Below are positions 1 through 64,000 of a stretch of 64,000 nucleotides of DNA, one piece after another. Below the pieces are notes generated by a model. It was not told the origin of the DNA. It saw only the letters and a program-made list of their open reading frames with translations, and did not search any database. Source of the DNA: Patescibacteria group bacterium (GTDB lineage Bacteria > Patescibacteriota > Patescibacteriia > JBDRGY01). Within the stretch, counting starts at the first letter, position 1. Each line of letters begins with the position of its first letter. The DNA lies in assembly GCA_043817315.1 (NCBI GenBank), contig JBDRGY010000016.1, forward strand, positions 4,863 to 68,862. Reading direction: 5' to 3'. The position numbers were made by a program, and so were the translations under genes.

Positions 1-963
1 CGAGAACAGAGAAAAAGAATTGCCCAAGAAAGTCTAGAGGTATTTGCTCCCATTGCCGATCGCTTGGGCATGGGCCAAATCAGGGGAGAAATTGAGGATC
101 TGTCCTTTCAGTTTTCTCATCCTCAAGAATATCGCTGGGTCAAGAAGGTGGCTGACCAGCGAATTCAACAGCAGCTCCCCTATCTTAAAAAAATGCAAAA
201 GAAACTCAATCGCCTATTAAATAAAACCGACGTCCAGGTCAAAGATGTTCATCTAAGATCAAAACACTACTATTCTCTTTATCAAAAACTATTGAAGCAC
301 AATTCCAATATTGATCGTATTTATGACCTCAATGTAATTCGTCTAATCGTCGGCACTGAAAAACAATGCTACAACGCCCTGGGTGTAATTCATGACCTGT
401 GGCGACCACTTAAAGGCCATATCAAGGATTACATCGCCCAGCCCAAAGCCAACGGCTATCAGTCTTTACACACTACCGTCTTAACCAAAACTCAGATAGT
501 GGAATTCCAAATAAGAACGGATTCCATGCACCAACAAGCCGAGAAGGGCCTGGTCGCCTTGTTAACCAGTAAAAAAAGAAAAGTGGCAGAAAACTTGCCG
601 TTCATCAAAGAGATTAAAAAAATTCAGAAAGAATTTCGAGGAGGAAAAAGATATCTGGACATTTTAAAAACTGATGTTTTTCAGAGACACATTGTCATTT
701 TTACTCCACACGGGGACATTATTACATTGCCAGAGGAAGCAAGCCCTATTGACTTCGCCTACAAAATTCACACAGATATCGGCAACAAGTGCCAACAAGC
801 TAAAGTTAATGATAAAACTGTTCCACTGGGCACTAAATTAAAAAGCGGTGATGTAGTAGAAATCATCACCGACCCCCGTAAGAAGAAACCGGACAAGAAA
901 TGGTTAAAGTTGGCCAAGACTCAATACGCGCAACATCACATTAATCACGCCCTGACTAAATAA
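1..963 (+). CDS. RelA/SpoT-family (p)ppGpp synthetase. 5' end lies outside the window: the open frame runs from nt 1, and the HD-domain end, synthetase domain and TGS domain are present
   Basis: Frame 1 is open from nt 1 (REQRKRIAQESLEVFAPIADRLGMGQI...). Synthetase-domain signature YQSLHTTV. C-terminal TGS-like segment (HIVIFTPHGDIITLPEEASPIDFAYKIHTDIG...GDVVEIIT). Confidence 0.85.
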   Translation, partial: REQRKRIAQESLEVFAPIADRLGMGQIRGEIEDLSFQFSHPQEYRWVKKVADQRIQQQLPYLKKMQKKLNRLLNKTDVQVKDVHLRSKHYYSLYQKLLKHNSNIDRIYDLNVIRLIVGTEKQCYNALGVIHDLWRPLKGHIKDYIAQPKANGYQSLHTTVLTKTQIVEFQIRTDSMHQQAEKGLVALLTSKKRKVAENLPFIKEIKKIQKEFRGGKRYLDILKTDVFQRHIVIFTPHGDIITLPEEASPIDFAYKIHTDIGNKCQQAKVNDKTVPLGTKLKSGDVVEIITDPRKKKPDKKWLKLAKTQYAQHHINHALTK

Positions 964-975
964 TTTGTATTACCA

Positions 976-1003
976 GGAGACTAGATAGTCTCTGTTTTTA
1001 TTT
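976..1003. terminator. Bidirectional rho-independent terminator between convergent genes
   Basis: Perfect hairpin gagact-agat-agtctc followed by tgttttta ttt. On the other strand it is followed by an A/T run. Confidence 0.55.
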
Positions 1004-3077
1004 GAGCCAAATAATCCAAAACGGTTTGATTGCCGGGATCATAAAGCAGTATCGTCTCCAATTCACTGATAATCTTCTCCTTGAGAATAGTTCTCTGTTC
1101 ATCGCTGGCCGCTTGCCCCATCAGGTCATACACCTGAGCTAAAATAAATCGTGCTTCGATAAAGTCTTTTTTGATTTCAACGGCCTTGAGCAGGTCAGCC
1201 TCGGCCAGATCCAGATATTGGTTGATGGTCTTCTGCTGCTCCGGTAGCTCCATAAAGTCTAGAGCATAAACCAGATAGCTCTGTCCTGCTTCGTAATAGA
1301 CAAGGGGGTCATTGGGGCTTATTAATTTTATCTGATCATAATTAGCAAAAACAATTTTCTCAGTTTCAGTTACGTACTGCCTGAAGTCCCGATAAATTGC
1401 CGCTTTTTTCCTCAGGGCTCTGGCGCTGTCATTTTCCAATTCAACGCCCTTATTAACCGCGGCGGCTGCCAATATTATCAAATTATCAATATCGTTTATC
1501 CCTTGCTGGACATTCAACCCGGCGTCAACCAAATAGCTCTCGGCTAACCCGAAATAATTGTCTGACATAAAAGGGTTAAGCCTCGAGGCTTTGATAAAAT
1601 GGTCCTCGACAGTCTTAATATCGTCTAGATTACTAATTGATTCCTGGGCTTTGACCACATGGTACTCGGCCATATAAAAACGAACAGAAAAAACCATAAC
1701 CACTATGACGAATCCTATTCCCAGGGCAAAACTAATTCCGCTGATAACATCTTTCTTCTCCTTTTTTACCACAGAAGAATCGTCTCGCGCTACTACCAAA
1801 AACCGGACAGTGCCCAAGGCCAGCATTAGCCAGAAAATGAAAGACATTACAATATTATAGGAATAGACAAAACCCAACAGTAGCAAGCTAAAAAAAGTGA
1901 TAACGATAGCCATATCGATAATCCAGTCTAGAGAAGGTTTTTGGGAAATTATCCTTTTCAACCCCTTGCTCAAAAAGAGGTAAGCGATAGTTAGAATCAC
2001 CAGGAAATTGATTATGCCGGTTGTGGCCAAAAATTGGCTCCACTGGCTATTGGCCTTTACAAAGCTGAGATTCCAATAAGGATGGGCATTGAAAGAATCG
2101 GGCCTATGAGTAACCAGATCATAATGGAAGGTTTGAGGACCAGAACCGGATAAGAAACGGGACCTCAAGACACTGCCTGTTACTTTCCAGGAATTTCCTT
2201 GACCCAGTACTATGTCGTTTTCCAAATCGAGATTGGTATAGTTATTGACCGACAGAAAAATCATCAGGATAGAAATGATTATCAAGAAAGTCGGTAAAAT
2301 CACCCAGCCGCTGGCCAATTCTCGAGATTGCCAGGCTATAAATATCAAAAACAGGAAGAGACCGACTACCAAAGCAAACCAACCAACATAACTATCAAAT
2401 AAGATAAGCAGAACAAAGCTGGCCAGTGCTAAACAAGATAGTAATATTCTTGGCGTTTTTTTGAGGAACATAATAAATCCCAAGGCTATGGGGATTATTA
2501 GGGCCAGGAAGACTGCAAAAACCGAAACAGAATTAGCCACCAGGTTGAATGACCTGGATTGGGTGGCTATCTGAGAAAAAAGATGAACATCAAATAATTG
2601 TAGGGTGCTGAAAATAATGACCAGGCCTGCCGAGGCAAATAAACTGTAAAAAATCTTTAAAATATCCTGGCGTCGCCAATTGGTGTTGATAATCACAAAG
2701 TAAAAAGCCACTAAAAAAATGGTTGTAATCAAAGTGGCATCATAGTATCCCAAGAGACCAAAGAGGCTTACTCGCCAGTTCAAGGAAAAAATCGTGGATA
2801 TGATATAGAGCAGCAAAAAAGATAAGACTAAAATGTTAATCTTGTTCTTGGTGGTTTTATATCGTTTTTCTACCACCATTTGTAATAAGTAGGTGCCGCT
2901 GGCCACTGAGACAAAAAAATAAAGTAGTATTGTTTTGCTGATTTCGATAAGGTCTTGGGAAAAGGGCAGCAGGAAAACCGGTAGCAGGAAGACTGAGAAA
3001 TATACAGAAGTTTTAATTATTTTTTCATAAATTGATTCGGCTTCTTTCCAAAATTTGAGTTTGGCCAATAACTTCAT
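981..3077 (-). CDS. Polytopic membrane protein with C-terminal TPR-like repeats (O-antigen ligase/Wzy_C-like)
   Basis: 698 aa, more than 10 predicted TM helices, then a soluble helical-repeat C-terminus. No catalytic motif is confidently recognised. Confidence 0.4.
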   Translation of the reverse strand: MKLLAKLKFWKEAESIYEKIIKTSVYFSVFLLPVFLLPFSQDLIEISKTILLYFFVSVASGTYLLQMVVEKRYKTTKNKINILVLSFLLLYIISTIFSLNWRVSLFGLLGYYDATLITTIFLVAFYFVIINTNWRRQDILKIFYSLFASAGLVIIFSTLQLFDVHLFSQIATQSRSFNLVANSVSVFAVFLALIIPIALGFIMFLKKTPRILLSCLALASFVLLILFDSYVGWFALVVGLFLFLIFIAWQSRELASGWVILPTFLIIISILMIFLSVNNYTNLDLENDIVLGQGNSWKVTGSVLRSRFLSGSGPQTFHYDLVTHRPDSFNAHPYWNLSFVKANSQWSQFLATTGIINFLVILTIAYLFLSKGLKRIISQKPSLDWIIDMAIVITFFSLLLLGFVYSYNIVMSFIFWLMLALGTVRFLVVARDDSSVVKKEKKDVISGISFALGIGFVIVVMVFSVRFYMAEYHVVKAQESISNLDDIKTVEDHFIKASRLNPFMSDNYFGLAESYLVDAGLNVQQGINDIDNLIILAAAAVNKGVELENDSARALRKKAAIYRDFRQYVTETEKIVFANYDQIKLISPNDPLVYYEAGQSYLVYALDFMELPEQQKTINQYLDLAEADLLKAVEIKKDFIEARFILAQVYDLMGQAASDEQRTILKEKIISELETILLYDPGNQTVLDYLAQIKTETI

Positions 3078-3080
3078 GGT

Positions 3081-3935
3081 TTAAGTAATCTTATTAATTA
3101 ATTCTTGTAATTCCTCATTAGAATAAAATTCGATAATAATTTGTCCCTTATTCCCCTCTCTTTTTATTTCTACTTTAGTGCCCAATGCCTGACGTAGCTG
3201 ATCTATTTTTTCTTCCAGGGCCGGATCTCGTCCAGTCTCCTGTTTCCTGGTTGGCTTTTTGGTTTTTCTGGCTTGTTTTTCGGTTTCTCTGACAGTAAGT
3301 TTATCCGATAAGACTTTTCTGAGTAACTTAAGACGGTCTTCATCGCTGGCCAGTCCTAAAATAGCCTTGGCCTGACCTTCAGAAATTTTTTCTTCAGTGA
3401 TTGCCTGTTGAATTTTTTCGGGCAAGGTTAGCAATCTTAAGGTGTTACTAACTGCCACTCGGCTCTTGCCTACTTTTTTGGCTACTTGCTCTTGAGATAA
3501 GTTGAATTGGTCAACTAACTGTTGGTAGCCCTTAGCTTTTTCAATGGCGTTTAAATCTTTTCTTTGGATGTTCTCGATTAAGGCTAATTCTAATCTGTCT
3601 TGGTCATTGGCTTCTCGAATAATGACCGGCACCGTAGGTAATTCTAAAAACTTTGAGGCCTTTAAACGCCTCTCGCCAGCAATCAATTGATAACCGTTCT
3701 TGTCTTTGGTTACAATCAAGGGCTGGATAATACCATGTTCTTTGATGGAGTCAATCAACTCTTCAAGGCTGGCATGGTCAAAGTTATGTCGGGGTTGACT
3801 GGGGTTTGGTTTAACCTTATATACCTCAACCTGGATAATCCTTTCTTTGTCATCAGTAGAATCACTGGTGATATCTTCTGGGGATCCAGAAATCAGTGAT
3901 CCTAGCCCACGACCTAATCCTTTATATTTTGCCAT
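3081..3935 (-). CDS. parB: Chromosome partitioning protein ParB/Spo0J
   Basis: GLGRGLGSL N-terminal motif. ParB box IAGERRLKA and HTH region. Overlaps parA by 14 nt. Confidence 0.9.
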   Translation of the reverse strand: MAKYKGLGRGLGSLISGSPEDITSDSTDDKERIIQVEVYKVKPNPSQPRHNFDHASLEELIDSIKEHGIIQPLIVTKDKNGYQLIAGERRLKASKFLELPTVPVIIREANDQDRLELALIENIQRKDLNAIEKAKGYQQLVDQFNLSQEQVAKKVGKSRVAVSNTLRLLTLPEKIQQAITEEKISEGQAKAILGLASDEDRLKLLRKVLSDKLTVRETEKQARKTKKPTRKQETGRDPALEEKIDQLRQALGTKVEIKREGNKGQIIIEFYSNEELQELINKIT

Positions 3936-4698
3936 TGTCCGTTACCTCTATTAATTCTTTTGATAAACGTTCGTATGCTTTGGCCCCCTTGCATCTCTTG
4001 TCATACTCCAGAATGGTTAATCCATGAGAAGGGGCTTCGGCCAACTTAATATTACGAGGAATAACTGTCCTGAATATATTATTGGGGAAATATTTGTAAA
4101 TTTCCATCATTACTGCATCTGACAATCGCTGGCTGTAGTCATACATGGTTAATAGAGCTCCCATAATATATAAGTCTGGTCTGATATTCTGCTTGACCAA
4201 GTTAATGGTGTCCACCAATTGACCCAAACCCTCCAGGGCGTAATATTCACATTGAACAGGTATCAATACTGAGTCAGCGGCTACCAGGCTGTTGATAGTC
4301 AGCAAGCTCAAGGAAGGAGGACAATCAATAATAACATAATCGTAGCTGTTTCTCACCGAAGACATTTCTTCAGCCAAACGAAACTCCCTTCTGGGAATAT
4401 TGACCAATTCAACATTAGCTCCCGCCAAAGACAAAGTTGATGGTGCCAGCTGATAACGAGCCCTTTTAATGTCATAGATTACTTCATTAAACTGGACATC
4501 AGTTACTAGGGTTTCATAGACTCCCCGGGCTAAGGTCTTGTGAGCTATACCCACTCCAGATGAAGCATTGCCCTGAGGATCCATATCAACCAGCAAAACC
4601 ATCTTGCCGGCCTTGGCCAGATAAGCTCCCAGATTAACTGCGGTGGTTGTCTTGCCCACTCCGCCTTTTTGATTGACTACTGCGATGACTTGCGACAT
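3922..4698 (-). CDS. parA: ParA/Soj partition ATPase
   Basis: Deviant Walker A KGGVGKTTTAVNLGAYLA. Typical ParA length and motifs. Confidence 0.9.
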   Translation of the reverse strand: MSQVIAVVNQKGGVGKTTTAVNLGAYLAKAGKMVLLVDMDPQGNASSGVGIAHKTLARGVYETLVTDVQFNEVIYDIKRARYQLAPSTLSLAGANVELVNIPRREFRLAEEMSSVRNSYDYVIIDCPPSLSLLTINSLVAADSVLIPVQCEYYALEGLGQLVDTINLVKQNIRPDLYIMGALLTMYDYSQRLSDAVMMEIYKYFPNNIFRTVIPRNIKLAEAPSHGLTILEYDKRCKGAKAYERLSKELIEVTDNGKI

Positions 4699-4866
4699 AG
4701 ATTACAATTAATAAGTAAGCAAATTATAGCAAAAAATGTCTTGTTCTACAAATTGACTAAAGAGACTTTTTGCTTTAATATAGACGATACTTGCCGCGGT
4801 GGCCCCGCTAGACAGCGGGGTAAACTCCACTGGTAGACTTTATGGCATTTTTCTGCCCTTGCTCCT

Positions 4867-4950
4867 GCCGGGATGGCGGAACCGGTAGACGCGCACGACT
4901 CAAAATCGTGTGGGATTTATCCCATGAGAGTTCGAGTCTCTCTCCCGGCA
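4867..4950 (+). tRNA. tRNA-Leu (anticodon CAA), type II with long variable arm, CCA not encoded
   Basis: Acceptor gccggga/tcccggc. Anticodon stem cacga/tcgtg with loop ctCAAaa. Variable arm tgggatttatcccatgagag. T-arm gagag-ttcgagt-ctctc. Flanked by a 10-bp inverted repeat ctgcccttgc...gcaagggcag. Confidence 0.8.
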
Positions 4951-5010
4951 GAGGCAAGGGCAGACAACGTGCGCACGGCCTGCCCCGCTGGAGCGTAGCG
5001 GAAAGCGGGG

Positions 5011-5066
5011 ACTCAAAATCGTGTGGGATTTATCCCATGAGAGTTCGAGTCTCTCCCGCGGCACCA
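5011..5066 (+). repeat. Partial 3' duplicate of tRNA-Leu (anticodon loop through T-arm) ending in a different acceptor 3' strand plus encoded CCA. Not foldable as a complete tRNA
   Basis: 45-nt exact direct repeat of 4898..4942 (actcaaaatcgtgtgggatttatcccatgagagttcgagtctctc) followed by ccgcggcACCA. The upstream sequence (gggga) cannot form the anticodon stem. Confidence 0.55.
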
Positions 5067-5140
5067 CCCTTGCAGAAATTAATATTTTCTGTATACTATA
5101 GAGACATTACTTATCAAAGTACTTAAAAACTAACTACGTT

Positions 5141-5214
5141 GCGGGGTAGAGCAGTGGCAGCTCGTCAGGCTCATAACCTGAAGGTCGGCGGTTCGAATCC
5201 GCCCCCCGCTACCA
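5141..5214 (+). tRNA. tRNA-Met (anticodon CAU), possibly initiator-like, CCA encoded
   Basis: gcggggt...ctCATaa...ggcgg-ttcgaat-ccgcc...ccccgct-a-cca. Resembles bacterial tRNA-fMet in the acceptor/T arms. The 1:72 pair is weak. Confidence 0.8.
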
Positions 5215-5239
5215 AACTATAAACCCTTGAATATGACTC

Positions 5240-5315
5240 GCCAGGGTAGCTCAGTTGGTAGAGCAAAGGACTCATAAGCCTTAGGTCGCGGGTTCAAGTC
5301 CCGCCCCTGGTACCA
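5240..5315 (+). tRNA. tRNA with CAU anticodon (elongator Met or Ile2/lysidine), CCA encoded
   Basis: gccagggtagctcagttggtagagc...actCATaagcc...gcggg-ttcaagt-cccgc...ccctggt-a-cca. Confidence 0.75.
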
Positions 5316-5321
5316 AATATT

Positions 5322-5843
5322 ATGATGATAACTACCCATGCCCTAGCCGGCGTTTATATCAGTCAACAGGTCGGACACCCAGCTTGGGCTTTTTTTATTG
5401 GTTTTTTATCTCACTTCCTCCTGGACTTCATCCCCCACGGTGATGAGTACATTGCCGAATGGATTCACCAAAAGAATTTTAAAAGAAGGGCCTTTTTGAT
5501 TGTTTTTTCTGATGCTGCTGCCTTGTCTCTTTTTGTGGTTTTTCTGCTATATAAAATTGAACTGCCCCAGCTCTCTATTCTGCTGGCCGGAGTAATTGGT
5601 GCCATCCTGCCTGATATTTTTGACAACGTCATCGGCCCCCCCGGCTCCTATCTGCTTAGTAAACATAACTATAATAAAACCCTAAAAAAGAATAACCCGA
5701 TCAAATCATTCATTATTCGTCATAACATCTTTCATAGTGTTGTTCACAATCCCTTTAAGAAAAAAATGAACACCCGGGCTGGTATAGTAGTGCAATTGGG
5801 TTTAAGTGTTTTTCTGATTGTTCAAATAATCCTCGGGGCTTAA
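5322..5843 (+). CDS. Hypothetical polytopic membrane protein (possible membrane-bound metal-dependent hydrolase family)
   Basis: 173 aa, 4-5 TM helices, conserved His/Asp (HFLLDFIPHGDE). Starts 7 nt after the tRNA cluster. Confidence 0.45.
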   Translation: MMITTHALAGVYISQQVGHPAWAFFIGFLSHFLLDFIPHGDEYIAEWIHQKNFKRRAFLIVFSDAAALSLFVVFLLYKIELPQLSILLAGVIGAILPDIFDNVIGPPGSYLLSKHNYNKTLKKNNPIKSFIIRHNIFHSVVHNPFKKKMNTRAGIVVQLGLSVFLIVQIILGA

Positions 5844-5891
5844 ATCAATAAAAAAATTCCCCAAAGCATTGAGGGATTTTTTTATTGTGGA

Positions 5892-6080
5892 TTATTTTAA
5901 GCTAATGGCTCCCTCGGGACAGCTGTCTTTGGCGGCCTGGCAATCGCATTTACCCTCATCACATCCTTTAGGATCGGTCACTTTGGCCATGCCGTCTTCG
6001 TCAACTTTAAAAACCCCGGGACAAAGCGCCTCACAGGTACCACAGCCTACACACTTTTTTGTATCGATAATTGGTTTCAT
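5892..6080 (-). CDS. Small 4Fe-4S ferredoxin
   Basis: 62 aa with CVGCGTCEALCP cluster motif plus additional Cys. The antisense ORF 5869..6111 is discounted. Confidence 0.85.
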   Translation of the reverse strand: MKPIIDTKKCVGCGTCEALCPGVFKVDEDGMAKVTDPKGCDEGKCDCQAAKDSCPEGAISLK

Positions 6081-6085
6081 ATTTT

Positions 6086-6889
6086 TTATACAGCGATATT
6101 TTTTCTTTTAAATATTATTATTGATAAAGCTATTGATACGATGAAAACCGAAAGGAAGATGATAATAGATTGCACCGGCCACTCCCCGGTTCTTAAAATC
6201 TCCTGGGGATTGTAATAGTTGAAAAGACTTAGCCATTCAAAGTCTTTGATCTTATCGATAATTTCAGCCAAAGAATTGAGAACGTAAGAAACAATCAAAA
6301 AGGCAATGGCGATTAAATTGGCCCTGCCCCTTTCGTTAAAGATTACTGACAGCAAAAAGGCAATTCCTCCAAGGGCCAACATCAAAAGAATACCTTCTAC
6401 CGCCCAGATCCAATAGGAACCTTGATTTAAAGTAACATCTACCAAAGAAGCCGAGGCGAAAGTACCAAGTACCGTGATCAAAGTCATGGCCACCAGTATC
6501 AAGACCATGGATATTACTTTAGCTGATAGAAATTTGGTACGAGAAATCGGCTGCCATAAAATTAGCTCGAGAGTACCTCGTTCGTGTTCTTGGGCAATGG
6601 CGGCCGTGGCAAAAGAAATGGCCAAGCCCCCCACAATGAATACCCAGACAAAATTGTAATACTCCAGGCTCATAAATCCTTCGAAGGTCATAAATTCCAT
6701 CATGTCGCCGCCAAAAAAAGCCATTAGATTTTCCGGGTAAGCATCCATCAGTTCGACAAATTGGTCAGCGTTTTCTCTGATCGTCGGATAAAAGCTGCCG
6801 ATTAACATAGTATATCCGAAAATTACCAGAGCGAAAACAACGATACTGGTCCGGCGCAACTTGATAGTTTTTAGAATTACTGTCCACAT
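6086..6889 (-). CDS. ABC-2 type transporter permease
   Basis: 267 aa, 6 TM segments. Immediately downstream of and overlapping by 1 nt the ABC ATPase gene. Confidence 0.7.
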   Translation of the reverse strand: MWTVILKTIKLRRTSIVVFALVIFGYTMLIGSFYPTIRENADQFVELMDAYPENLMAFFGGDMMEFMTFEGFMSLEYYNFVWVFIVGGLAISFATAAIAQEHERGTLELILWQPISRTKFLSAKVISMVLILVAMTLITVLGTFASASLVDVTLNQGSYWIWAVEGILLMLALGGIAFLLSVIFNERGRANLIAIAFLIVSYVLNSLAEIIDKIKDFEWLSLFNYYNPQEILRTGEWPVQSIIIFLSVFIVSIALSIIIFKRKNIAV

Positions 6890-6890
6890 A

Positions 6891-7769
6891 CTATTTTTTA
6901 TAAAACTCCATGAAGAAATCTTCTAAAGAAGCCTGATTAAAAATCAGATCTTTGATCTTATATTTGGCAACGTGTTTTATTAAAGTATCAACTTCACCCT
7001 GAACCGTAATGCGAATATAATGATTGATTTTGTTTACCGAGACCACCTGGGATAATACCTGAAACTCTTGGGGATTAACCTGGTCTTCAAATAAAACGTC
7101 CAGATGGCGTACTGTTTTAGAGCGCAAGCCATCAATCGTTTCAATGGAAACTAAATTACCGTCTTTGACGATACCCACCCTGTCACAAACCCTGTCCACT
7201 TCTGGCAGAAAGTGGGAAGAAAGAAAAATTGTTCCTCCATTCTCTTTAAATTCCCGCAAGATCTTGTAGATTTCCTGCTGCATTAGTGGGTCCAGGCCCA
7301 CTGTTGGTTCATCTAACACTAAAAGTTTTGGCTGATGCATCAGGGCAATAATCACCGCCAGCTTCTGCTTGTTGCCCTTGGAGTAAGCCTTGATTTTACG
7401 GTCCGGATTGAAATCTAACCTCTCGATCAACTGGTCTTTAAGGGCAGATTCCTTTTTAGGATTCAACTTGTCAATATATTCTATTAGCTCCCCTCCTTTC
7501 ATTTTGTCATACAGATGGACATCTCCAGGAATCAGACTGACATCTTTCTTAATCTGGACTGACTTTTTTTGGGTATCCAAGCTAAATATTTTGGCTGAAC
7601 CATTAGTTGGCTTAAGTAGGCCCATTAGCAATCTAATGGTAGTTGTTTTACCAGACCCATTGGGGCCCAGAAAACCAAAAATTTCACCTTCATTGATTTG
7701 TAAGGTGAGATCATCAATACCTTTAATCTTGCCGTAATACTTTGATAAATTTTTTGTCTCTATAACCAT
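6891..7769 (-). CDS. ABC transporter ATP-binding protein
   Basis: Walker A GPNGSGKTTT. Signature-like YSKGNKQKL. Walker B LLVLDEPTVGLD. Confidence 0.9.
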   Translation of the reverse strand: MVIETKNLSKYYGKIKGIDDLTLQINEGEIFGFLGPNGSGKTTTIRLLMGLLKPTNGSAKIFSLDTQKKSVQIKKDVSLIPGDVHLYDKMKGGELIEYIDKLNPKKESALKDQLIERLDFNPDRKIKAYSKGNKQKLAVIIALMHQPKLLVLDEPTVGLDPLMQQEIYKILREFKENGGTIFLSSHFLPEVDRVCDRVGIVKDGNLVSIETIDGLRSKTVRHLDVLFEDQVNPQEFQVLSQVVSVNKINHYIRITVQGEVDTLIKHVAKYKIKDLIFNQASLEDFFMEFYKK

Positions 7770-7863
7770 CTCGCTATTAGATTATCAAAAAATATTTAAT
7801 CAGTCAAAGGCGACCAAAAAATAAATCTAGCCGAGACACCAGGGCTAGATTTATTTATAAAGT

Positions 7864-8052
7864 CTACTGTTGAACTGGTGAAGTACCTCCTTTTTTGGAA
7901 GTGGCAGCCATTATTAACCCGATTACTGCCAAGACTATTACTACGTAATTAAGCCAAGCTGGTACCATTAAATCTTCCCATAAGTCCAGGAGGCTGACAA
8001 TAGAAATTGCAATTAATACAACGAATATCAAAGCTGAATACCATTTTAACAT
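7864..8052 (-). CDS. Small two-TM membrane protein (hypothetical)
   Basis: 62 aa, two hydrophobic helices. No homolog recognised. Confidence 0.3.
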   Translation of the reverse strand: MLKWYSALIFVVLIAISIVSLLDLWEDLMVPAWLNYVVIVLAVIGLIMAATSKKGGTSPVQQ

Positions 8053-8202
8053 TCTATCACCTCCCTTCTTAAATCTTGTTCTTTATAATCTATGCTCATA
8101 TTATAACTTAATTTTTTAACAAAAGAAACCTCTAAAAACGTTAATGAAAACCAATAATTAGCCTTGTGATAATATCTTTGTGGACAAAAACTGCAAGTTA
8201 TT

Positions 8203-11200
8203 TTATTTTTGCAAATAGATGTCAAGGCTGTTTAACTTCTTGGTGTCTTTGGGCACCTCCAGGCACAATTGAAACAGTTGGTAACCCGGATCCTCCACGT
8301 GCACCTGATACTTCGCCTCATTAATGTTGAAAAAGAAAAATCCAACTTCATTGGTATTGATAGCCCGCTTAACCTTTTGCCCCTCATGGTTAAGGATTAT
8401 GACGTTAGCTCTATCGCGAGGCAATTTTGTCTGGCCGTCTAGGACTATACCCCAATACTTCTTCTTTAGTATCCGGTGTAAGGCCAAACCAACAACAATA
8501 GCTGCCTGCAGTAGTAAGATTAATAGGGCAGATGTTTTGGGCCAAATTGTGAGATAAAGGAAATTAAGGATGAAGTTAACAATAAGAACGATTAAGGCGG
8601 TGTGATACAGTTTTTTGTTTAATCTTTCGATGCCAGGATTTATTTGGCTAATGGGAACATTGATAAAAGGCTGTTTCTCTTTTACTTCTACCACGGCTCC
8701 AATATTACTATGAGGGTATCCTTTTTGAGGAAATCTTTTGACGTAAGCTGAGGGAAAATAGTAGCCAAATTTCCTGGCGGCTAAACCGTAAGTACCTGAT
8801 ATCAAATTGAATCCGTATTTACCTTCAGAGTCGGTAACCGTCTTTTTGACCTCTCCAGTAAGAGTATTGGTAATTTTTACTAAAACTCTGCCCAAGGGCC
8901 GTTTAGTCTGATCGTCATAGACGACACCCCAATAGTTTTTCTTTTCTTTCTTTATTAAGGCTAAAATCCAAAGCCAAAGCCAGAATAACCAAAAAGGAAT
9001 ATCCAGCCAGGTTAATAGACTATTGAATAATAATCCTATTCCCACCAGCAGAAGGAGTATTAATAAGATCAGCCCACTGGTTTCTACTATTCTGGGAAGG
9101 GCATCGTTTATCCTAGAAATCAACTCTTTGAGAAAATTGGGAATTTCCCTGATTGTTCTTTTGGTCTTGTCTATTAACGGTAATTCCGGGTCAGACCAAA
9201 TTTCCTTTATTTTTTCTACGGCCGTCGGTGGTACCGGAACTTCTACCACAAAATTAATTTCATCTGACCACCTACTCGTCACTCCTCGCTCATCAACTGC
9301 CCTGGCAATCACCTTATACTGACCATTTTTTAGCGGCTCCGGTAAATCAATTTGCCAGTTTCCCTTGCTGTCCGACTCTGTTATTAAATCATAGATAATT
9401 TGATCATCCTGAATAATCCTGACACTAATGGTTGCATTGGGAACAGCGATACCCTTTATGGTTATCAGGGGGGTGTCAAAAATCTGTCCGTCATAGGCTG
9501 GCTGAGTAATGGTTGGAGGTGGAATTTCGTATGATTTCTCTGTAATCTCAAAAGTTGTAGCCACCCCACTAATCATATTAGGGGCAGCAGCCGTAACACT
9601 ATAAGTGCCAGTTACGTCAGTCGCCTCTTCTGACAAAGTAGCATCAGCTATACCAAATTGATTTGTGGTTCCCGACAAGGTAATAACTCTTCCGGTGGGC
9701 TTGACGACGTAAAAAGAAACGGTAACACCTGAAACTTTATTGCCGTAACTATCAGTAACTGCCGTTGAAGTAATGGTAATGTTATCTCCGATCAGACCGT
9801 CATGGCCAGAGGCCGTAATTGTGCCAAGTTGGATTCCGGCTACCACGTCGATTTCGGTTTGGCTGCCAAAAATCGTGGGGTCATCTACATCAAGAGCTGT
9901 GACTGAACAAACGCCGACTGAATAGAAAATTACACTGCTTAAAAAGGTATGACTGCCAGAATCAGCTGCGGTAAAGGTGTAGTGTCCTGGCAAGATGGAG
10001 TTACTGCAATCTGAGCTAAAAGAAATTGTCCCGGTATAATCAGTTACGACATTGTTAGCAACATCCAAGGCAACTACTGTTACCTGACTGGCTTGCCCGG
10101 TTGTAATCGGGTCGAGGATGTCTTTTACTTCAAAGTGTGTGATCCCGGGCACTGGAGGTGGAGGGGGCGAAGGGGGCGGAGGTACAACCGGTACGGTAAT
10201 ATCAAAGGTGGTAGCCGTCCCTGTTGTTAAATTATCGGCCACCGCGGTTACACTATAAGCTCCCCCTAAATTTGTATCGGTACCGGCTAAAGTGGCACTG
10301 GCTATTCCAGAACTAGCAGTAGTGCCGGTTAAAGTAACGATGGACCCATCCGGCTTTGCGATATTAAATGTCACTGTTAGTCCGGCTACCCGGTTGCCAA
10401 AAGAGTCCGTTACCACTGAAGAAGTAATGGTGATGCTATCTCCAACCTGACCATCATGGCCGGAGGCGGTAATAGTGCCAGACTGATAGCCGGCAATTAC
10501 ATCGATATCAATTTGACTACCGCTAATCGAGGGGTGGGTTACGTCCGCGGCAGTAACAGCACAGACTCCTGCCCTTAAAAAGGCCACACTGTCAGAGAAA
10601 GTGTGAATCCCGGAATCTGAAGAGGTAAAAGTATAATTGGCGGGTAAGAAATTATTGGAACAATCTGAAGAAAAAGAAATGGTACCGGTGTAGTTGGTTA
10701 CCACCTGGTTATTGCTATCTAAAGCCGTAACGATCACCTGGCTAAAGGCTCCGGCTTCAATAGGATCAGTAATTCCTTCCACCTTTAAGTGAGTGGCCAC
10801 GGGCGGACCGACCAGAGAAGTTATCTCAAAAGTAGTGGCAGCTCCGGTAGTCATGTTGGACGCCGCAGCCGTAACTGCGTAAGTTCCAGCACTACTGGTC
10901 TGGGCTCCTGGTAAAGTTGCTGTAGCAATTCCCGAACTATTAGTGATACCCGTTAGAGTAGCCACTGTGCTATCTGGCTTGGTAATACTAAAAGTAACAG
11001 TAACGCCGGATACAAGATTGTTGTAAGCGTCTTTGACTACCGATGAAGTGATGGTAATATCGTCCCCCACCTGGCCGTCATGACCGGAAGCGGTAATGGT
11101 GCCGGTTTGCTGACCCGCTACCACATCAATATTAGTTTGACTTCCGGTAATTGAAGCGTGGGTGACATCAGTGGCCGTTACCGCACAAACGCTAACCGTA

Positions 11201-12177
11201 TTAAAAGAAACTGCACTGGCAAATGTCTTAGCTCCAGAATCAGCCCCTAGAAAAGTATAATTACTTGGTAGCGTTGCCCCGGCACAATCAGAAGAAAAAG
11301 TGACGGTGCCGGTATAGGCGGTGGCCACGTTATTAAAATTATCCAGGGCAATAACTTCTACATTACTAGTTTGGCCAGCTGTGATCGGGTCGGTAACCCC
11401 GCTGACCTGCAGGTGAGTAGCTGCCCCCGGATTGAGGGTTAAGTCAATTGTTTCCGAAACCGAGCCGCTTAATGCCTTAATGGTTACTGTTCCGCTGACT
11501 GTGCCGGCAGTATAGATTATCTGAGCCTGGCCCGAAGTGGTTGTAGCTGTGCCAGACGATAAAGAACCAGTGCCCGTTTCGATAGAAAAAGTAACTGTAG
11601 TCCCGTCAGCCACTGTATTCCCAAACTGATCGGTTAAAGTGGCAGTAATGGTAGAGGTGTCACTGCCATTAGCAGTCATGCTCAGAGCGCTGGCTGCCAA
11701 ACTAATATTGGCAACTGGACCAGGCAGAACAGTAATGTTGGCCTGGGAGGCGGTAACTCCCGGATTACCTACTTCGGTGACTGTCACCGTCTGTTCGCCA
11801 ACTGTAATTAACCGAACACTATTTATAAATGTGTGGCTGCCACAATCAGTGACCCTGACAAAAGTATAATCCCCTGGCAGCACAACCTGGGCATGGGGAT
11901 CCGTGGTGGTAAAATGAACTGTTTCTTCATAGGGACAGTGTAAGCCCCCTCCGGAGATAATAGCTTCTACCAGTACATTACTGTACTGGCCGGCTGTAAT
12001 CGGGTCGGTAATCCCTGATATTTCTAAATGGTCAAATACGCCAACGATAGACTGATAAAGTTGCGTTTGAGAGCCCTGAATTTTTTCATCCAACTGAAAA
12101 AGTTCCTCGTCTACTAAAAGAGGAACTGATCCTATGAGTAAAGCTAATAATAAAGCTATAAGATGTCGTTTGGACAT
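8203..12177 (-). CDS. Giant cell-surface protein with tandem Ig-like/Big_1 (invasin/intimin-like) modules, Pro-rich linker, and C-terminal region with two carboxypeptidase-regulatory-like domains interleaved with TM helices
   Basis: 1324 aa. N-terminal signal peptide. Three near-identical ~205-aa modules (…ITASGHDGQVGDxITITSSVV…VTF…). PPPPSPPPPPVP linker. C-terminal WGVVYDDQTKRPLGRVLV…GKYGF and WGIVLDGQTKLPRDRANV… beta-sandwich-like domains, each followed by hydrophobic segments. Confidence 0.8.
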   Translation of the reverse strand: MSKRHLIALLLALLIGSVPLLVDEELFQLDEKIQGSQTQLYQSIVGVFDHLEISGITDPITAGQYSNVLVEAIISGGGLHCPYEETVHFTTTDPHAQVVLPGDYTFVRVTDCGSHTFINSVRLITVGEQTVTVTEVGNPGVTASQANITVLPGPVANISLAASALSMTANGSDTSTITATLTDQFGNTVADGTTVTFSIETGTGSLSSGTATTTSGQAQIIYTAGTVSGTVTIKALSGSVSETIDLTLNPGAATHLQVSGVTDPITAGQTSNVEVIALDNFNNVATAYTGTVTFSSDCAGATLPSNYTFLGADSGAKTFASAVSFNTVSVCAVTATDVTHASITGSQTNIDVVAGQQTGTITASGHDGQVGDDITITSSVVKDAYNNLVSGVTVTFSITKPDSTVATLTGITNSSGIATATLPGAQTSSAGTYAVTAAASNMTTGAATTFEITSLVGPPVATHLKVEGITDPIEAGAFSQVIVTALDSNNQVVTNYTGTISFSSDCSNNFLPANYTFTSSDSGIHTFSDSVAFLRAGVCAVTAADVTHPSISGSQIDIDVIAGYQSGTITASGHDGQVGDSITITSSVVTDSFGNRVAGLTVTFNIAKPDGSIVTLTGTTASSGIASATLAGTDTNLGGAYSVTAVADNLTTGTATTFDITVPVVPPPPSPPPPPVPGITHFEVKDILDPITTGQASQVTVVALDVANNVVTDYTGTISFSSDCSNSILPGHYTFTAADSGSHTFLSSVIFYSVGVCSVTALDVDDPTIFGSQTEIDVVAGIQLGTITASGHDGLIGDNITITSTAVTDSYGNKVSGVTVSFYVVKPTGRVITLSGTTNQFGIADATLSEEATDVTGTYSVTAAAPNMISGVATTFEITEKSYEIPPPTITQPAYDGQIFDTPLITIKGIAVPNATISVRIIQDDQIIYDLITESDSKGNWQIDLPEPLKNGQYKVIARAVDERGVTSRWSDEINFVVEVPVPPTAVEKIKEIWSDPELPLIDKTKRTIREIPNFLKELISRINDALPRIVETSGLILLILLLLVGIGLLFNSLLTWLDIPFWLFWLWLWILALIKKEKKNYWGVVYDDQTKRPLGRVLVKITNTLTGEVKKTVTDSEGKYGFNLISGTYGLAARKFGYYFPSAYVKRFPQKGYPHSNIGAVVEVKEKQPFINVPISQINPGIERLNKKLYHTALIVLIVNFILNFLYLTIWPKTSALLILLLQAAIVVGLALHRILKKKYWGIVLDGQTKLPRDRANVIILNHEGQKVKRAINTNEVGFFFFNINEAKYQVHVEDPGYQLFQLCLEVPKDTKKLNSLDIYLQK
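9520..11430. repeat. Three tandem ~650-bp coding repeats inside the giant surface-protein gene. A fourth divergent copy lies near 11700-12020
   Basis: Protein-level modules aa ~250-455, 455-680 and 680-885 are 60-80 percent identical. Nucleotide blocks visibly recur (e.g. ...ccatcatggccggaggcggtaat...). Confidence 0.7.
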
Positions 12178-12240
12178 TTGGGCCTTTTTATGTTTTTATT
12201 TTGGTTTCTGTGCTTATTATACCAGATTTTTGGGAAAAAA

Positions 12241-14406
12241 TCAATTCCTACGGTATATTCTCAAACTATTGGAGATAACCGTCACGTCAGAGAACCCCAT
12301 GGCCAAGGCCGCCACCATCGGATTGACAAAGCCTAAAATGGCCAGGGGAATGGCTAAGACATTATAGAAGAAGGCCCAGAAAAGATTTTGTTTGATAATC
12401 TTAAAAGTTTTTTGAGATAACTTTATGGCTTCTGCAATTTTTATGGGATTACTTTGCATTAGTATAATGTTCCCTGATTCTTTGGCAATGTCGGTCCCCT
12501 TGCCCATGGCAATGCCTAAGTCAGCTTGGACCAAGGAAGGGGCGTCGTTAATGCCATCGCCGGCAAAGACTACTTTTTCTCCCTCTTCTTGTAATTGCTT
12601 TACTTTCTGAGATTTCTGATCTGGTAAAACCTCAGCCAAAACATTTCTTATGCCTAACTTCTTGGCTACCGATTGAGCCGTATTTTTATTATCTCCGGTT
12701 ATCATAATTTCTTTCAATCCCATCTTCTTTATCTCCGCAATGGTATGAGCTGCTGTTCCTCGGACAGTATCGGCCAGGGCGATTAATCCGATTACTTTTC
12801 CCTCCAAAACCACAAAAACAGCGGTGTTACCTTCTTTCTCCAGAATCGTTTTCCGATTTATAACTTCTTGGTTTAATTCAATAGTATTCTCCTGCAACAA
12901 ATTTTTTGTGCCGATTATCATTTTCTTATTATCAACGTGACCGATCACCCCTTTGCCACTTATTACCTTAAAATCAGTCACCGGCAATAACTCGATTTTT
13001 TGCTTTTTAGCTTTTTGGTAAATAGCTTGAGCTAAAGGATGTTCTGAGTTTTTTTCTAAAGAAGCGGCTAAACGCAACAATTCTTTGGAATCAAAAGTGT
13101 TGTCTATTGGCGAAATCTTTTTTACTTCAACTTCTCCCTTAGTCAAAGTGCCTGTTTTGTCAAAAACTACAGTCGTTATGTTTTTGGCCCGTTCAAAACT
13201 TTCACCGTCTTTAATCAAAATTCCTGACCTGGCCCCCACACCCGAGCCAACCATTATAGCAATAGGCGTAGCAATGCCCAGGGCACAAGGACAAGCAATA
13301 ATTAAAACAGAAACAGCCGGAATTATTGCCTCGGTAATGTCATTTTTAAAGAAAAACCAACCGACAAAGGTGAGAATGGCAACTGCTATTACGATCGGAA
13401 CAAATATACCAGAAATTTTATCCGCTAATTTCTGTACTGGCGCTTTGTAAGCCTGGGCCTCTTCCACTGTTTTTATTATCTGAGCCAATACAGTGCCCGA
13501 ACCCACTTGGCTGACTTTTATTTTCAAGACTCCGTCCTGATTGATGGTTCCCCCAAATACTTGATCGTCAACAACTTTGGTTACTGGTAAACTTTCTCCG
13601 GTCAACATCGATTCATCAACTCCGGAAGATCCGTCTATTACTATTCCATCCAGCGGAATCTTCTCGCTTGGTTTGATCAACAAAATATTTCCGATATCAA
13701 TCTGATCAACTTCCACTTCTCTTTCCTGACCATTGTTATCAATTAATCTGGCCTTTTTAGCACCCAATTCCATTAATTTTTTCATGGCTAAAGAAGCCTT
13801 GCCCTTGGTTTTTATCTCCATATAGCGGCCCAGCAAGATCAAGGTGGTGATAGTGGCGGCTCCCTCAAAATACTCAGGGTGGCCAGCTATTATTGCCCAA
13901 ACGCTGTAAATAAAGGCAGTTAACGTCCCCAGGGAAATTAGAGTGTCCATGTTGGCCTTGAATCTTTTGAGTTGCTTCAACATTCCCACATGGAATTGCC
14001 AACCAAAAACAAAGACAATGATGCCGGTAACAATCATCAGAATCCAGTCGGTATATTCAATCCCAGCCAGTTGACCAACTATCTCCCACGACCAAAACAT
14101 CCGAATAAATATCGGTATGGTCAGGGCTGCTGATATTAAAACTTTGATTAATTCTTTTCGTTCTTCTTGGTTTTTTGCTGATTTCTCTTCGCTTGGCTCC
14201 TCGACAGTATAGCCCGCATCTTTAATAACCATCTTTAACCCTTCCAGTTTGATTGCTGATTCATCGTATTCAACCATGGCCTTGCCTGTGGCGAAATTAA
14301 CGCTGCTGGTTTTAACACCCCCCGCTTTCTTTAAGGCCTTATCAATACTAACGGCACAAGCCGCACAATGCATATCTTGGATTTTTAATACAGTTTTTTC
14401 TGCCAT
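12241..14406 (-). CDS. copA: Copper-translocating P1B-type ATPase
   Basis: N-terminal HMA domain [11 protein letters not shown] transmembrane metal site ([12 protein letters not shown]). DKTGTLT phosphorylation site. GDGINDAP hinge. Confidence 0.92.
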
Positions 14407-14431
14407 ATGTTTTTAATAAATAAGCACGTTA

Positions 14432-14460
14432 CTGGGAATAAACCAAGGGCTTATTCCCAG
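14432..14460 (-). terminator. Perfect 10-bp-stem hairpin between the HMA-DsbA gene and copA (partial terminator/attenuator)
   Basis: ctgggaataa-accaagggc-ttattcccag. On the minus strand it is followed by an A/T-rich stretch. Confidence 0.4.
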
Positions 14461-14526
14461 CCACCTAATTATTTTTAACAACAAGGATCCATGTTATTGT
14501 CTCCTTATATTAATTTTTTAACGACC

Positions 14527-15543
14527 TTATTCCTCATTTAGTATGCTGTCGATAAGGGATTGCATCTGGTCATAAGGCAAGGCCCCTGGCACTAATTGAC
14601 CGTTAATTATATTGCCCGGTGTTCCAGAGACCCCCACATTACCTCCTCCTTGAAAATCACCGTCTACCTTGGAGGCATATTTATCCGAATCAACACAATC
14701 ATCGAACTGACTTGTATTAAGGCCCATGTCTTTAGCTGCTTGTTTCAGATATGAAGGAGTAATGCTGGATTGGTTGGCAAACAGCTCGTCAGTGTACTCC
14801 CAGAATTTGTCTTGATCAGCCGCACACTCCGAAGCTTCGGCTGCATCCCTGGCATAAGAATGGAGAGAGTCTAGGGGGAAGTGTTTATAGATCCATCGGA
14901 CATCGTTGGGATAATTGGCCATTACTTGCTTCATAGTATCGTGGAATTTGCTACAGTACGGGCACTGGAAATCTGAATATTCTACGATGGTAACCGGCGC
15001 GTTAAAATCCCCTCTGATATGATCATCTTGGGTAACTTCGACATCAACAACAGTTGGCGAAGGAGTGGGACTGGGTGATGGAGAAGGGACCGGTGTAGGA
15101 TCTGCCACAGCAACATTATCTCCAGCTACCTGTGGCGTACCACTTGCTGAATCGCCCTCGTTTGAGTTCATTCCTAATACCACAAAAAAACCAACAGTCG
15201 AAATTACTGATATACCAATCAATGCCCCAAGGATCATTGCCTTCTTTGGTGAGTCGGTACTTTGTTCTATACCTTCATCACCGTCTGTTGTCTCACTTCT
15301 TCTATCAATTTTTTCTTCCGCTCCTTCCACCTCGTAGTCCCCCGCTTGTTCAACCACTTGATGAATTTCAGATTCTTTAATCTTTTGTTCGTTATAAAAT
15401 ACAGAACCCTTCCCTGAATCATAGTTTACTTTTACTCTGTCAATTCCTGGTTTATTTTTTAATCTTTCCTCGATTAAAAGAGCACAGGAATTGCAGTGCA
15501 TGCCTTGGATTTTGAAAGTTGTTTTTTGCATAGTTTTATTCAT
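14527..15543 (-). CDS. Fusion protein: cytoplasmic HMA metal-binding domain, TM anchor, Pro/Ser/Thr linker, extracytoplasmic DsbA-like thioredoxin domain
   Basis: MHCNSCALLIEERL (HMA MxCxxC). One hydrophobic helix. PTPVPSPSPSPTPSPT linker. DsbA-type active site FQCPYCSKFH and C-terminal SGTP motif. Confidence 0.75.
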   Translation of the reverse strand: MNKTMQKTTFKIQGMHCNSCALLIEERLKNKPGIDRVKVNYDSGKGSVFYNEQKIKESEIHQVVEQAGDYEVEGAEEKIDRRSETTDGDEGIEQSTDSPKKAMILGALIGISVISTVGFFVVLGMNSNEGDSASGTPQVAGDNVAVADPTPVPSPSPSPTPSPTVVDVEVTQDDHIRGDFNAPVTIVEYSDFQCPYCSKFHDTMKQVMANYPNDVRWIYKHFPLDSLHSYARDAAEASECAADQDKFWEYTDELFANQSSITPSYLKQAAKDMGLNTSQFDDCVDSDKYASKVDGDFQGGGNVGVSGTPGNIINGQLVPGALPYDQMQSLIDSILNEE

Positions 15544-15563
15544 TAATCATTTTATTAATTAAA

Positions 15564-17069
15564 TTATTTTTGTTTAACCCTTGCACAACCACACCCTCCT
15601 TGCTGAGCAGCGGCACAATCTCCTCCACACGAACCATCTCCTGAGCAACCCGAGCCGGCTGGCAGATCAACTGCCTCCAGCTCCAAATCTCCTTGGGACG
15701 GTTTAGCGTCATTTTCTGTTACCACGAATTTCCCCCAAACCATCTGCATCCAGCAGCTGAACTTGAGATCTCCTAATTCATCGGGTGTAAATTCAATGAC
15801 ATTTTCTCCATACTCTAGTGGTTTTCTAATGTTATATGTCGGCATGATAATTTCATCTGTACAACCACTCATCTGTTTCACATCAATAATCCAGCGAACC
15901 GGTATATCTTTCTTTACATACATTACATTCGGCGAATACCCCCGGTAAGTCAGCTCCATTTTGGCCACTTGATATTCTTCCACGTCTCCGGTTATTAAAT
16001 ATTCGGTTTGGCTAACTTCTTCCTGCGAAACAAAACCTCTAAAACCGTAGCCGAAATTGATCATGCCTCTGTTCAACATAAATAGTCCTAAAATTATTAC
16101 TATCGCTCCAGATATTTTCATCACTTGTTTAATCCGCTGCCGGCTAATCAGTGAAATGAAAGCACCAAACCCGAACATCAAAGGGACAGTGCCCAGGGCA
16201 TAAACCCCCATCGACAAAGCTCCTCTGGTGATACTGCCAGAAGCTAAAGCGTATATCTGCATGGCCTGTAAAGGTCCGCAGGGCATAAAACCATTTAGCA
16301 ACCCGATAATGAATGGCCCTTTGGGCTTTTTGGTGTGTCGCTGTTTAAAAAGAAAACGTGCAATAAACGAAGGGGTTTTTAGTTTTAGTTTCTGCAGCCA
16401 TCGAAACTCAGTGACCAGAGACAAGCCCATTAATACCATAAAACCGCCAGCCACTAAGGTAACCGTTCCAGTAAAAGTGGGATTGATCGCGAAAAACGAC
16501 CCAAAGCCACCTAAGATACCTCCAATTACGCTATATGAAATGAGCCGCCCTAGATTATACTGCCAGTGAGGTAGAGACGATTTTACTTTATGGTCTTTGT
16601 TGTCAGCTTGATGTTTGGCAGTATAAGTAACCACCAAACCTCCACACATGCCTACACAATGAAAACTGACCAAAAGACCAATCACAAATATTAACCAATA
16701 ACCGATTCTTTCTTCGTTTAATTTGGAAAGAATTTCTAAAACGCCGAATTGTTTTATTAAATAATAGCCTAAGACAAAAACAATTAATAAGATCCCGGCA
16801 ATAATGAATCTTTTGGGAATGTTTAATTTTTTTCGTGGCCCTGTTCTGCCTACGATTTTATCCTTTACTTGATAATCAAGTTTACTGATTGCCTCAAAAA
16901 TTTTCTTTTTGGAAATTTTCTGATCATCGTACTCTATCAGACATGCTCCTGTTTGATGGTTGACTTCAATATCCTTTACACCTCCTAAAACATCTACTTC
17001 TGTTTCAATTAAGGTTTTGCAACCTTTGCAGTAAGTTCCCTCTATTTGGATGTTTATTTTTTTTAGCAT
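15564..17069 (-). CDS. HMA-like N-terminal domain fused to a DsbD_2-like polytopic membrane domain and a C-terminal cupredoxin-like domain with a Cys/Gly-rich tail
   Basis: N-terminal YCKGC ferredoxin-like domain. Membrane core with HCVGMCGG and MPCGP motifs. Soluble beta-rich C-terminus. Tail GSGCSGDGSCGGDCAAAQQGGCGCA. Confidence 0.6.
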   Translation of the reverse strand: MLKKINIQIEGTYCKGCKTLIETEVDVLGGVKDIEVNHQTGACLIEYDDQKISKKKIFEAISKLDYQVKDKIVGRTGPRKKLNIPKRFIIAGILLIVFVLGYYLIKQFGVLEILSKLNEERIGYWLIFVIGLLVSFHCVGMCGGLVVTYTAKHQADNKDHKVKSSLPHWQYNLGRLISYSVIGGILGGFGSFFAINPTFTGTVTLVAGGFMVLMGLSLVTEFRWLQKLKLKTPSFIARFLFKQRHTKKPKGPFIIGLLNGFMPCGPLQAMQIYALASGSITRGALSMGVYALGTVPLMFGFGAFISLISRQRIKQVMKISGAIVIILGLFMLNRGMINFGYGFRGFVSQEEVSQTEYLITGDVEEYQVAKMELTYRGYSPNVMYVKKDIPVRWIIDVKQMSGCTDEIIMPTYNIRKPLEYGENVIEFTPDELGDLKFSCWMQMVWGKFVVTENDAKPSQGDLELEAVDLPAGSGCSGDGSCGGDCAAAQQGGCGCARVKQK

Positions 17070-17077
17070 GGTATTGA

Positions 17078-17893
17078 TTAAAAAAGTTCAGCCACTTGTT
17101 CTATATCTGATTGGTCAATGGCTAGCTTGCCGTTTACAACTTGCAAATTGGGATTTATCGGCCCGGGGTTGCAGCCACCTTTTTCTGATGCAATTTTGGT
17201 TAACGGATATTGATTCCCACACGTTTTGCAAATCATATTATCTCCCTGTTGGTAAAAACCCATTCGTGTATCAAAACAAACCTGGCAAGCATTGGCAGCT
17301 GCCCGATAAATTCCATTTTTATCTTTGACTACAAAAAAGTAAACGATTTTTTCACTAGGCATCTCTACATTATAAAAGTGGGCTTTTCCGTCATCAAGCG
17401 TGCTGGCTGTCACACTTACTTGTTTATTTTCCAGAGTAACTTTCTCTCCCTGCTCCCCTGTAAAATCAGGCTGGGTGGCTTGGCTTCCTTTTACGTTATT
17501 AACATTTTGAGCGGCTGATGATTTACTTTGATTGGAATCTCCTTGTCCGGAACTGAATAGCCAATAACCCGAAACTAGAACAACCAATGTCACTCCGGCA
17601 ATAATCAATCTTTTGGGTGTAAACATTTGTTTTTTTTGCTTGGCTTCATTTTGTTTTTTTTGTTCAGGCTTGTTCACGGGTTTCCCTTTGACTCGATAAT
17701 CGAGTTTATTGATTTCTTCAAAAATCTTCTTTTTAGAAATTTTCTGATCATCAAATTCTGCCCAAGCTTCTCCTGTCCCAGAATCAACCTCGATGTTATT
17801 TACTCCTTCCAGTACATTTATCTCGGTTTCTATCTTGGTTTTACATTTTTGGCAATGAGTTCCTTCTATTTGAATATTTATTGTTTTAAGCAT
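17078..17893 (-). CDS. HMA-like N-terminal domain fused via a TM helix to an extracytoplasmic CxxC...CxxC domain
   Basis: N-terminus MLKTINIQIEGTHCQKCKTKIE is about 65 percent identical to the N-terminus of the preceding gene. C-terminal CQVCFD...CKTCGNQYP Cys pairs. Confidence 0.55.
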   Translation of the reverse strand: MLKTINIQIEGTHCQKCKTKIETEINVLEGVNNIEVDSGTGEAWAEFDDQKISKKKIFEEINKLDYRVKGKPVNKPEQKKQNEAKQKKQMFTPKRLIIAGVTLVVLVSGYWLFSSGQGDSNQSKSSAAQNVNNVKGSQATQPDFTGEQGEKVTLENKQVSVTASTLDDGKAHFYNVEMPSEKIVYFFVVKDKNGIYRAAANACQVCFDTRMGFYQQGDNMICKTCGNQYPLTKIASEKGGCNPGPINPNLQVVNGKLAIDQSDIEQVAELF

Positions 17894-17899
17894 ATATTT

Positions 17900-18265
17900 T
17901 TACTCACACTTATTACTTGTAAATTCGCAAGATGAGCCAGTGTCTCTAATTAAACCACTTTGACACTGCGGACATGGCTTCTCTCCCCTAGCGATGAATT
18001 GATCACAGGCACAGGTGCCTGCCTGATGATTATTCCATTGGTTGGCTTCCATGAAACACATAGTACAGGGAGGATTAATACAGCATCCATAATCTCCAGC
18101 TGCTACCGCCTTGCTTATAGCTAAGTCTCTTTCTTCGATTATCCTACTTAACATTTCGCCTGGGCCCAAGTTTTCAAAAGCAGGATTCATAATTGTTAAA
18201 ATTAGAAATCCAATTACTCCCCCTATTAGAAACATCGTCAACCAGGTAAGAATTTTCTTAGTCAT
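17900..18265 (-). CDS. Membrane-anchored Cys-rich putative metal-binding protein (PCYCGC-like motif)
   Basis: 121 aa. N-terminal TM helix. 12 Cys including GCCINPPCTMC, TCAC and PCPQC. Confidence 0.45.
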   Translation of the reverse strand: MTKKILTWLTMFLIGGVIGFLILTIMNPAFENLGPGEMLSRIIEERDLAISKAVAAGDYGCCINPPCTMCFMEANQWNNHQAGTCACDQFIARGEKPCPQCQSGLIRDTGSSCEFTSNKCE

Positions 18266-18267
18266 GA

Positions 18268-18546
18268 TTACTTATTAAATAATTTGGTGACGGTTAAAAT
18301 TTCTTTAACCATCTCCTGTTTTCTTTTCTCGTTGGTTGTGCCCATAGCTTTTTTGAAGCAAGTATCGAGATGGTTTTCCATCAACATTTGATGGGCTGAT
18401 TTTAATAGCCCAATAACCGCTAAGTTTTGTTGCATAATGTCTATGCAATATTCATTGTCCTCAAGCATCTGGACAATTTTTGCGATGTGGCTCTGGGCTT
18501 TTTTAAAATTGATCAACGATTTCTCTTTGTGTTTGGTCATAGTCAT
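18268..18546 (-). CDS. csoR: CsoR/RcnR-family metal-sensing transcriptional repressor
   Basis: 92 aa, all-helical DUF156-type. Conserved Cys (YCIDIM), His (SAHQMLMENH) and Cys (DTC) in Cu(I)-CsoR positions. Confidence 0.85.
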   Translation of the reverse strand: MTMTKHKEKSLINFKKAQSHIAKIVQMLEDNEYCIDIMQQNLAVIGLLKSAHQMLMENHLDTCFKKAMGTTNEKRKQEMVKEILTVTKLFNK

Positions 18547-18561
18547 AAAATCAATGCTTAA

Positions 18562-18584
18562 TACCTATACCATAGGTATAGGTA
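18562..18584. promoter_or_regulatory. Candidate CsoR operator: perfect 10-bp inverted repeat with 3-bp spacer just downstream of a putative -35/-10 and upstream of csoR
   Basis: TACCTATACC-ata-GGTATAGGTA. Resembles the CsoR ATACC...GGTAT-type pseudo-palindrome. Preceded on the coding strand by TTGACT and an A/T-rich -10. Confidence 0.5.
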
Positions 18585-18637
18585 TAATAATACAAACAAA
18601 AAATAAGTCAATTAAGACTTATCAACAGTCCCCATTA

Positions 18638-19486
18638 TTAGCCGAACATCAACCAGGCCGGTTTGAATAACATTAGTAACCCAATTACTAACATCAATAT
18701 TCCCCCGATTAGAGCTGAGGCACGAGTGTATTTACTGGTCAGGCCTACTGCCCTAAGGGTAACCATAGCTACAATAAAGACAATCATATCATCCAGCATA
18801 AAGATGAAGATATACAGGGCTATATAGAGATAATATTGAGAGGTAGGAATTTCTGACATAGTCAGAATCTGGGTATAAACAACTGGCAAGCCGGCCGAAC
18901 AGATTACCTCAACTAAGTTAACTGCAAAGGCCAGCAGGATAATCCCGCCCAAGGCCAGCCAAAACTGTTTTTTTTGAGTAATGGTTCTCAGCTTGTCAAA
19001 AATCTGGCGCCTTTTCTCTCCTTCACTGGCCGGACAACCCGGTCGATTGTCCCACCATTTTTTCAAATTGTAATAGGCAGATCCCAGGGCTACTAAACCA
19101 ATTATGGTCCGGACCCATCGGAAAAATCCCAAGAAAGTGAGAACATTGAGCCAGGCCACCATAAATAGGAAATAGACAAAGGCCGAAGCCAAGATAAAAG
19201 TGGAGCCGAAAATCCACATTCTTTTTCGGTCTTTCATGTTCAGCAGTAGACTAATCAAAAATAACAACACCCACATAGCGCAGGGATTAAAGCCGTCCAG
19301 GGCACCGATAATCACTGTCAAAATTGGCAAGGACACTGATGCAGTTTTTAGTTCACCGATAAACGGTAAATTGATAGTTTCTGGAATTTCCGTAAATTCC
19401 TGGGCCGCAGCTCCTTGAACCAAACAAAATAAAAATAGGACTACTATTAATCCTATTAATAAACGTTTTGTTTTTTTATAACTCAT
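18638..19486 (-). CDS. ccdA: CcdA/DsbD-family transmembrane thiol-disulfide electron transporter
   Basis: Polytopic. Conserved GFNPC motif in TM1 and second Cys in a later TM (VICSAGLPV). Confidence 0.8.
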   Translation of the reverse strand: MSYKKTKRLLIGLIVVLFLFCLVQGAAAQEFTEIPETINLPFIGELKTASVSLPILTVIIGALDGFNPCAMWVLLFLISLLLNMKDRKRMWIFGSTFILASAFVYFLFMVAWLNVLTFLGFFRWVRTIIGLVALGSAYYNLKKWWDNRPGCPASEGEKRRQIFDKLRTITQKKQFWLALGGIILLAFAVNLVEVICSAGLPVVYTQILTMSEIPTSQYYLYIALYIFIFMLDDMIVFIVAMVTLRAVGLTSKYTRASALIGGILMLVIGLLMLFKPAWLMFG

Positions 19487-19989
19487 TGCTTGCCCAGCTT
19501 TCTAATCACAAAAACCACAACCACCACCAGAACTAACGTTCCTCCCAGAGTATACCAAACCAGACTACTATCTGATTGATTCCCCTGAAAGCTACTGATA
19601 ATTTCTGCTATCTGGTTGCTACAATTACCCGCCAAACATTTATCTATCTTTTCCTTGATCTGGGTTCCGGTCAGATCGGCATCGTAAAAGCCGCCTACGT
19701 ATTCATCGTTAATAAAAGTTACCGGTACTCCCCTAACATCAGCATCGAGTGATTTGCCTATTTCTTTGAGCAAATTTGCATTTCCGGGATCATTGTAGGT
19801 TTCGTACCTTATAATCTCTACCTCGGGGTACTGATCAGGCAGAGTGGCCAAAAACTCTTCTTCCTCAGCACAATGCGGGCAGCCCTCTCCATAAAAAAAG
19901 TAAAGACTAACCTCCTGAGCCAATACTGGTCCGGCTCGGAATATAAGTGATAAAAAAATGATTGCTAATAAAAATTTAAGTTTGTTCAC
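19483..19989 (-). CDS. Secreted, membrane-anchored thioredoxin-like oxidoreductase (CPHC active site)
   Basis: Signal peptide. GEGCPHCAEEEEFL. Second CxxxC (CLAGNC). C-terminal TM helix. Overlaps ccdA by 4 nt. Confidence 0.7.
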   Translation of the reverse strand: MNKLKFLLAIIFLSLIFRAGPVLAQEVSLYFFYGEGCPHCAEEEEFLATLPDQYPEVEIIRYETYNDPGNANLLKEIGKSLDADVRGVPVTFINDEYVGGFYDADLTGTQIKEKIDKCLAGNCSNQIAEIISSFQGNQSDSSLVWYTLGGTLVLVVVVVFVIRKLGKQ

Positions 19990-19990
19990 T

Positions 19991-20257
19991 CTATTTCTCC
20001 TTATTGTTCTCCAAGATTGAGATTAATTCTTGTTTATCCACTTCCCCATATATTCTTTTAAATTCCTGGCCCGATTTGTCTAAAAAAATAAAACAGGGGT
20101 AATCGGTAATGTTATAATTCTTAACATATTCTGGATTTTCGTCAACATCCATATATTTTGTTTCCAACCAAGGTAATTCCTTTTCAATCTCTTCCCAGCG
20201 CGGTTTCATCACCAGGCAGCCGGCACACCAGATAGCTCCGAACTTTAATACTTTCAT
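19991..20257 (-). CDS. Small thioredoxin (WCAGC)
   Basis: 88 aa. WCAGC active-site motif and thioredoxin fold pattern. Confidence 0.75.
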   Translation of the reverse strand: MKVLKFGAIWCAGCLVMKPRWEEIEKELPWLETKYMDVDENPEYVKNYNITDYPCFIFLDKSGQEFKRIYGEVDKQELISILENNKEK

Positions 20258-20259
20258 AT

Positions 20260-20538
20260 TTATTTCTTAATAATCTTTATTGCCTTTCCTTCTATTACGG
20301 CTTGACTGACCTTTTTATGGGCTGAGCTAATAATTCGTTGAAAAGTGCTTTGAGAGGTATTCATCATCTTGGCCGCCTTTATCTGGTCATAGTCTTTGAC
20401 ATCCTTTAATCTTAAGGATTCTACTTCTTCCGGTGTTAATTCGATTGAACGCAAAGAACGCAACGGCACCCCCTGTGGTTTAAAATAATGGGCCCGGGCT
20501 CTAAACCTTATTCGTCTGCACCTTCTTGGTCTGGGCAT
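20260..20538 (-). CDS. DUF134/UPF0251 family putative DNA-binding protein
   Basis: MPRPRRCRRIRF...F.P.G N-terminal signature and sigma-70 region-4-like HTH. Preceded by an extended -10 TGTTATAAT on the coding strand. Confidence 0.8.
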   Translation of the reverse strand: MPRPRRCRRIRFRARAHYFKPQGVPLRSLRSIELTPEEVESLRLKDVKDYDQIKAAKMMNTSQSTFQRIISSAHKKVSQAVIEGKAIKIIKK

Positions 20539-20633
20539 ATCTATTAGTTATTATAACAATTTTGACATTTAAATAAAGTTAACTAGAATATAAATGCGGG
20601 GAGCCCCCTGGAATTTATCCCAGAGGGCTCTAT

Positions 20634-20891
20634 TTACTTGGCTGAAGATAGGTCCTTTTTTACTTTAGTAATTTCAGCCAAATCTTCCTTTAACATCTTT
20701 TCTTCCTGGTTTAAGGCATCTAGCTCATCTGCCTTAGTCCAATTCATCCGATAACCACCTTGCCTGGAAAACCCGCGACCCAAACCTCTGCCACAACCTC
20801 TTGAGCCATAACCGGCTCCACAAGGACCCATTCCTCGTCCTGCTCCGGGACCACCGCCCCAGACCGGACCTTGTCCATCATATCCTGACAT
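20634..20891 (-). CDS. DUF5320-like small protein: Gly/Arg-rich N-terminus with two Cys, C-terminal coiled coil
   Basis: MSGYDGQGPVWGGGPGAGRGMGPCGAGYGSRGCGRGLGRG...coiled-coil tail. ATG at 20891 with RBS GGGAGG 8 nt upstream. The track's GTG at 20900 is probably not the start. Confidence 0.6.
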   Translation of the reverse strand: MSGYDGQGPVWGGGPGAGRGMGPCGAGYGSRGCGRGLGRGFSRQGGYRMNWTKADELDALNQEEKMLKEDLAEITKVKKDLSSAK

Positions 20892-20914
20892 CGTTCTCAC
20901 CTCCCTTCATAGTT

Positions 20915-20973
20915 AAATTCTAAATTCGAAGCACTAAATCAGAAACAAATTCAAAATTCCAATATCTAAATTC
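20915..20973 (-). promoter_or_regulatory. Array of five GAATTT hexamers (two GAATTTnGAATTT 13-mers plus one single) upstream of the DUF5320 gene
   Basis: Coding-strand sequence GAATTTaGAATTT-N21-GAATTTtGAATTT-N14-GAATTT immediately 5' of the RBS. Confidence 0.35.
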
Positions 20974-21214
20974 AAAACGTATTCTTTATATAGTTTGGAA
21001 TTTAAGATTTGGAGCATTGGATGTTGTTTAGTATTTCGGATTTAGGATTTATAATTTTCAATGAACAGGGGAGCTTATCCACAGAAACTGGGTTATGAAT
21101 ATTTACCCATTTGGCTAATCTTAGCTCTTTCATGGGGTTATGGGTATTTACCCATAACTAATCATATCATACTAAAAAAACCTGTCAAGAGGACAGGTCA
21201 AATTTTATTCGTCT

Positions 21215-21964
21215 TTACTCTAAAAGAAGCAGCAGTAGCATTAAACCGATTCCCACCAGAAAAATTAGCAACTGTAATATACTCCTGCCGATCTTGGTTT
21301 CTTTTTTTAATTCGGGGATTAAATCTGCTGTAGCAATGTAAATAAACCCACCAATGGTAAGCGGGACAACAAAACTTAAAATATTATCTAGTTGCTCGTT
21401 TAAAGACAATATTACTATTGCCCCAACAATCGCCAGAAGGGCGGTTAGAAAATTGGTGAGTAAAGCTTTCTTCCGAGAAAAACCAGCGTGCAGCAATACT
21501 CCAAAATCACCAATTTCCTGAGGAACCTCGTGGAGAATTACAGCGACACTGGTGGCAATTCCCACTGGGATACTAACCAGAAAACTTCCGGCGATGATCA
21601 TGCCGTCAATCAAATTGTGCAAGCCATCTCCGATTAAATTGGTATAGGCAAAGGGGTGGGGATGATCATCTGATGTCGGAATATGGCAATGCCGCCAATA
21701 AAGAACCTTTTCTAGAATGAAAAATATGACAATCCCCAAAAGAATGTATAGAGAAAGCTGCAGTTCAGTACCACAGGCTTCAAAGGCTTCGGGCAGTAAA
21801 TGGATAAAAGCACCGCCTAGCAGACCGCCCGCTGACAAGCTAACCAGAAAAAGCAGGGCTTTTTTTAATTTCTCTTGAGAAACGGAAAAACTAAATACCC
21901 CGATTAGGGAAATCAGGCTGATAACAACCACTGAACCTAAGGTATAAAGCCAAGTTTCGGTCAT
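21215..21964 (-). CDS. zupT: ZIP-family divalent metal transporter (ZupT-like)
   Basis: HEVPQEIGDFGVLLHAGFS signature. 8 TM segments. Confidence 0.85.
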   Translation of the reverse strand: MTETWLYTLGSVVVISLISLIGVFSFSVSQEKLKKALLFLVSLSAGGLLGGAFIHLLPEAFEACGTELQLSLYILLGIVIFFILEKVLYWRHCHIPTSDDHPHPFAYTNLIGDGLHNLIDGMIIAGSFLVSIPVGIATSVAVILHEVPQEIGDFGVLLHAGFSRKKALLTNFLTALLAIVGAIVILSLNEQLDNILSFVVPLTIGGFIYIATADLIPELKKETKIGRSILQLLIFLVGIGLMLLLLLLE

Positions 21965-22022
21965 AAAATCATTATAACAAAAAAGGCCCGATTATATAAC
22001 CGTGCCTCAATTAACAAACCCC

Positions 22023-23456
22023 TTATTCCCTTCTCAGGGCATCAATGGCATCCATTTTGGCAGCTTTGGCTGCCGGGTATAATCCAGAAACCAACCCCAC
22101 TAAAGTGGAAAAAGCAATCACTCCTACTAATAGATACCAGGGAATAACGATAATGCTATCAACGGAAAAGCTTTGGTCTGACATAATCCGGCCAGCCACC
22201 AAATTGACTATTTTAGACAACCCATAACCTGAGGCTGCTCCCAAAAAGCCGCCCCAAAAACCGATAAAGGCCGCTTCAATGGTAAATAGTCTCCTGACTG
22301 CTGCCCGAGAAGCACCCACTGCTTTCATCACACCAATCTCTCTGGTTCTTTCCATGGTAGCCATCACCATAGTATTAATAATGCCGATAGCTGCCACTAC
22401 CAGGGCAATGCCACCAATGGCACCCAAAACTATTTGGATTATTAAAAATAGTTTTAAGATATCGTCCAAAAAATCTTTGGCCGTGATTGCTCCCAATTCC
22501 AGCTCTTCAACGGCTGTGGCAACCGCTTCTACGTTCTCAGCATTGTTAACTAAAGCGATCAAAGACTGGTAGCCGTCCTCGGCAATCTTGTCTCTGGAGA
22601 CTAATTGTCCTATTGGCTGTGGCCAATCGGAATCAGCATATTGAACTCCGTATTGGGTTTGTTGTTCCATTTCTTGGCGGATAACTTCCACTCTCTGGTA
22701 TTCTTCCTCGGTTGGTTCTCCCCAATTCTGTTCCGTCATCAGTCGCCTAGCCCAGCCATCGGTGACGTAACTATTTCTATCATTCATTCCCGGATTAGAG
22801 ACACCTATTATCTCCGCTTCAATGTCGTAAGATCTCTGCCAATCTTCATTGGGGTCTCCCGGTTCCGGAACTCCTGTTTCTAAACTATGATAGCCCTCCC
22901 AAGTGGTAAAAGTAACTTTCTTACCCAAAACATCATTGGGATCTAATTCAAAATAATCAACAAAGGCATGGCCGAGAATTATTTTATTCATTTCATCATC
23001 AGAGGTAAAATTGCGGCCAGCAATTAAATCAACTTGACTAGCCTCGTTAATTCTCATACTTGATACATTGGCATTGGGTATTTTTTTCTCTTGTCCCTCA
23101 ATCAGCATGTTCTGTAGCGGGTGAACATGGACTGTAGGATTAACCGCTATTACATTAGTGATAGCTTCAACTTTGGCAATAATTTCGTCGTCTAATTTTA
23201 TTCCATCATCAGTCTCCCCAAATCCTCCGCCAAAAAAGGTGGCTTCGATATCTTGAGTGGGTAAGACGGTTACTTGATTCAAAACTCCGGCCTTTTCCAG
23301 CTGCTGCATAAATACGTTTTGGGCGCCCATGGCAATAGAAGTTAGGCTGACTACAGCCAAGGCACCGATTAATACAGCAATGATAGTCAAGAAGGTGCGG
23401 ATCTTTCTACGCCATAAGTTCTTGAAGGCCATTTTTAGATAATCAAAAAAGCGCAT
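22023..23456 (-). CDS. ABC transporter permease, FtsX/MacB-like with large periplasmic domain
   Basis: N-terminal TM, ~250-aa periplasmic insert, C-terminal FtsX-type 3-TM bundle. Confidence 0.8.
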   Translation of the reverse strand: MRFFDYLKMAFKNLWRRKIRTFLTIIAVLIGALAVVSLTSIAMGAQNVFMQQLEKAGVLNQVTVLPTQDIEATFFGGGFGETDDGIKLDDEIIAKVEAITNVIAVNPTVHVHPLQNMLIEGQEKKIPNANVSSMRINEASQVDLIAGRNFTSDDEMNKIILGHAFVDYFELDPNDVLGKKVTFTTWEGYHSLETGVPEPGDPNEDWQRSYDIEAEIIGVSNPGMNDRNSYVTDGWARRLMTEQNWGEPTEEEYQRVEVIRQEMEQQTQYGVQYADSDWPQPIGQLVSRDKIAEDGYQSLIALVNNAENVEAVATAVEELELGAITAKDFLDDILKLFLIIQIVLGAIGGIALVVAAIGIINTMVMATMERTREIGVMKAVGASRAAVRRLFTIEAAFIGFWGGFLGAASGYGLSKIVNLVAGRIMSDQSFSVDSIIVIPWYLLVGVIAFSTLVGLVSGLYPAAKAAKMDAIDALRRE

Positions 23457-24118
23457 TAGCGTATCCTCCCGTCATGCATTTTAATAATGCGCTCGGCGTA
23501 TTTAGCCATTTCCGGATCATGAGTCACCATCACAATGGTCACTTTTTGCTTCTTATTTAAATCTTGCAACAGGGCCATAATTTCTTTTCCGGTTTTGGTG
23601 TCCAGATTACCTGTTGGCTCATCAGCCAAAATAATTTTTGGGTTATTGATCAAAGCCCTGGCAATAGAGACTCTTTGCCGCTGACCAGCTGACAGCTGAT
23701 TGGGCCGATGCTTCAATCGATTTCCCAGTCCTACCACCTTTAATGCTTCAGCAGCTCGCTTCTTCTTTTCTTTGTCGCCCACCCCGGCAAAATACAGAGG
23801 AAGCATCACGTTTTCGACAGCAGTATAAAACGGCTGTAAATTAAAAGATTGGAACACGAAACCAATCTTTTGATTACGATATTTAGATAAGACCTTGTCT
23901 TTCAACCGGCCTAGGTCCTCATTATCAATCAATACTGTGCCAGAATCCGGAGAATCAAGTCCGCCGATTAGATTCAAAAAAGTCGTCTTACCGGAACCAG
24001 AGGGACCCATAATGGCCACGAATTCCCCGTCTTGGATTTTGAGATCAACGTGGAATAAGGCATTGATAGGGTCACCGCCCACTTCGTAGCGACGACTGGT
24101 GTTTTTTAACTCGATCAT
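23456..24118 (-). CDS. ABC transporter ATP-binding protein (MacB/LolD-like)
   Basis: GPSGSGKTT. LSAGQRQRVSIARAL. ILADEPTGNLD. Confidence 0.9.
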   Translation of the reverse strand: MIELKNTSRRYEVGGDPINALFHVDLKIQDGEFVAIMGPSGSGKTTFLNLIGGLDSPDSGTVLIDNEDLGRLKDKVLSKYRNQKIGFVFQSFNLQPFYTAVENVMLPLYFAGVGDKEKKKRAAEALKVVGLGNRLKHRPNQLSAGQRQRVSIARALINNPKIILADEPTGNLDTKTGKEIMALLQDLNKKQKVTIVMVTHDPEMAKYAERIIKMHDGRIR

Positions 24119-24185
24119 TTATATTTTATTTTTGTTTTTCTGTCTCTATTATAGCAGATTTTTGGTTAAAAATCAAGGCTAGTCA

Positions 24186-24683
24186 TCAAAACGGTTTCAG
24201 GGTATACGGTGTCATATTGTTCTGGGAATCATATACTTTTAAAGTAATTGTGGCCTCGACACACTCCCCCGGTGTGTCATAGCGCCACTCCTTTCTGTTG
24301 GTATATACATTGATAGGGTCCTCCTGGATCAAGTAACCGCAATCAACCGTCCAGCTATAGCTGACAACATCTCCTTCTGGATCTCGGACAATAGCAGTTA
24401 ACTGATAGCGATGCGGTGTATCCGGGTAATTTTGGTGTAGCTGAGAAATATTAATTCCCTGAATTTCCGGAGCCTGGTTGGTTGGTTCTTCTTCATCGGC
24501 ATTAGTATTTTCATTAGCCGTATTGGCGTTCTCGTTTTCCATCTGCTTTAACATTACGTTAGCGAACTCGGCATCTCTTTGCTGATCCTCCTCATCATCT
24601 TCGCAGCAATTGTCAATAAAGCCCGCAGTAAAAACAAAGGTGCCGATTAATATAATCAACGAGAAGGTTTTTGATTTCGTCAT
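24186..24683 (-). CDS. Secreted acidic hypothetical protein
   Basis: Signal peptide, Asp/Glu/Asn-rich region, Cys pairs. No homolog recognised. Confidence 0.45.
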   Translation of the reverse strand: MTKSKTFSLIILIGTFVFTAGFIDNCCEDDEEDQQRDAEFANVMLKQMENENANTANENTNADEEEPTNQAPEIQGINISQLHQNYPDTPHRYQLTAIVRDPEGDVVSYSWTVDCGYLIQEDPINVYTNRKEWRYDTPGECVEATITLKVYDSQNNMTPYTLKPF

Positions 24684-24685
24684 AA

Positions 24686-25657
24686 TTATTTTTTAAGCTC
24701 AATTACCTCAAAATCAGAATTGCTCACAGTCGAAGTAGAACCAGTAGAGGTCCGCCAAACCGCCTGAAAAGTATGATCACCTTCCAGAACCTGAGTCGTG
24801 CCAAAAAAAGCTAAACTGAAACTTTCGTCAGCCGTACCGGAAGTGCCGCGACGGGCGTAATCGCCGTACGAGTCCCCATCAATTTTCAAACCAATATCAG
24901 TATAACCGCCATTCTGATTGTTTTTAAATGTACCGCTGAACATAATCAAAACATTACTATTGCCAGTGGTCATGGTAAATTCTCCTTCTCCCATTACCTC
25001 ATAGCTGGTGGAAGTAGTGGTTTCACCTATACCAACTCCAGCACCCTGGATATCGGTTATGGCATTGTCAGCAAGATCATCTGTGTCAACTGTCCCGTCT
25101 AATATTTTAGCGCTGGTTACCGCGTTGCTGCCCAATTTACCTACAGAAATGGCTCCATCTTCAATCTTGATACCGCTTACCGCTCCTATGGCCAATTCAT
25201 CTGTATCTACTGCCCCATCAGCTATTTTGGCAGAAGTAACAGCATCAGTCGCCAAGTTAGCTGTAGCAATAATTCCATCGCCCAATAAACTACCAATGGT
25301 CAAAGACCCGGTAACCTCCATATTGTCGTTAACTATAAAAGGCATTTCATCATCTGTGCCAGCAGCCGCACCTCTAAAGACTCTTCCGTCAATCCGGACA
25401 TTGTCACCAAAGGTAACCGGGTTGTCAATATCACCTTCGGCAGTTGTTTCATTGACGATGGTTCCATTGAAGAAGGTAACCCCACCGACTCCTTGTTGAC
25501 CGATCCTGATAGAATCGAAAGGAACGGTTCCCTCTCCGGTAAAACTAGCGGCATAAACAATGCCGACGCAGGTCAGTAAAGAAACCCCAGCTACGGACAA
25601 TGAATAAGCTAATTTTTTCTTCATAGGATTTTTTGATGAATGATTAGTTGATTCCAT
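24686..25657 (-). CDS. Secreted repeat protein (paralog 1) with ~12-aa AVTxAKIxDGxV repeats
   Basis: Signal peptide VYA|ASF. N-terminal ~130 aa about 85 percent identical to the next gene. Internal D/A/T-rich short repeats. Confidence 0.6.
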   Translation of the reverse strand: MESTNHSSKNPMKKKLAYSLSVAGVSLLTCVGIVYAASFTGEGTVPFDSIRIGQQGVGGVTFFNGTIVNETTAEGDIDNPVTFGDNVRIDGRVFRGAAAGTDDEMPFIVNDNMEVTGSLTIGSLLGDGIIATANLATDAVTSAKIADGAVDTDELAIGAVSGIKIEDGAISVGKLGSNAVTSAKILDGTVDTDDLADNAITDIQGAGVGIGETTTSTSYEVMGEGEFTMTTGNSNVLIMFSGTFKNNQNGGYTDIGLKIDGDSYGDYARRGTSGTADESFSLAFFGTTQVLEGDHTFQAVWRTSTGSTSTVSNSDFEVIELKK

Positions 25658-25721
25658 TATATCATTTTTGTAAGAAAAGCGCCGCCTGGACGGCAGCGCC
25701 TTTCTTGCTCAATATCTTTAT

Positions 25722-26570
25722 CTATCTCTTTAACTCAATACAATCAAGGGTGTTGGCATATAGACTAGCTTCTTGGCCGACAACGGTATTCCAGCCCAAC
25801 TGGACTGTGTGATCACCGGACTCTACTTCAAAAATGGCCGAGGTAGTTAGGGTAACGAAACCGTTTCCCCCGCCATTGGTCTGTTTTCGGGCGGTCCTGT
25901 CAATAATCTCATCATCTAGCAGTATCGCTATGGTAATTGCCTGGTCTTCAGCGTCCACTGTCCCATAACCACTAAAAATGCAGAAGAGGTTGCTCTCTCC
26001 GGTGGTAATGTCCAGTTCAGCAGCAATATCGTAGTCGCCACCCGATTCAGTAGTCGTTTGGGTCTGAGTCTGTGAATCTTCAACGGCCTGGGTAACTGCC
26101 CCACCGAGAATCTTGGCTGTGGTAACGGCATCATCAGCTAAATCAGCCGTGGCGATCGTCCCGTCATCAATTTTGGCTGTGGTAACGGCATCATCAGCTA
26201 AATTAGTTGTGTCAATCACCCCGGTTGAGGCCAAGGAACCGATCGTTAAAGACCCCGTCACCTCCATATTGTCATTGACAATAAACGGCATGGTGTCTGC
26301 TGTCCCAGCCGTAGCTCCTCTAAAAACTCGGCCGTCAATTCGCACGTTATCGCCAAAGGTAACCGGGTTATCAGCATCACCAGCCGCAGTTGTTTCATTG
26401 ACGATAGTTCCATTAAAGAAAGTGACTCCGCCAACTCCCTGCTGCCCAATCCTGATGGAGTCAAAAGGAACCGTCCCTTCTCCGGTAAAACTGGCGGCAT
26501 AAACAATGCCAACACAGGTAATCAGGGAAACGCCAGTTACTGCTATTGAGTAGAGAATTTTCTTTTTCAT
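25722..26570 (-). CDS. Secreted repeat protein (paralog 2)
   Basis: Same N-terminal domain and repeat type as 24686..25657. Its own upstream TGaTATAAT -10 and GC hairpin are conserved with the paralog. Confidence 0.6.
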   Translation of the reverse strand: MKKKILYSIAVTGVSLITCVGIVYAASFTGEGTVPFDSIRIGQQGVGGVTFFNGTIVNETTAAGDADNPVTFGDNVRIDGRVFRGATAGTADTMPFIVNDNMEVTGSLTIGSLASTGVIDTTNLADDAVTTAKIDDGTIATADLADDAVTTAKILGGAVTQAVEDSQTQTQTTTESGGDYDIAAELDITTGESNLFCIFSGYGTVDAEDQAITIAILLDDEIIDRTARKQTNGGGNGFVTLTTSAIFEVESGDHTVQLGWNTVVGQEASLYANTLDCIELKR

Positions 26571-26672
26571 AGACCATTATTTAATAGTTAGTAACTATGC
26601 CCATTATATCATTTATTCTACTAAAAAAGAAAAGCGCCCTGTTATAGCTAGGGCGCCGTAAGAAGCTTCTGT

Positions 26673-27233
26673 CTATTCTCTGGCTTCTGCTTTGTTGAGA
26701 TTGTGAATCACCGGCCAGAGCCAAGCCCCCAAAAGGCCGATCAGCACCAGGCTGAATCTGTCCAGACCATGACCGAAGTCATGATAGCGGGTGAAGCAAA
26801 TGAACAGTTTACTGATGGCTAAGGCGAAGACAACGGCATCTAGACAAAGCAGGGTAATCCAGAGCTGCATTTCCTTCCAGTAGTAGCGCAGGAAGACCAA
26901 GATGTCCAGAGCAATCACCGCCTCAGCAAACATCAGACTTTTTTCCAGTTCCTCCATCTCCATCAGACCCAGGGAGACCAGGATCAAGCTAGACCCCAAG
27001 TAGATCCAGAGACCGAAGAAACAGAAGAAGATGATGCCAGAGACTGTTTTTCCCATCTCCAGACATCGTTTGAGGCTGATGCCGTGAGGAATAGCCACGA
27101 AGATCAGAATACACATCCCTCCGCAAAACAGCGAAATCAGCCCCAGCTTGGTGGCGATGTAGAAAACGCAGGCGGCGAAGATCCAGGGCAGAGCAAAGCC
27201 AATGGGATGAAATCCCTTTTTCTGTTCACTCAT
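26673..27233 (-). CDS. Hypothetical polytopic membrane protein in a GC-rich patch
   Basis: 186 aa, 5-6 TM helices. Local GC is clearly higher than the surrounding genome. Confidence 0.4.
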   Translation of the reverse strand: MSEQKKGFHPIGFALPWIFAACVFYIATKLGLISLFCGGMCILIFVAIPHGISLKRCLEMGKTVSGIIFFCFFGLWIYLGSSLILVSLGLMEMEELEKSLMFAEAVIALDILVFLRYYWKEMQLWITLLCLDAVVFALAISKLFICFTRYHDFGHGLDRFSLVLIGLLGAWLWPVIHNLNKAEARE

Positions 27234-27382
27234 TACTACCTCCCGTCCGAGTGGGACATAATATCAGTGACCTATTTGCCAAAGAACGTTATATCTTCTT
27301 ATCAAAACCTCCTTTATTTGTCAATAAAAAATGACCCTGTCAAAAACAGTGACAGGGTCTTGTCGCAAGACAGTTCTTCCCC

Positions 27383-27715
27383 CTATTCAGAAGGAGGTTC
27401 TACCAGGTCAAGCCCACAGATGTGACCACACAGCTCATGGGAAAAACCTGGGACTGGAACACTCTGCCGGCCGGGAATCACCACGAAGGTGCGTTCCTCT
27501 TGGCTGGAACCGAAACCATGCTGGGCTGAATGAGCGATTCTGTCTCGAGTTGTCTGATCGGCGGTGAAACCACCACCCTCTATCCAACCGTGCAACTTCC
27601 TGGCCTGGAAAGCGCCGGCATCCTGAGAAAAGGTAACAGCGATCCCTCTGTCATTCCTCATGGCCTCTCTGAGGGTTTGCTGCACCTCAACTCGGCCAAA
27701 GAACCTCTGGGGCAT
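27383..27715 (-). CDS. Small hypothetical protein with HExxH zinc-metallopeptidase-like motif
   Basis: 110 aa. FSHELCGHICGLD near the C-terminus. GC-rich. Confidence 0.3.
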   Translation of the reverse strand: MPQRFFGRVEVQQTLREAMRNDRGIAVTFSQDAGAFQARKLHGWIEGGGFTADQTTRDRIAHSAQHGFGSSQEERTFVVIPGRQSVPVPGFSHELCGHICGLDLVEPPSE

Positions 27716-27826
27716 AGACTACCTCCTTTTGGAGAAGAACTGTGACTTCAAGGAACAGATAGTAAAAAAATGATAACAAGGATATGGCCGACTGTCAATA
27801 ATATATAACCAAGTTATTCTACTCTG

Positions 27827-27899
27827 CTCCCCCGGGTGGTCTCGAACCACCACTCTTCGCATTAACAGTGCGATGTTTTACCAATTAAACTACAGGGGA
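27827..27899 (-). tRNA. tRNA-Asn (anticodon GUU), copy 1 (AT-rich, host-like)
   Basis: tcccctg-ta-gttt-aattggta-aaac...tcgca-ctGTTaa-tgcga...ggtgg-ttcgaga-ccacc-cggggga-g. Layout matches bacterial tRNA-Asn. Confidence 0.8.
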
Positions 27900-28059
27900 G
27901 CAGAAAAGAATAATCAAAAAACCAGTCGCTTACGACTGGCCAGTCAATCCAAACAAAACTAGGCCAGTCAGAACTGGTTGTTGTTATTGTTTAGTTGAAC
28001 TATTACTATCTTCATATTCTAAGTTTAGCGCATTATGGAGAAATTGTCAACTGATCATA

Positions 28060-28848
28060 TTAAAGAGCGGCCTCTTTTAGAGACTGGCTACATTGGCATT
28101 TTGCTTGTTCTGGAAAGTTTTCTATCATCTGTAAAATTAGTTTCTTCAGTTTCTGGTCATTTTTCTTGAAAGTTTTAATGATTGTTTGGGTGGTTGAAGG
28201 CTTGATGCCTTTTACTCCAACTAATCCTGAGTCGTAGTCGGTGATTAGAGAAATATTGAGATAACACATCTGCAGTTCTCTGGCTAAAGCCACTTCTGGA
28301 TATTGAGTCATATTAATAATATCCGCCATGGTGGCGTAATGTTTTGATTCCGCCCTGGTGGCAAAACGAGGCCCTTCAATTACTAAAACCGTTCCTTTGG
28401 GATGATGGACAATCTTTGTTTTCTGACAGCTTTTTATAGCCAGCTTTCTTAAAGCCGGACAATAGCTTTCAGCCACTGAGATATGAACCACTTTGGGTCC
28501 GTCAAAAAAGGTGTCGTTGCCCGCTTTGGTTTTATCAATAAACTGATCACAAATCACCATATGACCGGGCTTAATTTCGGGCTTGAGGGATCCTGCGGCA
28601 CTAGGCGAGATAATTTTCCTAAATCCTAACTTATTGAGCGCAAACAGATTGGCTTTGTAATTAATTTTATGAGGAGGATATTGGTGTTGCTTACCGTGTC
28701 TTGGTAAAAAGGCAATCTGGCTTCCTTGGTGAGTTGAGATTAATATTTTATCAGAAGGATTACCATAAGGAGTTTTGACCGTTACTTCTTTTCCTTTGAA
28801 AAATTGATAAAAACCTGATCCTCCAATTATGCCAATCTTAGTTGCCAT
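28060..28848 (-). CDS. mtnP: S-methyl-5'-thioadenosine phosphorylase / purine nucleoside phosphorylase family 2
   Basis: GIIGGSG N-terminus. Phosphate/ribose-binding region. 262 aa typical. Confidence 0.85.
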   Translation of the reverse strand: MATKIGIIGGSGFYQFFKGKEVTVKTPYGNPSDKILISTHQGSQIAFLPRHGKQHQYPPHKINYKANLFALNKLGFRKIISPSAAGSLKPEIKPGHMVICDQFIDKTKAGNDTFFDGPKVVHISVAESYCPALRKLAIKSCQKTKIVHHPKGTVLVIEGPRFATRAESKHYATMADIINMTQYPEVALARELQMCYLNISLITDYDSGLVGVKGIKPSTTQTIIKTFKKNDQKLKKLILQMIENFPEQAKCQCSQSLKEAAL

Positions 28849-28851
28849 AAA

Positions 28852-29373
28852 TCAAAATTTGATTAATGATTTGACTTGATAGTTTTTTATTTTAGCTTTA
28901 CCTCTGAGGTCTTTTAATTCAATAAAAAATAGAATGCCCACAATATCGCCTCCCATTTTTTTAACCAGATCAACTGAAGCCTTAATAGTACCGCCTGTGG
29001 CCAAAAGATCATCAACCACTAAAATCTTCTCCCCTTCTAATATTGATCTCTGGTGCATTTCGATAGTGTCGGCCGCGTACTCCAAAGAATATTTCTGGCT
29101 CAAAGTTTTATAGGGCAGCTTTCCCTTCTTCCGAACCAAGGCTAAACCGGTTTTCAGTTTGTAGGCCAGAGCTGAAGCCAATATAAAACCGCGAGCGTCA
29201 ATACCCACGATCTTGTCAATCTTTTTGTCCTGATACGGTTTGGCTAATTGATTGATTAAATATTGAAACATTTTTTGGTCTTCCAAAACCGGGGTGATAT
29301 CCCGAAACATAATGCCCGGCTGTGGCCAATTGGGAACGGTACGAATTTTCGCTTTCAGGGTAGTCAGGTTCAT
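28852..29373 (-). CDS. apt: Adenine phosphoribosyltransferase
   Basis: PRPP-binding motif VVDDLLATGGT. 173 aa. Confidence 0.88.
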   Translation of the reverse strand: MNLTTLKAKIRTVPNWPQPGIMFRDITPVLEDQKMFQYLINQLAKPYQDKKIDKIVGIDARGFILASALAYKLKTGLALVRKKGKLPYKTLSQKYSLEYAADTIEMHQRSILEGEKILVVDDLLATGGTIKASVDLVKKMGGDIVGILFFIELKDLRGKAKIKNYQVKSLIKF

Positions 29374-29477
29374 AGCATGATTATTCTAACAAAAAATGAC
29401 CGGCTTGGCGATTGACAGTTCAGCAAAATAAAAAAGCCCGCCTCGAGATAAATCTCTTGGCGGGCACTTAAGGAATC

Positions 29478-31253
29478 CTAGTTACTGGCCTGTTTCAGCT
29501 TGGTAACCCGGGCTGGCTTTTCTGTCAGCAGGCGCATTCGCTCCTGGACAGCGTCGTGGTGATTCAAGGGTTGATTCTCCTTGAAGACAGCAGCCACGGC
29601 CTCAATCAGGTTGTCGTCATGCACCCCAGTGGGCTGGCCACCAGCAGCCTTGTCTCGCTTGATAGCTAGACGGGCTGCCCGGTCGACAATCCCCTTGATC
29701 ATGGCGCCACTAACCAGATGACCTAAGGTGAAAGTCTCTGTCCGTTTTCCCTTGCTGTCATCATCTGGCAGCATCTCGATCCGGTAAAGACCATACTCCT
29801 CAGCAAATAGCCGATTGACTGCGATCTCCACCAGGCGATCAACGGTCAGGCCTTCGGCCAAGGGCAACTGCCCCAAGTAGAGTCGGAAGATAGCAGCAGC
29901 GGCTTCCCGATCGGGCCTGCCTACGTAGAGCTTGAGATCACAACGGCCGTCGCGAGTAACAGCGGGATCCAGGACATCAGGCCGATTGGTAGCCACCAAC
30001 ACTATGGCGCTACTCTCCTTCATGCCTGACATCTCAGCCAAGAACATGGGCACAATAGTATCGCGCACATCTGAGCTGACTCCCTCACCCCGCTTGGGCA
30101 GAATAGCCTCGGCTTCGTCGATGAATATCACTACAGGCAGGCCGTACCTTTTCTTGTAGTACTCGGCTCGCAGGAACAGACGGCGAATCCGGCCTTCAGC
30201 AGTTCCAACCCACTTCTCCAGGATCTCCGGACCCTTGACGTAAATGAAGCCAACCGGAATACTCCTGTCTTTGGCCAGACGAACGATCTCCGTGGCCAAA
30301 GCCTTGCCCAACATGGTCTTGCCACAACCCGGGGGACCGATTAGGGCAGCTCCGACGATCGGCTTCTGACCGTAGTGAGCATAGAGCTCTGGTTCGTCCA
30401 AGTGGCCGACTACCGCTTCCCGCAACGTCTCTTTGATCTCGTCCAGGCCAGCAATGTCTTCCCAAGTGACGTCAGTTTCATCGGTTAGAGTCAGGAAGGA
30501 TTCTTCCTCCCCCAAGCAGTCAACAATCACTGTAGCTGAGGAATCAATAATCACCCGGAAACCAACTTCGATTTCACCGGTAAACTGGCCGGCCAGGATC
30601 ATTCTGCGGGCACCATGAAAATCGATCTCACAACGGTCATCATCAACCACTCGCTGAACTGTGACGATTTCTCCGTAGTCTTCTAGACCAACAACGCCTA
30701 GGATCTGAGAAGTGCTGCGGCTCAGTTTGACCGTATCTCCGGGCTTGATCTCCAGGTCTTTCGGATATTCAACCTCCAGACGCTGGCTACTGATAGCCAC
30801 TACAACCTTTCGCTGGTTGATGGCAATCAGTTCGATCTCGCGATCTGGGTTTGTCATTTCAGCTATACCTACGCCGAAATACTCAGACGAACCATCGGCA
30901 AAGCCAACAAGGACTTCGCCATTGTCGTCAACATCTCCGAAAACATAGCCAGGCTGACCGACCAGCTGCTCATTGTGGCAGCTGGCAGTGATACGGACCA
31001 GAGTACCATAAGGCAGGTCGGTATAGTCAACTTCTACCTCAGATTCAGTCGGTTCCAGAATAGCAATAGCTACTCCGTAAGCTACTGGCTGAGAAAACAG
31101 CTGCAATACCCGACGAGCCATCTCCTGAACCTTGACTCTGGCTCTCATTCGGCCTCGTCGGCTACTGTGTCTGCCGGTCAGGATTTCTTCCTCTTCTGGA
31201 CCGGGAAAGGCGTCCATAAAATCTCTAATCGGATCATTAGAATTACCCACCAC
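29478..31253 (-). CDS. AAA+ ATPase with N-terminal tandem OB/beta-barrel-like domains (ARC/PAN/Mpa-like architecture), GC-rich
   Basis: Walker A GPPGCGKT. Walker B VIFIDEAEA. Second region of homology and sensor residues. About 280-aa non-ATPase N-terminus. GTG start with GGAGG RBS. Confidence 0.8.
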   Translation of the reverse strand: MVGNSNDPIRDFMDAFPGPEEEEILTGRHSSRRGRMRARVKVQEMARRVLQLFSQPVAYGVAIAILEPTESEVEVDYTDLPYGTLVRITASCHNEQLVGQPGYVFGDVDDNGEVLVGFADGSSEYFGVGIAEMTNPDREIELIAINQRKVVVAISSQRLEVEYPKDLEIKPGDTVKLSRSTSQILGVVGLEDYGEIVTVQRVVDDDRCEIDFHGARRMILAGQFTGEIEVGFRVIIDSSATVIVDCLGEEESFLTLTDETDVTWEDIAGLDEIKETLREAVVGHLDEPELYAHYGQKPIVGAALIGPPGCGKTMLGKALATEIVRLAKDRSIPVGFIYVKGPEILEKWVGTAEGRIRRLFLRAEYYKKRYGLPVVIFIDEAEAILPKRGEGVSSDVRDTIVPMFLAEMSGMKESSAIVLVATNRPDVLDPAVTRDGRCDLKLYVGRPDREAAAAIFRLYLGQLPLAEGLTVDRLVEIAVNRLFAEEYGLYRIEMLPDDDSKGKRTETFTLGHLVSGAMIKGIVDRAARLAIKRDKAAGGQPTGVHDDNLIEAVAAVFKENQPLNHHDAVQERMRLLTEKPARVTKLKQASN

Positions 31254-31409
31254 ATCCTCCTTGGCCTTAGGCCTGTTTATTTTCCATTCTCAAAGAACAA
31301 ATCGATTCCCCAAATTATCATAAACCAATGGTGCTGTCAAGCAGGGAGTGGGCAGGAAAAACTGAAGAAAATCTTGTTGGGTTACTAGAAACAATAGGTT
31401 AAATCGAGA

Positions 31410-31428
31410 TCAAGCCCTTAGGGCTTGA
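31410..31428. promoter_or_regulatory. Perfect 8-bp inverted repeat overlapping a TTGACA -35-like hexamer in the divergent promoter region
   Basis: TCAAGCCC-tta-GGGCTTGAca. A/T-rich -10 candidates lie 12-17 nt downstream. Confidence 0.3.
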
Positions 31429-31627
31429 CAAATCTAGATATTTATTATAAGGTAGACCATTCTATTTGGGACGAATTAGCTTCAAATAGAGGGTACTTTG
31501 ACATCTGAATAATCCAAGGAAAAAACGATAAAAACAGAAGAAAATCCCTTAGTTGGGAGGAAGGAGTTCTGATGGATTACTGCCCGTAAGCAACATTGGA
31601 AACACGCACCCGAAAGGAGAAACGAAA

Positions 31628-32281
31628 ATGGCTCCACGACGGAGTTTCAAGGATAGGTTCCTTGACATGGTCATCGAGCGAGAGGATCCGGTCACGCCGG
31701 CTGCTCCTCAGCCCAGACCTGGTTCTACTACATCCACCACACCCATGGTTGTTACACCTTCAAATCCATCAGTCAATCAGGAAATGTTGACAGCCCTGAT
31801 GGACGAGGTGCTCAGGCAGTCAGGATCTGACTACACCGCTTTTCACCAGATCTATGACTCGCTGGATGGAGTACCTGACGAAGCGACTCGCTATCGGGCC
31901 GCCTTCAAGAGTGCAAGTAAGATGGCAGGTCTGACCCGAGAACGCCTGTTGACTGCCCTGAGAAGACGCCCGGCCATCCTGGCCACTGAAATCCAGGAGA
32001 TCGAGGCTACTCTGGGACAGAAAGAGCAGGCCGAAGTCGGCAGTAAGCAATCCGAGATCCAGATGATCGACAGTCAGTTGGCTGAAGATCAGAGACGGAT
32101 CACTGAGATCCAGAGAGATATGACATCTCGCCAGACGCGCCGTACTCAGCTTATGGCCGAGAAGTCTGCGGGTGAAGCCAGCTTGGCTGCATCCAAGGCC
32201 AGAGTCGGGGCTACTGCTACTGCTGCTAAAGCCAAGATCGCAGATGAGTTGCGCAAGGTGGAAGCTTACATCACTACCTGA
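31628..32281 (+). CDS. Hypothetical coiled-coil protein with PspA-like N-terminal amphipathic helix and Pro/Thr-rich linker
   Basis: ATG at 31628 with AAGGAG RBS. N-terminus SFKDRFLDMVIEREDPV resembles the PspA/IM30 start motif (F..RF.D.V...EDP). C-terminal long helices. Confidence 0.5.
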   Translation: MAPRRSFKDRFLDMVIEREDPVTPAAPQPRPGSTTSTTPMVVTPSNPSVNQEMLTALMDEVLRQSGSDYTAFHQIYDSLDGVPDEATRYRAAFKSASKMAGLTRERLLTALRRRPAILATEIQEIEATLGQKEQAEVGSKQSEIQMIDSQLAEDQRRITEIQRDMTSRQTRRTQLMAEKSAGEASLAASKARVGATATAAKAKIADELRKVEAYITT

Positions 32282-32297
32282 AAGGGGGTAAAACCAG

Positions 32298-33359
32298 ATG
32301 GGACCTGATCTTACTAACCCGGGCGATCTTACCGCCAAGGTAAAATCGTTTTGGGAAAGACCAGAGGGTCGCCCTGGAGCTGTTATAGTGGCTCTACTTG
32401 CCGCTGCTGTCGGGGTAGGTTTTCTCAATTTCGTTCTACCTCATCTCCACCTCCTGTTCATGAACCTAACCCGCACTCTCATTTCCGGCACTACGCTGCT
32501 GGTTCTGGCCAAAATCATAACGGCCAAGCGAACCAGAGTTCTGTTCTGGAATATGCTCAAGAGTGTGTCTCGGCTGATCGCCAAGACCTACGCCGAGCTT
32601 GATCCCATTGGGATCATGAGAAACACTCTGGCAGATATGAGGGACCAGTACCGCAACCTGGATAAGCAGGCCGGTATTGTGCGTGGCGTGATGGAAACGC
32701 TGAATGAGTTGATGGAGAAAAGTGCCCGCCAGATGAAGGAATCTCTGGGTTTGCTCAAGCAGGCTCAGAAGCGCCAGATGACATCTCAGCTGGTGCTGCA
32801 AAGCCGTCGAGCGGGTCGCCGGAAGGACAACATTATTACCTTCCAGGAACTCCATCACAAGCTGGAACTGATTCTGCGAGTACTGATCAAGTACATGGAA
32901 GCAGCCAAAGTGCACATTGATGATCTTGAAGACGACATCATGGTGCAGGAACAGAAACGCAAAGGGATGCGGGCTGCTTCTTCAGCAATTCGTTCCGCCA
33001 GAAGCATCTTCGTTACCGATCAGCAGACCGAGCTTTTCAACCTGGCTACCGAAGCCTTGGCTGAAGACTACGGCCGTAAACTGGGAGAGATCAAGCATTT
33101 TGTGGAGATCTCCCAAGGCATGGTCGATGGTATCGATCTGAGAAACGGTAAGCTGGAAGAAGAGGCTCTGGAACTGCTGGAACAGTGGGAGAGCGATCCT
33201 AGCTCTTTCGCCATTCCCGGCATGGAAAAGCAGAGGCTGATTGCCGTGTCCAACGACCCCAATGAAGTCCTGGACATCGACAGTACTCAGCCCGACGTTC
33301 GCAGTATGCCAACAGCATCCGGAAGCAAAGATCAGAAGTGGGATGAGTTTCTGGAGTAG
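32298..33359 (+). CDS. Hypothetical membrane-anchored coiled-coil protein (PspA/IM30- or TelA-like, weak)
   Basis: One N-terminal TM helix then about 250 aa of heptad-like helical sequence beginning AELDPIGIMRNTLADMRDQYRNL (EDP..M...L.DM pattern). Confidence 0.45.
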   Translation: MGPDLTNPGDLTAKVKSFWERPEGRPGAVIVALLAAAVGVGFLNFVLPHLHLLFMNLTRTLISGTTLLVLAKIITAKRTRVLFWNMLKSVSRLIAKTYAELDPIGIMRNTLADMRDQYRNLDKQAGIVRGVMETLNELMEKSARQMKESLGLLKQAQKRQMTSQLVLQSRRAGRRKDNIITFQELHHKLELILRVLIKYMEAAKVHIDDLEDDIMVQEQKRKGMRAASSAIRSARSIFVTDQQTELFNLATEALAEDYGRKLGEIKHFVEISQGMVDGIDLRNGKLEEEALELLEQWESDPSSFAIPGMEKQRLIAVSNDPNEVLDIDSTQPDVRSMPTASGSKDQKWDEFLE

Positions 33360-33413
33360 TTCAGGTACCTGCAGCAAGACATTTGTTGGTTCTACTCAAA
33401 GGAGGGATCGGTT

Positions 33414-34961
33414 ATGCCTCGACTCACCAGAGGTGCTGGGAATTTCCTGTTGGTTATCGCCGTTCTGGCGATAGTCGCAGGTGGATACACGGCAGTTCAG
33501 AGAGGTTGGTTCGGCATCGGTACTAGCAACCAGGCAGCTCCAGCTGGTCCGGTCACGGTAGCTACCGGCGAGACCATTGACCCCATCAATGTCCACGTGG
33601 TCACTTGGTGGGGTTGCGCCGGCGGCGTTCTGGCCAATAACGGATTTTCTCCAAACGAAGACTGCGACTACTACCGTAAGCATAACATTCTGGTCAAGTT
33701 CAACCTGATAGATGTGTTGCCAAACTCATGGGATGCTTGGAAAACCGGAGAAATTGATATTCTCGCCTACACGGCAGAATCTCTGGCTCCGCTTCTCCCT
33801 ATCCTGTGGGACTATGACCCGGTGGTATTCTTCAGTGAAGACAGGTCTCAGGGTGGCGATGTCATTCTGGCCCGCGAAGGCATCAATTCAATGGTTGACC
33901 TTCGTGGCCGTCAGGTAGTTTACTGCCAGGATGCTCCTTCCCAGAGTGTGCTTCTGCATGCTCTGGACGCCGCCAACATGACTCTGGACGACATCATCCC
34001 CATTACGACCGATGATGTCATTCTGGCAGGCAACATGTTTGAAGCCGATCCGGAGATTGCGGCCGCCGCAGTCTGGAGTCCGGAAGATGCCAGAATCATG
34101 GCTGCTGATCCGCGTGTTCATGTCTTGTTCAGTACTAAGGACGCGGATCACATCATCTTCGATGTCATGCTGGTTAAGCGAGACTGGTACGAGGCCAATT
34201 TCGATGAGGTAGTGGCCTTCCTGGAAGGCTGGTTCGGAGGTGTAGCTAGGATCTACAACAACCCAGCCGACAAAAGAAAGGCACTGCAGCTAATGGCTGA
34301 CGGCACAGGCCTCGGCGTAGATTTCTTCAAGGATACGGCTGACGGTTTTCACCTCAATACCTACGGGGATAACGTCAATATCTTCAACCTCAATGGTAAC
34401 TACCAGGGTGTGACCGCCAAGGACGTCTACGAAGAAACCGCTGCACTGTACCAGAGAATTGATCGAGTTGGAAACGATCTTCCCCTCTGGCGCAGAATCT
34501 CTGACACCAAGGCACTCCGTGCTCTTAGTCACCTACGTGGACCTGGCTACGATGCGACAGAAGTATCTCGTTTCTCAAAAGCCGGTCCAGAGAAAAGAAC
34601 TGAGAGAGAGATCACCAGTAAGCCGGTAACTGTCAACTTCGGCTTCGATTCAAATGAGTTGGACGCCAACGCTCGAAACATCATCGATGCCGAATTTGGC
34701 GACCAGGCCCAGATGTTCGGCAACATGTACATCAGAATCGTCGGCAATACCGACAGTGTCGGTGACTACCAGTACAACGTCAGGTTGTCTGAGCAGAGAG
34801 CTCAGGCGGTAGCTGACTATCTGGCTGCCCGTTACCACATTGACCGGTACCGTTTCATTATCATCGGTAACGGACCCAACAACCCGGTGGCCAACAACAA
34901 CACCGATGCTGGCAAAACCAGGAATCGGCGTACTGATTTCGAACTGGTCCGGAGGGACTAG
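33414..34961 (+). CDS. Fusion protein: TM anchor + NMT1/SsuA-like ABC substrate-binding domain + C-terminal OmpA-like peptidoglycan-binding domain
   Basis: N-terminal hydrophobic helix. About 330-aa periplasmic-binding-protein-like region. C-terminal NTDSVGDYQYNVRLSEQRAQAVADYL...RRTDFELV OmpA_C signature. Confidence 0.7.
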   Translation: MPRLTRGAGNFLLVIAVLAIVAGGYTAVQRGWFGIGTSNQAAPAGPVTVATGETIDPINVHVVTWWGCAGGVLANNGFSPNEDCDYYRKHNILVKFNLIDVLPNSWDAWKTGEIDILAYTAESLAPLLPILWDYDPVVFFSEDRSQGGDVILAREGINSMVDLRGRQVVYCQDAPSQSVLLHALDAANMTLDDIIPITTDDVILAGNMFEADPEIAAAAVWSPEDARIMAADPRVHVLFSTKDADHIIFDVMLVKRDWYEANFDEVVAFLEGWFGGVARIYNNPADKRKALQLMADGTGLGVDFFKDTADGFHLNTYGDNVNIFNLNGNYQGVTAKDVYEETAALYQRIDRVGNDLPLWRRISDTKALRALSHLRGPGYDATEVSRFSKAGPEKRTEREITSKPVTVNFGFDSNELDANARNIIDAEFGDQAQMFGNMYIRIVGNTDSVGDYQYNVRLSEQRAQAVADYLAARYHIDRYRFIIIGNGPNNPVANNNTDAGKTRNRRTDFELVRRD

Positions 34962-35041
34962 GTAGGAAATGTTCATTGGGGCAGGCGTCTTCTATCGTCT
35001 GCCCCTGTTTTTTCCTTTCTAGCTAACCAAGAGGGGGAAAG

Positions 35042-35827
35042 ATGCAATTGTTCGAACTGCGCGGATCCCTCCCTAACCGGACTAGGCTGATTCTGCAACT
35101 GGGAGGAATGATCTTCTTTATTACCCTGTGGTGGGCTGTAGTTCAGTATTTTGAGATCAAACCCAGCCTGCTGCCCTCACCAGAAAAGGTGTTGCTGGCT
35201 TTCAAACCACTTTACTTCGAAAGCAACATCCTCTACCACTCCTCTATCTCTATCAAGCTCAATGTCTTGGGCTATCTGGAAGCTGTGGCCATTGCCATAC
35301 CGCTAGGATTTTTAATCGGTTTGTTCCCTTTCTTTCGGGGACTGCTGATGCGATATGTCATTGTCCTGCGCTACTTGCCCCTGACAGCACTCTTGGGCTT
35401 GATGATTCTCTGGTTCGGGATTGGGATCAATATGAAGGTCCAGTTCCTGGCTCTGGGTATCCTGGTCTATCTACTACCGGTAGTAGTCCAGCGAATAGAC
35501 GAGGTCAAAAAGATCTACGTCTACACCGCCCAGACTCTAGGCGCCAGTAAATGGCAGATCATCAAAGCTGTCTTTATCCCCGATGTCATTTCTAGGGTAT
35601 TTGACGACATCCGGGTGCTGGTAGCCATCTCCTGGACTTACATCATCATCACCGAGGTTATAAACCGTAACCAGGGTGGTGTCGGGGCTGTCATCTACGG
35701 AGCCCAGCGTCGCGGTAAGTTGGATGAGGCTTTTGCTGGCCTAATAGTCATCATCCTGATCGGCTTTCTGCAAGATCGGTTGATGGTATTCTTTGACCGT
35801 CGGTTCTTCCGGCACAAATACGTCTAG
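35042..35827 (+). CDS. ABC transporter permease (NitT/TauT/SsuC family)
   Basis: 6 TM. Binding-protein-dependent transport inner-membrane component pattern. Confidence 0.8.
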   Translation: MQLFELRGSLPNRTRLILQLGGMIFFITLWWAVVQYFEIKPSLLPSPEKVLLAFKPLYFESNILYHSSISIKLNVLGYLEAVAIAIPLGFLIGLFPFFRGLLMRYVIVLRYLPLTALLGLMILWFGIGINMKVQFLALGILVYLLPVVVQRIDEVKKIYVYTAQTLGASKWQIIKAVFIPDVISRVFDDIRVLVAISWTYIIITEVINRNQGGVGAVIYGAQRRGKLDEAFAGLIVIILIGFLQDRLMVFFDRRFFRHKYV

Positions 35828-35836
35828 GGGGTGGGC

Positions 35837-36652
35837 ATGGCAGACTCAAATACGACCCGTGTCGCCTTTCCCAACACCGAGCTGCCGGATGTTATCGATC
35901 TACGTAAAATCGGGATGATCTATGACGGACGGGTGGAGGTTCTAAAAGACTTCGACCTACTAATCGAGGATAAACCCGGACAAGGTCAGTTCGTGGTCAT
36001 CCTCGGCATGTCAGGTTGTGGCAAATCCACCGTTTTGCGGATCATCGCCGGTATACAGGAACCGACAGCCGGTGAGGTGTTCATCTATGGACATCCCAGA
36101 AAGGAAGTTGAACCAACTAGTATGGTGTTCCAAAGCTTTCCCTGCTATCCCTGGGCCACCGTACTAGAAAATGTCCGCCTAGGTCTGGACTTTAAGGGAA
36201 TTCCCCGGTATGAAGGCAATGAAAAGGCCCAGGAAATGATCGAGATGGTCGGACTAGGAGGGCACGAGCGTAAGCTGCCTGCCGAACTGTCCGGTGGACA
36301 GCAACAGCGAGTGGCAATTGCCAGGAGCTTAGTCTTCAACCCCAAGCTGCTGCTGATGGATGAGCCGTTTGGCGCCCTAGATACCTACACTAGGGGGAAA
36401 ATGCAGCAGCAATTAGAAGAGCTGTGGGAAAGGCTACAATGCACAGTCATCTTTGTCACCCATGACATCCAGGAAGCGGTTTTCTTGGGAGATGACATCT
36501 ACGTGATGGAAAGGCACCCCGGCTTTATCTGTCACCACTTCCCGGTTCCGCTGGGTTTCCATCGGGATCGGTCCACCAAGCATGGTGCTGAGTTTGTTAA
36601 GTTGGTCAATGATGTCGATGACTTCATTCACGACATGGCAGCTCACGACTAG
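35837..36652 (+). CDS. ABC transporter ATP-binding protein (NitT/TauT/SsuB family)
   Basis: [36 protein letters not shown]. Alternative GTG start at 35831. Confidence 0.88.
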
Positions 36653-36677
36653 TATCTCAAGGAGGAATCGTTCTTTC

Positions 36678-36714
36678 GGCAGGAGAGTCAACTGACGCTC
36701 CTGCCGATTTTTTT
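36678..36714 (+). terminator. Rho-independent terminator of the GC-rich ABC operon
   Basis: ggcaggag-agtcaactgacg-ctcctgcc followed by gattttttt. Confidence 0.6.
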
Positions 36715-36740
36715 ATATTAAAAAACCGCCCTAATGGCGA
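36707..36740 (-). terminator. Rho-independent terminator for the minus-strand tRNA-Asn cluster
   Basis: On the minus strand: atcgccattagggcgg followed by ttttttaatataaaaaaa. Confidence 0.5.
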
Positions 36741-36802
36741 TTTAATATTTGGCTCCGCCCTGCACCATTTGGTGCAAGACTCCGCTGGGCAAGTAAAATA
36801 TG

Positions 36803-36875
36803 TGGCTCCGCGAGACGCCTGCCTGCCGGCAGGCAGGGACTCGAACCAGCGACCCACTGGTTAACCCCGCATGTC
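36803..36875 (-). pseudogene. Degenerate tRNA-Asn-like copy with encoded CCA and an inserted perfect palindrome. Not foldable as a tRNA
   Basis: Minus strand: ...gggGTTAACCAGTGGGTCGcTGGTTCGAGTCC-ctgcctgccggcaggcagg-cgtcTCGCGGAGCCA. It retains the anticodon-loop-to-T-arm string and acceptor 3' strand of copy 2 but lacks a matching 5' acceptor. Confidence 0.45.
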
Positions 36876-36949
36876 CTCCTCGACTCCGCTCGGAGTCCTG
36901 CGGGACAGACAGCCAGGGAATTAATATCTTTTTACCCAAGAGCGCATTG

Positions 36950-37022
36950 CTCCGCGAGTCGGACTCGAACCGACGACCCACTGGTTAACAGCCAGTTGCT
37001 CTACCAACTGAGCTATCGCGGA
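36950..37022 (-). tRNA. tRNA-Asn (anticodon GUU), copy 2 (GC-rich, sequence distinct from copy 1)
   Basis: tccgcga-ta-gctc-agttggtag-agc...actgg-ctGTTaa-ccagt...gtcgg-ttcgagt-ccgac-tcgcgga-g. Confidence 0.8.
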
Positions 37023-37250
37023 GCAATGCGCTCTTCTATATAGTATAAAACAGTTGCGGCATTTACCCCGCCGTATGGCGGGGCCAACTGAGCTATCCAG
37101 GAAGACAAAATTCACTTATCTAATTAGTATGAGAGACCCATCCCGCCAACGGCGGGATTGCTCTACTTCTATATGGGAACTGCCAGCCAGAGGCTGGTCC
37201 GCCTCTGGCGGAAGCTATCGCGGAGCTTTGGGCACAATAACGATATTATA
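37023..37250. repeat. Cluster of tRNA-Asn 5'-fragments (D-arm and acceptor pieces) and GC hairpins between tRNA-Asn copy 2 and rpoD
   Basis: ccaactgagctatcc (37084-37098) and gaagctatcgcggagc (37216-37231) repeat parts of tRNA-Asn copy 2. Hairpins ccccgccgtatggcgggg, cccgccaacggcggg and ccagccagaggctgg are present. Confidence 0.4.
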
Positions 37251-37255
37251 AAATC

Positions 37256-38458
37256 CTAATAATCTCTTAGTTTCTTCATCCCTTCATGTTCCTGGATTCT
37301 TTCCAGGGCCTTGGCTTCAATCTGCCTGATTCTTTCTCTGGTTACTCCGAATTCCTGACCGACCTGTTCCAGGGTATGGGCAATGCCGTCAGTCAAACCA
37401 AAACGCATTTCCAGGATTTTCTGCTCGCGGGGAGTTAATTCGGTAATAATCTCCCTGACATGATCTTTGAGAAGCTGCAGGGCAGCGGATCGCGAAGGGG
37501 TAATCGTCTTGACGTCTTCGATAAAGTCTCCCAGAGTGGAATCTTCATCGTCTTCTCCCACTGAAGTTTCCAGAGAGACAGTGTCTTGAGATATTTTAAT
37601 AATGTGGTGAATCTTGTCAACCGGCTCACCCATCTCCGCGGCAATCTCTTCGGGCAAAGGCTCCCGGCCCAGACTTTGAATCAGCTGGCGCTGAATCTGG
37701 GTAAATTTATTGATGGTCTCCACCATATGCACCGGGATTCTGATGATTCTGGATTGGTCAGCCAAAGCTCTGGTAATGGCTTGGCGAATCCACCAGGTGG
37801 CATAGGTAGAAAACTTATACCCTTTCCTGTAGTCAAACTTTTCCACGGCCCGGAACAAACCAACGTTACCTTCCTGGATCAAGTCTAGTAAAGAAAGGCT
37901 GCGGCCGGTAAACTTTTTAGCAATGGAAACCACTAGGCGCAGATTGGCTTCAATCAATTTCTTCTGAGCCGCTACATCGCCCTTTTCTTTTCTTTTGGCC
38001 AGTTTGATCTCTTCTTCAGCGGTCAACAGCGGTACCTTACCGATTTCCCTCAAATACATCTGGATAGAATCAGAAGCGATGTCGGCCAAATCAAATCGTC
38101 TTTTGTCAGAAGATTTCTTGGACTGGAGCACTTCTTCTTTTAAAGGTGCGCCCAAAAGACTGGTTTCTGTCTCTACTACCTCAATTCCCAAATCATCGAA
38201 TTTATCCAGCAAATCTTCGTATTCCTCGATGTATTCTTCCAACTCGGGCAGGGCGTAGAGTACTTCTGTTTCCGTAATAAAGTCCCGGGAGCGGCCCTTT
38301 TGGATCAGCAGGCCAATCTTATCATAAGGAAACTCGGCCTTGACCCTCCTGGTCCTGGTGGTTTTAGCGACTTTGGCGCGCGGCTTGGCCTTTTTGAACG
38401 GCTTTTTGGCAACCGCTTTAGTCTTTTTCTTGGTTGTATTAGTTTTAGCTTTAGGCAT
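37256..38458 (-). CDS. rpoD: RNA polymerase primary sigma factor (sigma-70)
   Basis: Regions 2-4 conserved ([40 protein letters not shown]). Basic N-terminal tail. Confidence 0.9.
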
Positions 38459-38493
38459 ATCAAAAAATTGATCTATTTATCCCTAAAATAGAT

Positions 38494-40296
38494 TTATTCT
38501 AGCTGTACTAATTGTCTTGATAGTTGATCGAATTCCTCTAACAATTTTTTTTCTCCCTCTTTGGCCTCTGAGGAATCACTCTTTTCTAATTCCTTTAATC
38601 CCTTCTCAATCTGTATTAATTGAGAAGTAAGGTATTTTTTGTTTAAAAACCTGATAATGTTGTCAATTTCTGATTTGAACATGTCTTCATCAAAATCCGT
38701 GTACAGATCTTCTGCTAAAAGTTCCAATATGTCAATCTTTTGACTTAATTCTTCGTTCTCTGCTTTTAGTTTGGTTCTAAACTCGGCCGGATCAAATCTG
38801 TGCTTCTCAGTATAGTAAACTATTAGGCTTTTGTAAAGATTCTGCAGATCACGGTCAATTAAGAATTCTGACTTACAATTATCAATAATGTAATCCAGAT
38901 TTTCATAATATTTTAAAGCAATACCAAGCAGTTCCTCTGATTCAGTCAGGCTGCGGTCTTTCAGGGCTGATTTTTGTTTGAGGGGCGGTTTGATATCTTT
39001 AGTTTTTGTTTCAGGCTTTAACTCTCCTAGCTTGTCCCTTAATATTTTCTCTTCGACTTTCAATTTCTCGGCCAACTGCTGCAGGTAATGAGTTTGCTCT
39101 ACAGTGTCAGCAATCTTATCGATAATAGGAATCAGGATTTTAGCTGCTTCTTTTTTGTCTTCCACTTTATTTAAATTCAGCTTATCAAAAGTAGTTGTGA
39201 AATAGTAATCCATTATTGATTGATTATTGACAATGGCATCTTTCCACAGTTGAACACTCTTTTTAATACACTCATCCGGATCTTTGCCATAGGGCAAGGT
39301 GATTACCCTAACATTAAGACCTGACAGCATGGCCAGTTCTATGCCTCGTTTGGCTGCCCCCTCTCCGGCCAGATCAGCGTCAAAAGCAATGGCGATATTG
39401 GGAGAGTATCTTTTTATCAAATTTATCTGTCCTTCAGTCAGTGCAGTGCCTGAGGAAGCTACTACGTTGAGTACTCCGGCCTGATGCGAAGCTAACACAT
39501 CCATGTTGCCTTCAACCATTACTGCCAGCTTTTCAGACTTGATCGCTTGCTTGGCTCTATCCAGTCCATAAATAACAGTACTCTTGTTGTAGATTAAAGT
39601 TTGAGGTGTATTCACATACTTGGCAGCTTCTTCGTTACTTTCCAGAATGCGGCCAGTAAAGCCAATCGGGTTGCCATGTACGTCATTAATGGGGAACATC
39701 AGTCTTTTTCGGAAACGATCATACTGGCCAGTTCCTTTTTCTGATTTGATTGTAAGCCCGGACAGGAAGATATCTTCTTCTTTAAAACCTTTCTTCTTTA
39801 AAAAGTCATTGAGCCTTTCCCAGTCTTCCGGGGCAAAGCCCAGTTTAAAGCTGGTTATCGTTTCTTCGTTGACATCTCGTTCCGCTAAATACTCTCGGGC
39901 AATCTTGGCCGACTGAGCCTCTAATAAAACCTTGTGGTAATAACTGGCTGCCCATTTAGTAATATCCATTAGCTTGGTTTTTTGATTGTGCAGTTTGGGA
40001 TCACGCGGTACCAGTTTGACTCCGGCTCTTTTAGCCAGGATGCGCAAGGCTTCGGGAAATTCTACTCCTTCCATCTTCTGCACAAAACCAAAAATGTCTC
40101 CCCCCTCTCCGCAACCGAAGCAGTGATAAATCTGCTTGTCGGATGAGACCATAAAGGAGGGAGTTTTTTCCCGGTGAAAGGGACAGAGGGCCCGATGATT
40201 GGCTCCGGCTTTCTGCAATCGCAAGTATTCCTGAACAACATCAACGATGTCCAGCTTTTGTTTGATTTCGTCAACTGGTGACAAACTTGTGGCCAT
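38494..40296 (-). CDS. dnaG: DNA primase
   Basis: Zinc ribbon CPFHREKTPSF...CFGCG. TOPRIM domain (EGNMDVLASHQAG, DADLAGEGAA). Located upstream of rpoD in the classic arrangement. Confidence 0.9.
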   Translation of the reverse strand: MATSLSPVDEIKQKLDIVDVVQEYLRLQKAGANHRALCPFHREKTPSFMVSSDKQIYHCFGCGEGGDIFGFVQKMEGVEFPEALRILAKRAGVKLVPRDPKLHNQKTKLMDITKWAASYYHKVLLEAQSAKIAREYLAERDVNEETITSFKLGFAPEDWERLNDFLKKKGFKEEDIFLSGLTIKSEKGTGQYDRFRKRLMFPINDVHGNPIGFTGRILESNEEAAKYVNTPQTLIYNKSTVIYGLDRAKQAIKSEKLAVMVEGNMDVLASHQAGVLNVVASSGTALTEGQINLIKRYSPNIAIAFDADLAGEGAAKRGIELAMLSGLNVRVITLPYGKDPDECIKKSVQLWKDAIVNNQSIMDYYFTTTFDKLNLNKVEDKKEAAKILIPIIDKIADTVEQTHYLQQLAEKLKVEEKILRDKLGELKPETKTKDIKPPLKQKSALKDRSLTESEELLGIALKYYENLDYIIDNCKSEFLIDRDLQNLYKSLIVYYTEKHRFDPAEFRTKLKAENEELSQKIDILELLAEDLYTDFDEDMFKSEIDNIIRFLNKKYLTSQLIQIEKGLKELEKSDSSEAKEGEKKLLEEFDQLSRQLVQLE

Positions 40297-40337
40297 ATAT
40301 TATCTCAATAGTATCAAATATAAGATTATACTGGAAT

Positions 40338-40895
40338 TTAGGGCCTTGGCAAGTGGTAAAAGTGTGCACAGTGCCATTTTTGGTCGATTTTCATGCCCTG
40401 CTTCCGGCTCAAATAACGTGTAAAACCGCCACCTAGAAGCACTTTTTGGATTGCCGAGTTATCCCCAGCACAGTTAGCTTTAATCACTGTTGGCTTTAGA
40501 TTATTAAAGGCGTATCGGGTGAAACGCCTTACCACCTTGGTGGCAATCCCCTGACCGGCAAATTTGTTGAGAACGGCGATTCCTATAGAAAAGAATTGCT
40601 TCTGATAATTTATCCTGTTGACACTAAATCCCCCCACCAGCTTTCCCCGATACTTAATCAACCAATAAAAAGTTCTGCCCCGTTTTCTGCGCCAGAGACG
40701 AAGTGCCAATTGTTTTTTGGCCTCGTTTAAATTTTGGCAACGATTAACTCTTTGATATTTTACGGTGGTCGGAGATGAATACAATTTATAGTAGAAACTT
40801 AAATGTTTTTGCTCTAACGGGACTAAAATAACATCGCCCAACTTGATGGGCTTGATATTGTTAGAAAGATTTTGCAGAAATTTATTTTGAGTCAT
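40338..40895 (-). CDS. GNAT-family N-acetyltransferase
   Basis: Acetyl-CoA binding-like segment NKFAGQGIATKVVRRFTRYAFN. 185 aa. Confidence 0.55.
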   Translation of the reverse strand: MTQNKFLQNLSNNIKPIKLGDVILVPLEQKHLSFYYKLYSSPTTVKYQRVNRCQNLNEAKKQLALRLWRRKRGRTFYWLIKYRGKLVGGFSVNRINYQKQFFSIGIAVLNKFAGQGIATKVVRRFTRYAFNNLKPTVIKANCAGDNSAIQKVLLGGGFTRYLSRKQGMKIDQKWHCAHFYHLPRP

Positions 40896-41304
40896 GAAAA
40901 TTCTGGTATCTGCTCAGCGATCTTCTAGTCAAATATTCCAAATCCATGGTTTCGGCTTCCTTCAGGTCAACCCAGACAAATTCTTCCGCCTCATCATTGA
41001 GCTTGATGTCCTGGTTAACCGCTCGGCAGGTAAAATCAAAGCAGATAAAATGAGTATCTGGTTTATGATATTCTTGGGAATTAATTAGTTCTCCGAAGAA
41101 ATAGAATACAATATCAGCAATTTCTAAATTGGTTTCTTCTTTCATCTCTCTTCTCAAGGCTTCTTCCAGTTTTTCTCCAAATTTAACCTTACCGGAGGGC
41201 AGTAACCATTTATTGCTCCACTTATGAGATTTGACCAGCAAAAATTTTCCCTCTTCATTGAAGATTAAACCGCCAGTTGTTACTCTGGGAACTTTTTCAG
41301 TCAT
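40882..41304 (-). CDS. NUDIX hydrolase
   Basis: Nudix box GKVKFGEKLEEALRREMKEETNL. Confidence 0.8.
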   Translation of the reverse strand: MTEKVPRVTTGGLIFNEEGKFLLVKSHKWSNKWLLPSGKVKFGEKLEEALRREMKEETNLEIADIVFYFFGELINSQEYHKPDTHFICFDFTCRAVNQDIKLNDEAEEFVWVDLKEAETMDLEYLTRRSLSRYQNFHDSK

Positions 41305-41328
41305 CGTATTAACAAAATAGTAAACTGC

Positions 41329-41829
41329 TTAAAAATCAACGAAAGGATTCATAATCAACGGCAGGCTGGAAATATACAGATTGGGCTCAACACTCAGACT
41401 TTCTGTCAGTTTCACTTTATTAAACCATTTTACTTCGCTAATTTCATCTCTGTTGATTATAAACTCCTCTGTCATTTTATCTGTCTGATAGGTAAAAATC
41501 TGGGCAAAGAACTGGAATTCTTTCCTGATCCTGATTTTGGGTCCTTTAATCGGATCAATATTATCCAAACCGATTTCTTCCCTGGCCTCCTTTAAAACGT
41601 TGGTTAAATAAGTTTCACCCTCTTCTACTGTTCCTGCTGCTGCCGGGTGCCACTGGCCGGGACTATGGCTTTCGCTAAGGGACCTTCTGGATAACAAGAC
41701 CTCTCCCAGTGAATTAGTTACCCAGAGCACTGAAACCCGATAGATGTCTTTTTTGGCATCTACCTGGTCTCTCTGCTTGAAGCCGATTACTTTGTCGCTT
41801 TCGTCTACAATAATTACTTTTGGCTTCAT
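41329..41829 (-). CDS. NUDIX-fold hydrolase (or IPP-isomerase-like)
   Basis: GTVEEGETYLTNVLKEAREEIGL Nudix-like box. 166 aa. Confidence 0.6.
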   Translation of the reverse strand: MKPKVIIVDESDKVIGFKQRDQVDAKKDIYRVSVLWVTNSLGEVLLSRRSLSESHSPGQWHPAAAGTVEEGETYLTNVLKEAREEIGLDNIDPIKGPKIRIRKEFQFFAQIFTYQTDKMTEEFIINRDEISEVKWFNKVKLTESLSVEPNLYISSLPLIMNPFVDF

Positions 41830-41852
41830 GCTTTCTTTATAATTGTTTAACT

Positions 41853-42080
41853 TTATCCAACATATTTAAAATGAGTTCTTTTTTTGCCTTGATAAACCAC
41901 GTCATTCAGAAAATCATCTTTTGGTCTTACCCACAAAGCATTTTGGCCAAATTCTTCAGAATCATACAGGGCCCGGTAAACCACTAACTCTTCTTTGGTT
42001 TCTGAATGGCGCGCCGTGCCAATTACTTCATAGAATTGACCTTTATAATGCTGATATTTTCCTGGCTTAACTTCTACCAT
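41853..42080 (-). CDS. DUF1653-family small protein
   Basis: KYQHYKGQFYEVIGTARHSETKEELVVYRALY pattern typical of DUF1653. Confidence 0.55.
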   Translation of the reverse strand: MVEVKPGKYQHYKGQFYEVIGTARHSETKEELVVYRALYDSEEFGQNALWVRPKDDFLNDVVYQGKKRTHFKYVG

Positions 42081-42188
42081 ATTGATTACAGATTAACACA
42101 AATTATCTCGTGATTAAAGCAAGGGGTTAAATAAAAAAGCGGGTTTTGGCGTCTTGCCTCACCGTTTGGTTCCTTATATGTCAAGAGT

Positions 42189-42788
42189 TTATTTGCCCGT
42201 TATCATAAAAAAAGAATCTTTTAACCAGCCAATAGTCCAACCTTCCAATTTTTCTTCTGACAAATTGGCCACGTTTTTTATCGTGACATAATCCAAACGA
42301 CTAAACCAATCTTTTCTCGGTTGATGCAGTCCGGTCAGATATTCTTCAAACGAACTCCTCGAACGTGTTTTGTCGCTAGCTTTTCTGGAACGTAGTAATT
42401 CATCATTTCCATCAAGATAAAGTATAGTGGTCGATCGGTATTTTCTCAATTCGGTCAGCTCCTTTGCTAAACTTTTTTCCATATCCCAGTTCTGGCCAAT
42501 CAATTTTGGCCAACAGAAAGTATGAAATTCTGTTTCTTCGGGAGATAAATCCATAATTACCACTCCCGACGGAAGGTTTTGATATCTTTTAATTGATTCT
42601 TTAATAAATATTTTTTGGTTGGCAATAAAATCTTGTTCAATGCGCTTATCTAAATTGAGGGCTTTGGCTATGGCCGGTTTCGGATCCTCAAAACTAAAAT
42701 AAATATCCGGCAGGCGTTTCTGTAGTCTTTTGGCCAAAGTAGTTTTGCCCACGGCCGGTCCGCCTTCCAAAGATATTATTTGGCGCAT
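42189..42788 (-). CDS. P-loop NTPase, predicted nucleoside/nucleotide kinase
   Basis: Walker A EGGPAVGKTTLAKRL. 199 aa. Confidence 0.55.
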   Translation of the reverse strand: MRQIISLEGGPAVGKTTLAKRLQKRLPDIYFSFEDPKPAIAKALNLDKRIEQDFIANQKIFIKESIKRYQNLPSGVVIMDLSPEETEFHTFCWPKLIGQNWDMEKSLAKELTELRKYRSTTILYLDGNDELLRSRKASDKTRSRSSFEEYLTGLHQPRKDWFSRLDYVTIKNVANLSEEKLEGWTIGWLKDSFFMITGK

Positions 42789-43261
42789 TATTTTCCGGTT
42801 ATTAAATGATAAGAATCCTTCAACCAGGTTATCAATTCTTTATCAATTTCTTTCTTGGAATAAATATCCAGACTGGACATATATTTACTGCCGGAAACCT
42901 GGGCCGCTTTATCTATCCTCTTGCTACCAATTCTTTTATCATGGGCAAAGTGAATCCTGATCCGGTCCTTCCGGGCGTAAACACACATAAAAGTGTAATG
43001 GCTAACCAGATGGATACAACACGGTAGAGATTCAATCTTGATGGGGCCAACCTTTTTCTTTATTTTTGCCAACAAATGATCATAAAGCGGCCTGGCAATA
43101 TCGGTCTTACCAACAAAATGTTCTTGTACCGGAAAAATCACACAAGAATGCATTTGATTTTTATTAGTGAATTCTCTCTTACATTTTGGACACTGCCATT
43201 TTTTAGTCATATATTTATGCTTTACTTCTTCTCTGGACAATAATCGCCACCACCAAAGCAA
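42788..43261 (-). CDS. Hypothetical protein with N-terminal zinc-ribbon-like CxxC...HxC
   Basis: WQCPKCKREFTNKNQMHSC. Probable true start at internal MTKKW. Shares a C-terminal WLKDS..ITGK tail with the preceding gene. Confidence 0.4.
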   Translation of the reverse strand: MLWWWRLLSREEVKHKYMTKKWQCPKCKREFTNKNQMHSCVIFPVQEHFVGKTDIARPLYDHLLAKIKKKVGPIKIESLPCCIHLVSHYTFMCVYARKDRIRIHFAHDKRIGSKRIDKAAQVSGSKYMSSLDIYSKKEIDKELITWLKDSYHLITGK

Positions 43262-43365
43262 TGACCGCCGGGATTAAACTCCACCAGAATTCCGGATAAT
43301 TTCCTTGCCATAAATTATATGCCATTAACAGGATGAAGGCGGCAATTATAATCCACCAAATCATT

Positions 43366-44010
43366 TTAAATTTTTTGGGCATTGGTACTCCAATTAATGT
43401 TTAAGCTTCCATGCTCGATTTGATGCATGATAATGTCAGCCACAGTTTTTAAGATTAGAAAAACTATTAAACTAGAATTCCCGTTACTCAAAAACACGCC
43501 GAACAAGATAATGAAGTGCATAGGAATAATCCGGGCGTAAGGCCAAAACATAATTTTCCCAATATTAGGTCTTTTGGCAAGATCCTGTTGGAGATTGTGC
43601 CGGAAAGAAAACAGATGGTTGAAGAAAAAAGCGGCAATACTTATAAGAATCGGCCAAATTACTACCGAATTTAAGGGTGTTCTAACTAATAAAAAGATAA
43701 AATATGTAAGATGAAAGATGCCATAGTGGACCAGGAAGAAAAACCCGGCAAAGTTTTTGACCAGGCCGGTGGCTTTAACTGGTTGCTTGTTGATTTTAAA
43801 ATCTTGGGTGGAAAAACTTTCCAGTTTAAGGATGCGGACAAAATTGAACCAGCCGATAATAACACTTTGGGCCCAATAAACCCAAACTACTATGGTAAAA
43901 TCCCAACCCTGAGCCGCAGCTAAAATAATTGTTACTAAATTCGCTAGAATTAACCAAATCAGTGATTGGTCAAAATAAAGCAGTTTTTTTGATGTCGTTT
44001 GGCTATCCAT
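43366..44010 (-). CDS. Hypothetical polytopic membrane protein
   Basis: 214 aa, 6 TM helices. Confidence 0.4.
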   Translation of the reverse strand: MDSQTTSKKLLYFDQSLIWLILANLVTIILAAAQGWDFTIVVWVYWAQSVIIGWFNFVRILKLESFSTQDFKINKQPVKATGLVKNFAGFFFLVHYGIFHLTYFIFLLVRTPLNSVVIWPILISIAAFFFNHLFSFRHNLQQDLAKRPNIGKIMFWPYARIIPMHFIILFGVFLSNGNSSLIVFLILKTVADIIMHQIEHGSLNINWSTNAQKI

Positions 44011-44011
44011 C

Positions 44012-45487
44012 CTATTTTTTATAGATTAATCTTCCTTCTACTTTTTTGGCAATATTCTGATGATTGCGCAAATATTCCTCCAAGACACCCTGGGCCGAAG
44101 TGGAGACCACTTTGCCTTGTTTGGAGGCCAGCAATTCATCCTGGGCAATATTTAAGTACGCACCACAGCTGGAAAAATGATAACCTTGCAGGCAAATCTT
44201 ATATCGTTTATTGTCATCAACCGGCTCTCCATTATATTTAAGCGATTCCAGCTTTTTAGTTGTATCATTATAAATTGCCTCCACTCCCCGGTTGATTTGG
44301 TAACATTCTCCTTCACCGTCCCGGTTGGCAAGACGCATAATGTAGGCAAAGATCTTCTTCAGTTGTTGGCCAGTTATGGTAAATCTTTGCAAAGAGTCGT
44401 CATAGGGGAAACAAGCCATCAGATCACCTAAGGTTACCATCGGCCCCAATTCTTTAACTCGAATTGATCCGGCCCCTACCAGCATGACGTCGCACTCGGC
44501 CACTTCAGCAAAAGCATCAGCGATTAAATTACCCAGTGATGTTTCAATCTCCCGCTCCGGATGAGTCACCTTCTCGGCCAATTTACATATCATGGTGTTG
44601 TATTTACGATCCACTTCTTTTTTGAAAGAAGCGATATAATCGGTCAGCGCTTTATCCGGCTGGGCCAATTTGTCATTAATGGGAATTAGCTGCCATTTAT
44701 GTTCCACGATGCTGTTGGTATCATCATCCACCACAATATCAAAGCGTCCAATCTGGTTGGTCCCCACTCCGGCTTGAGCGATCAAGATATCGTTAACCTT
44801 TTTGGGCTGATCTAACATAGTATGAGAATGTCCACCGATAATCATGTCCACTCCCCACTCCGGCTTGAGCATTTTGGCCAACTCAATGTCCGATTCAAAA
44901 CCGATGTGCGACAAGATTATGGTCAAATCAATATCGTCATTCTTGTAGGCATCAGTGATCTTGCCGACTTCAGCGCTGGCTTCTTCCAAGCTGACAAAAC
45001 TGCCCACTAATTTATCTTGTTTTAGGGAGTCCATCACCTTCTCTGTGATAATACCGGTAAACATAATATCAAAACCGGCTTTTTTAATTATTAAATAAGG
45101 CCGCATCAGGCGCTTGTTGTATTTCTTGATATACAAATTAGCATTGACGATAGGAAAATTAGCCATCTTTTCCAGAAACAATAAATGGGGCAAGCCATAA
45201 TCGAATTCGTGATTACCCAGAGAGACTACATCCGGCGCCAGGTAATTCATAATCTCCATGGTGGAAATTCCTTTGTATTCCGAATCAATCAGAGAGCCCT
45301 GAACCATGTCACCAGAGATGAGATAAATTACATTCTCTTCTTCTTTCCTCACTTTATTAATGTAACCGGACAACAAAGCCAGCCCGCCGATCAGTTCGCC
45401 TTTGGCTCCCTCCACCTCAGCCAGAAAATCGCCGTGCATGTCATTAGAATGGAGGATGGTGAATTTTTTGGTATTACCTTTTTTCAT
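44012..45487 (-). CDS. Bifunctional metallophosphatase/5'-nucleotidase (UshA-like)
   Basis: Calcineurin-like motifs HSNDMHGD, GNHEFD, GGHSH. C-terminal 5'-nucleotidase domain. Confidence 0.8.
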   Translation of the reverse strand: MKKGNTKKFTILHSNDMHGDFLAEVEGAKGELIGGLALLSGYINKVRKEEENVIYLISGDMVQGSLIDSEYKGISTMEIMNYLAPDVVSLGNHEFDYGLPHLLFLEKMANFPIVNANLYIKKYNKRLMRPYLIIKKAGFDIMFTGIITEKVMDSLKQDKLVGSFVSLEEASAEVGKITDAYKNDDIDLTIILSHIGFESDIELAKMLKPEWGVDMIIGGHSHTMLDQPKKVNDILIAQAGVGTNQIGRFDIVVDDDTNSIVEHKWQLIPINDKLAQPDKALTDYIASFKKEVDRKYNTMICKLAEKVTHPEREIETSLGNLIADAFAEVAECDVMLVGAGSIRVKELGPMVTLGDLMACFPYDDSLQRFTITGQQLKKIFAYIMRLANRDGEGECYQINRGVEAIYNDTTKKLESLKYNGEPVDDNKRYKICLQGYHFSSCGAYLNIAQDELLASKQGKVVSTSAQGVLEEYLRNHQNIAKKVEGRLIYKK

Positions 45488-45499
45488 ATTTTAATTGTC

Positions 45500-45952
45500 T
45501 TAAAAATCTGAATAGCCCAACAAACTAAATTCTTTACTTTCTGCGTTATAAGACATCGAAAAGATGTACTTTTTCTCAATCACAAACTGGTCTGGATTAT
45601 CAGCCGAGATTCTCAACTGTTTGTCAGCTGGTGCGGAAATCGTTTCAGCTACCAAGATGGCGTCTTCCGGACAAGGCATACACACTGCCTGTACTGGACA
45701 AGGCGGACAGTAAGTGGTGTCAACCACCAAGCCGTCGGTGTTATACTGGCCACTCTGCAATTTACCGTCTTGGTTGTCCGTTATTAAAAAATCGGGCAGG
45801 TAATATAAGTGATCTCCGGCTTCCGGATAAGTCTTATTGGTTGCCACATTGGTGTTTTCGTTGCCGCTGTTATCAACGACCAAAAAATAGGCAATGACAC
45901 CTACTGCCAAAATGATAATCACCCCGATGATGATTTGAATCGGTTTAGTCAT
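45500..45952 (-). CDS. Membrane-anchored secreted protein with CPPCP...CMPCP Cys motif
   Basis: N-terminal TM helix. [17 protein letters not shown]. Overlaps the msrB stop by 8 nt. Confidence 0.45.
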
Positions 45953-46325
45953 TTTTTTCTTTATTAAAATCTAAAGCCAAAGAATTAATACAATACCTCT
46001 GGTCAGTCGGCTGAGGTCCATCATCAAAGACATGACCTAAATGGGAACCGCACTTTTTACAAACCACTTCAACTCTATTCATTCCATCAGTGCTATCGTC
46101 TTTTAATTCCACGCTTTGATCAACCGCCTGCCAAAAACTGGGCCAACCGGAACCGGAATCAAACTTGGTATCCGATTTAAACAACTGATTGCCGCAAGCG
46201 GCACAAACATACATACCCTTGGCCTTATTATTCAGCAGCTCGCCAGAAAAAGCCGGTTCAGTGCCCCTCTCTCGCAAAACCTGGTATTGCTCGGGGGTTA
46301 ATTTTCCCTTAAAGTCATCATTCAT
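45945..46325 (-). CDS. msrB: Peptide methionine sulfoxide reductase MsrB
   Basis: Zn-binding CxxC pairs ([21 protein letters not shown]) and SelR fold. Confidence 0.9.
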
Positions 46326-46427
46326 ATTACTACTATTAATTTACCAAATTCTTAAGGTTTTTACCATTGATTTGCTAAAATTCTAATTCTGCTATAATAC
46401 AAGATGTTAACAATTAACTGAAAAAGT

Positions 46428-47225
46428 ATGCAATCAAAAGGCCTAATCACCATAGTCATTGTTATTGTCATCATTGTCATCGGGTTAGTCTTTTGGTACA
46501 CCCAAACCGGCGAAGAAACCATCACCAATACCAATACAAACACCACAACCAATAACAACACTGTCGCCAACACCAATGCAACTACTACGGGTTATATGGA
46601 TATTGATGCTGACGCTGCTTATGATCTGACCGGCACTATCTTGGACTTGGTAATTTTAGATGTTTCTCCCAATTTCGAAAGTGGTCATATAGTTAATGCG
46701 GTAAACTACTACGTGGGTGACGGTTCTTTGGATGCCGCCATTCCCACCCTAGACGAAGTAAAATCTTATTTGGTTTACTGTCATGTTGACAGTGCCTCTA
46801 TTTCCGGGGCCCAAAAATTAATAGAAGCTGGCTTTCCCAATGTCTATCGCTTAGTGGGCAATTATGCCGCTTGGGAAAATGCCGGTTATCCCATCTCCAT
46901 TCCTCTTGATGCCGTTGGTACGGTATCCGGAGATGCCCGGGCTGATGTTAGCTACTTTAATGGGACCTTTACCCATGCAGTTATGGCTGACATTCCAGAA
47001 CCGGCTGAGGGAAAATTCTACGAGGGTTGGTTAGTCCAAGGCACTGACTTCTTTTCTACTGGCCGACTGGAAAACGTTGGTGGTGATGAAGCGGTTTATT
47101 ACACTTTGCTGTACACGGCAACTGAAGATCAGCGCGCTTACAATGAAGTAGTCATTACCGAAGAGACGGAAAGTGCTGGCCTTGATGACAATCCGGAAAC
47201 TCATATTTTCGAAGGAACTTTCTAA
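46428..47225 (+). CDS. Membrane-anchored rhodanese-domain protein with Thr/Asn low-complexity linker
   Basis: TM helix. TNTNTNTTTNNNTVANTNATTTG linker. Rhodanese active-site loop YCHVDSASISG. Extended -10 TGcTATAAT upstream. Confidence 0.6.
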   Translation: MQSKGLITIVIVIVIIVIGLVFWYTQTGEETITNTNTNTTTNNNTVANTNATTTGYMDIDADAAYDLTGTILDLVILDVSPNFESGHIVNAVNYYVGDGSLDAAIPTLDEVKSYLVYCHVDSASISGAQKLIEAGFPNVYRLVGNYAAWENAGYPISIPLDAVGTVSGDARADVSYFNGTFTHAVMADIPEPAEGKFYEGWLVQGTDFFSTGRLENVGGDEAVYYTLLYTATEDQRAYNEVVITEETESAGLDDNPETHIFEGTF

Positions 47226-47279
47226 AAACGAAATAAACTAAAAAAGTCCGCTATTGCCTGACGGGCTTTTTTATTCCAT

Positions 47280-47903
47280 TCAATTAATGATTATTACTTC
47301 ACCGTCCTGCAGCGCTTTATGGGGAATTTTATACCTAATATAATATTTCACCAGCCGCTTTATGGCTGATGACTCAAAATGTTTAGACTTGTAATGGGGC
47401 GCAATGGAGAATTTAATTAGATTCAACCCTCGCCAAATTATTCTTTTTTGTCCGCGATAGGGTTTTTGTGAGGCATCATCAACCAACTCCAGCCCTTTCA
47501 AGCTTGGCGCCATTACACAGCCACCAGCGCTGTAGCCGCCGTATAATAAATCTTTAGATTTAGCATATTGCCTCAAGATATTATCCAGACCACTTAATCG
47601 CATTGCCTGCCGCAGCACGAAAACATTGCCGCCCCTGACCCAGAGCACACCGAACTGATCCATTTTCTGTTTTAGCTGCTTGGATTTCCCAAAGTATTTA
47701 CGCAAATCAATATTTTCTGCCTTAAGCCCAACTCTAGTCAATTGCATGCGGTCAAACTGTTCACTTTTCTTTCTTCTGGCCAGATCCTTGGAATAATCTA
47801 AGGCATTAGAAATATAAGCGGTTTTTCGATTGTCTTTAGGGATCAAAGACTTAAACCTCTTGGGTTGGCTGATTACCTTATAGGATGATAGGTAAAACTT
47901 CAT
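47280..47903 (-). CDS. Peptidase S51 (dipeptidase E / cyanophycinase-like)
   Basis: GGNVFVL and GYSAGG nucleophile-elbow motifs. Confidence 0.6.
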   Translation of the reverse strand: MKFYLSSYKVISQPKRFKSLIPKDNRKTAYISNALDYSKDLARRKKSEQFDRMQLTRVGLKAENIDLRKYFGKSKQLKQKMDQFGVLWVRGGNVFVLRQAMRLSGLDNILRQYAKSKDLLYGGYSAGGCVMAPSLKGLELVDDASQKPYRGQKRIIWRGLNLIKFSIAPHYKSKHFESSAIKRLVKYYIRYKIPHKALQDGEVIIIN

Positions 47904-47919
47904 GAAATGAATGACAGAT

Positions 47920-48777
47920 TTATTTTGTCGCTATAATTAATCCGGTAACACAGGTTTCGATGAATTTCCCTTTATTTTTGATCTGTCTTTTAACAAAATT
48001 ATCTACATCCTTCAAAACAAAACTCCAGGTTTCTTGATTTGGCGTCGGTGAGTAACTGTCTTTAAAAGTGGCGAAATATTGGGTGAACAATTCAGGCTTA
48101 TTTACCTTTCCCGTAGATAATGAGGTTTTAATATTTGAAAATTTTGATAGAAATCTCTTTACATTTTCGACATTAACGACATCTTTTCCATGTTCAGTTT
48201 TTAGTTTATATTTTTTACAGATAAGTTTTTCGCATTTACATAATTGGGGCTTATCCCTTCTTGAATTTAAGGTGATAATAAAAATCCCTCCCGGCTTTAA
48301 ACATCTATAAATTTCGTTAATTCCTTTTTGGACATGGGCCAAATGATATAACATGTGTTTGGCAACGATTATATCAAAATGATTGCTCTTAAAGTATAAA
48401 TTTTCGGCATCGCCCACTTTTAAACTGATATTCAATTTTTCTTTCGCATTTTGCTTTATTCCAGGCATTATAATCCCGCCTGATATGTCGATTCCATATA
48501 ATTCGCCTTTAAACCCCGTTTTTCTGATTTGGATCAGCAAATCACCGTTTCCGCAGCCGACATCCAAAACCCGTTTTGCTTCAACTTTTTTAATTATATC
48601 GATTATCTTGGTTCCGAATTGAACCCTTGGTTTGGCGAAACTATTAAATTTTTTTCTGAAAACAAGTTTAGAATCGTCTTTGTAGTGATGACTTTTGAGG
48701 TATTTTTTATTTACAAATTTTTGCATATTCTGGTAATCATATTCGGCGGAAACATTAGTTCCACTAGTTGGCAACAA
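47920..48777 (-). CDS. Class I SAM-dependent methyltransferase
   Basis: Motif I VLDVGCGNGDL. Post-I acidic residue. 285 aa. Confidence 0.8.
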   Translation of the reverse strand: MLPTSGTNVSAEYDYQNMQKFVNKKYLKSHHYKDDSKLVFRKKFNSFAKPRVQFGTKIIDIIKKVEAKRVLDVGCGNGDLLIQIRKTGFKGELYGIDISGGIIMPGIKQNAKEKLNISLKVGDAENLYFKSNHFDIIVAKHMLYHLAHVQKGINEIYRCLKPGGIFIITLNSRRDKPQLCKCEKLICKKYKLKTEHGKDVVNVENVKRFLSKFSNIKTSLSTGKVNKPELFTQYFATFKDSYSPTPNQETWSFVLKDVDNFVKRQIKNKGKFIETCVTGLIIATK

Positions 48778-48779
48778 AG

Positions 48780-48866
48780 CGGAGAGGGAGGGATTTGAAC
48801 CCTCGAGACCCTTGCGAGCCTACTTGCTTTCCAAGCAAGCGCACTAGACCACTATGCGACCTCTCC
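48780..48866 (-). tRNA. tRNA-Ser (anticodon GGA), type II
   Basis: ggagagg-tc-gca-tagtggtctag-tgc-g-cttgc-ttGGAaa-gcaag-long variable arm-gaggg-ttcaaat-ccctc-cctctcc-g. Confidence 0.8.
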
Positions 48867-48894
48867 GCTCTGTTGCCAAATTATTAATAAACAC

Positions 48895-48922
48895 GCATTA
48901 GACCACTATGCGACCTTTCCGC
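48895..48922 (-). repeat. Partial duplicate of the tRNA-Ser 5' region (acceptor 5' strand + D-arm) about 30 nt upstream of the tRNA
   Basis: gcattagaccactatgcgacctttccgc versus gcactagaccactatgcgacctctccgc (26/28 nt). Confidence 0.4.
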
Positions 48923-49048
48923 GATGTTATTATAGCATAATAAATACAGGCCAAAAGTCAAAGGTTTGACAAAATTTATCACTGAAACTAAAATAAGGGC
49001 AGCTCAATCACCAGGAAAAAACTGCAGTTGGCCATAGGGGAGGTAATC

Positions 49049-49297
49049 ATGTTGGTTTTTCTCAAAGCAGACGCGACCTGGGAAGATCGCAAAGGCCTCA
49101 GGCAGCAGTTGACCAGATGTACCGTTAGCGGTGAAGTGGTTCCTCTGCGTGACGGTCGTTTCGGCTATGCCCTGGAGCATATGCGTCGTGGGCCCACTCC
49201 GGAAGAACTGGACTTCCTAGAGGGACTTCCCCAGGTTGACCACGTTGAACTAGGACAATGGCCTGATCCCAGGCCCCAGACAGTCAGGAGGACCTAA
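49049..49297 (+). CDS. GC-rich small protein, possible stand-alone ACT/RAM-like domain (paralog of the next gene)
   Basis: 82 aa. GGGGAGG RBS 5 nt upstream. Pattern ML..AD...QLT..VS...F...L...P.V..V shared with 49297..49527. Confidence 0.35.
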   Translation: MLVFLKADATWEDRKGLRQQLTRCTVSGEVVPLRDGRFGYALEHMRRGPTPEELDFLEGLPQVDHVELGQWPDPRPQTVRRT

Positions 49298-49527
49298 TGC
49301 TGATTCAAACGGTGACCGGAGCTGATACGGCCCTGGTTGAGCAGTCAGTCAGGCAACTGACCCAACACGGTGCCGTCAGCTGTTGCGGCAGCAATGTCAA
49401 GATCGACCTGGGTGATTCTGCCTTTTCGGCCAGTTTCCTCAGAGACCTGGAGTCGATCCCCGGAGTCACCTGTGTCCAGGTGGAAGAGGGCGAAGACGCC
49501 AACTACTGCCGCATGGGTGACGACTAG
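49297..49527 (+). CDS. GC-rich small protein, possible stand-alone ACT/RAM-like domain
   Basis: 76 aa. AGGAGG RBS. TAATG stop-start overlap with the previous gene. ...FLRDLESIPGVTCVQV resembles the AsnC-type RAM C-terminus. Confidence 0.35.
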   Translation: MLIQTVTGADTALVEQSVRQLTQHGAVSCCGSNVKIDLGDSAFSASFLRDLESIPGVTCVQVEEGEDANYCRMGDD

Positions 49528-49585
49528 ATCTTTCGAGCTTGGGGAGAGCGAGTTTACTCTCCCCCATTTTATTCCTCACAAATTT

Positions 49586-50641
49586 ATGATAACCCGAGTC
49601 AAAACCAAAGTAATCAAAATCGGTCAACAAGCAATCGGAGGCAACCATCCGGTTCTAGTTCAATCCATGTGCAATACAGACACCAGAAATGTTGCCAGCA
49701 CTGTCAAGCAAATCCGGGAATTACAACAAGCGGGGTGTGAAATTGTCCGAGTAGCTGTTTTGAACCTGGCTACGGCTCAGAAACTGGGTCAGATTAAGCA
49801 GAAGATCCAGATTCCCTTGGTAGCTGATATTCATTTTGATTATAAATTGGCTTTGGAGGCTATCAAGCAAGGTGTTGATAAGATCCGAATCAATCCTGGT
49901 AATATCGGATCTGCTGATAAGATAAAAATGGTGGTTGAGGCTGCTAAAAAGAACCATGTTCCTATCCGCATTGGCGTTAACTCTGGCTCAGTCGAAAAGC
50001 GAATTCTCCAGAAGTATAAAAATAAAGCCACCCCTCAAGCCATGGTGGAGTCAGCTCTGTATCACGTCAAGCTTTTAGAGAAATTTAACTTCAAAGATAT
50101 CGTTATTTCCCTGAAAGCCTCTGATGTCAATCGCACTATTGCCGCTTACCAATTAATTTCTAAGAAAGTTAATTATCCTCTGCACCTTGGTATAACCGAA
50201 GCCGGCACTAAATGGATGGGCACCATTAAATCAGCTATTGGTATCGGCGCTTTGCTTAATCAGGGGATTGGCGATACTATCCGGGTTTCTTTAACAGCTA
50301 ATCCTGTGGAGGAAGTTAAAGTAGCCTGGGAAATCCTCAAAGATTTGGGGCTAAGAAAACGGGGCCGCATGTTGATTTCTTGCCCCACTTGTGGCCGCAC
50401 CCAGATTAACCTAATCCCTTTGGCTCAGAAAGTGGAAGAGGCTACGGCTAATATAGAAAAGCCGATTACGGTTGCTGTGATGGGTTGTATTGTCAACGGA
50501 CCAGGCGAAGCCAGAGAGGCTGATCTGGGAATTGCCGGTGGTAAAGATGTGGGTGTTCTCTTTAAAAAAGGAAAAGTGCTAAGAACAGTCAAAGAAAAAG
50601 ATTTACTAAAAGAATTATTGAAAGAGATTAAGAAAATATAA
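49586..50641 (+). CDS. ispG: 4-hydroxy-3-methylbut-2-enyl diphosphate synthase (IspG/GcpE)
   Basis: RINPGNIG motif. TIM-barrel and C-terminal 4Fe-4S Cys (CPTCGRT, MGCIVNGPGE). ATG at 49586. The track ORF start at 49370 is an upstream in-frame extension. Confidence 0.9.
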   Translation: MITRVKTKVIKIGQQAIGGNHPVLVQSMCNTDTRNVASTVKQIRELQQAGCEIVRVAVLNLATAQKLGQIKQKIQIPLVADIHFDYKLALEAIKQGVDKIRINPGNIGSADKIKMVVEAAKKNHVPIRIGVNSGSVEKRILQKYKNKATPQAMVESALYHVKLLEKFNFKDIVISLKASDVNRTIAAYQLISKKVNYPLHLGITEAGTKWMGTIKSAIGIGALLNQGIGDTIRVSLTANPVEEVKVAWEILKDLGLRKRGRMLISCPTCGRTQINLIPLAQKVEEATANIEKPITVAVMGCIVNGPGEAREADLGIAGGKDVGVLFKKGKVLRTVKEKDLLKELLKEIKKI

Positions 50642-50657
50642 TTTCAAGATAAAAAAT

Positions 50658-50686
50658 GAGGGCGGTAATATATCGCCCTCTTTGTT
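50658..50686 (+). terminator. Rho-independent terminator after ispG
   Basis: gagggcg-gtaatatat-cgccctc followed by tttgtt. Confidence 0.6.
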
Positions 50687-50693
50687 ATGCCCC

Positions 50694-50963
50694 TTACCAG
50701 TTAGTACTTGAGGCGCTCTCGAATGTCTCCACCAGAGTTTCCCCTGACCCGGCCATTATCTCCACGGTACGAGGACCAGTGGAAACAGCTTGAATGATCG
50801 AATTGGGCGGATAATGCTGGGCCAGCATCTCCATAGAACCAACGGTAAACGTCTCGTTGCGATTCAGGATAGCTACGAAACCGTCCCGGCGCGCCTCTAC
50901 CCAGCAAGTTATTCCTTCGGGCAGATGGGGCTTGATCAAGGCCTGAATTTCCAGAGCTTCCAT
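50694..50963 (-). CDS. GC-rich small hypothetical protein (second of a coupled pair)
   Basis: 89 aa. ATG overlaps the upstream gene's stop by 1 nt. RBS present. Confidence 0.35.
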   Translation of the reverse strand: MEALEIQALIKPHLPEGITCWVEARRDGFVAILNRNETFTVGSMEMLAQHYPPNSIIQAVSTGPRTVEIMAGSGETLVETFESASSTNW

Positions 50964-51277
50964 TATTTCTTTCCTTTCCGGCCAAAGGCCTTCTCCACTC
51001 CCCTGACAATGACCGACAGGTTACGTGCCCTGATCTCGAAGCGGGCTCTGCCCACTGCCTTGACCCCAAACTGGTCCTTATGGCCGAAATGAGAGCGCAT
51101 CCGCTCTCTAAGATCATGGCTGTGACTAGGCACATTGATAACTATCCTGGTCAAATCAGGACCAGTTGCAGTTATTCTAGCTCTCTTGGTGAAAGGATCA
51201 GGCCAGCCAAACTCTGCGCCCAGGGCCGCTTCAATCCTACCGATGGCCTCACCCTTAGACAGCTGCTTTTTGGACAC
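50963..51277 (-). CDS. GC-rich small basic hypothetical protein (first of a coupled pair)
   Basis: 104 aa. GTG start with AAGGAGGG RBS. Near-consensus promoter TTGACA-N17-TATGAT upstream (51322..51350). Confidence 0.35.
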   Translation of the reverse strand: MSKKQLSKGEAIGRIEAALGAEFGWPDPFTKRARITATGPDLTRIVINVPSHSHDLRERMRSHFGHKDQFGVKAVGRARFEIRARNLSVIVRGVEKAFGRKGKK

Positions 51278-51321
51278 CGTACCCTCCTTGACTGATGTCC
51301 TCGGTTAATGAACAATTAAGT

Positions 51322-51350
51322 TATCATATTGTTTCTTATTTTCTTTGTCA
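51322..51350 (-). promoter_or_regulatory. Sigma-70 promoter for the small-gene pair
   Basis: Minus-strand TTGACA (51345-51350), 17-nt spacer, TATGAT (51322-51327). Confidence 0.55.
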
Positions 51351-51357
51351 AATAAAA

Positions 51358-51383
51358 CACCCCCCGCTCATAGCGGGGGGTGT
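51358..51383. terminator. Strong GC hairpin terminator downstream of ppsA (bidirectional)
   Basis: caccccccgc-tcat-agcggggggtg flanked by T-runs on both strands. Confidence 0.6.
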
Positions 51384-51395
51384 TTTCAGTAATGG

Positions 51396-53804
51396 TTATT
51401 TTTTGTTCTTTTTCATTTTTGATATTAATAATGTAGTCTTAATTACAGTATCAGGGTTTAGAGAAATACTGTCAATACCACACTCCACCAGAAATTTAGC
51501 AAACTCCGGATAGTCTGATGGAGCTTGGCCACAAAGACCGATTTTACGATTGTATTTGTGGGCGGTATCAATCACCTGTTTTACTAAATCTTTGACCGCT
51601 TTATTCCTTTCATCATAAACATGAGCTACCAGGGCCGAATCTCGATCAACCCCCAGAGTTAACTGAGTTAAATCATTGGTGCCTATGGAAAAGCCGTCAA
51701 AGATCTTGGCAAATTGCTCGGCCAATATCACATTGGAGGGAATCTCACACATTACATATAACTCTAAACCGTCTTTGCCCCTAACTAAGCCGTGTTTTTT
51801 CATTTCAGCAATCACTAATTTTCCTTCGGTAATCGTCCGGCAAAACGGTACCATTATTTTAACGTTGGTTAGGCCCATTTCTTCTCTGACTTTACGCAGG
51901 GCTTTACATTCCAGAGCAAAACCGGCCTTGAAGTTTTCATCATAATAGCGGGAAGCACCACGCCAGCCGATCATCGGGTTTTGTTCTTCGGGTTCGAAGT
52001 ATTTACCACCGATCAGATTAGCGTATTCATTGGTCTTAAAATCAGACAAGCGGACAATTACATCCTTGGGATAAAAGGCGGCTCCGATCATGGCAATGCC
52101 TTGGGCTAGTTTGTCAATAAAATACTTTTTCTTATCTTTGTAGCCCTTAGTCAACTGAAGGATTTCCTTTTTCTCCTTGGCTGATTTGACTTTGTTAAAG
52201 TGAATCAAAGCCATCGGGTGAATCTGGATGTAGGAATTGATGATAAATTCTTCCCGGGCCAAACCGACTCCCTGGTTAGGTATAAAGGAAGAATCAAAAG
52301 CAATGTCCGGAGAGCCTAAATTCATCATTATTTGGGTTTTGGTCTTTTTGATTCCTTTTAGGTTGGTCTTTTTTATATTAACCTTGGCCTTTCCTTCGTA
52401 TATAAAGCCGTTTTCTCCCTCAGCACAGGAAACGGTAACTGTCTGACCCGGCTTTATTTGGCGGGAGGCATTTTCTGTCCCCACGATACAGGGAATACCC
52501 AATTCTCTAGAAACAATAGCGGCGTGACAAGTTCTGCCTCCTTTGTCGGTAACTATTCCGGCCGCTATTTTCATAATCGGTTCCCAGTCCGGATCAGTCA
52601 TTTCGGTCACTAGGATCTGGCCTTTTTTAAATTTATGGATGTCTCTAACGCTTTTAATAACATTGGCCACTCCCGAAGCTACTTTGGTTCCAACCGGCGC
52701 ACCTTTAGCTAGAATCTTTCCTTTGCTCAAAACAGAATACTCCTCTAAGATATTGTAGTTTCTTTGTGACTGAACCGTTTCTGGCCGCGCCTGCACGATA
52801 TACATCTTACCGGATTGACCATCTTTGGCCCATTCCATGTCCATTGGCTTTTGGTAATGATTCTCGATAATGACCGCCCATTTGGCCAGATTTAAAACTT
52901 CCTGATCAGTCAGCATAAATTGAGCTTGCATTAGTTTAGACACAGGTACATTCTTGGTGGGCTCTTTGGGATCATCGCTATAAATCATTTTGATTCGCTT
53001 GCGGCCGATCCGTTTAGAAATTATCGGTTTATATTTATCCAAAGTTGGTTTAAAAACATAATACTCATCCGGATTAACTGCTCCTTGGACAATGTTTTCA
53101 CCCAAACCGTAAGCAGCATTGATTAATACCGCATTCTCAAAACCCGTCTCTGTATCGATCGAAAACATCACCCCAGAGCCAGCTTTGTCTGACCTGACCA
53201 TTTTCTGGATACCGATTGATAGACCAATCTTGAAGTGATCAAAGCCCTTATCTTCTCTGTAGGAGATAGCCCGGTTGGTAAATAAGCTGGCAAAACACTT
53301 GCGGCAAGCTAGCAGCAAATTCTGGGCTCCCCGGATATTTAGATAGGTTTCCTGCTGTCCGGCAAAAGAGGCATCCGGCAAATCTTCGGCTGTGGCCGAA
53401 GAACGAACAGCCACATCCACGTTTTTACCGTACTGCTTTTCCAACTGGCGATATGCTTTGATAATTGCCTCCTCCAGTTCTTTGGGCAAAGGTGCTTTGA
53501 GGATAATCTGGCGCACCGCTCGGCCCCTGCTCATCAGGTTCTTCAAATCGTGAGTATTTAGATCCTTGAGGATATCTTTAATCTGCTGGGCTATCTTGGC
53601 TTTTTTCAGTAAATAAAAATAGGCATAAGCCGTTACGGCATAGCCGTTGGGAATCAATACGCCTTTGGGCACCAAATAACTGTACATTTCTCCTAAAGAG
53701 GCGTTTTTACCTCCCACCAGGGACACATCTTTATTGTCTGTTTCCGAGAACCAGAGGATAAATTTTTTCTTCTTGGATAGTATGGCTTTCTTTGATTTGG
53801 TCAT
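51396..53804 (-). CDS. ppsA: Phosphoenolpyruvate synthase (pyruvate, water dikinase)
   Basis: 802 aa. N-terminal ATP-grasp/pyruvate phosphate dikinase domain. Phosphohistidine swivel GGRTCHAAIVSRELGIPCIVG. C-terminal PEP-utilising TIM barrel. Confidence 0.9.
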   Translation of the reverse strand: MTKSKKAILSKKKKFILWFSETDNKDVSLVGGKNASLGEMYSYLVPKGVLIPNGYAVTAYAYFYLLKKAKIAQQIKDILKDLNTHDLKNLMSRGRAVRQIILKAPLPKELEEAIIKAYRQLEKQYGKNVDVAVRSSATAEDLPDASFAGQQETYLNIRGAQNLLLACRKCFASLFTNRAISYREDKGFDHFKIGLSIGIQKMVRSDKAGSGVMFSIDTETGFENAVLINAAYGLGENIVQGAVNPDEYYVFKPTLDKYKPIISKRIGRKRIKMIYSDDPKEPTKNVPVSKLMQAQFMLTDQEVLNLAKWAVIIENHYQKPMDMEWAKDGQSGKMYIVQARPETVQSQRNYNILEEYSVLSKGKILAKGAPVGTKVASGVANVIKSVRDIHKFKKGQILVTEMTDPDWEPIMKIAAGIVTDKGGRTCHAAIVSRELGIPCIVGTENASRQIKPGQTVTVSCAEGENGFIYEGKAKVNIKKTNLKGIKKTKTQIMMNLGSPDIAFDSSFIPNQGVGLAREEFIINSYIQIHPMALIHFNKVKSAKEKKEILQLTKGYKDKKKYFIDKLAQGIAMIGAAFYPKDVIVRLSDFKTNEYANLIGGKYFEPEEQNPMIGWRGASRYYDENFKAGFALECKALRKVREEMGLTNVKIMVPFCRTITEGKLVIAEMKKHGLVRGKDGLELYVMCEIPSNVILAEQFAKIFDGFSIGTNDLTQLTLGVDRDSALVAHVYDERNKAVKDLVKQVIDTAHKYNRKIGLCGQAPSDYPEFAKFLVECGIDSISLNPDTVIKTTLLISKMKKNKK

Positions 53805-53919
53805 GGAAATTTTTGTATTAGTGAATTAATTTGGTTTAATTATAAACTAAATTAAGACTTTAAACAAACCAAAAGCTCGCAAACCGAAATGATTACGAGC
53901 TTGGTTCTTATGTTGACGA

Positions 53920-54243
53920 TTAAATGTTCAACTTCTTGGCGAACTGACCGATCAGCGGCATCTCCCAGTAGTTGCCTTGCAACGCCTGCAAAATTCCCAT
54001 GATGGCCAGAATAATAGTTCCCAGAGAAAGCAGCCAGCCAATGAACGGGATCCAGAACAAGAAGGCCAATATCACTTCCACGATGAAGAGAATCAGACCT
54101 TGCTTGGCATGGTGCTGGGCGAACTTGCTGTCTCTCTTTAGAAGCAGCGGAACAAAGCAAAGAATCCAGATGTAGCCGATAGCGGCAATCGTCTTGTTCT
54201 CTTCGATGTCATCGCCTCCTTTTTTGGGTTTGTCGTCGGGCAT
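53920..54243 (-). CDS. DUF4870-like small membrane protein
   Basis: 107 aa. Two TM helices with conserved HAKQGLILFIVE segment. Confidence 0.55.
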   Translation of the reverse strand: MPDDKPKKGGDDIEENKTIAAIGYIWILCFVPLLLKRDSKFAQHHAKQGLILFIVEVILAFLFWIPFIGWLLSLGTIILAIMGILQALQGNYWEMPLIGQFAKKLNI

Positions 54244-54267
54244 AAAGCACCTCCTTTAATAACAAAT

Positions 54268-54780
54268 TTATTTTTTATAATTGACTCTTTTAACTAAAGA
54301 AGATAGGTACGTGTCTTTTTTACCGGATGCGGGTTGGCTTTTGGTCAGAGATAAGATCAGATGAAGCAGCCAGACTACCACCAGGCCCAGGATACCCGTT
54401 CTCACCGGCTCGGCAATCAGATTGAATATCAAATAAACTTTCCTGAAATAGATAATTTTGAAGATGGCGATCAATAGCCCGATCAGCACCCCCATCATGG
54501 CTGCGGCTGTTCCCGCTTCCGTAAAGGAATCTCTGCGCCTCAGGTAAATGGCCCAGCCCACATAGATAAATGAAACTACATTGATAATCCAGAAAAAATA
54601 TACTTTAACTTCGAAAACTATCATCACTGCCTCAGCAATAGTTACCACAATAATCGGTAAAAGAATAATCCCCAAATAGTAATCAAAATTCTTGCCTCCC
54701 ACCAACTGAGCTGGTTTTTTCTCTTTAGGACGATATTCTTTCATATGTATCAGTATACAACTATTTAAGGTGTAAATCAA
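54268..54780 (-). CDS. Hypothetical 4-TM membrane protein
   Basis: 170 aa hydrophobic. Confidence 0.4.
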   Translation of the reverse strand: MIYTLNSCILIHMKEYRPKEKKPAQLVGGKNFDYYLGIILLPIIVVTIAEAVMIVFEVKVYFFWIINVVSFIYVGWAIYLRRRDSFTEAGTAAAMMGVLIGLLIAIFKIIYFRKVYLIFNLIAEPVRTGILGLVVVWLLHLILSLTKSQPASGKKDTYLSSLVKRVNYKK

Positions 54781-54833
54781 AAGCGCCCCATCGCATGATA
54801 GAGCACTTTTGTATCGATATCTTTACGCTTCTA

Positions 54834-56486
<1,653 letters not shown>

Positions 56487-56499
56487 TTATAATTTTAAA

Positions 56500-56787
56500 C
56501 TAATATTTAGCTAAAATATCCTCTTGCTTGATAATCAGCAGCTCCTCGTCATCAACCTTAATCTCATCCGGACCGTATTTGGCAAAGATTACTTGGTCAC
56601 CCGTTTTAAGATTCATGGGCACTCTTTTGCCGTCATCGGTTAATTTGCCTTCGCCTACTGCTACTACTTCGCCCTTCTCCGGCTTCTCTTTTTCTGCAGT
56701 ATCAGGCAAAACAATGCCGGATTTGGTTACTTCGTCTTCCTTAATCGGTCTGATTAAAACTCGATCTCCTAGAGGTTGAATTTGCAT
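56500..56787 (-). CDS. groES: Co-chaperonin GroES (Cpn10)
   Basis: 95 aa. Mobile-loop and roof hairpin pattern. Directly upstream of groEL. Confidence 0.95.
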   Translation of the reverse strand: MQIQPLGDRVLIRPIKEDEVTKSGIVLPDTAEKEKPEKGEVVAVGEGKLTDDGKRVPMNLKTGDQVIFAKYGPDEIKVDDEELLIIKQEDILAKY

Positions 56788-56816
56788 ATATTCCTTAGAT
56801 TAATGATTTTTAGCTA

Positions 56817-56843
56817 TTAGCACTCCCCTATATTGAGTGCTAA
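56817..56843. promoter_or_regulatory. CIRCE element (HrcA operator) upstream of groES
   Basis: TTAGCACTC-ccctatatt-GAGTGCTAA, perfect 9-N9-9 inverted repeat. Confidence 0.8.
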
Positions 56844-56917
56844 TTTATAGTTTTTTCATTATAGGTTACTGAAAAGGGGGCGTCAAGCCCCCAATCCCCT
56901 ATTATTTATCCACAGGT

Positions 56918-57724
56918 TTAGGATTCTCTGTCTAATATCTCCTTTTCAATAAACTCGTTGGATAACCTGAAGTTCAACTTTCTTTCTGTGCCGGCATCTA
57001 GCACTGGTCCTCTGACTATCTCCAGACTAACCCCCTCGATATCTGTAGGATGGGCCATGGAATCCGAACTTCTTTGGCCAAACTGACGGTTGAATTCATG
57101 GGAATAATCAGCCACCAGATCCTTAACTTCTCGGTTTTCGTCCAAAACACCCAGTTCTCTGAATAGCTGATTCTGCGCCTCTTCAGAAAGTTCGTGGTTT
57201 AATATTTCGAATCCTGGATATGGCTGGCCATTAATGGTACCTTTTTCGACTAATTCATCTCTAACTTCGGCTATATCCTTGGCCCGGCCCCAGGTGCCTA
57301 CACTACCATGTGGGGAAGCAATATAGCCGCCGCCCTCTCCGATCTCAGCACTTATCGTAATTCTGGAATCAACGCCATAATGTCGTCTCGCCCTTAGGTC
57401 CTCATTAGACATACTGCGGCCGGTTCTTTTTTCCCACTCTTCTTTGTGAGCCAAAACTGTTTTGGCATAGTGCTCCAGGCGCCCCCTAATTTTTCTTAGA
57501 ATCTCAACGTCTTTTTGATCTCCTCCATCTTCTAATTTGTCAGCTAATCTTTCTATACGGTTAAGAAGCTGACCGGTGGGACTGCTTTCTTTGTCTTCTA
57601 CATACTCCCGCATGGCGATTTCGCCATGCTTTTCCGCTATTCGGACTAAGGCCTCTTTGTCTTCATTGCTAATCTCGTCGATTCTACCTAATTTTCGAAT
57701 TTCTTCTTCTTTGTAAGCTCCCAC
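56918..57724 (-). CDS. Hypothetical soluble protein. Probably truncated at the N-terminus by a frameshift in an A6 run, with the true start likely at 57783
   Basis: GTG-start ORF in the track. ATG at 57783 with AGGAG RBS is in another frame, and a 1-nt change in the A-run at 57733..57738 joins it to this ORF. Confidence 0.5.
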   Translation of the reverse strand: MGAYKEEEIRKLGRIDEISNEDKEALVRIAEKHGEIAMREYVEDKESSPTGQLLNRIERLADKLEDGGDQKDVEILRKIRGRLEHYAKTVLAHKEEWEKRTGRSMSNEDLRARRHYGVDSRITISAEIGEGGGYIASPHGSVGTWGRAKDIAEVRDELVEKGTINGQPYPGFEILNHELSEEAQNQLFRELGVLDENREVKDLVADYSHEFNRQFGQRSSDSMAHPTDIEGVSLEIVRGPVLDAGTERKLNFRLSNEFIEKEILDRES

Positions 57725-57837
57725 TTCGGCTGTTTTTTATCTTCGATGCGGCCCTCTATTGATGATCCTGATTCTCTTGGCATAATATTGTCTCCTAATT
57801 AATTATTGATTCTTTTATAATATCAAGTTAACTTAAC

Positions 57838-59178
57838 TTATTCAGGGGAGTCTGTCAAGTCTAAACTTCTGGCCCATAATCCCAAAATTAACCAGAAAAA
57901 CAGCAAGCCAAATTGCAGGGTCCAATAGGTGTGGTCAAAGAATCCGGTGATCAAAAGCAAAATGACACCAATAGTATAAATGACAAACCAGAAATCTTTC
58001 TTGAGATCTAGTTTCTTGAATTTCTGGTAGACAATGCGAAATATCTCCCAGATTAACCATAAGAATATAAATAGTCCAAAAATGCTTGTCTCAGCTAAAA
58101 TTAAGATAAACAAATTATTGGGCGGTTGATAATTCCAGGCCTCCCGGCTGCCACTGATTTCTTCTTTGGCCGCTTCGGTAAAATTGTAAACACCCACTCC
58201 TTCATACCAATGTTCTTTAATCAATTGACTGGCATCTTTAATATAATAAGCTCTTTCTTCGAAAGAAACTTGTTCCAGTCGCTCTTCGGCCTGGAATCTG
58301 GTAATTACCAAATCCTGAAAGACCAGGCCAAAAACCAGGGCACCCAACAGCACTGCTCCTGTTAACCAAGTCAATTTTCGCTTGCCCCTTTTTGATAACT
58401 GCCACCAAATAAACATCCACAGGAGGACCAAGGCGACTAAGGTGGCCAACCAGGCCACTCGACCAAAAGCCAAGATTAAACCTAAGACTATCAAATAGAG
58501 AGCGGCATAAACGAATAATTCTTGGCTGCGCTTCTGGGCCATGAAGTACAGCCCCAAGACTATGATCAGGGTAATTGTCAAAAAATAGGATAAAATAATG
58601 GGATGCAAACTACCGTAAGCTCGCAGAAAACGGCCCATAATATTCTCAATAACATAAACTCCACTCTCCAGAGGAAGTTGTTCGGATAGACCCAACCATT
58701 TAAAAGGCACCACCTTCTGGGCGAAAAATTGCCACAAAGAAAAAACCACCTGTAGAGAGGCGCTTCCTACCAAAACCAAACTGGTTTTCTTGATAGAGAT
58801 GGGCAGACGCAGCACTAAGTAGAACAGAACAACCGCTTCCAGAATCTTGATAAAGCCATAGGCAGCGATTCCTTTATCAAAAGCGATTAAGATAGAAATA
58901 AAATTGATAAAAAGGAAGGCCAGGATCAGGGGCCACAATTTATTGACCATCTTGCCCAGCTGGCGGTGACGTTGACCGTTTATTAAATAGGCCAGTAACA
59001 AGATAACCAATAAAATATCTGTAGCGTAGAGACTAAAAGACCCGTACTCCCAAAACTGACCAGCGATTTTTCCTGATTTGATTATCCAACGAGTTTGCCA
59101 GGGTAATAGAAAAACAAAAATATAAAAGAGATATTCGGTTAGTCTGGATAAGTTGGTCTTGGTCTGTTTTTTGGTCAT
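57838..59178 (-). CDS. O-antigen ligase/polymerase-like (Wzy_C) polytopic membrane protein
   Basis: 446 aa, about 11 TM. Conserved loop ...FGRVAWLATLVALVLLW... Confidence 0.5.
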   Translation of the reverse strand: MTKKQTKTNLSRLTEYLFYIFVFLLPWQTRWIIKSGKIAGQFWEYGSFSLYATDILLVILLLAYLINGQRHRQLGKMVNKLWPLILAFLFINFISILIAFDKGIAAYGFIKILEAVVLFYLVLRLPISIKKTSLVLVGSASLQVVFSLWQFFAQKVVPFKWLGLSEQLPLESGVYVIENIMGRFLRAYGSLHPIILSYFLTITLIIVLGLYFMAQKRSQELFVYAALYLIVLGLILAFGRVAWLATLVALVLLWMFIWWQLSKRGKRKLTWLTGAVLLGALVFGLVFQDLVITRFQAEERLEQVSFEERAYYIKDASQLIKEHWYEGVGVYNFTEAAKEEISGSREAWNYQPPNNLFILILAETSIFGLFIFLWLIWEIFRIVYQKFKKLDLKKDFWFVIYTIGVILLLITGFFDHTYWTLQFGLLFFWLILGLWARSLDLTDSPE

Positions 59179-60137
59179 TAGCTATTAGTAATCAGTTTCT
59201 CCATTTTTTCCTGAAACATTTCTTTAAACTTGCCACGACGATCATTGTCGTGAAACTTTAATACTGAATCGTTGATAACTACCTTATTGTCCTGATTGGC
59301 TATTTGTTTCAATTCATCGGGCAAGCCTTTGAGTTGAACTTTTTTGATGATTGACTCCTGCCAGTGCCCCAAGAAGCTAAAGGCCACTATTTGGCCTGGC
59401 AGTTTGATGATCCGAGACAGCCAATTATCCTCTACCTTTCTACGCGGAGCTACGCTGGATTCCAAGAAATTGGGGAAGTGGTGGCTAGCCCAATTGTTAG
59501 CTTCAATAAACCGGTGATAAGTTTTTCCTCTGTCATAAATGGGCATCACTTGGGCGATCCAATGGGCTAGGTAGATATCAAAGGAATCGTACTGCAAGCT
59601 TTCGATATTGAGCTGATCTTCGGCGATAAAAAAGGTAAGGCAGAGTTTGTCTTGGGTGTCCGACTTAGTCGGCCTTAAGCCAAAAATCCGGGGCAGCAAG
59701 CTAGCCCAAAATCGAGCCAGCCAGATTCTGCCTTTTTGGGTAATAATAAAAAAATCGATATCTGAATAATCCCCGGCATTGGAAAAAGCCAGGGTATTGC
59801 ATACCGCCACCATTTTTATAAAAGGAATACAGCGCAGAACTTTGATAAAGCGCTTGGCTTTTTTGAACTTACGTTCAGCTACTTTGTAATTTTCTAGCCG
59901 CGAAATAACTATTCTTTCTCGATTCTTCAAATAATAGAAACCGTTTTTCTGGTCAATTAAATCATGCAAGGTTGAACTTTGGCGGAGACTGGCTTGCACC
60001 TGGCGAAAACTAACCTTGCCCTCTTTCTCCTTTTCAAAAAATAGCCACTTCCAGACTTCCAAGCTAGTTAAGGGAAAATCAAAAATATCAAAATAGCAGA
60101 TAGTGGCTAAAATTGCTTTTTCCAAATCAGATAACAT
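59178..60137 (-). CDS. Hypothetical protein
   Basis: 319 aa soluble. Start shares a nucleotide with the downstream gene. No motif recognised. Confidence 0.4.
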   Translation of the reverse strand: MLSDLEKAILATICYFDIFDFPLTSLEVWKWLFFEKEKEGKVSFRQVQASLRQSSTLHDLIDQKNGFYYLKNRERIVISRLENYKVAERKFKKAKRFIKVLRCIPFIKMVAVCNTLAFSNAGDYSDIDFFIITQKGRIWLARFWASLLPRIFGLRPTKSDTQDKLCLTFFIAEDQLNIESLQYDSFDIYLAHWIAQVMPIYDRGKTYHRFIEANNWASHHFPNFLESSVAPRRKVEDNWLSRIIKLPGQIVAFSFLGHWQESIIKKVQLKGLPDELKQIANQDNKVVINDSVLKFHDNDRRGKFKEMFQEKMEKLITNS

Positions 60138-60183
60138 ATTATATTTCTATTATAGGTTAAAAAAATGATATAGTATAATCGCT

Positions 60184-60723
60184 ATGGCCTTTATTAAACA
60201 TGTTCCCAATATTCTTTCCAGTTTTCGAATATTGATAGCCTTTTTACTCTTGTATTTTATTTCCCAAGAGCAATTCTCTGCTGCCCTGGTGGCTCTGTTG
60301 ACCGGCTTTTTGACCGATTTAATGGATGGGGCTATCGCCCGTCGCTGCAACGCTGTCACTAAATTGGGAGCTAATGTCTTGGAGGTGGCTGCTGATTCTT
60401 CTCTTATTTTCCTGACTATTCTGGGCTTCATCTTTCTGGGCAAGCTACCGGCCTGGATCTTCTTGGTTTTTTGCATTGGCCTGGCGCTCTATCTTCCTAT
60501 TACCAAATTTTGGCTTAAAGAAAAAGGTAAATGGATTACCGAGTTTTATATTCAGCCGATTGCCTACGGAATCTTTATCCTGTTTGTGCCTATCTATTTG
60601 GCTACTCGGGTTTTTGGCAGAACCATCTCCATTGTCTTGGTGCTGAGCTTTTTGGCAAGCGTGGCTTGGCTTAAAAGAAAAAGGTTATTATATTTTCTGA
60701 AAGGGGCCAGGCCGCCAAAATAA
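60184..60723 (+). CDS. CDP-alcohol phosphatidyltransferase family protein
   Basis: Motif DLMDGAIARRCNAVTKLGANVLEVAADS (D-G-x2-A-R-x8-G-x3-D-x3-D). 4-5 TM. The antisense ORF 60150..60476 is discounted. Confidence 0.75.
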   Translation: MAFIKHVPNILSSFRILIAFLLLYFISQEQFSAALVALLTGFLTDLMDGAIARRCNAVTKLGANVLEVAADSSLIFLTILGFIFLGKLPAWIFLVFCIGLALYLPITKFWLKEKGKWITEFYIQPIAYGIFILFVPIYLATRVFGRTISIVLVLSFLASVAWLKRKRLLYFLKGARPPK

Positions 60724-60764
60724 AAAACTCCTTGTTCCTACCACTTTTAATCAAGGAGCTTTTT

Positions 60765-63629
60765 TTATTTCTTGGTAAAAAAACGTTTTAGATACTGGCC
60801 GGTATAGCTCTTTTTTACTTTGGCAATTTCAGCCGGCGTTCCCTTAGCTACAATCTCTCCACCTTTATCTCCTCCTTCCGGGCCCAGGTCAATCACCCAA
60901 TCAGCTGATTTAATAACATCTAAATTGTGCTCGATGATCAAAACGGTATTTCCTTTATCCACCAATCGACTAAGGACATGCAATAATCTTTTAACATCGT
61001 CAAAATGAAGACCGGTAGTCGGCTCATCTAAAATATACAACGTCTTGCCGGTGGAATGCCGGGATAACTCAGTGGCCAGCTTGATTCTTTGAGCTTCGCC
61101 GCCCGATAAAGTAGTAGCTGGCTGCCCCAAGTGGACATAACCCAGGCCGACGTCATACAAAGTTTTTAATTTCGTGTGAATTGCCGGGATGTTGACAAAG
61201 AAGTGCTGAGCTTCTTCGACAGTCATGTCTAAGACGTCAGCAATGTTTTTTCCATTATAATGAATCTCTAGGGCTTGTTTGTTGTAACGCTTGCCTTTGC
61301 ATTCCTGGCATTCAACATAGACATCAGGCAAGAAATGCATTTCGATTTTAACCATACCTTCTCCTTCGCAAGCTTCGCAGCGTCCTCCTTTGACGTTAAA
61401 ACTAAAGCGCCCAGCTTTGTAGCCACGGATCTTAGCTTCAGGTACTTTGGTAAAAAGATCCCGGATATAGGTAAAGACTCCTGTATAAGTGGCTGGGTTT
61501 GATCTGGGAGTACGGCCAATCGGTGACTGGTCAATATCAATTACTTTATCAAGATTTTCCAGGCCCTCAACCTTCTTGTGCTTGCCGGGTAAATCTTTGG
61601 CGTTATAAAAATGCTGCCGTAGAGCCTTAGCTAAAATCTCTTCCATTAAAGTTGACTTGCCCGAACCAGAAACTCCTGTAATACAAACAAATTTAGCCAA
61701 AGGAATATGAACATCAATGGTCTTTAGGTTGAATTCAGCGGCTCCCCTGATAGTAATTTCTTTACCACTGCCTTGGCGATAAATCTTGGGCAGGTCAATC
61801 TGCTTTTTTCCGGATAGATATTGACCGGTAATTGATTTGGCAGATTTAGCTATCTTGGCCGGACTGCCCTGGGCCACTACTTCGCCTCCGTGTTCTCCGG
61901 CCCCCGGGCCGATATCAATAACTTCATCAGCCGCCATGATAGTATTTTCATCGTGCTCCACTACGATAACCGTATTGCCCAGCTCTTTTAATTTAGTTAA
62001 GGTGTCAATTAACTTGGCATTATCTCTTTGGTGCAGACCGATTGAGGGTTCGTCTAGAATATATATAACCCCCATCAAGGAAGAACCAATCTGGGTAGCC
62101 AGACGAATCCGTTGTGCTTCCCCGCCGGCCAAAGTAGCCGCCGCTCTGTCCAGGCTCAGATAATCTAAGCCAACATTATGTAAAAACTCTAACCTGGTCT
62201 GGATTTCTTTGAGAATTTGGTTGGCAATCTTTAGATCTCTTTTACTCAAAGCTCCTTTCTGATTCTTGTTACCGGCTAACTTTTTGAAAAATCCAATTGC
62301 TTGCTCAATAGTCAGAGCAGTGGCATCAGCTATATTGAGATCGACAACAGTAACGGCTAACATTTCCCTCTTTAATCTTTTTCCTTTACAAACCGGGCAG
62401 GGTAAAACTCGCATGTATCTCTCGATCTCGGTTCTAATATAATCAGAATCAGTTTCTTTATAGCGCCTTTCCAGATTAGGAATTACTCCCTCATAGGTAG
62501 AATGAAAATCCCCTTCAAATCGTTCACTGCCGTATTCCATCGTATACTTTTTACTGCCGGTACCGTATAAAACCATGTCTAATTGTTTTTTGGATAAATC
62601 TTTGACTGGAGATCGAGTAGAAAAATCATTTTCTTTAGCCACTGCTTCCAAAATGCGGAAATACCAGGTTTGAGTAGAGGAAGTTCTGGACCAGGGCCGG
62701 ATAGCCCCCTCAGCCAAAGACAATCTGGTGTTGGGTATTATTAATTTGGGATCTACTTCCAGCTTAGTGCCCAGGCCAGTGCAGGCCGGACAAGCTCCGT
62801 GGGGACTATTAAAGGAGAAGTTGCGCGGTTCGATCTCTGGTAGATTGATTCCGCACTTAGGACAGGAGAAGCTCTCGGAAAAAATCAGATCATTATCATT
62901 ATCCGCCTTTTGGATATAGAGTAGTCCGTCTCCCAGCTCCAAGGCAGTCTCGATTGATTCGGTCAATCTCTGTCTTAAACCATTTCCCTGCTCCATCACC
63001 AACCGGTCCACCACCACCTCCAGGCTGTGCTTTTTATTCTTGTCTAAAGACAACTCTTCGGCCTCTTCAATACTATATACATTTCCATTGATCCTGACGC
63101 GGGCGTAACCGGCCTTTTTGATTTCCTCTATGACGTGTTTGTGCTCACCCTTTTTGTCTCTGATTACCGGAGCTAATAGTAGTATCTTGGTTTTAGCCGG
63201 TATCTCCATCACCTGACTGGTGATTTGGTCAATAGTTTGTTTGGCTACTTCTTGGCCGCACTGGGGACAATGGGGAATGCCGATCCGGGCATACAATAAC
63301 CTCAAATAATCGTAAATCTCCGTTACAGTACCCACGGTAGAACGAGGGTTTCTGGTGGTTGATTTTTGATCAATAGAAATAGCCGGTGATAAACCGTCTA
63401 TCCTCTCCACATCTGGTTTGTCCATCAAACCCAAAAACTGCCGAGCGTAAGAAGATAAGCTTTCTACATATCTTCTCTGTCCTTCGGCATACAGTGTATC
63501 AAAAGCCAATGAAGATTTACCTGAGCCGGATAAGCCAGTAATTACTACTAATTTATCGCGAGGAATATCGACATTGATATTCTGCAAATTATGGACTTTG
63601 GCCCCTCTGATTTCTATCTTGTTATGCAT
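60765..63629 (-). CDS. uvrA: Excinuclease ABC subunit A
   Basis: 954 aa. Two ABC ATPase modules ([22 protein letters not shown]), zinc-finger Cys clusters, LSGGE signatures. Confidence 0.95.
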
Positions 63630-63786
63630 AGCGGAATTAACTGAATAAAAAGAGTATGAGCATTATACACCCCCTGTCAAGATTTGGCAAGTCCTGCCCC
63701 CTGCGACACAGATAAGGGGCAAAAAAAATAAGGCCCCACCTCGTCAGTGCTTTCGCAAAGACGAGGGGGACCCGACCTGTGTTGGT

Positions 63787-64000
63787 CTAGTTGTTGTCAC
63801 CGCCCTGGGCAGCCTTGGTCTGCTGGTAGCGCAGAGTGCGGCAGCGCTTCAGGCCCCAGGTGTAGAGACGACAGCGCTCACCGTTACCGCGACCGGCCGT
63901 GCACTTGCCAGCTAGACAGTCCTCGCACTTGGACTCCTCGAAGTAGGTGGGATCCAGGCACTTGGCGACCGTATCGGCGATGCGCTCCAGAGGGATCTGG
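63787..64000 (-). CDS. 3' end of a GC-rich gene running off the window. Cys-rich C-terminus (possible zinc ribbon)
   Basis: Minus-strand frame open to the window edge: ...QIPLERIADTVAKCLDPTYFEESKCEDCLAGKCTAGRGNGERCRLYTWGLKRCRTLRYQQTKAAQGGDNN*. Stop at 63787-63789. GC far above the genome background. Confidence 0.35.
   Translation of the reverse strand, partial: QIPLERIADTVAKCLDPTYFEESKCEDCLAGKCTAGRGNGERCRLYTWGLKRCRTLRYQQTKAAQGGDNN

Follow-up and report, generated by a model that had tools for sequence, protein, structure and literature searches.

A putative CsoR-repressed copper-defence operon with three HMA fusion proteins beside a separable thioredoxin cassette in a Patescibacteria genome

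A run of genes in a Patescibacteria group bacterium places a csoR-led copper operon next to genes for thioredoxins, which raises the question of whether the two form one co-regulated system or separate ones, and of what the fusion proteins in the copper operon might do. The genes occupy positions 12241-20900 of a 64,000-nt window, the whole stretch of DNA analysed here (GCA_043817315.1, contig JBDRGY010000016.1, positions 4,863-68,862 of the forward strand; GTDB lineage Bacteria; Patescibacteriota; Patescibacteriia; JBDRGY01). A sequence-only reading had described eleven minus-strand genes in tightly packed units, and an ORF check found all eleven at the positions it gave. The spacers are 2, 1 and −4 nt in unit 1 (DUF134, thioredoxin, exported thioredoxin-like protein, 6TM protein) and 2, 6, 8 and 20 nt in unit 2 (csoR, Cys-rich protein, HMA-FtrD-like, HMA-DsbD_2-cupredoxin, HMA-DsbA-like), with wider gaps of 95 nt after DUF5320, 91 nt before csoR and 120 nt before copA. 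Most of its domain calls also stand, with Pfam matches above the gathering score for most ORFs. We propose that the region probably consists of two adjacent, separable modules, A (20900-18638) and B (18611-12241), and that module B is probably a CsoR-repressed copper-defence operon. Our confidence, somewhat better than even, applies to this explanation as a whole, i.e., two modules, copper defence and a Cu(I) relay together. A ZIP-family metal permease gene (21215-21964; Pfam Zip, 162 bits) lies just upstream of unit 1 in neither operon and is given as context; a ZIP gene also adjoins the cop clusters of four related loci (L013, L014, L052, L090). All features described here lie on the minus strand, except the operator, to which no strand is assigned.

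Module A begins with an 88-aa DUF5320 protein (20634-20900; Pfam PF17253, 31.7 bits, cut-off 27), Gly/Arg-rich in its N-terminal part and helical in its C-terminal part. Directly 3' of its stop codon is a terminator-like hairpin with a 13-bp G+C-rich stem (20601-20630), and the spacer to DUF134 folds at −27.7 kcal/mol (z = −4.2), which agrees with the earlier view of DUF5320 as a separately terminated small gene; the DUF5320-DUF134 pair recurs in L001, L085 and L087. An extended −10-like element, TGTTATAAT (20550-20558), read from the sequence only 11 nt ahead of the start codon of DUF134, is a putative promoter of this gene; the consensus promoter scan called no full −35/−10 site there. The DUF134 protein (20260-20538; 92 aa; PF02001, 70.8 bits), first in unit 1, is a putative DNA-binding regulator with a weak sigma-70 region-4-like match (NCBIfam). 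Next comes a short cytoplasmic thioredoxin with a WCAGC motif (19991-20257; 88 aa; Pfam Thioredoxin, 51.9 bits), in which hydropathy revealed no transmembrane or hydrophobic segment and whose gene is also directly upstream of the Trx-like/6TM gene in L014, L085, L087 and L088. Of the two thioredoxins proposed earlier this one is secure, while the exported one (19483-19989; 168 aa, CPHC motif) reaches only sub-threshold Pfam Glutaredoxin/TraF scores and is better called thioredoxin/glutaredoxin-like; it has a signal-like hydrophobic segment at residues 6-24 and a C-terminal membrane anchor at 144-162. The last gene encodes a 282-aa 6TM membrane protein (18638-19486) with the conserved motifs DGFNPCAMW (Cys69) and NLVExxCSAGLP (Cys196); a third cysteine, Cys151, is near-invariant and falls in a K/R-rich loop that is predicted on the cytoplasmic side. 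It had been taken for CcdA, but no DsbD/CcdA model matched it, sequence searches of Pfam, NCBIfam and PDB gave no match, and neither sequence comparison nor Foldseek linked it significantly to CcdA; by these searches it is not a detectable member of the CcdA/DsbD families. The protein is CcdA-like in anatomy and outside any described family. In most homologues the Trx-like domain and the 6TM protein are fused (about 400 aa), and the window carries a split version. Module A would export reducing equivalents in the manner of CcdA/DsbD.

The earlier proposal of a single integrated regulon for envelope copper detoxification and disulfide maintenance would dedicate the Trx/6TM pair to reducing the Cys-rich cop proteins, every surface domain of module B needing reduced cysteines. 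It fits the position of the units on one strand with just a weak A+T-rich stem between them, the cassette beside copA in L013 and L014, where the gene order differs, and DUF134 near cop genes in L001 and L012. However, the cassette occurs without cop genes in other Patescibacteria (L085, L087), and it lies within 10 kb in no more than 2 of the 21 closest cop loci. In L088/L089, which are collinear with the window on both sides, unit 1 is present and so is the 1315-aa surface protein further downstream, but a dCMP deaminase gene replaces the whole cop operon (the 6.4-kb csoR..copA block is absent). In addition, a promoter-like site and a putative regulator belong to unit 1 itself, the only CsoR box in the 64-kb window is downstream of this unit, and the unit ends ahead of the csoR promoter in a terminator-like 8-bp stem plus U-run (18602-18623), which lies 3' of the 6TM gene and overlaps the csoR −35 element (6TM gene-csoR spacer, −32.1 kcal/mol, z = −5.8). 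The standalone cassettes, the cop-less collinear loci and the inter-unit stem imply that module A is independent, and a single regulon is unlikely. Module A is thus probably a general, widespread Patescibacteria cassette, probably outside CsoR control, which may hold the Cys-rich surface proteins of module B in a reduced state while not being dedicated to them. The direction of electron flow in module A could also be the reverse, with the surface CPHC protein inserting disulfides like DsbA and the 6TM protein re-oxidising it like DsbB/VKOR, electrons moving inward. CPHC is the active-site motif of the E. coli oxidase DsbA, and no homology of the 6TM protein to CcdA could be demonstrated. We consider this oxidative pathway quite improbable, because the cassette has, directly upstream, a conserved gene for a cytoplasmic thioredoxin, Cys151 is well placed to receive electrons from the cytoplasm, and Patescibacteria, to our knowledge, generally lack the quinones and respiratory chains that would accept them.

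Module B opens with a promoter-like site (TTGACT, 16-nt spacer, TATTAT; 18584-18611; consensus scan, 10/12 positions). A putative CsoR operator, read from the sequence as a perfect 11-bp inverted repeat, ATACCTATACC-TAT-GGTATAGGTAT (18561-18585), lies 15 nt before the csoR ATG and both adjoins and overlaps the −10 element. This 11-3-11 palindrome occurs once in the window and had no match in 100 shuffles, and a related box, TACCTATACC-N3-GGTATAGGTA, lies upstream of csoR in five loci (L001, L006, L010, L012, L019). The 92-aa repressor (18268-18546; PF02583 Trns_repr_metal, 58.7 bits) has M. tuberculosis CsoR (2hh7, E = 3.5e-12) as its best PDB match, with the YCxD and NHLxTC motifs aligned, giving the Cu(I) ligand set Cys34, His59 and Cys63; a csoR-led operon with a palindromic operator, as first described, is supported. 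Within this family, RcnR has a His-rich N-terminus and CstR two Cys only, whereas the window protein lacks the former and carries the C-H-C set instead of the latter. Cu(I) binding would release CsoR, and the six genes would be transcribed.

The second gene encodes a membrane-anchored Cys-rich protein (17900-18265; 121 aa; one TM segment at residues 5-23), described earlier as having 12 Cys; it has 10, of which 8 are invariant in the family alignment (CC-x4-C-x2-C ... C-x-C ... C-x2-C) in a domain predicted to be outside the cell. It had no Pfam match even at E ≤ 10, and a search of 1.84 billion representatives gave just 98 clusters at E ≤ 1e-3; the gene adjoins csoR or the DsbD_2 gene in L001, L003, L025 and L090. 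At the other end, the operon closes as foreseen with a hairpin and CopA, a 721-aa P1B-type Cu(I) ATPase (12241-14406; Pfam E1-E2_ATPase 194, Hydrolase 119, HMA 51 bits) with one N-terminal HMA (MHCAAC) and the membrane CPC motif in IIACPCALG. The long hairpin in the spacer before copA (14418-14474; 14-bp core stem, extended, no clear U-run; spacer −38.5 kcal/mol, z = −5.7, 0/200 shuffles as stable) could serve for attenuation, processing or stabilisation, and may modulate copA, the last gene. The PCYCGC family, also proposed, was unmatched even at E ≤ 10.

Between these genes are three consecutive proteins that each begin with an HMA domain (37.4, 34.3 and 50.2 bits; Pfam HMA cut-off 24.8), followed by a membrane span and a Cys-containing domain predicted outside the cell. 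Topology prediction and Pfam thus agree with the sequence-only reading on cytoplasmic HMA domains joined to three different extracytoplasmic modules. The first protein (17078-17893; Pfam HMA 37.4, FtrD-like 92.2 bits) consists of HMA (residues 1-70), one TM and an FtrD-like/DUF2318 domain (167-271) with two CxxC motifs and GGCNP. Residues 1-112 share 69% identity with residues 1-104 of the following HMA-DsbD_2-cupredoxin protein, which shows that the HMA+TM module was duplicated. Relatives L025 and L090 have TM, thioredoxin-like and FtrD-like parts in place of the HMA form; like the cassette beside copA in L013 and L014, this is a possible functional link between the two modules. In the Campylobacter fet cluster, too, DUF2318 is found together with thioredoxins (PMC10783030). 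The third protein (14527-15543; Pfam HMA 50.2 bits) consists of HMA (residues 1-75), one TM, a Pro/Ser-rich linker and a DsbA-like thioredoxin domain with CPYC (Thioredoxin_4 107.7, DSBA 78.3 bits), which matches MdbA/BdbD-type DsbA and ScsC copper-resistance proteins in PDB about equally well (E about 1e-13). The three HMA fusions in a row are real here but not a general architecture: none of 85 related loci has HMA on its FtrD-like or DsbA-like genes, and these two fusions appear to be a feature of only this lineage, via HMA+TM duplication.

The middle protein (15564-17069; Pfam HMA 34.3, DsbD_2 172.3, Cupredoxin_1 27.0 bits, the last exactly at cut-off) comprises HMA (residues 1-70), TM1, a 6TM DsbD_2 core (FHCVGMCGG, MPCGPLQ), a cupredoxin domain at about residues 365-452 and a Cys/Gly-rich tail. 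By its sequence, the cupredoxin domain is homologous to CupA of pneumococcus and keeps the complete set of four Cu(I) ligands (Cys403, Cys439, Met441, Met443). Among 82 members at 35-100% identity, the HMA Cys, the membrane His/Cys/Met and the CupA ligands are invariant, with His137, Cys138, Met141, Cys142 and Cys264 invariant or nearly so and Met262 in 80/82. Seven TM helices, with loop K+R of 24 inside and 4 outside, place the CupA-like domain outside the cell, a prediction from hydropathy, the positive-inside rule and a moderate-confidence AF2 model (pLDDT 69, pTM 0.45). In L071 (Acetobacterium) a CupA-like paralogue is a lipoprotein with a lipobox, which shows that such a domain can be exported.

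The arrangement suggests a route for copper from the HMA CxxC inside, through His137/Cys138/Met141/Cys142 and Met262/Cys264 in the membrane, to the CupA ligands outside, which would make the protein a candidate for relaying Cu(I) through the membrane without ATP. Two points count against such a relay: Cu+ that leaves passively would have to move against the membrane potential, and DsbD-family cores are known as electron carriers and not as metal permeases. It is possible, if doubtful, that the core carries electrons to the external Cys403/Cys439 and the Cys-rich tail; the CupA-like domain, kept reduced in this way, could then bind external Cu(I) or reduce external Cu(II), with HMA only sensing cytosolic Cu(I) or delivering it to CopA. 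The core does match DsbD_2, that of Firmicutes members also passes the DsbD_TM threshold, and Cys138 and Cys264 are in its first and fourth helices, which we take to correspond to the helices with the two catalytic cysteines of CcdA. The cysteines of pneumococcal CupA are moreover oxidised in reducing Cu(II) and need a reductant, as yet unidentified (PMC5646241). However, two Cys would suffice for electron transfer, and the conserved His137, Met141, Cys142 and Met262 have the look of a soft-metal site; the core also has a weak NCBIfam match to the arsenical efflux permease ArsG, and the LysE superfamily, DsbD included, is rich in metal exporters (PMC4608589). The Cu(I) relay is the reading we favour. 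Another thiophilic metal or stress, such as Hg(II), Ag(I), Cd/Zn or persulfide, is very unlikely as the main target. HMA, DsbA-like and MerT/MerP-like features are common to mer and other systems, the HMA domains score alike against MerP, MerTP and CopZ models, and the DsbA-like domain has a sub-threshold NCBIfam match to the Rcas_1661 thioredoxin-like lipoprotein family; but the regulator has Cu(I)-type ligands, the ATPase has CPC and is closest to CopA, the CupA-like domain retains the exact Cu(I) ligands, and merR, merA and merT genes are absent. Ag(I) may be a co-substrate alongside Cu(I).

Taken together, module B probably serves to expel copper, to capture Cu(I) at the surface and to repair thiols, and includes the candidate relay. 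CopA would pump cytosolic Cu(I) out, and the tethered HMA domains would gather Cu(I) at the inner membrane face and hand it to CopA; the tethering would also bring the outer domains of the same proteins beside the pump. The four Cys-rich outer modules (the 8-Cys domain, the FtrD-like two-CxxC domain, the CupA-like Cys2Met2 domain with its Cys/Gly tail and the DsbA-like CPYC domain) would trap Cu(I) that has been pumped out, and would prevent or repair the mis-oxidation that copper catalyses in surface thiols.

Related loci show which parts are conserved. Of the 21 closest, 20 have csoR and 19 have copA; of 64 distant ones, 40 have copA and 21 an FtrD-like gene. csoR, the HMA-DsbD_2-cupredoxin gene and copA recur across Patescibacteria; the fusion gene also turns up in Clostridia and DPANN archaea, as do FtrD-like (DUF2318) genes. 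The conserved, widespread element is the fusion gene beside copA. The CsoR meta-regulon that a 2016 computational study described for gut Firmicutes already includes COG2836 (HMA + DsbD_2, and DUF2318 as a further listed domain) as well as membrane proteins with DUF2318 (PMC4938975), and the association itself is therefore not new. New here are a CupA homologue predicted outside the cell, the invariant membrane His/Cys/Met residues, and HMA on FtrD-like and DsbA-like proteins in this lineage only; we found no experimental characterisation of this operon variant in the literature. Pneumococcal CupA is described as acting at the cytoplasmic face, handing Cu(I) to the CopA metal-binding domain, whereas the CupA-like domain of the window is predicted to face outward, for which we know of no precedent. 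As the first reading held, this is not a textbook cop operon: csoR-copZ-copA provides a free CopZ, whereas the 64-kb window contains no free HMA ORF, and CopZ-like HMA domains are found instead as the cytoplasmic parts of three membrane proteins.

All eleven minus-strand ORFs that a sequence-only reading had placed in the cluster at 12241-20900 are present at its coordinates. In unit 1 (20900-18638), the genes for DUF5320, DUF134, a thioredoxin (Trx), an exported Trx-like protein (19483-19989) and a protein with six transmembrane helices (6TM, 18638-19486) follow each other, with spacers of 2, 1 and -4 nt from DUF134 onward. Unit 2 comprises csoR (18268-18546), a Cys-rich gene (17900-18265), an HMA-FtrD-like gene (17078-17893), an HMA-DsbD_2-cupredoxin gene (15564-17069, hereafter the fusion gene) and an HMA-DsbA-like gene (14527-15543), separated by 2, 6, 8 and 20 nt, respectively, and ends with copA (12241-14406). 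The wider gaps are those that follow DUF5320 (95 nt) and precede csoR (91 nt) and copA (120 nt). When the domain calls of that reading were checked by Pfam, DUF5320 (31.7 bits), DUF134 (70.8 bits), Thioredoxin, Trns_repr_metal, three HMA copies, FtrD-like/DUF2318, DsbD_2, Thioredoxin_4/DSBA and the CopA-type ATPase reached their gathering scores, and the Cupredoxin_1 match sits exactly at the cut-off. Other calls have to be revised. The exported Trx-like protein is there, with Pfam scores that stay below threshold; the membrane protein named CcdA (18638-19486) has no match in Pfam, NCBIfam or PDB sequences; and the supposed 12-Cys protein contains 10 cysteines and matches no Pfam family at E ≤ 10, including the proposed PCYCGC (PF13798), as is also the case for ten distant relatives. 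Overall, the observation is confirmed and the interpretation placed on it receives partial support: an unusual accessory set accompanies a CsoR/CopA operon, and an independent thioredoxin cassette lies beside it.

The two end genes of the copper (cop) operon are of well-known types. CsoR scores 58.7 bits against PF02583 (cut-off 22.8), and its Cys34, His59 and Cys63, within YCxD and NHLxTC motifs, align with Cys36, His61 and Cys65 of Mycobacterium tuberculosis CsoR (PDB 2hh7). CopA carries an E1-E2 ATPase domain (194 bits), a HAD hydrolase domain (119 bits) and an N-terminal HMA domain (51 bits), and its sequence contains IIACPCALG, the membrane CPC motif. A perfect 11-3-11 inverted repeat, ATACCTATACC-TAT-GGTATAGGTAT, lies at 18561-18585, 15 nt before the csoR ATG, and overlaps the -10 element of a promoter-like site found by consensus scan on the minus strand (TTGACT-16-TATTAT, 18611-18584). 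This palindrome, the CsoR operator, occurs once in the window and in none of 100 shuffles, and related TACCTATACC-N3-GGTATAGGTA boxes stand upstream of csoR in five homologous loci from other genomes (L001, L006, L010, L012 and L019). Cu(I) is predicted to free CsoR from this operator. A scan of the rest of the window, including the regions before copA, DUF134 and the ZIP permease gene, gave no second box with up to three mismatches or with a degenerate pattern. Further candidate signals, which like the csoR promoter come from consensus matching and folding and not from transcripts, are an 8-bp stem followed by a U-run in the spacer after the 6TM gene, a 13-bp G+C-rich hairpin after DUF5320, and a very stable hairpin without a clear U-run before copA (-38.5 kcal/mol, z = -5.7). 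An extended -10-like element, TGTTATAAT, read from the sequence, precedes DUF134.

A species-level genome scan for the fusion protein returned 80 loci, and the relatives carrying all three of its Pfam domains are, among the matches listed, mostly from Patescibacteria. Among the 80 loci are Clostridia (C. beijerinckii, C. magnum, Acetobacterium malicum and Lacrimispora), DPANN archaea and further groups, with 34-40% identity along almost the entire protein. We predicted ORFs in every locus and used the window proteins as queries against them. CsoR was found in 20 of the 21 closest loci and 3 of the 64 distant ones, and CopA in 19 and 40, respectively; the conserved core therefore consists of csoR (in CPR bacteria), the fusion gene and copA. 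FtrD-like genes, present in 2/21 closest and 21/64 distant loci, are a frequent neighbor of the fusion gene across phyla. The Cys-rich protein (6/21), the DsbA-like protein (4/21), the ZIP permease (3/21), the Trx/6TM cassette (2/21) and DUF134 (2/21) occurred among the closest loci and in none of the 64 distant ones, where zero denotes no match at strict cut-offs; with looser labels, 5 distant loci have csoR and a Clostridium locus (L052) has a ZIP gene.

The proposal that both units form one co-regulated system did not survive this comparison, and the region resolves into two modules. The cassette of DUF5320, DUF134, Trx and Trx-like/6TM genes stands alone, without cop genes, in two loci (L085 and L087). 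In two other relatives, L088 and L089, the 6TM protein shows 81% identity, and collinearity with the window extends to both sides: L088 positions 3-1711 correspond to window 20346-18645, and 2184-6190 to window 12244-8210, the block of the 1315-aa Big_1 surface protein. Between these collinear blocks, a dCMP deaminase gene takes the place of the entire 6.4-kb csoR-to-copA block, so that the cop operon represents an indel between the window and a syntenic relative. As possible insertion scars, direct and inverted repeats around the block were considered; only one shared 10-mer was found, which is not convincing. The block shows no compositional break, with a G+C content of 0.403 against 0.415 for unit 1. 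In two further loci (L013 and L014) the cassette adjoins copA in another gene order, so a loose functional affinity between the cassette and the cop genes is possible.

The surroundings contain several other features. Directly downstream of copA, 8203-12177 encodes a repeat-rich surface protein of 1324 aa, whose internal repeats of ~1 kb match one another in BLAST and whose L088 homologue carries Big_1, Invasin_D3 and CarboxypepD_reg domains. Just upstream of unit 1 (21215-24118) are genes for a ZIP metal permease and for an ABC transporter of the MacB/FtsX type; ZIP genes also stand beside cop clusters in L013, L014, L052 and L090, and MacB-type ABC genes near DUF134/DUF5320 in L001 and L085, and these surroundings may represent a looser metal/envelope neighborhood. 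ZIP and DUF5320 are separated by 314 nt of A+T-rich intergenic DNA (20901-21214). It includes a hairpin that resembles a bidirectional terminator (21179-21199) and the promoter-like site that scored best in the scan (TTGACA-16-TATGAT with TG, 21188-21161); near 20915-20975, GAATTTAGA occurs twice at a distance of ~45 nt. Farther away, two tRNA-Asn(GTT) genes (27826-27899 and 36949-37022) bracket a segment of higher G+C content (30000-38000; 0.50-0.53 versus ~0.42) with genes for an AAA ATPase and for an ABC transporter that has an OmpA domain on its binding protein. This segment may be foreign DNA; we rejected the tRNA pair as an integration duplicate because the two sequences differ substantially.

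The most interesting element of the locus is the widespread fusion protein with its predicted outward-facing CupA domain, rather than the three HMA fusions in a row that had been singled out before; the HMA domains of the latter are real, and the arrangement is specific to this lineage. PGAP annotates the fusion protein as a sulfite exporter TauE/SafE family protein. Its DsbD_2 domain (PF13386) scores 172.3 bits over model positions 2-198 of 199, and its C-terminal domain has two pneumococcal homologues, CupA (PDB 2mry/4f2e, E = 1e-15) and the CupA-like domain at the N-terminus of CopA (4f2f, E = 1e-8). Cys403, Cys439, Met441 and Met443 align with the binuclear Cu(I) ligands of CupA (Cys74, Cys111, Met113 and Met115) and are kept in 81-82 of 82 family members, which span 35-100% identity. 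Invariant or near-invariant in the same 82 sequences are Cys14 and Cys17 of the HMA domain and, in the membrane, His137, Cys138, Met141, Cys142, Gly143, Met262, Cys264, Gly265, Pro266 and Gln268. The protein has seven transmembrane helices, one in the linker and six in the core, and its loops contain 24 Lys+Arg on the HMA side versus 4 on the other, which by prediction places the HMA domain in the cytoplasm and the CupA-like domain outside. That a CupA-like domain can be exported is shown independently in Acetobacterium, where a CupA-like paralogue (L071, 11374-11880) bears a lipobox signal. The arrangement differs from that of a CupA-type chaperone, which faces the cytoplasm on a single anchor, in that the domain follows seven transmembrane helices and is predicted to face outward; moreover, the window CopA carries an HMA domain where a CupA-like N-terminal domain would serve as the Cu(I) recipient. 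Pneumococcal CupA is described as acting inside the cell and handing Cu(I) to the domain with which CopA binds metal (PMC5646241).

The fusion gene is not typical plasmid cargo, because its sole near-full-length match in a search for plasmid carriage lies on a 2.6-Mb replicon. Fusion ORFs of C. beijerinckii, C. magnum and Lacrimispora (L028, L035 and L041) reach ~600-625 aa, and many Firmicutes members extend ~150-170 aa past the CupA-like domain into a region that matches no Pfam family and often ends in CC or a Cys-rich motif. Stand-alone CupA-like proteins are encoded in or beside cop clusters as well (L001 11507-11875, L002 2427-2753, L071 11374-11880 and L077 3648-4163), anchored by a transmembrane helix in Patescibacteria and bearing a lipobox in Acetobacterium. 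In L001, L002 and L071 the CupA-like gene directly follows the fusion gene, which is the slot of the HMA-DsbA-like gene in the window.

Two of the other accessory proteins share parts with the fusion protein or with CopA. All three HMA copies (PF00403) score above the gathering threshold and have a CxxC metal site, and the 64-kb window contains no free-standing HMA ORF. Residues 1-112 of the HMA-FtrD-like protein (HMA, linker and transmembrane helix) share 69% identity with residues 1-104 of the fusion protein, which shows that the N-terminal HMA-plus-helix module was duplicated within the operon. The FtrD-like/DUF2318 domain (PF10080) scores 92.2 bits (cut-off 26.3) and contains CQVC, CKTC and GGCNP. 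Its nearest relatives, in L025 and L090, have a transmembrane helix and a thioredoxin-like (CxxC) domain in front of the FtrD-like domain instead, and none of the 85 loci has an HMA domain on an FtrD-like or DsbA-like gene. A metagenome scan for other HMA-FtrD fusions gave only two relatives, L090, in which the thioredoxin-like domain replaces HMA, and L091, a 1.3-kb fragment covering only the FtrD-like part. The HMA domain of the HMA-DsbA-like protein is closest to that of CopA (43% identity), and its DsbA-like domain (Thioredoxin_4 107.7 bits, DSBA 78.3 bits, CPYC motif) matches DsbA/MdbA/BdbD oxidases and ScsC copper-resistance proteins in the PDB equally well (~E = 1e-13). The Cys-rich protein has an N-terminal anchor and eight invariant cysteines; it belongs to a small family (98 clusters among 1.84 billion representatives) and represents an 8-Cys surface protein family tied to cop operons for which Pfam has no model.

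In unit 1, the 6TM protein has more than 7000 homologues, mostly of ~400 aa and without a Pfam domain, and in most of them an exported Trx-like domain is fused to the membrane domain, whereas the window has two genes overlapping by 4 nt. The Trx-like half (19483-19989) ends in a C-terminal membrane anchor and the membrane half (18638-19486) begins with its own signal-like segment, and the split resembles a gene fission in which each part kept its topology. The AF2 model of the 6TM protein (pLDDT 76) has six core helices behind an N-terminal anchor; Cys69 and Cys196 are invariant, and Cys151, in a K/R-rich loop, is nearly so. Its anatomy is CcdA-like, with six transmembrane helices, one conserved Cys each in TM1 and TM4, and Trx-fold partners on both membrane sides, and the cytoplasmic Trx gene is conserved upstream of the Trx-like/6TM genes. 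Assignment to CcdA/DsbD was tried through Pfam and NCBIfam (no match at E ≤ 10), through the PDB by single sequence and by profile (no match), and by hhalign against the DsbD_2 profile (probability 10%). A Foldseek search for a CcdA-like fold returned nothing significant, leaving the fold evidence weak. Because of these results, we regard the 6TM protein as CcdA-like by anatomy and gene context but not classifiable as CcdA. The Trx-like/6TM fusion family, which has no Pfam model, is likely to be the main route of surface thiol reduction in organisms without a recognizable CcdA/DsbD, and the cassette of unit 1 would supply reducing power to the cell surface in general.

For the copper operon, we propose that CopA exports Cu(I), that the tethered HMA domains stand in for CopZ and bring the external Cys-rich domains near the pump, and that these external domains would serve to capture Cu(I) and to protect or repair thiols at the surface. 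The role of the fusion protein allows two readings. The invariant Cys138 and Cys264 are located in helices 1 and 4 of the DsbD_2 core and may correspond to the catalytic cysteines of CcdA, the DsbD/CcdA carriers transferring electrons through one Cys in each half of a 3+3 TM core; as an alternative to metal transport, the protein might conduct electrons and keep its external domain reduced. The cysteines of pneumococcal CupA are reported to reduce Cu(II) and to need a reductant (PMC5646241). On the side of transport, the LysE superfamily, DsbD included, has many metal exporters (PMC4608589), and the fusion protein weakly matches the arsenical permease ArsG in NCBIfam, which together make a transport role plausible but not proven. 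In the transport reading, which we favor, the protein would relay Cu(I) through its His/Cys/Met membrane site. In its fullest form, the cytoplasmic CopZ-like CxxC would feed the intramembrane site (HCxxMC and MPC), which would deliver Cu(I) to the extracytoplasmic CupA-type Cys2Met2 site, and the efflux complex would couple cytosolic copper pick-up to surface capture. Taken whole, with the fusion protein as the prototype of an unrecognized ATP-independent transmembrane Cu(I) relay and three tethered HMA domains assembling a CopA-centered efflux complex, this is a tentative proposal that we hold to be rather doubtful.

Copper defense in single-membrane cells is conventionally pictured as a repressor, CopZ and CopA. 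As this locus and its many relatives show, the fusion protein, a conserved membrane protein, is added to this set in many anaerobes, CPR bacteria and DPANN archaea; its copper-type ligands form three sets, one on the inner side, one in the membrane and one on the outer side. Should it transport Cu(I), it would constitute a new transporter class and extend the DsbD family from electrons to metals; a true relay would be the first metal-transporting member of that family and the first outward-facing CupA domain, giving the CupA fold a role outside the cell. Its close and distant relatives are found in Patescibacteria, Clostridia and DPANN archaea, and since cultured Clostridium, Acetobacterium and Lacrimispora carry the gene, these hypotheses are testable by experiment. 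Our literature search on COG2836, DsbD_2 with copper, PF13386/PF13473, DUF134/DUF5320 and copper in Patescibacteria found no experimental work, only a prediction from 2016.

Among known systems, the csoR-copA(-copZ) operons (M. tuberculosis cso, B. subtilis copZA and Listeria csoR-copA-copZ) share with the window the C-H-C Cu(I) site of CsoR, a palindromic operator at the repressor's own promoter (autoregulation), a P1B ATPase with HMA and CPC motif, and CopZ-type HMA domains. The window differs in having no free CopZ, the HMA domains being tethered to three membrane proteins, and in having four extra genes for Cys-rich proteins between csoR and copA, with domains predicted to be extracytoplasmic. 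Its operator is A/T-rich (TACCTATACC), in contrast to the G-tract type found, for example, in a Clostridium locus (L068). CopL, a lipoprotein of the Staphylococcus aureus copBL/copXL locus that binds Cu(I) at the surface and whose gene accompanies that of a copper ATPase, shares the concept of a surface-exposed copper-binding accessory beside the pump, but its fold is unrelated (DUF1541) and it has neither a membrane core nor HMA. Streptococcus pneumoniae CupA and the N-terminal cupredoxin domain of CopA (PDB 4F2E, 2MRY and 4F2F) have the same ligands (Cys ... Cys-x-Met-x-Met) and, as here, are genomically associated with CopA and a repressor that responds to Cu. In the window, by contrast, the domain is predicted to face outward; it is C-terminal in a 7-TM protein, where it is fused to HMA and a DsbD_2 core and followed by a Cys/Gly-rich tail; CopA has HMA in place of a CupA-like domain, and the regulator is CsoR and not CopY.

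ScsABCD of Salmonella and Proteus, like the DsbD/CcdA pathways, ties copper tolerance to a membrane thiol-electron carrier and extracytoplasmic DsbA/thioredoxin-fold proteins, and the DsbA-like domain of the window matches ScsC structures (4gxz, 4xvw, 6mhh and 6nen; ~E = 1e-13). However, the window has no ScsA or ScsB homologue (Pfam and NCBIfam gave no ScsB-type protein), HMA tethering is absent from Scs, and the host is single-membrane. ScsABCD is therefore only an analogy, in which the window has just the ScsC-like thioredoxin fold, itself equally DsbA-oxidase-like. The Campylobacter jejuni fetMP-fetABCDEF cluster encodes FetA (DUF2318 + YHS) and the thioredoxins FetE and FetF (PMC10783030). 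The DUF2318 domain of FetA is predicted to be periplasmic and that of the window extracytoplasmic, with two CxxC motifs in common, and in both cases it is genetically coupled to thioredoxin-fold proteins near a MacB/FtsX-type ABC transporter (window 22023-24118); unlike the window, the Fet cluster functions in iron uptake under iron regulation, and FetA has eight predicted TM domains (PMC10783030). The 2016 study placed COG2836 proteins (HMA + DsbD_2; DUF2318 also listed) and DUF2318 membrane proteins by inference in the CsoR meta-regulon of gut Firmicutes (PMC4938975), giving regulon membership only and calling the proteins possible chaperones. The same families are predicted under CsoR there and here, and an FtrD-like gene lies beside the fusion gene in 21 of the 64 distant loci, but the CupA-like domain, the topology and the invariant membrane residues were not recognized in that study, and the window adds HMA domains to the DUF2318 and DsbA-like proteins as well as the 8-Cys protein.

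Follow-up and report, generated by a model that had tools for sequence, protein, structure and literature searches.

We identified, in a 64,000-nucleotide (64-kb) stretch of DNA (hereafter the window), a bitopic protein encoded in a Patescibacterial copper operon and laid out from N to C terminus as a heavy-metal-associated (HMA) domain, an acidic tether, a single transmembrane (TM) helix, a Pro/Ser/Thr linker, and a DsbA-like domain. We propose, with about an even chance of being right, that this protein (HMA-DsbA) is a copper-induced, membrane-anchored, extracytoplasmic thiol-disulfide oxidoreductase resembling ScsC and BdbD, with an HMA arm that would serve either as a CopZ-like chaperone for Cu(I), held on a tether, or as a CopA dock. 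The ectodomain is probably kept reduced by the CcdA-like protein encoded next to it.

A single open reading frame encodes the HMA and DsbA-like domains

A preliminary description of this DNA had noted one open reading frame (ORF) in which an HMA domain and a DsbA domain are connected by one TM helix and a linker. We recovered each of these elements: a 338-codon ORF at 14527–15543 without internal stop, the two Pfam domains, and the strings MHCNSCALL (residues 15–23), FQCPYCSKF (residues 192–200), and DPTPVPSPSPSPTPSPT (residues 148–164). The gene lies on the minus strand, and its true start is likely M5 (window position 15531, MQKT), four codons into the ORF; both points correct the earlier reading. 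We favored the second Met because all homologues and the NCBI model (P0001; 334 aa, 100% identical) begin at MQKT. An in-frame TGA lies two codons 5' of the first ATG of the ORF, making an N-terminal extension or signal peptide impossible. The features of the ORF are as follows, where A1 is an alignment of 20 fused proteins:

14527..15543, minus strand: HMA-TM-DsbA ORF, 338 aa, the first four codons probably untranslated (Pfam, alignment, AlphaFold2)
15322..15531, minus strand: HMA domain, residues 5–74, predicted cytoplasmic (PF00403; AlphaFold2 pLDDT>90)
15484..15495, minus strand: HMA metal-binding motif C17-N-S-C20 within GMHCNSC (motif conservation)
15247..15321, minus strand: acidic disordered tether, residues 75–99 (pLDDT<50; 9 D+E versus 4 K+R)
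15169..15246, minus strand: single TM helix, residues 100–125, KKAMILGALIGISVISTVGFFVVLGM, with GxxxG (hydrophobicity, AlphaFold2 helix)
15052..15102, minus strand: Pro/Ser/Thr-rich linker DPTPVPSPSPSPTPSPT, residues 148–164, predicted extracytoplasmic (sequence, AlphaFold2)
14533..15036, minus strand: DsbA-like thioredoxin-fold domain, residues 170–337 (PF13462, PF01323, Foldseek)
14953..14964, minus strand: active site C194-P-Y-C197 (C194 and P195 invariant in A1)
14695..14826, minus strand: span of a second Cys pair, C240 (14824–14826) to C283 (14695–14697), both invariant in A1
14617..14625, minus strand: G307-T308-P309 cis-proline loop (invariant in A1; GTP in 65 of 66 fused members)

The Pfam HMA model (PF00403) matched residues 9–68 with E=3.5e-13 (50.2 bits against a cut-off of 24.8), and residues 172–332 matched both Thioredoxin_4 (PF13462; E=8.9e-31, 107.7 bits, cut-off 23.2) and DSBA (PF01323; E=8.8e-22, 78.3 bits, cut-off 25.6). 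AlphaFold2 predicted a beta-alpha-beta-beta-alpha-beta HMA fold at residues 5–74 (pLDDT>90), a helix at residues 100–125, a DsbA fold at residues 170–337 (pLDDT about 90+), and disordered linkers at residues 77–100 and 126–160.

The fusion defines a conserved Patescibacterial family

The domain order recurs well beyond this window. Our family count rests on the best-scoring 120 clusters at 90% identity, 66 of which had the same HMA plus Thioredoxin_4 architecture in proteins of 314–346 aa, and many of the 66 were met on several contigs. Finding this architecture uninterrupted in many independent assemblies ruled out a chimera created by a frameshift, a missed stop, or an assembly artefact. In a full-length profile search of 50%-identity representatives, multi-DsbA-repeat proteins dominated, with at least four fused proteins among the 150 matches listed. 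Every fused cluster with a named source came from Patescibacteria or an unclassified 'bacterium'; we based this range on records that carry the names Patescibacteria, Parcubacteria, Kerfeldbacteria, Nealsonbacteria, and Falkowbacteria, setting aside TPA-assembled MAG records with placeholder-like titles such as 'uncultured Gammaproteobacteria'.

By these matches, HMA-DsbA is a conserved Patescibacterial family that is already in databases but unnamed. JGI labels it 'protein-disulfide isomerase/copper chaperone CopZ', and we found no published description of the fusion in the literature on HMA/DsbA fusions, Patescibacteria copper, and CPR DsbA. The fusion, read earlier as an unusual coupling, is real but not rare.

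The HMA and DsbA-like domains are predicted on opposite membrane faces

The ORF contains exactly one hydrophobic 19-mer (residues 104–122), and each of the 20 aligned fused proteins has a single hydrophobic segment, in no case N-terminal. Across the 66 fused proteins, K+R residues numbered 174 before and 126 after the TM segment, a modest positive-inside bias. Taken with the lack of a signal peptide or N-terminal extension, and with unfused homologues that are signal-anchored, these features place the HMA domain most likely inside and the DsbA domain outside, in line with the two faces first suggested. The disulfide chemistry had also been called periplasmic; we likewise predict the DsbA domain outside the cytoplasm, and 'extracytoplasmic' is the safer word, as these organisms are not known to have an outer membrane.

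It is extremely improbable that the ORF is instead a chimera or that both domains share one side, for example with an exported, MerP-like HMA. Extracytoplasmic HMA domains exist (MerP), and the weak NCBIfam matches of HMA-DsbA to MerP and MerTP reflect a shared fold. Export of a charged N-terminal segment of ~100 residues would nonetheless not be expected without a signal peptide, and the cytoplasm would be an odd location for a DsbA domain that carries a second invariant Cys pair. The absence of an N-terminal hydrophobic segment, the stop codon just upstream, and the recurrence of the architecture in 66 clusters all argue against this reading.

HMA-DsbA belongs to a CsoR/CopA operon

The gene sits in an operon with the order csoR - Cys-rich protein - HMA.FtrD-like - HMA.CcdA-like.CupA-like - HMA.TM.DsbA - copA. 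The preliminary description had placed it immediately upstream of copA behind a strong hairpin; copA indeed follows on the same, minus strand after a 120-nt spacer, and the hairpin is real. The neighboring features are:

12241..14406, minus strand: CopA-type P1B ATPase with N-terminal HMA and CPC motif (Cys372/374) (Pfam, Cys positions)
14432..14460, minus strand: hairpin with a 14-bp stem, within the 120 nt that separate the ORF from copA (fold, window scan)
15564..17069, minus strand: HMA - extra TM - 6-TM CcdA/DsbD_2 core - CupA-like cupredoxin - Cys-rich tail (Pfam, alignment)
17078..17893, minus strand: HMA - TM - FtrD-like (PF10080/DUF2318) protein (Pfam)
17900..18265, minus strand: membrane-anchored 121-aa protein with 10 Cys, recurring in these operons
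18268..18546, minus strand: CsoR-family repressor (PF02583)
18561..18585, no strand: perfect palindrome ATACCTATACCatAGGTATAGGTAT, probable CsoR operator, overlapping the promoter-like site
18584..18611, minus strand: promoter-like site TTGACT-16-TATTAT upstream of csoR (sequence scan)

The 136-nt hairpin region folds with -40.1 kcal/mol (z=-5.08), and no shuffle did as well. We found no second copy in the window, indicating that it is not a repeated element. We rejected the hairpin as an intrinsic terminator, as it lacks a T-run and was not terminator-like by scan. Upstream of csoR, the palindrome ATACCTATACCatAGGTATAGGTAT was equaled in no shuffle, and eight other loci have a related motif 5' of their csoR, suggesting that it is a probable CsoR operator. 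The window showed no enrichment of the canonical Firmicutes CsoR box TACCCnnnnGGGGTA. The promoter-like site is one of six tied at 10/12 matches, the top score in the region.

The gene upstream of HMA-DsbA encodes a CcdA-like partner with invariant core residues C138 and C264: like CcdA and DsbD, it carries a single invariant Cys in TM1 of the core and a PCG in TM4 of the core. Its loop charges fit seven TM helices with the cupredoxin outside, and the cupredoxin (C403...FSC439xMxM) is a homologue of CupA from S. pneumoniae (E=1.1e-15); the C...CxMxM residues that ligate Cu(I) align between the two and are invariant. The partner also gave a weak NCBIfam match to the ArsG family and, in the subtype found in this window, carries HCxxMC in TM1; instead of conducting electrons, it could serve as a permease for Cu(I) or a metalloid. 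The 121-aa, 10-Cys protein matched no family in Pfam or NCBIfam.

N-terminal HMA domains occur on three consecutive membrane proteins as well as on CopA, and these four, all on membrane proteins of the operon, are the only ones in the 64-kb window. The HMA+TM portions of the FtrD-like and CcdA-like proteins are 57% identical, through the TM, which suggests that this module was copied between the two neighboring genes. The earlier reading had passed over both this run of HMA domains and the constancy of the HMA-CcdA-like-CupA-like neighbor.

We surveyed gene context at 14 distinct loci with fused HMA-DsbA, distinguishing fused from unfused loci by ORF-level HMM architecture. The HMA-CcdA/DsbD-like-CupA-like gene lies directly upstream in 12 of the 14, with one more truncated at a contig end. 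A CopA ATPase follows on the same strand in all 13 informative loci, usually behind CsoR, and CsoR itself was found in eight of the 14. This conserved CsoR/CopA context strongly supports a copper role for HMA-DsbA. The earlier idea that copper is tied to thiol chemistry outside the cytoplasm, for instance to thiol repair, is plausible.

The ectodomain resembles ScsC and BdbD

Foldseek matched the ectodomain to C. diphtheriae DsbA/TsdA, BdbD, and ScsC with E of about 1e-11 to 1e-9, and target-normalized TM-scores against solved DsbA-like proteins reached 0.89. The best NCBIfam match, the Rcas_1661 family thioredoxin-like (seleno)lipoprotein (NF041057), scored 113.6 bits, below its cut-off of 190. 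The pair C240–C283 is probably a structural disulfide. The active site reads CPFC in 48 of the 66 fused members, CPYC in 11, and CPFS in six; the CPFS members are monothiol, making a DsbA-type oxidase cycle impossible for them. Close unfused relatives, whose gene contexts were examined in a minority of cases, carry CPYC (8), CPFC (8), or CSYC (1). Because cop-operon proteins and their closest unfused relatives have this motif in common, it gives no reductive direction.

The relatives bear on a different explanation, in which one polypeptide combines two independent functions: an ordinary oxidizing DsbA (BdbD/MdbA-like) that boosts oxidative folding under copper stress, and a membrane-parked CopZ substitute or Cu(I) buffer, with no cross-talk and the fusion only ensuring co-expression. 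We consider this unlikely, though a serious contender. The nearest relatives (53–60% identity) are unfused signal-anchor proteins, in which a short N-tail is followed by a TM, a linker, and DsbA, and they share the CPYC/CPFC sites. In 80 scanned loci (36–55% identity), unfused relatives lie mostly outside cop operons, often as tandem copies. Unfused TM-DsbA orthologues also occupy the same operon slot (L006, L009, L011, L041, and L015), true oxidases are found among the solved relatives (BdbD, C. diphtheriae DsbA, Mtb DsbA), and the window contains no free CopZ ORF. However, we recognized no DsbB/BdbC/VKOR-type oxidant among the operon genes scanned, where the constant neighbor is CcdA/DsbD-like, and the monothiol variants could not act as oxidases at all. 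The HMA+TM handle moreover recurs on three different ectodomain proteins, and the conservation of the HMA domain described below also speaks against two unconnected functions.

The HMA domain is a conserved but optional addition

The closest solved relatives of the HMA domain are ATPase N-terminal metal-binding domains, and the CopZ models NF033794 and NF033795 scored the ORF at 53.8 and 47 bits, below their cut-offs of 95 and 91. The domain thus looks like a Cu(I) carrier of the CopZ/ATPase metal-binding-domain type. Its net charge, considered as a hint of docking with CopA, was uninformative and gave no signal. The CxxC motif is kept in 64 of 66 fused clusters and 19 of the 20 proteins in A1; two of the 66 have lost the cysteines.

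DsbA-attached HMA domains share 42–54% mean identity among themselves, 33–43% with CopA HMAs, and 19–33% with the DsbD_2-HMAs of their own loci, except at L004 (46%). We therefore rejected a recent local copy of the neighbor's HMA as their origin, as they are nearer to other DsbA-HMAs. They make up an orthologous group of their own that has persisted through about 50% divergence, a pattern that speaks for selection on the fusion. The divergent L013, with 26% HMA identity to other DsbA-HMAs, hints at a second fusion event.

Because close unfused TM-DsbA relatives hold the same operon slot and two fused proteins lack the HMA cysteines, the HMA domain is an optional accessory to DsbA, and any coupling would be an enhancement rather than the core function. 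Metal sensing by this domain, raised in the preliminary description, found no support: the HMA is carrier-like and evolutionarily optional.

The TM helix suggests another possibility, a copper-triggered oligomerization switch. A bridge of Cu(I) between two HMA domains, like that in CopZ dimers, would draw two or more ectodomains together with help from GxxxG or Asn motifs in the TM, converting a monomeric DsbA-like protein into a multimeric, DsbC/ScsC-like isomerase only at high cytoplasmic copper. GxxxG occurs in the TM of the window protein and of 16 of 17 close unfused relatives, most other fused members have Asn-in-core or small-xxx-small motifs, the HMA CxxC is conserved, and oligomeric state is discussed as a determinant of ScsC-type activity (PMC11634996, PMC5524982). 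We nevertheless regard this purely inferential switch as decidedly improbable, as 20 of 66 TM segments have no scored motif, the TM sequence is otherwise poorly conserved in the alignment, and the long disordered linkers that flank the TM at either end would transmit proximity weakly.

HMA-DsbA is a variant of known copper-stress proteins

Fold and sequence relate HMA-DsbA to ScsC of Salmonella, Proteus, and Caulobacter, with which it shares the DsbA-like thioredoxin fold and Pfam family (solved ScsC matches at E of about 1e-13 to 1e-9) and a Thr-cisPro. The window protein also has the CPYC site of StScsC, whereas most family members have CPFC; CPYC is common to ScsC and DsbG (PMC10907172). 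ScsC is copper-induced, as we propose for HMA-DsbA, is likewise encoded beside a DsbD-superfamily membrane protein, and is proposed to act in envelope thiol repair and Cu(I) handling, and both ScsC and ScsB bind Cu(I) (PMC10907172). However, ScsC occurs in diderms, where it is soluble and periplasmic, exists as a monomer or, via an N-terminal stalk, as a trimer, and is CpxR/A-regulated, whereas HMA-DsbA is membrane-anchored, has a cytoplasmic HMA, is apparently CsoR-controlled, is Patescibacterial, and is only 21–24% identical. In place of ScsB with its Ig-fold domains, the partner is a CcdA-size DsbD_2 protein with an HMA and a CupA-like cupredoxin, and a Pfam scan found no scsA or scsD equivalents in the operon.

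The best fold and sequence matches were BdbD of B. subtilis, DsbA/TsdA/MdbA of C. diphtheriae, and DsbA of M. tuberculosis (Rv2969c). HMA-DsbA, which has the Thr-cisPro and an invariant extra Cys pair, resembles these tethered monoderm proteins in having a TM anchor followed by a linker and a DsbA domain, but they have no cytoplasmic domain and are housekeeping oxidases, reoxidized by BdbC/VKOR and encoded outside cop operons.

The HMA shares its beta-alpha-beta-beta-alpha-beta fold, GMxCxxC motif, and cop-operon setting with CopZ and the N-terminal metal-binding domains of CopA/ATP7B, but it does not stand free as a 70-aa protein or belong to a pump, being TM-tethered to an extracytoplasmic enzyme. 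In S. pneumoniae, CupA is a membrane-anchored Cu(I) chaperone that works with CopA, and the partner gene encodes a homologue of its cupredoxin; the soluble domain of CupA is a cytoplasmic cupredoxin, whereas here the tethered cytoplasmic domain is the HMA and the CupA-like domain is predicted outside.

The PacL proteins of M. tuberculosis are single-pass proteins encoded with P1B-ATPases whose cytoplasmic part binds the pump's metal-binding domain and, in PacL1, also metal; they self-associate via a small-residue TM motif and cluster pumps into PacL-Ctp 'effluxosomes' (PMC13460109). This likeness is a design analogy only: PacL is a DUF1490 protein with no ectodomain and no sequence relationship to HMA-DsbA, which had no DUF1490 match in our Pfam scan. 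Firmicutes CsoR regulons share part of the gene content, with HMA-DsbD_2 and DUF2318/FtrD-like neighbors (HMA-DsbD_2-DUF2318 membrane proteins) and no CsoR-regulated CopZ, but no DsbA-type component or HMA-DsbA fusion is reported there (PMC4938975). HMA-DsbA is thus an uncharacterized variant of known copper-stress redox proteins and no new kind of system.

A proposed model for HMA-DsbA at the copper exit site

On our preferred reading, a thiol-disulfide oxidoreductase with a tethered chaperone arm, a rise in cytoplasmic Cu(I) would release CsoR from its palindromic operator, and the whole operon would be transcribed. The protein would insert N-in/C-out, so that its HMA stays cytoplasmic while its DsbA domain faces outward. 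There, the CPxC domain might act as ScsC does, reducing or reshuffling wrong disulfides made by copper in envelope proteins, and/or transiently bind Cu(I), while the CcdA/DsbD-like neighbor would keep it reduced with electrons from cytoplasmic thioredoxin. Inside, the HMA on its roughly 25-residue acidic tether would take up Cu(I) as a membrane-tethered CopZ surrogate. Docking with the N-terminal HMA or entry platform of CopA would feed the pump and set the ectodomain by the copper exit site. The 'HMA + one TM' handle on neighboring proteins would similarly gather the operon's ectodomains around CopA, as PacL scaffolds do with P-type ATPases.

A bolder version, which we think rather improbable, is that 'HMA + one TM' is a portable address tag: once loaded with Cu(I), the HMA arms of the DsbA-like, CcdA/CupA-like, and FtrD-like proteins would dock with CopA or with one another, building a trans-membrane complex that depends on copper. 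The cytoplasmic copper load would then set the proximity, oligomeric state, and activity of the thiol-redox and Cu(I)-capture ectodomains at the copper exit site. If true, this would be an 'effluxosome' built on HMA domains, in which disulfide chemistry on one side of the membrane answers to metal status on the opposite side.

Implications for copper defense in Patescibacteria

Copper kills bacteria partly through mis-oxidized envelope thiols, and the best-studied defense, Scs with DsbC, is known from Proteobacteria. The HMA-DsbA family shows that Patescibacteria, though uncultivated and reduced in genome, have retained a DsbA-like enzyme dedicated to their copper-export operon, and that many of their lineages have joined it to a cytoplasmic copper-binding arm. 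If that arm docks with CopA, it would be a simple case of a repair or capture enzyme outside the cell aligned with a pump fed from inside, and would extend the emerging idea of organized metal-efflux platforms. HMA-DsbA is small and modular, and thus open to study in E. coli or B. subtilis. Around it lies a conserved, unstudied gene set, comprising the HMA-CcdA-like-CupA-like protein, the FtrD-like/DUF2318 protein, and the 10-Cys membrane protein, which may replace CopZ, CueO, and Cus-type functions where these are absent.

Structure and topology of the fused protein

The HMA–DsbA gene encodes a single uninterrupted protein in which an HMA domain is joined, through a tether, one transmembrane (TM) helix and a linker, to a DsbA-like domain.

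14527-15543, minus strand: HMA–DsbA ORF, 338 codons, no internal stops
Residues 9-68 of HMA–DsbA: HMA domain (Pfam E=3.5e-13)
Residues 172-332 of HMA–DsbA: Thioredoxin_4 / DSBA (Pfam E=8.9e-31 / 8.8e-22)

Every sequence string quoted in the preliminary description was found in this ORF. An in-frame TGA lies two codons 5' of the first ATG, so no signal peptide is hidden upstream. Judging from its homologues, all of which start there, as does the identical NCBI protein P0001, the true start is probably the second Met (MQKT, window position 15531). The ORF has only one hydrophobic 19-mer (residues 104-122), and a scan of the N-terminus revealed no hydrophobic segment. An AlphaFold2 model, generated with 20 family members as input (mean pLDDT 79), confidently placed a beta-alpha-beta-beta-alpha-beta HMA fold at residues 5-74 and a DsbA fold at residues 170-337, with an acidic, disordered tether (77-100), a helix at 100-125 and a disordered Pro/Ser/Thr-rich linker between them. 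We infer that the protein adopts an N-in/C-out topology.

The fusion defines a conserved family

The preliminary description had allowed for the possibility that the fusion arose during assembly. It is neither an artefact nor a singleton: the HMA+Thioredoxin_4 architecture occurs in 66 of the 120 best-scoring 90%-identity clusters (314-346 aa, 41-54% identity to the query), many of them found on several independent contigs. We consider it highly improbable that the protein is an artefact or that both domains lie on the same side of the membrane. Source names, where given, are Patescibacteria, Parcubacteria, Kerfeldbacteria, Nealsonbacteria or plain 'bacterium', and one Falkowbacteria locus (L013) is likewise fused. 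The automatic JGI label for the family is 'protein-disulfide isomerase/copper chaperone CopZ'.

Both CxxC motifs are conserved. The HMA CxxC is retained in 64 of the 66 fused clusters, and the active site is CPFC in 48, CPYC in 11 and monothiol CPFS in six (P0056, P0099, P0064, P0071, P0090 and P0111). P0056 and P0099 have gained a Cys three residues N-terminal to this site (SCFECPFS), which may be a shifted CxxC. In 65/66 clusters the cis-Pro loop reads GTP, and an alignment of 20 sequences shows no variation at a second Cys pair, C240/C283.

The nearest unfused relatives (233-246 aa, 53-60% identity over the common part) consist of a short N-terminal tail, a TM helix, a linker and a DsbA domain, indicating that the fusion arose when an ordinary signal-anchored DsbA acquired an N-terminal cytoplasmic HMA. 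This HMA shares on average 42-54% identity with those of other HMA–DsbA proteins and 33-43% with those of CopA, and it is 24% identical to the HMA+TM module of the neighboring proteins; it thus belongs to an old group of orthologues whose nearest relatives are ATPase metal-binding domains. The HMA of the L013 protein (9992-11035) is only about 26% identical to other DsbA-HMAs, and the neighbors of its gene encode a free-standing 67-aa HMA and a CopA that carries two HMAs; L013 may represent a second, independent fusion event.

HMA–DsbA lies in a conserved cop operon

We compared 14 distinct fused loci (the window, L001, L002, L004, L007, L008, L010, L013, L029 and L086-L090). The operon is conserved: a CopA-type ATPase with its own HMA follows on the same strand at all 13 loci where the contig continues, and an HMA–DsbD_2–cupredoxin gene lies directly upstream in 12/14, with a truncated copy in L007. 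CsoR is present in eight of the 14, and an FtrD-like protein (PF10080, previously DUF2318) recurs, as does a small Cys-rich membrane protein. L089, the locus of the closest relative, has the gene order of the window with a methyltransferase gene inserted before copA. In L090, CsoR is replaced by an ArsR/HTH_5–YHS protein (5664-6143); this lineage is that of the HMA–DsbA protein P0078, in which neither HMA cysteine is retained. The same slot is filled by an unfused TM–DsbA gene in L006 and L009 (CsoR–FtrD–Cys-rich–DsbA–HMA.DsbD_2.Cupredoxin–HMA.CopA), and genes of this type also occur in L011, L041 and L015; for most of the remaining unfused relatives, no cop genes lie within 10 kb, and tandem DsbA arrays are a frequent setting. 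HMA domains number exactly four in the 64-kb window, all N-terminal and on the operon's four consecutive membrane proteins, and a search of the window for a free CopZ-size HMA ORF found none.

14432-14460, in the spacer before copA: hairpin, 14-bp stem, region fold z=-5.08
15564-17069, upstream of HMA–DsbA: partner protein with HMA, extra TM helix, 6-TM DsbD_2 core, cupredoxin and Cys/Gly tail
17900-18265, minus strand: 121-aa protein with N-terminal TM helix and 10 Cys (CC, CxxC, CxC, CxxC ...)
18561-18585: perfect 25-nt palindrome, overlapping the promoter-like site
18611-18584, upstream of csoR: promoter-like site, 10/12 matches, among the top-scoring sites
19991-20257, minus strand: thioredoxin gene, just upstream of the operon

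The palindrome was absent from all shuffles, and related ATACCTrTACC...GGT motifs lie 5' of csoR in eight other loci. We infer that the operon is under CsoR control, with the palindrome as a putative CsoR operator. The hairpin, which occurs once in the window, lies in a 120-nt spacer between HMA–DsbA and copA; it lacks a T-run, and the scan did not class it as terminator-like. The corresponding gap in other genomes is about 10-25 nt, which marks the hairpin as a local feature outside the conserved design.

The 121-aa Cys-rich protein had no family match and is found again in the cop operons of L006, L009, L010, L011, L029, L041 and L089. Just 5' of csoR is a gene trio (18638-20257, minus strand) encoding an 88-aa cytoplasmic thioredoxin with WCAGC, a 168-aa Grx/Trx-like protein (CPHC) that is secreted and anchored at its C-terminus, and a polytopic membrane protein of 282 aa that carries Cys in two of its TM segments ('NPC', 'ICS') and matched nothing in Pfam or NCBIfam. 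The latter two are joined as one 422-aa ORF in L015 (6177-7445), and the trio looks like a second, unannotated thiol-disulfide relay. Just 5' of the thioredoxin genes are those for a metal transporter of the ZIP family and an ABC exporter of the MacB/FtsX type (21215-24118, minus strand), which makes the region a wider metal and envelope-stress neighborhood. Directly 3' of copA is a 1324-aa repeat-rich surface protein (8203-12177, minus strand) with three repeats of ~190 aa, a spacer rich in proline and TM segments at its C-terminus. A plus-strand block at 31500-36700, bordered by a tRNA gene (36950-37022), has a GC content of 0.50-0.53 versus about 0.40 elsewhere and may be horizontally acquired; its genes specify an ABC transporter with a binding protein that fuses an NMT1-like domain to an OmpA domain.

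The partner combines CcdA-like and CupA-like domains

Across 14 orthologues, the DsbD_2 core of the partner has one invariant Cys in TM1 and one, as PCG, in TM4, the CcdA/DsbD pattern; two further invariant Cys lie in the cupredoxin and two in the tail. The cupredoxin (residues about 363-450) has clear homology to S. pneumoniae CupA (PDB 2mry/4f2e, E=1.1e-15) and is also homologous to the cupredoxin domain of CopA (4f2f); the C...CxMxM Cu(I) ligands are both aligned and invariant. Loop K+R counts are consistent with a 7-TM topology that puts this domain outside the cell, as does TM counting, whereas the soluble domain of CupA is cytoplasmic. The HMA+TM modules of the partner and the FtrD-like protein (17078-17893) are 57% identical, TM helix included, which indicates that 'HMA + one TM' was copied as a unit by duplication within the operon. 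An HMA on the FtrD-like protein was seen only in the window and L089.

A proposed role for HMA–DsbA

The ectodomain is about equally close, by sequence (E about 1e-13) and fold (Foldseek E 1e-11 to 1e-9), to monoderm membrane-tethered DsbAs (C. diphtheriae DsbA/TsdA, BdbD and Mtb DsbA) and to copper-linked ScsC proteins (Salmonella, Proteus and Caulobacter), with identities of 20-28%. Its CPYC motif is shared with ScsC and DsbG. Cu(I) is bound by both ScsC and ScsB, which can transfer it to CueP (PMC10907172). We propose that, outside the cell, the DsbA-like domain would act much as ScsC does, in reduction, isomerization or Cu(I) handling, with the neighboring CcdA-like protein feeding it, and that, inside, the HMA would act as a tethered CopZ or docking module. 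A reductive direction is favored because the CcdA-like neighbor is constant, the operon has no recognizable DsbB/VKOR, and the six monothiol CPFS variants cannot cycle as oxidases. Patescibacteria usually lack the quinones and respiratory chains that DsbB/VKOR need. Docking is suggested by the same kind of HMA+TM handle on three different ectodomain proteins, by the lack of a free CopZ in the window, and by Firmicutes CsoR regulons in which CopZ is missing and HMA–DsbD_2–DUF2318 proteins are present (PMC4938975). Experimental precedents are CupA, a membrane-anchored chaperone of a P1B-ATPase, and the PacL 'effluxosomes', for P1B-ATPase scaffolds (PMC13460109).

Two features argue against strong coupling between HMA and ectodomain: the HMA has been optional over evolution, and long, disordered linkers flank the TM helix on either side. 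Independent modules, an ordinary oxidase with a parked CopZ, would need no such coupling; given the evidence for a reductive direction, we regard this as unlikely. A Cu(I)-driven oligomerization switch acting through GxxxG or Asn motifs of the TM helix would have to work across those linkers, and seems quite improbable.

A literature search for an HMA–DsbA fusion or the Patescibacterial operon found no description of either. The family of every part is already known, and Scs provides the precedent for pairing a copper-linked DsbA-like protein and a DsbD-like partner; the new element lies in tethering across the membrane to a cytoplasmic HMA and in the operon-wide use of that handle. To a copper or Dsb specialist, HMA–DsbA is a clean, testable architecture, suggestive rather than astonishing.

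Follow-up and report, generated by a model that had tools for sequence, protein, structure and literature searches.

Gene content and composition

Between a tRNA-Asn(GUU) gene at 27826..27899 (copy 1) and rpoD at 37256..38458, both on the reverse strand, the 64-kb stretch of DNA analysed here (the window) contains an AT-rich purine-salvage pair, a GC-rich module of six protein-coding genes and a second tRNA-Asn(GUU) gene at 36949..37022 (copy 2, reverse strand). GC content is 0.48-0.53 per kb at 29-37 kb versus about 0.37-0.46 across most of the window, and lies at 0.50-0.56 from 29.4 to about 36.7 kb, against a comparison level of about 0.42. In 300-nt windows, the left edge is a step from 0.42 at 29,200-29,499 to 0.52-0.58 from 29,350 on, and on the right side GC declines across rpoD, reaching 0.33-0.35 by 38.4 kb. 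GC3 is 0.56-0.64 in six island genes versus 0.32-0.49 in most other genes of the window, and the GC-normalised tetranucleotide correlation to the rest of the window falls to 0.52-0.58, compared with 0.81-0.92 in the majority of other windows; the next-lowest region stands at 0.73, which makes the island the strongest outlier. The GC-rich part is foreign in composition. Genes at 25.7-27.7 kb, past tRNA-Asn copy 1, are likewise GC-enriched (0.49-0.56).

The salvage genes lie on the reverse strand and are host-like in composition. mtnP (28060..28848; GC 0.39) encodes S-methyl-5'-thioadenosine phosphorylase, with matches to PF01048 and TIGR01694 (282.8, cut-off 274.85), and apt (28852..29373; GC 0.40) encodes adenine phosphoribosyltransferase, with matches to PF00156 and to the NCBIfam apt equivalog models above their cut-offs; the strain-level contig L001 encodes an Apt protein 99% identical to it.

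The first gene of the GC-rich cargo encodes a classical-clade AAA+ ATPase (29478..31253, reverse strand; PF00004) and is transcribed divergently from a five-gene operon. Its best NCBIfam match is the Mpa/ARC model TIGR03689, which covers residues 39-588 at 295 bits, far under the 505-bit cut-off; on this comparison, the protein resembles ARC/Mpa over its full length while not being an equivalog. Unlike the Mpa/ARC/PAN proteasomal ATPases, its conserved partners are the two helical proteins described below and not a protease, and the window shows no proteasome or Pup genes. Over its N-terminal ~240 aa, the ATPase is highly diverged from that of strain L001/P0002. Homologs adjoin cc1-cc2 in L084, L099, L117, L120 and L131, and all homologs with names are from Patescibacteria.

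The operon, on the forward strand, opens with cc1 (31553..32281, likely start near 31,628), which encodes a coiled-coil protein that is proline-rich at its N-terminus and belongs to no Pfam family. phmmer matches at the syntenic position occur in L084, L089, Lak phage and a 735-kb phage (E 2e-12 to 5e-6), and searches against the PDB and Pfam returned generic coiled-coil matches only, which do not reach a PspA assignment. cc2 (32298..33359; 323 aa from the NCBI start) encodes a membrane-anchored helical protein, also with no Pfam family. Its AlphaFold2 model is all-helical (pLDDT 79), and the 12 best Foldseek matches in the PDB are Vipp1/PspA structures with probabilities up to 1.0, although E values are 3e-3 at best and long helical hairpins draw non-specific matches. 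The L084 ortholog of cc2 gives a faint PspA_IM30 match. The predicted fold of cc2 is PspA/Vipp1 (ESCRT-III superfamily)-like.

The remaining operon genes encode an ABC importer. The substrate-binding protein (33414..34961; PF09084 and PF00691) is of the NMT1/THI5 type within the NitT/TauT family and is fused to a C-terminal OmpA-like peptidoglycan-binding domain (OmpA_C). A hairpin followed by a T-run, terminator- or attenuator-like in a consensus scan (34978..35005, forward strand), lies between this gene and that of a TauC/SsuC/SaoP-like permease (35042..35827; PF00528 and NCBIfam), which is followed by the ATP-binding protein gene (35831..36652; PF00005) and the operon terminator (36676..36707, forward strand), inverted repeat I1 with a 15-bp stem and a T-run. 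The terminator is the last inserted element and has no counterpart in the island-free relative L095.

The original prediction, made from the letters and open reading frames, had described a GC-rich island in AT-rich surroundings with an ARC/PAN-like AAA+ ATPase, two coiled-coil proteins and a complete ABC importer with its own terminator. This cargo was recovered, with the ATPase below the model cut-off and the coiled-coil pair as two helical proteins lacking Pfam families, and the sliding-window GC and tetranucleotide profiles proposed as a check both reveal a discontinuity.

Likeness to known systems

Ravi et al. (mSystems 2024, PMC11237479) have already described a related operon type, exemplified by OGG56892.1 from Candidatus Handelsmanbacteria, in which genes for PspA and a TM-anchored Snf7-like protein are combined with those for an AAA+ ATPase, an ABC ATPase, a permease and a PBPB+OmpA protein. 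Gene order differs from those operons, the AAA+ gene being divergent here, and cc1 carries no PspA assignment; in their AAA+ protein the N-terminal AAA copy is inactive, whereas the N-terminal part of the window protein aligns to Mpa/ARC. By its gene content, the module would belong to this known operon type, while its huge-phage distribution emerges from the present analysis, the words "phage genome" being absent from the main text of PMC11237479.

As in the ESCRT-III/Vps4 (CdvB/CdvC) and PspA/Vipp1 systems, a gene for a predicted helical-hairpin, polymer-type protein lies beside one for a classical AAA+ ATPase. Here, however, an MIT domain and a Vps4 equivalog are both lacking (the CdvC model gives 121 bits, its cut-off being 650 bits), cc2 is anchored by a TM segment of its own, and an ABC importer is coupled to the system. 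The importer shares its permease and ATPase families and the NMT1/THI5-type fold family of its binding protein with NitT/TauT importers (TauABC, SsuABC, ThiXYZ), but differs from them in the OmpA-like peptidoglycan anchor and in the two coiled-coil genes that start the operon. We propose that the cargo couples an ESCRT-III-like (PspA/Snf7 superfamily) membrane-remodelling pair and a classical AAA+ ATPase to a peptidoglycan-anchored ABC importer, and that it may remodel or maintain the membrane using ATP, together with solute import. A thiamine-pyrimidine-like or sulfonate-like compound may be the imported substrate.

Distribution of the module in bacteria and huge phages

The GC-rich module spans 7.3 kb and comprises the AAA+ gene divergent from cc1, cc2, the OmpA-fused binding protein, the permease and the ABC ATPase. 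All six genes are present in a Chitinophagales MAG, whose copy includes a TenA/THI-4 gene, and five are present in L100. Identities to the window proteins in L084 are 44% for AAA, 27% for cc1 and 35% for cc2. The nearest cluster found, on L088 from an organism of 56% GC, holds cc2, the binding protein, the permease (72%) and the ATPase (65%) at just 44-72% protein identity; no donor was found, so that composition is what argues for a recent transfer. Named homologs of the binding protein come from Chitinophagales, Chloroflexia and Azoarcus. From these comparisons, the module appears to be mobile, patchily distributed over unrelated bacteria and very common in huge phages.

The phage copies raise the possibility that the module is a huge-phage remnant or a phage-transduced gene block and did not come from another bacterium, which we consider possible, if on balance doubtful. 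The five-gene operon keeps its gene order in Lak megaphages, in the 735-kb phage LR756501, as in L089, and on about 40 IMG/VR contigs, many of them 200-500 kb: cc2 homologs were found on 50 such contigs, 41 of which carry the full ordered set, and on 3 the AAA gene lies directly upstream of it. The Ralstonia jumbo phage RsoM2USA also has the cc1-cc2 pair, and Bacillus phage G has the ABC part. The binding protein gives a full-length match to phrog_25518 (E 7e-42) and has homologs in Lak phages, LR756501 and phage G (gp249/gp250). Against this, no phage structural, packaging or replication genes were found in or beside the island, the cellular copies in L099, L100 and L088 equal or exceed the viral ones in similarity, and transfer between phage and host could run in either direction.

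Empty sites in relatives and the origin of the segment

Presence of the segment is polymorphic among relatives. Three metagenome contigs, L095, L096 and L098, lack the island; these are short contigs of different species, with RpoD 90-96% identical to that of the window in amino acids and rpoD 81-85% identical in nucleotides. In L095 and L096, rpoD is followed by a tRNA-Asn identical to copy 2, one small ORF (135-137 aa) and a second tRNA-Asn. The two tRNA genes lie about 0.8 kb apart with solely this ORF between them, and none of the eight island genes is present at this locus. Given that both tRNA genes occur in these island-free contigs, the pair is ancestral. In L098, which also lacks mtnP here, rpoD and a tRNA-Asn are followed by a homolog of the 25.7-kb surface protein of the window.

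Alignment to L095 shows that a small-ORF stretch of about 0.45 kb is exchanged in the window for a segment of 8.65 kb (~28,065-36,714), and no homolog of the small ORF was found anywhere in the window. The 8-mer TTTAATAT occurs at both junctions (28057..28064 and 36715..36722, reverse strand), and the small-ORF cassette of L095 has it at either end. The left copy contains the mtnP stop codon, and homology to L095 possibly extends up to ~28,081; at the right copy, L095 homology restarts. Thus, the variable segment is wider than the GC-rich part: the GC step near 29.4 kb taken as a boundary in the original prediction is real, yet the apt/mtnP pair that it called native-looking falls within the segment that the relatives lack. 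Both flanks are native: on the right, rpoD, whose product matches the Pfam sigma-70 regions, belongs to the native flank and the DNA at positions 40-45 kb is collinear with L098, and on the left, homologs of the genes h186 and h282 are found in L096 and L098. Across the rpoD 3' end, identity is 85% between the window and L095, 81% between the window and L096 and 82.5% between L095 and L096; the window is thus closest to L095, and the state common to L095 and L096 is most simply ancestral, with the proviso that this tree is built on 438 nt.

We therefore favour, at a probability of roughly 0.75, an 8.65-kb insert at an ancestral tandem tRNA-Asn locus, where it would have replaced the small ORF. 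The ancestral order would have been dnaG, rpoD, tRNA-Asn, small ORF and second tRNA-Asn, and gain in the lineage of the window and its strain-level relative L001 is preferred to loss in the other relatives. The segment would be a mosaic of apt-mtnP and the foreign-composition module, and the host-like composition of the salvage genes makes a single-event origin of the whole 8.65 kb doubtful. Such an insert would be a genomic island of an ordinary kind, with moderately interesting cargo; genomic islands are common in Patescibacteria (PMC12455944).

It is improbable that the island is instead ancestral and was deleted from L095, L096 and L098, with the small ORF arising or moving in later. In its favour, apt and mtnP are native in composition and useful for salvage, several events could have occurred among relatives that are separate species, and the phylogeny comes from a short stretch. 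However, this history requires at least two independent deletions with identical end points and leaves the orthologous small ORF shared by L095, the closest relative of the window, and L096 to be accounted for. The foreign GC3 and tetranucleotide usage of the GC-rich part also speak against it, as an old resident would be expected to drift to host composition; in L099 and L100 the module has done so, its GC there matching its surroundings, unlike in the window.

Joining of another organism's GC-rich DNA to a Patescibacteria contig during assembly or binning is very unlikely. The composition change is abrupt in a metagenome-assembled genome, and the 36.7-kb and mtnP/tRNA junctions are covered by no independent assembly. 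Yet L001 and L002, independent assemblies from other samples, contain the AAA-apt-mtnP stretch with its GC step (95% nucleotide identity), which counts against a chimera at that point. Moreover, the DNA is collinear with relatives on both sides with exactly one cassette replaced, the junction repeats are too short to mis-join contigs, and the two tRNA-Asn genes share only 66% over 29 nt.

tRNA-Asn genes and mode of entry

Both tRNA-Asn(GUU) genes named in the original prediction are genuine (Rfam 69 bits for copy 1 and 73 bits for copy 2; ARAGORN). Copy 2 is the ancestral tRNA at a conserved post-rpoD position: it is 100% identical in L095, L096 and L098, and the order rpoD then tRNA-Asn recurs in the distant Patescibacteria L003, L006, L010, L018 and L027. 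On its 3' side, a terminator-like hairpin from the consensus scan (36723..36743, reverse strand) belongs to the native flank and has an equivalent in L096. Two partial 3' tRNA-Asn copies also lie there, at 36751..36869 (reverse strand); one extends from the anticodon loop as far as ...GGAGCCA, its T stem interrupted by a 20-nt palindrome, and the other is a second GCGGAGCCA end. Upstream of copy 2, one or more decayed tRNA-Asn copies (37084..37226, reverse strand) are broken by GC hairpins and carry TCCCGCCGTTGGCGGGA in place of the anticodon arm. These partial copies and GC hairpins are confirmed within 36,750-37,230, where Rfam calls no tRNA for them. The 36751..36869 fragment is also found in L095 and L096, and L098 has a fuller version of the decayed copy (32 nt identical to the window). 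Because fragments and hairpins alike occur in these island-free relatives, they are older than the island and not scars of this insertion.

An integrative element that inserted site-specifically with its own GC-rich tRNA-Asn, the tRNA genes and fragments marking its attachment sites, is the least credible reading: the direct orientation of the two genes on either side of the segment, the partial copies adjoining copy 2 and the start of GC-rich DNA downstream of a tRNA 3' end would suit it, but the model is contradicted by the empty sites of L095 and L096, which hold both genes and fragments, by the conserved copy 2, by junctions lying outside the tRNA genes (~235 nt beyond one and ~160 nt before the other), by the lack of a tRNA-derived repeat at the far end and of an integrase in the 64 kb, and by the matched leader/trailer helix of each tRNA, which shows that neither is a recombinant hybrid. 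The claim that the DNA had brought its own tRNA-Asn fails accordingly, and copy 2 is compositionally ordinary, although its degenerate copies and hairpins are present as described; horizontal acquisition itself is supported by the foreign composition, the absence from three relatives and the patchy module.

For the favoured insertion at the tandem tRNA locus, where neither an integrase nor att repeats were found, entry would have been by recombination in the conserved flanks of that locus, for example by allelic replacement after DNA uptake. As originally noted, no integrase was detected, nor was any recombinase or transposase, by Pfam in ORFs scanned across the window. The segment resembles tRNA-linked genomic islands and integrative elements in its foreign composition, tRNA neighbourhood, presence or absence among relatives and accessory cargo; unlike in these, no integrase or tRNA-derived att repeats were found, the junctions lie outside the tRNA genes, and the replaced cassette lay between two tandem tRNA genes that were already in place.

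Copy 1 is the distal member of the ancestral pair. A promoter-like site 5' of it (TTGACA-17-TAAACT, 28022..28050, reverse strand; consensus scan) lies in the native left flank and is conserved in both L095 and L096, at the point where their homology to the window restarts. The gene itself has strongly diverged from its positional counterpart in L095 and L096, with compensated changes in all four stems and an extended leader/trailer helix, and at 51% GC it is the odd one out among the tRNAs of the window, the others having 58-64%. Of the two copies, it is this AT-rich tRNA at 27,826, taken as native in the original prediction, that is divergent and fast-changing.

Composition and extent of the variable segment

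Sliding composition profiles set the 29-37 kb region apart from its surroundings, with GC per kb of 0.48-0.53 compared with ~0.37-0.46 for most of the window, and with the GC-rich part itself at 0.50-0.56 versus ~0.42. In 300-nt windows, a GC of 0.42 at 29.2 kb gives way to 0.52-0.58 by 29.6 kb, exactly at the intergenic gap between apt and the AAA+ ATPase gene, and on the right side drops only gradually across rpoD (37,256-38,458, minus strand). The six genes of the GC-rich stretch have GC3 values of 0.56-0.64 (0.32-0.49 in most other window genes) and GC1 values of 0.53-0.65, and the GC-normalised tetranucleotide correlation with the rest of the window, computed in 4-kb windows, is 0.52-0.58 inside the stretch, compared with 0.81-0.92 for most other windows and 0.73 for the next-lowest region. 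Because GC3 and GC-normalised tetranucleotides deviate too, amino-acid content and expression were rejected as the source of the GC richness, and the discontinuity anticipated in the original prediction is borne out by all three profiles. The genes at 25.7-27.7 kb, past the first tRNA-Asn gene, are likewise GC-enriched; part of the local rise is due to the Gly, Ala, Thr and Asp content of two paralogous secreted proteins (24,686-25,657 and 25,722-26,570), whose repeats match phage tail-fibre PHROGs.

Relatives that lack the island define its limits. A scan of species-representative genomes with RpoD gave a best identity of 72% and no island genes downstream of rpoD, although a same-strand tRNA-Asn(GTT) follows rpoD in several Patescibacteria (L003, L006, L010, L018 and L027). 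Closer relatives were retrieved from JGI metagenomes using the first 49 nt of the tRNA gene at 36,949, namely contigs L095 (RpoD C-terminus 96% identical to that of the window), L096 (RpoD 94%) and L098 (RpoD 90%, DnaG 73%, collinear out to window 40-45 kb). L095 and L096 share the order rpoD, tRNA-Asn (100% identical to the window gene at 36,949), an ORF of 135-137 aa and a second tRNA-Asn, the two tRNA genes being ~0.8 kb apart. Beyond this pair, L096 encodes a homolog of the membrane protein at window 26.7 kb; the tRNA-Asn of L098 has a homolog of the 25.7-kb surface protein immediately after it, which argues that the secreted pair at 24,686-26,570 represents surface proteins of the native genome, as opposed to relics of a prophage. 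All eight genes of the run that begins with mtnP and ends with the ABC ATPase are missing from these three contigs.

In pairwise alignments, homology ends at ~36,715, immediately outside the terminator of the ABC genes, and at ~28,064 (possibly extending to 28,081), at the mtnP stop codon and ahead of a conserved TTGACA-17-TAAACT promoter of the second tRNA. Both junctions fall outside both tRNA genes. These homology ends make the variable segment ~8.65 kb long, wider than its GC-rich part, and place it where the relatives have the small ORF, for which no homolog was found in the window. The apt and mtnP genes (the latter encoding MTA phosphorylase; both assigned with Pfam and NCBIfam) form the AT-rich part of the segment and are its compositional exception. 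They had been described as native-looking, which holds for their host-like composition but not for their position, as they lie inside the variable segment and are missing from the island-free contigs.

Over the last 438 nt of rpoD, identity is 85% between window and L095, 81% between window and L096 and 82.5% between L095 and L096. Given these values and the small-ORF state shared by L095 and L096, the simplest reading of the sequences is a gain in the window's lineage, and the foreign composition, which extends over 7.3 of the 8.65 kb, agrees with it.

Independent assemblies and variation within the island

A strain-level relative, assembled independently in ENA (L001) and Logan (L002), is 95% identical at the nucleotide level over window 28,167-30,851 and reproduces both the AAA-apt-mtnP order and the GC step (AAA 0.56, apt 0.41), so the composition boundary between apt and the AAA+ gene is not an assembly artefact. 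The segment is polymorphic for presence and absence, being missing from L095, L096 and L098 and present, at least in its AAA-to-mtnP part, in L001 and L002. The N-terminal ~240 aa of the AAA+ protein (30,530-31,253) and the neighbouring gene cc1 (31,553-32,281) are strongly diverged from L001, with everything downstream nearly identical. Such divergence between strains that are otherwise 95% identical indicates a hot spot of recombination or diversification inside the island, among co-existing variants. Exact-protein searches with the AAA+ protein, once as the window ORF and once as P0001, matched no indexed contig.

The tRNA-Asn genes and their flanks

ARAGORN and Rfam agree on the two predicted tRNA-Asn(GTT) genes, copy 1 at 27,826-27,899 (69 bits) and copy 2 at 36,949-37,022 (73 bits), both on the minus strand. 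Copy 2 had been described as GC-rich, but tRNAs of the window are typically 58-64% GC and it is copy 1, at 51%, that is the outlier. Copy 2 resembles the rpoD-linked tRNA-Asn of other Patescibacteria, and copy 1 has an atypical D arm and variable region. Relative to its positional counterparts in L095 (1366-1439) and L096 (1519-1592), copy 1 differs in all four stems, always with compensating changes; the flank upstream of it matches L095 at 85% identity, and conservation of the proximal tRNA-Asn is complete (100%). Copy 1 thus looks, from these alignments, like a fast-evolving or cassette-replaced second isoacceptor copy; its 5' 47 nt have no exact match in IMG/VR.

Leader/trailer helices of 11-14 bp prolong the acceptor stem in four of the six tRNA genes, those for Leu (4,866-4,951), both Asn and Ser (48,779-48,866), taking in ~15 nt on each side; CCA is encoded in none of these four genes, and is encoded in both tRNA-Met genes, which have no such extension. 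An extension of this type is also found on the second tRNA-Asn of L095, and the extended helices suggest an unusual precursor-processing route. Because the helix of each tRNA-Asn is perfectly matched, neither gene is a recombinant hybrid.

The 600 nt that separate the ABC ATPase gene from rpoD do contain the degenerate tRNA-Asn copies, fragments and hairpins noted in the original prediction, as partial copies alternating with GC-rich hairpins. A permissive Rfam scan of 36.6-37.3 kb calls none of them a tRNA and detects no family but the intact tRNA. One of these, at 37,110-37,226 (minus strand), is a tandem tRNA-Asn copy with GC hairpins inserted in its D region and its anticodon arm replaced by TCCCGCCGTTGGCGGGA. 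A complete version of this interrupted copy lies upstream of the tRNA-Asn in L098, where 32 nt including the replacement hairpin are identical to the window though the 3' end of rpoD is just 81% identical; this copy may represent a tRNA-like element that is conserved in the interval from rpoD to the tRNA. Island-free relatives have tRNA fragments as well, with an upstream fragment and hairpins in L095, the fuller interrupted copy in L098 and a downstream 3' fragment in L095 and L096.

Probable mode of acquisition

That the segment is horizontally acquired DNA is supported by its foreign composition and by the relatives that lack it, but the idea that it brought its own tRNA-Asn is refuted. Both tRNA genes predate the island, the one adjacent to rpoD being the conserved, invariant copy; tRNA fragments occur without the island, neither tRNA is a hybrid, and a search of the window for an att-like repeat of the 3' or 5' part of tRNA-Asn at the island's far end found none. 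Proximity of a GC-rich tRNA to a GC-rich island is, as a lesson of method, no evidence of joint arrival. A better description of the locus is a pair of tandem tRNA-Asn genes that enclose an exchangeable cassette, with decaying tRNA duplicates in the flanks.

The 8-mer TTTAATAT at 28,057-28,064 and 36,715-36,722 (minus strand) was considered as a target-site duplication and rejected as one; the 8-mer also brackets the cassette of island-free L095 in the same orientation (780 and 1203, its sole two copies there), L096 has neither copy at these positions, and the window has four minus-strand copies of which these are two. Integrase-mediated islands that target tRNA genes share with this segment a deviating composition and presence/absence polymorphism, but here there is no insertion within a tRNA, no distal repeat of the tRNA 3' end and no integrase, Pfam scans of ORFs across the 64 kb having found no integrase, recombinase or transposase, in line with the earlier observation. 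Given the lack of integrase and att repeats, and conserved flanks that are usable as homology, the most economical mechanism would be that DNA was taken up and recombined, or that a related strain supplied the segment by allelic replacement. A composite origin, or one in two steps, is suggested by the host-like composition of apt and mtnP.

Patescibacteria are well known to carry genomic islands (PMC12455944). The present segment offers a clean example of gene gain in a streamlined genome of this group, without an integrase and with relatives that show the site empty; the tandem tRNA locus that received it acts as a hot spot of cassette exchange. In a separate Patescibacteria-like genome (L086; GCA_964512925.1, 1-21 kb), a mobile-looking region adjoining dnaG-rpoD encodes an AAA+ homolog (47%), along with a large serine recombinase, an S24 repressor, AbiEii, RadC and a retron/DGR-type reverse transcriptase with bAvd. 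Insertions may recur in the vicinity of dnaG-rpoD.

Cargo genes and their proposed function

Pfam and NCBIfam searches agree with the predicted gene content, an AAA+ ATPase, two coiled-coil proteins and a complete ABC importer, and the predicted terminator is present as a strong hairpin with a T-run. The importer is encoded by three consecutive genes for a binding protein that fuses an NMT1-type domain (PF09084) to OmpA_C (PF00691), a TauC-like permease (PF00528) and an ABC ATPase (PF00005). The 591-aa AAA+ protein (29,478-31,253, minus strand; PF00004, E 7e-31) best matches pup_AAA, CDC48, PAN and FtsH models, its best NCBIfam hit being the Mpa/ARC model TIGR03689, far under cut-off (295.4 vs 504.75). 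We rejected assignment as an Mpa/ARC proteasome ATPase on this equivalog cut-off and on the lack of proteasome genes among the window ORFs scanned; NCBIfam models do not support a Vps4 equivalog either. The AAA+ gene adjoins cc1-cc2 both here and in L084, L099, L117, L120 and L131.

The two helical proteins, cc1 (31,553-32,281, plus strand) and cc2 (32,298-33,359, plus strand), have no Pfam family. An AlphaFold2 model of cc2 (38 homologs, pLDDT 79) consists of helices throughout, those of the N-terminus giving way to long hairpins, and its 12 best PDB matches are Vipp1/PspA proteins of the ESCRT-III superfamily, at modest E values of 3e-3 to 6e-2; one ortholog gives a faint PspA_IM30 match. 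In cc1, synteny is conserved and the sequence matches only generic coiled coils, as do 35 cc1 homologs searched against Pfam, with no PspA assignment. Profiles of cc1 and cc2 against PDB sequences returned coiled-coil noise only, and PADLOC returned generic ATPase and MotB-like matches and no known defence system.

Operons described in PMC11237479 combine PspA, a TM-anchored divergent Snf7, a classical AAA+ ATPase, an ABC ATPase, a permease and a PBPB+OmpA solute-binding protein, and were read by their authors as ATP-dependent membrane remodelling tied to solute transport. The classical-clade AAA+, OmpA-fused binding protein, permease and ABC ATPase of that operon type are also found here, and the Vipp1/PspA matches of cc2 agree with its description. 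In the most likely mechanism, which we adopt from that work and which beyond gene co-conservation we infer, cc2 would form a membrane-associated ESCRT-III-like assembly with cc1, the AAA+ ATPase would remodel this assembly, and the peptidoglycan-tethered binding protein would supply a NitT/TauT-type importer. The imported substrate could perhaps be a thiamine-pyrimidine-like compound, to judge from the NMT1/THI5 fold and from the TenA gene next to the Bacteroidota copy. With islands documented in Patescibacteria and the operon type described, both are already known, and the window island is a further case of known kinds.

Conservation of the module in cells and huge phages

The GC-rich part is not a random assortment, as its genes recur together elsewhere. 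AAA+ (44%), cc1 (27%) and cc2 (35%) are consecutive in L084 (GC 0.61); cc2, binding protein, permease and ATPase occur in L088 (GC 0.56) at 44-72% identity; and a Chitinophagales genome has all six cargo genes in one direction with a TenA/THI-4 gene inserted, with five of six in L100. Module GC equals that of its surroundings in L099 and L100, unlike in the window.

Viral contigs carry the module widely. A PHROG family aligns with the entire length of the binding protein, for which tblastn also gives matches in Lak megaphages, the 735-kb phage LR756501 and Bacillus phage G (L092); a cc2 homolog is present in Ralstonia jumbo phage RsoM2USA (L093). In Lak, LR756501 and L089, single-sequence phmmer places cc1 and cc2 directly upstream of the binding-protein gene. 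Scanning IMG/VR with a cc2-family profile yielded 50 contigs, many of 200-500 kb, with cc1 directly upstream of cc2 in 49. In 41 of the contigs, genes for the binding protein, permease and ATPase then follow, ordered as in the window; most others stop too close behind cc2 to show whether these genes are there. Three contigs have an AAA+ gene immediately upstream. The cc1-cc2-binding protein-permease-ATPase operon is thus strictly collinear in dozens of huge-phage contigs (L090, L091 and L101-L150) of GC 0.27-0.63. This strict collinear conservation is what is new beyond the searchable literature: the huge-phage distribution is apparently unmentioned in a jumbo-phage comparative review and in PMC11237479, and literature term searches found no paper.

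Pfam and PHROGs searches speak against a prophage or phage remnant, since the segment gave no matches to phage genes for structure, packaging, lysis or replication; PHROGs match only function-unknown families, for the AAA+ and binding proteins, and no virion or terminase genes. A more specific, though tentative, proposal, to which we assign a probability of roughly 0.3, is that an ultra-small Patescibacteria cell captured its GC-rich cargo as a huge-phage hallmark module that unites an ESCRT-III-like remodeller with an AAA+ ATPase and a peptidoglycan-anchored ABC importer. Cellular and viral copies are about equally distant from the window and none is close enough to name a donor, and IMG/VR single-protein scans with the permease and AAA+ found no close viral relative. 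If the module is truly a phage device that manages host envelope and nutrient uptake in long infections, its presence here would be a sign of phage-to-host domestication in a minimal-genome cell. The cargo joins three rarely combined subjects, bacterial ESCRT-III-like proteins, a peptidoglycan-tethered ABC importer and huge phages, and its wide collinear presence in the latter makes it a candidate for the study of membrane integrity and solute uptake in giant phages and some tiny bacteria.

Other features of the window

A metal-handling cluster at 12,241-18,546 encodes a P-type ATPase with HMA, a DsbA-like protein with HMA, a DsbD_2 protein with HMA and cupredoxin, an FtrD-like protein with HMA and a CsoR-type repressor. 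The genes parA and parB lie at 3.1-4.7 kb.
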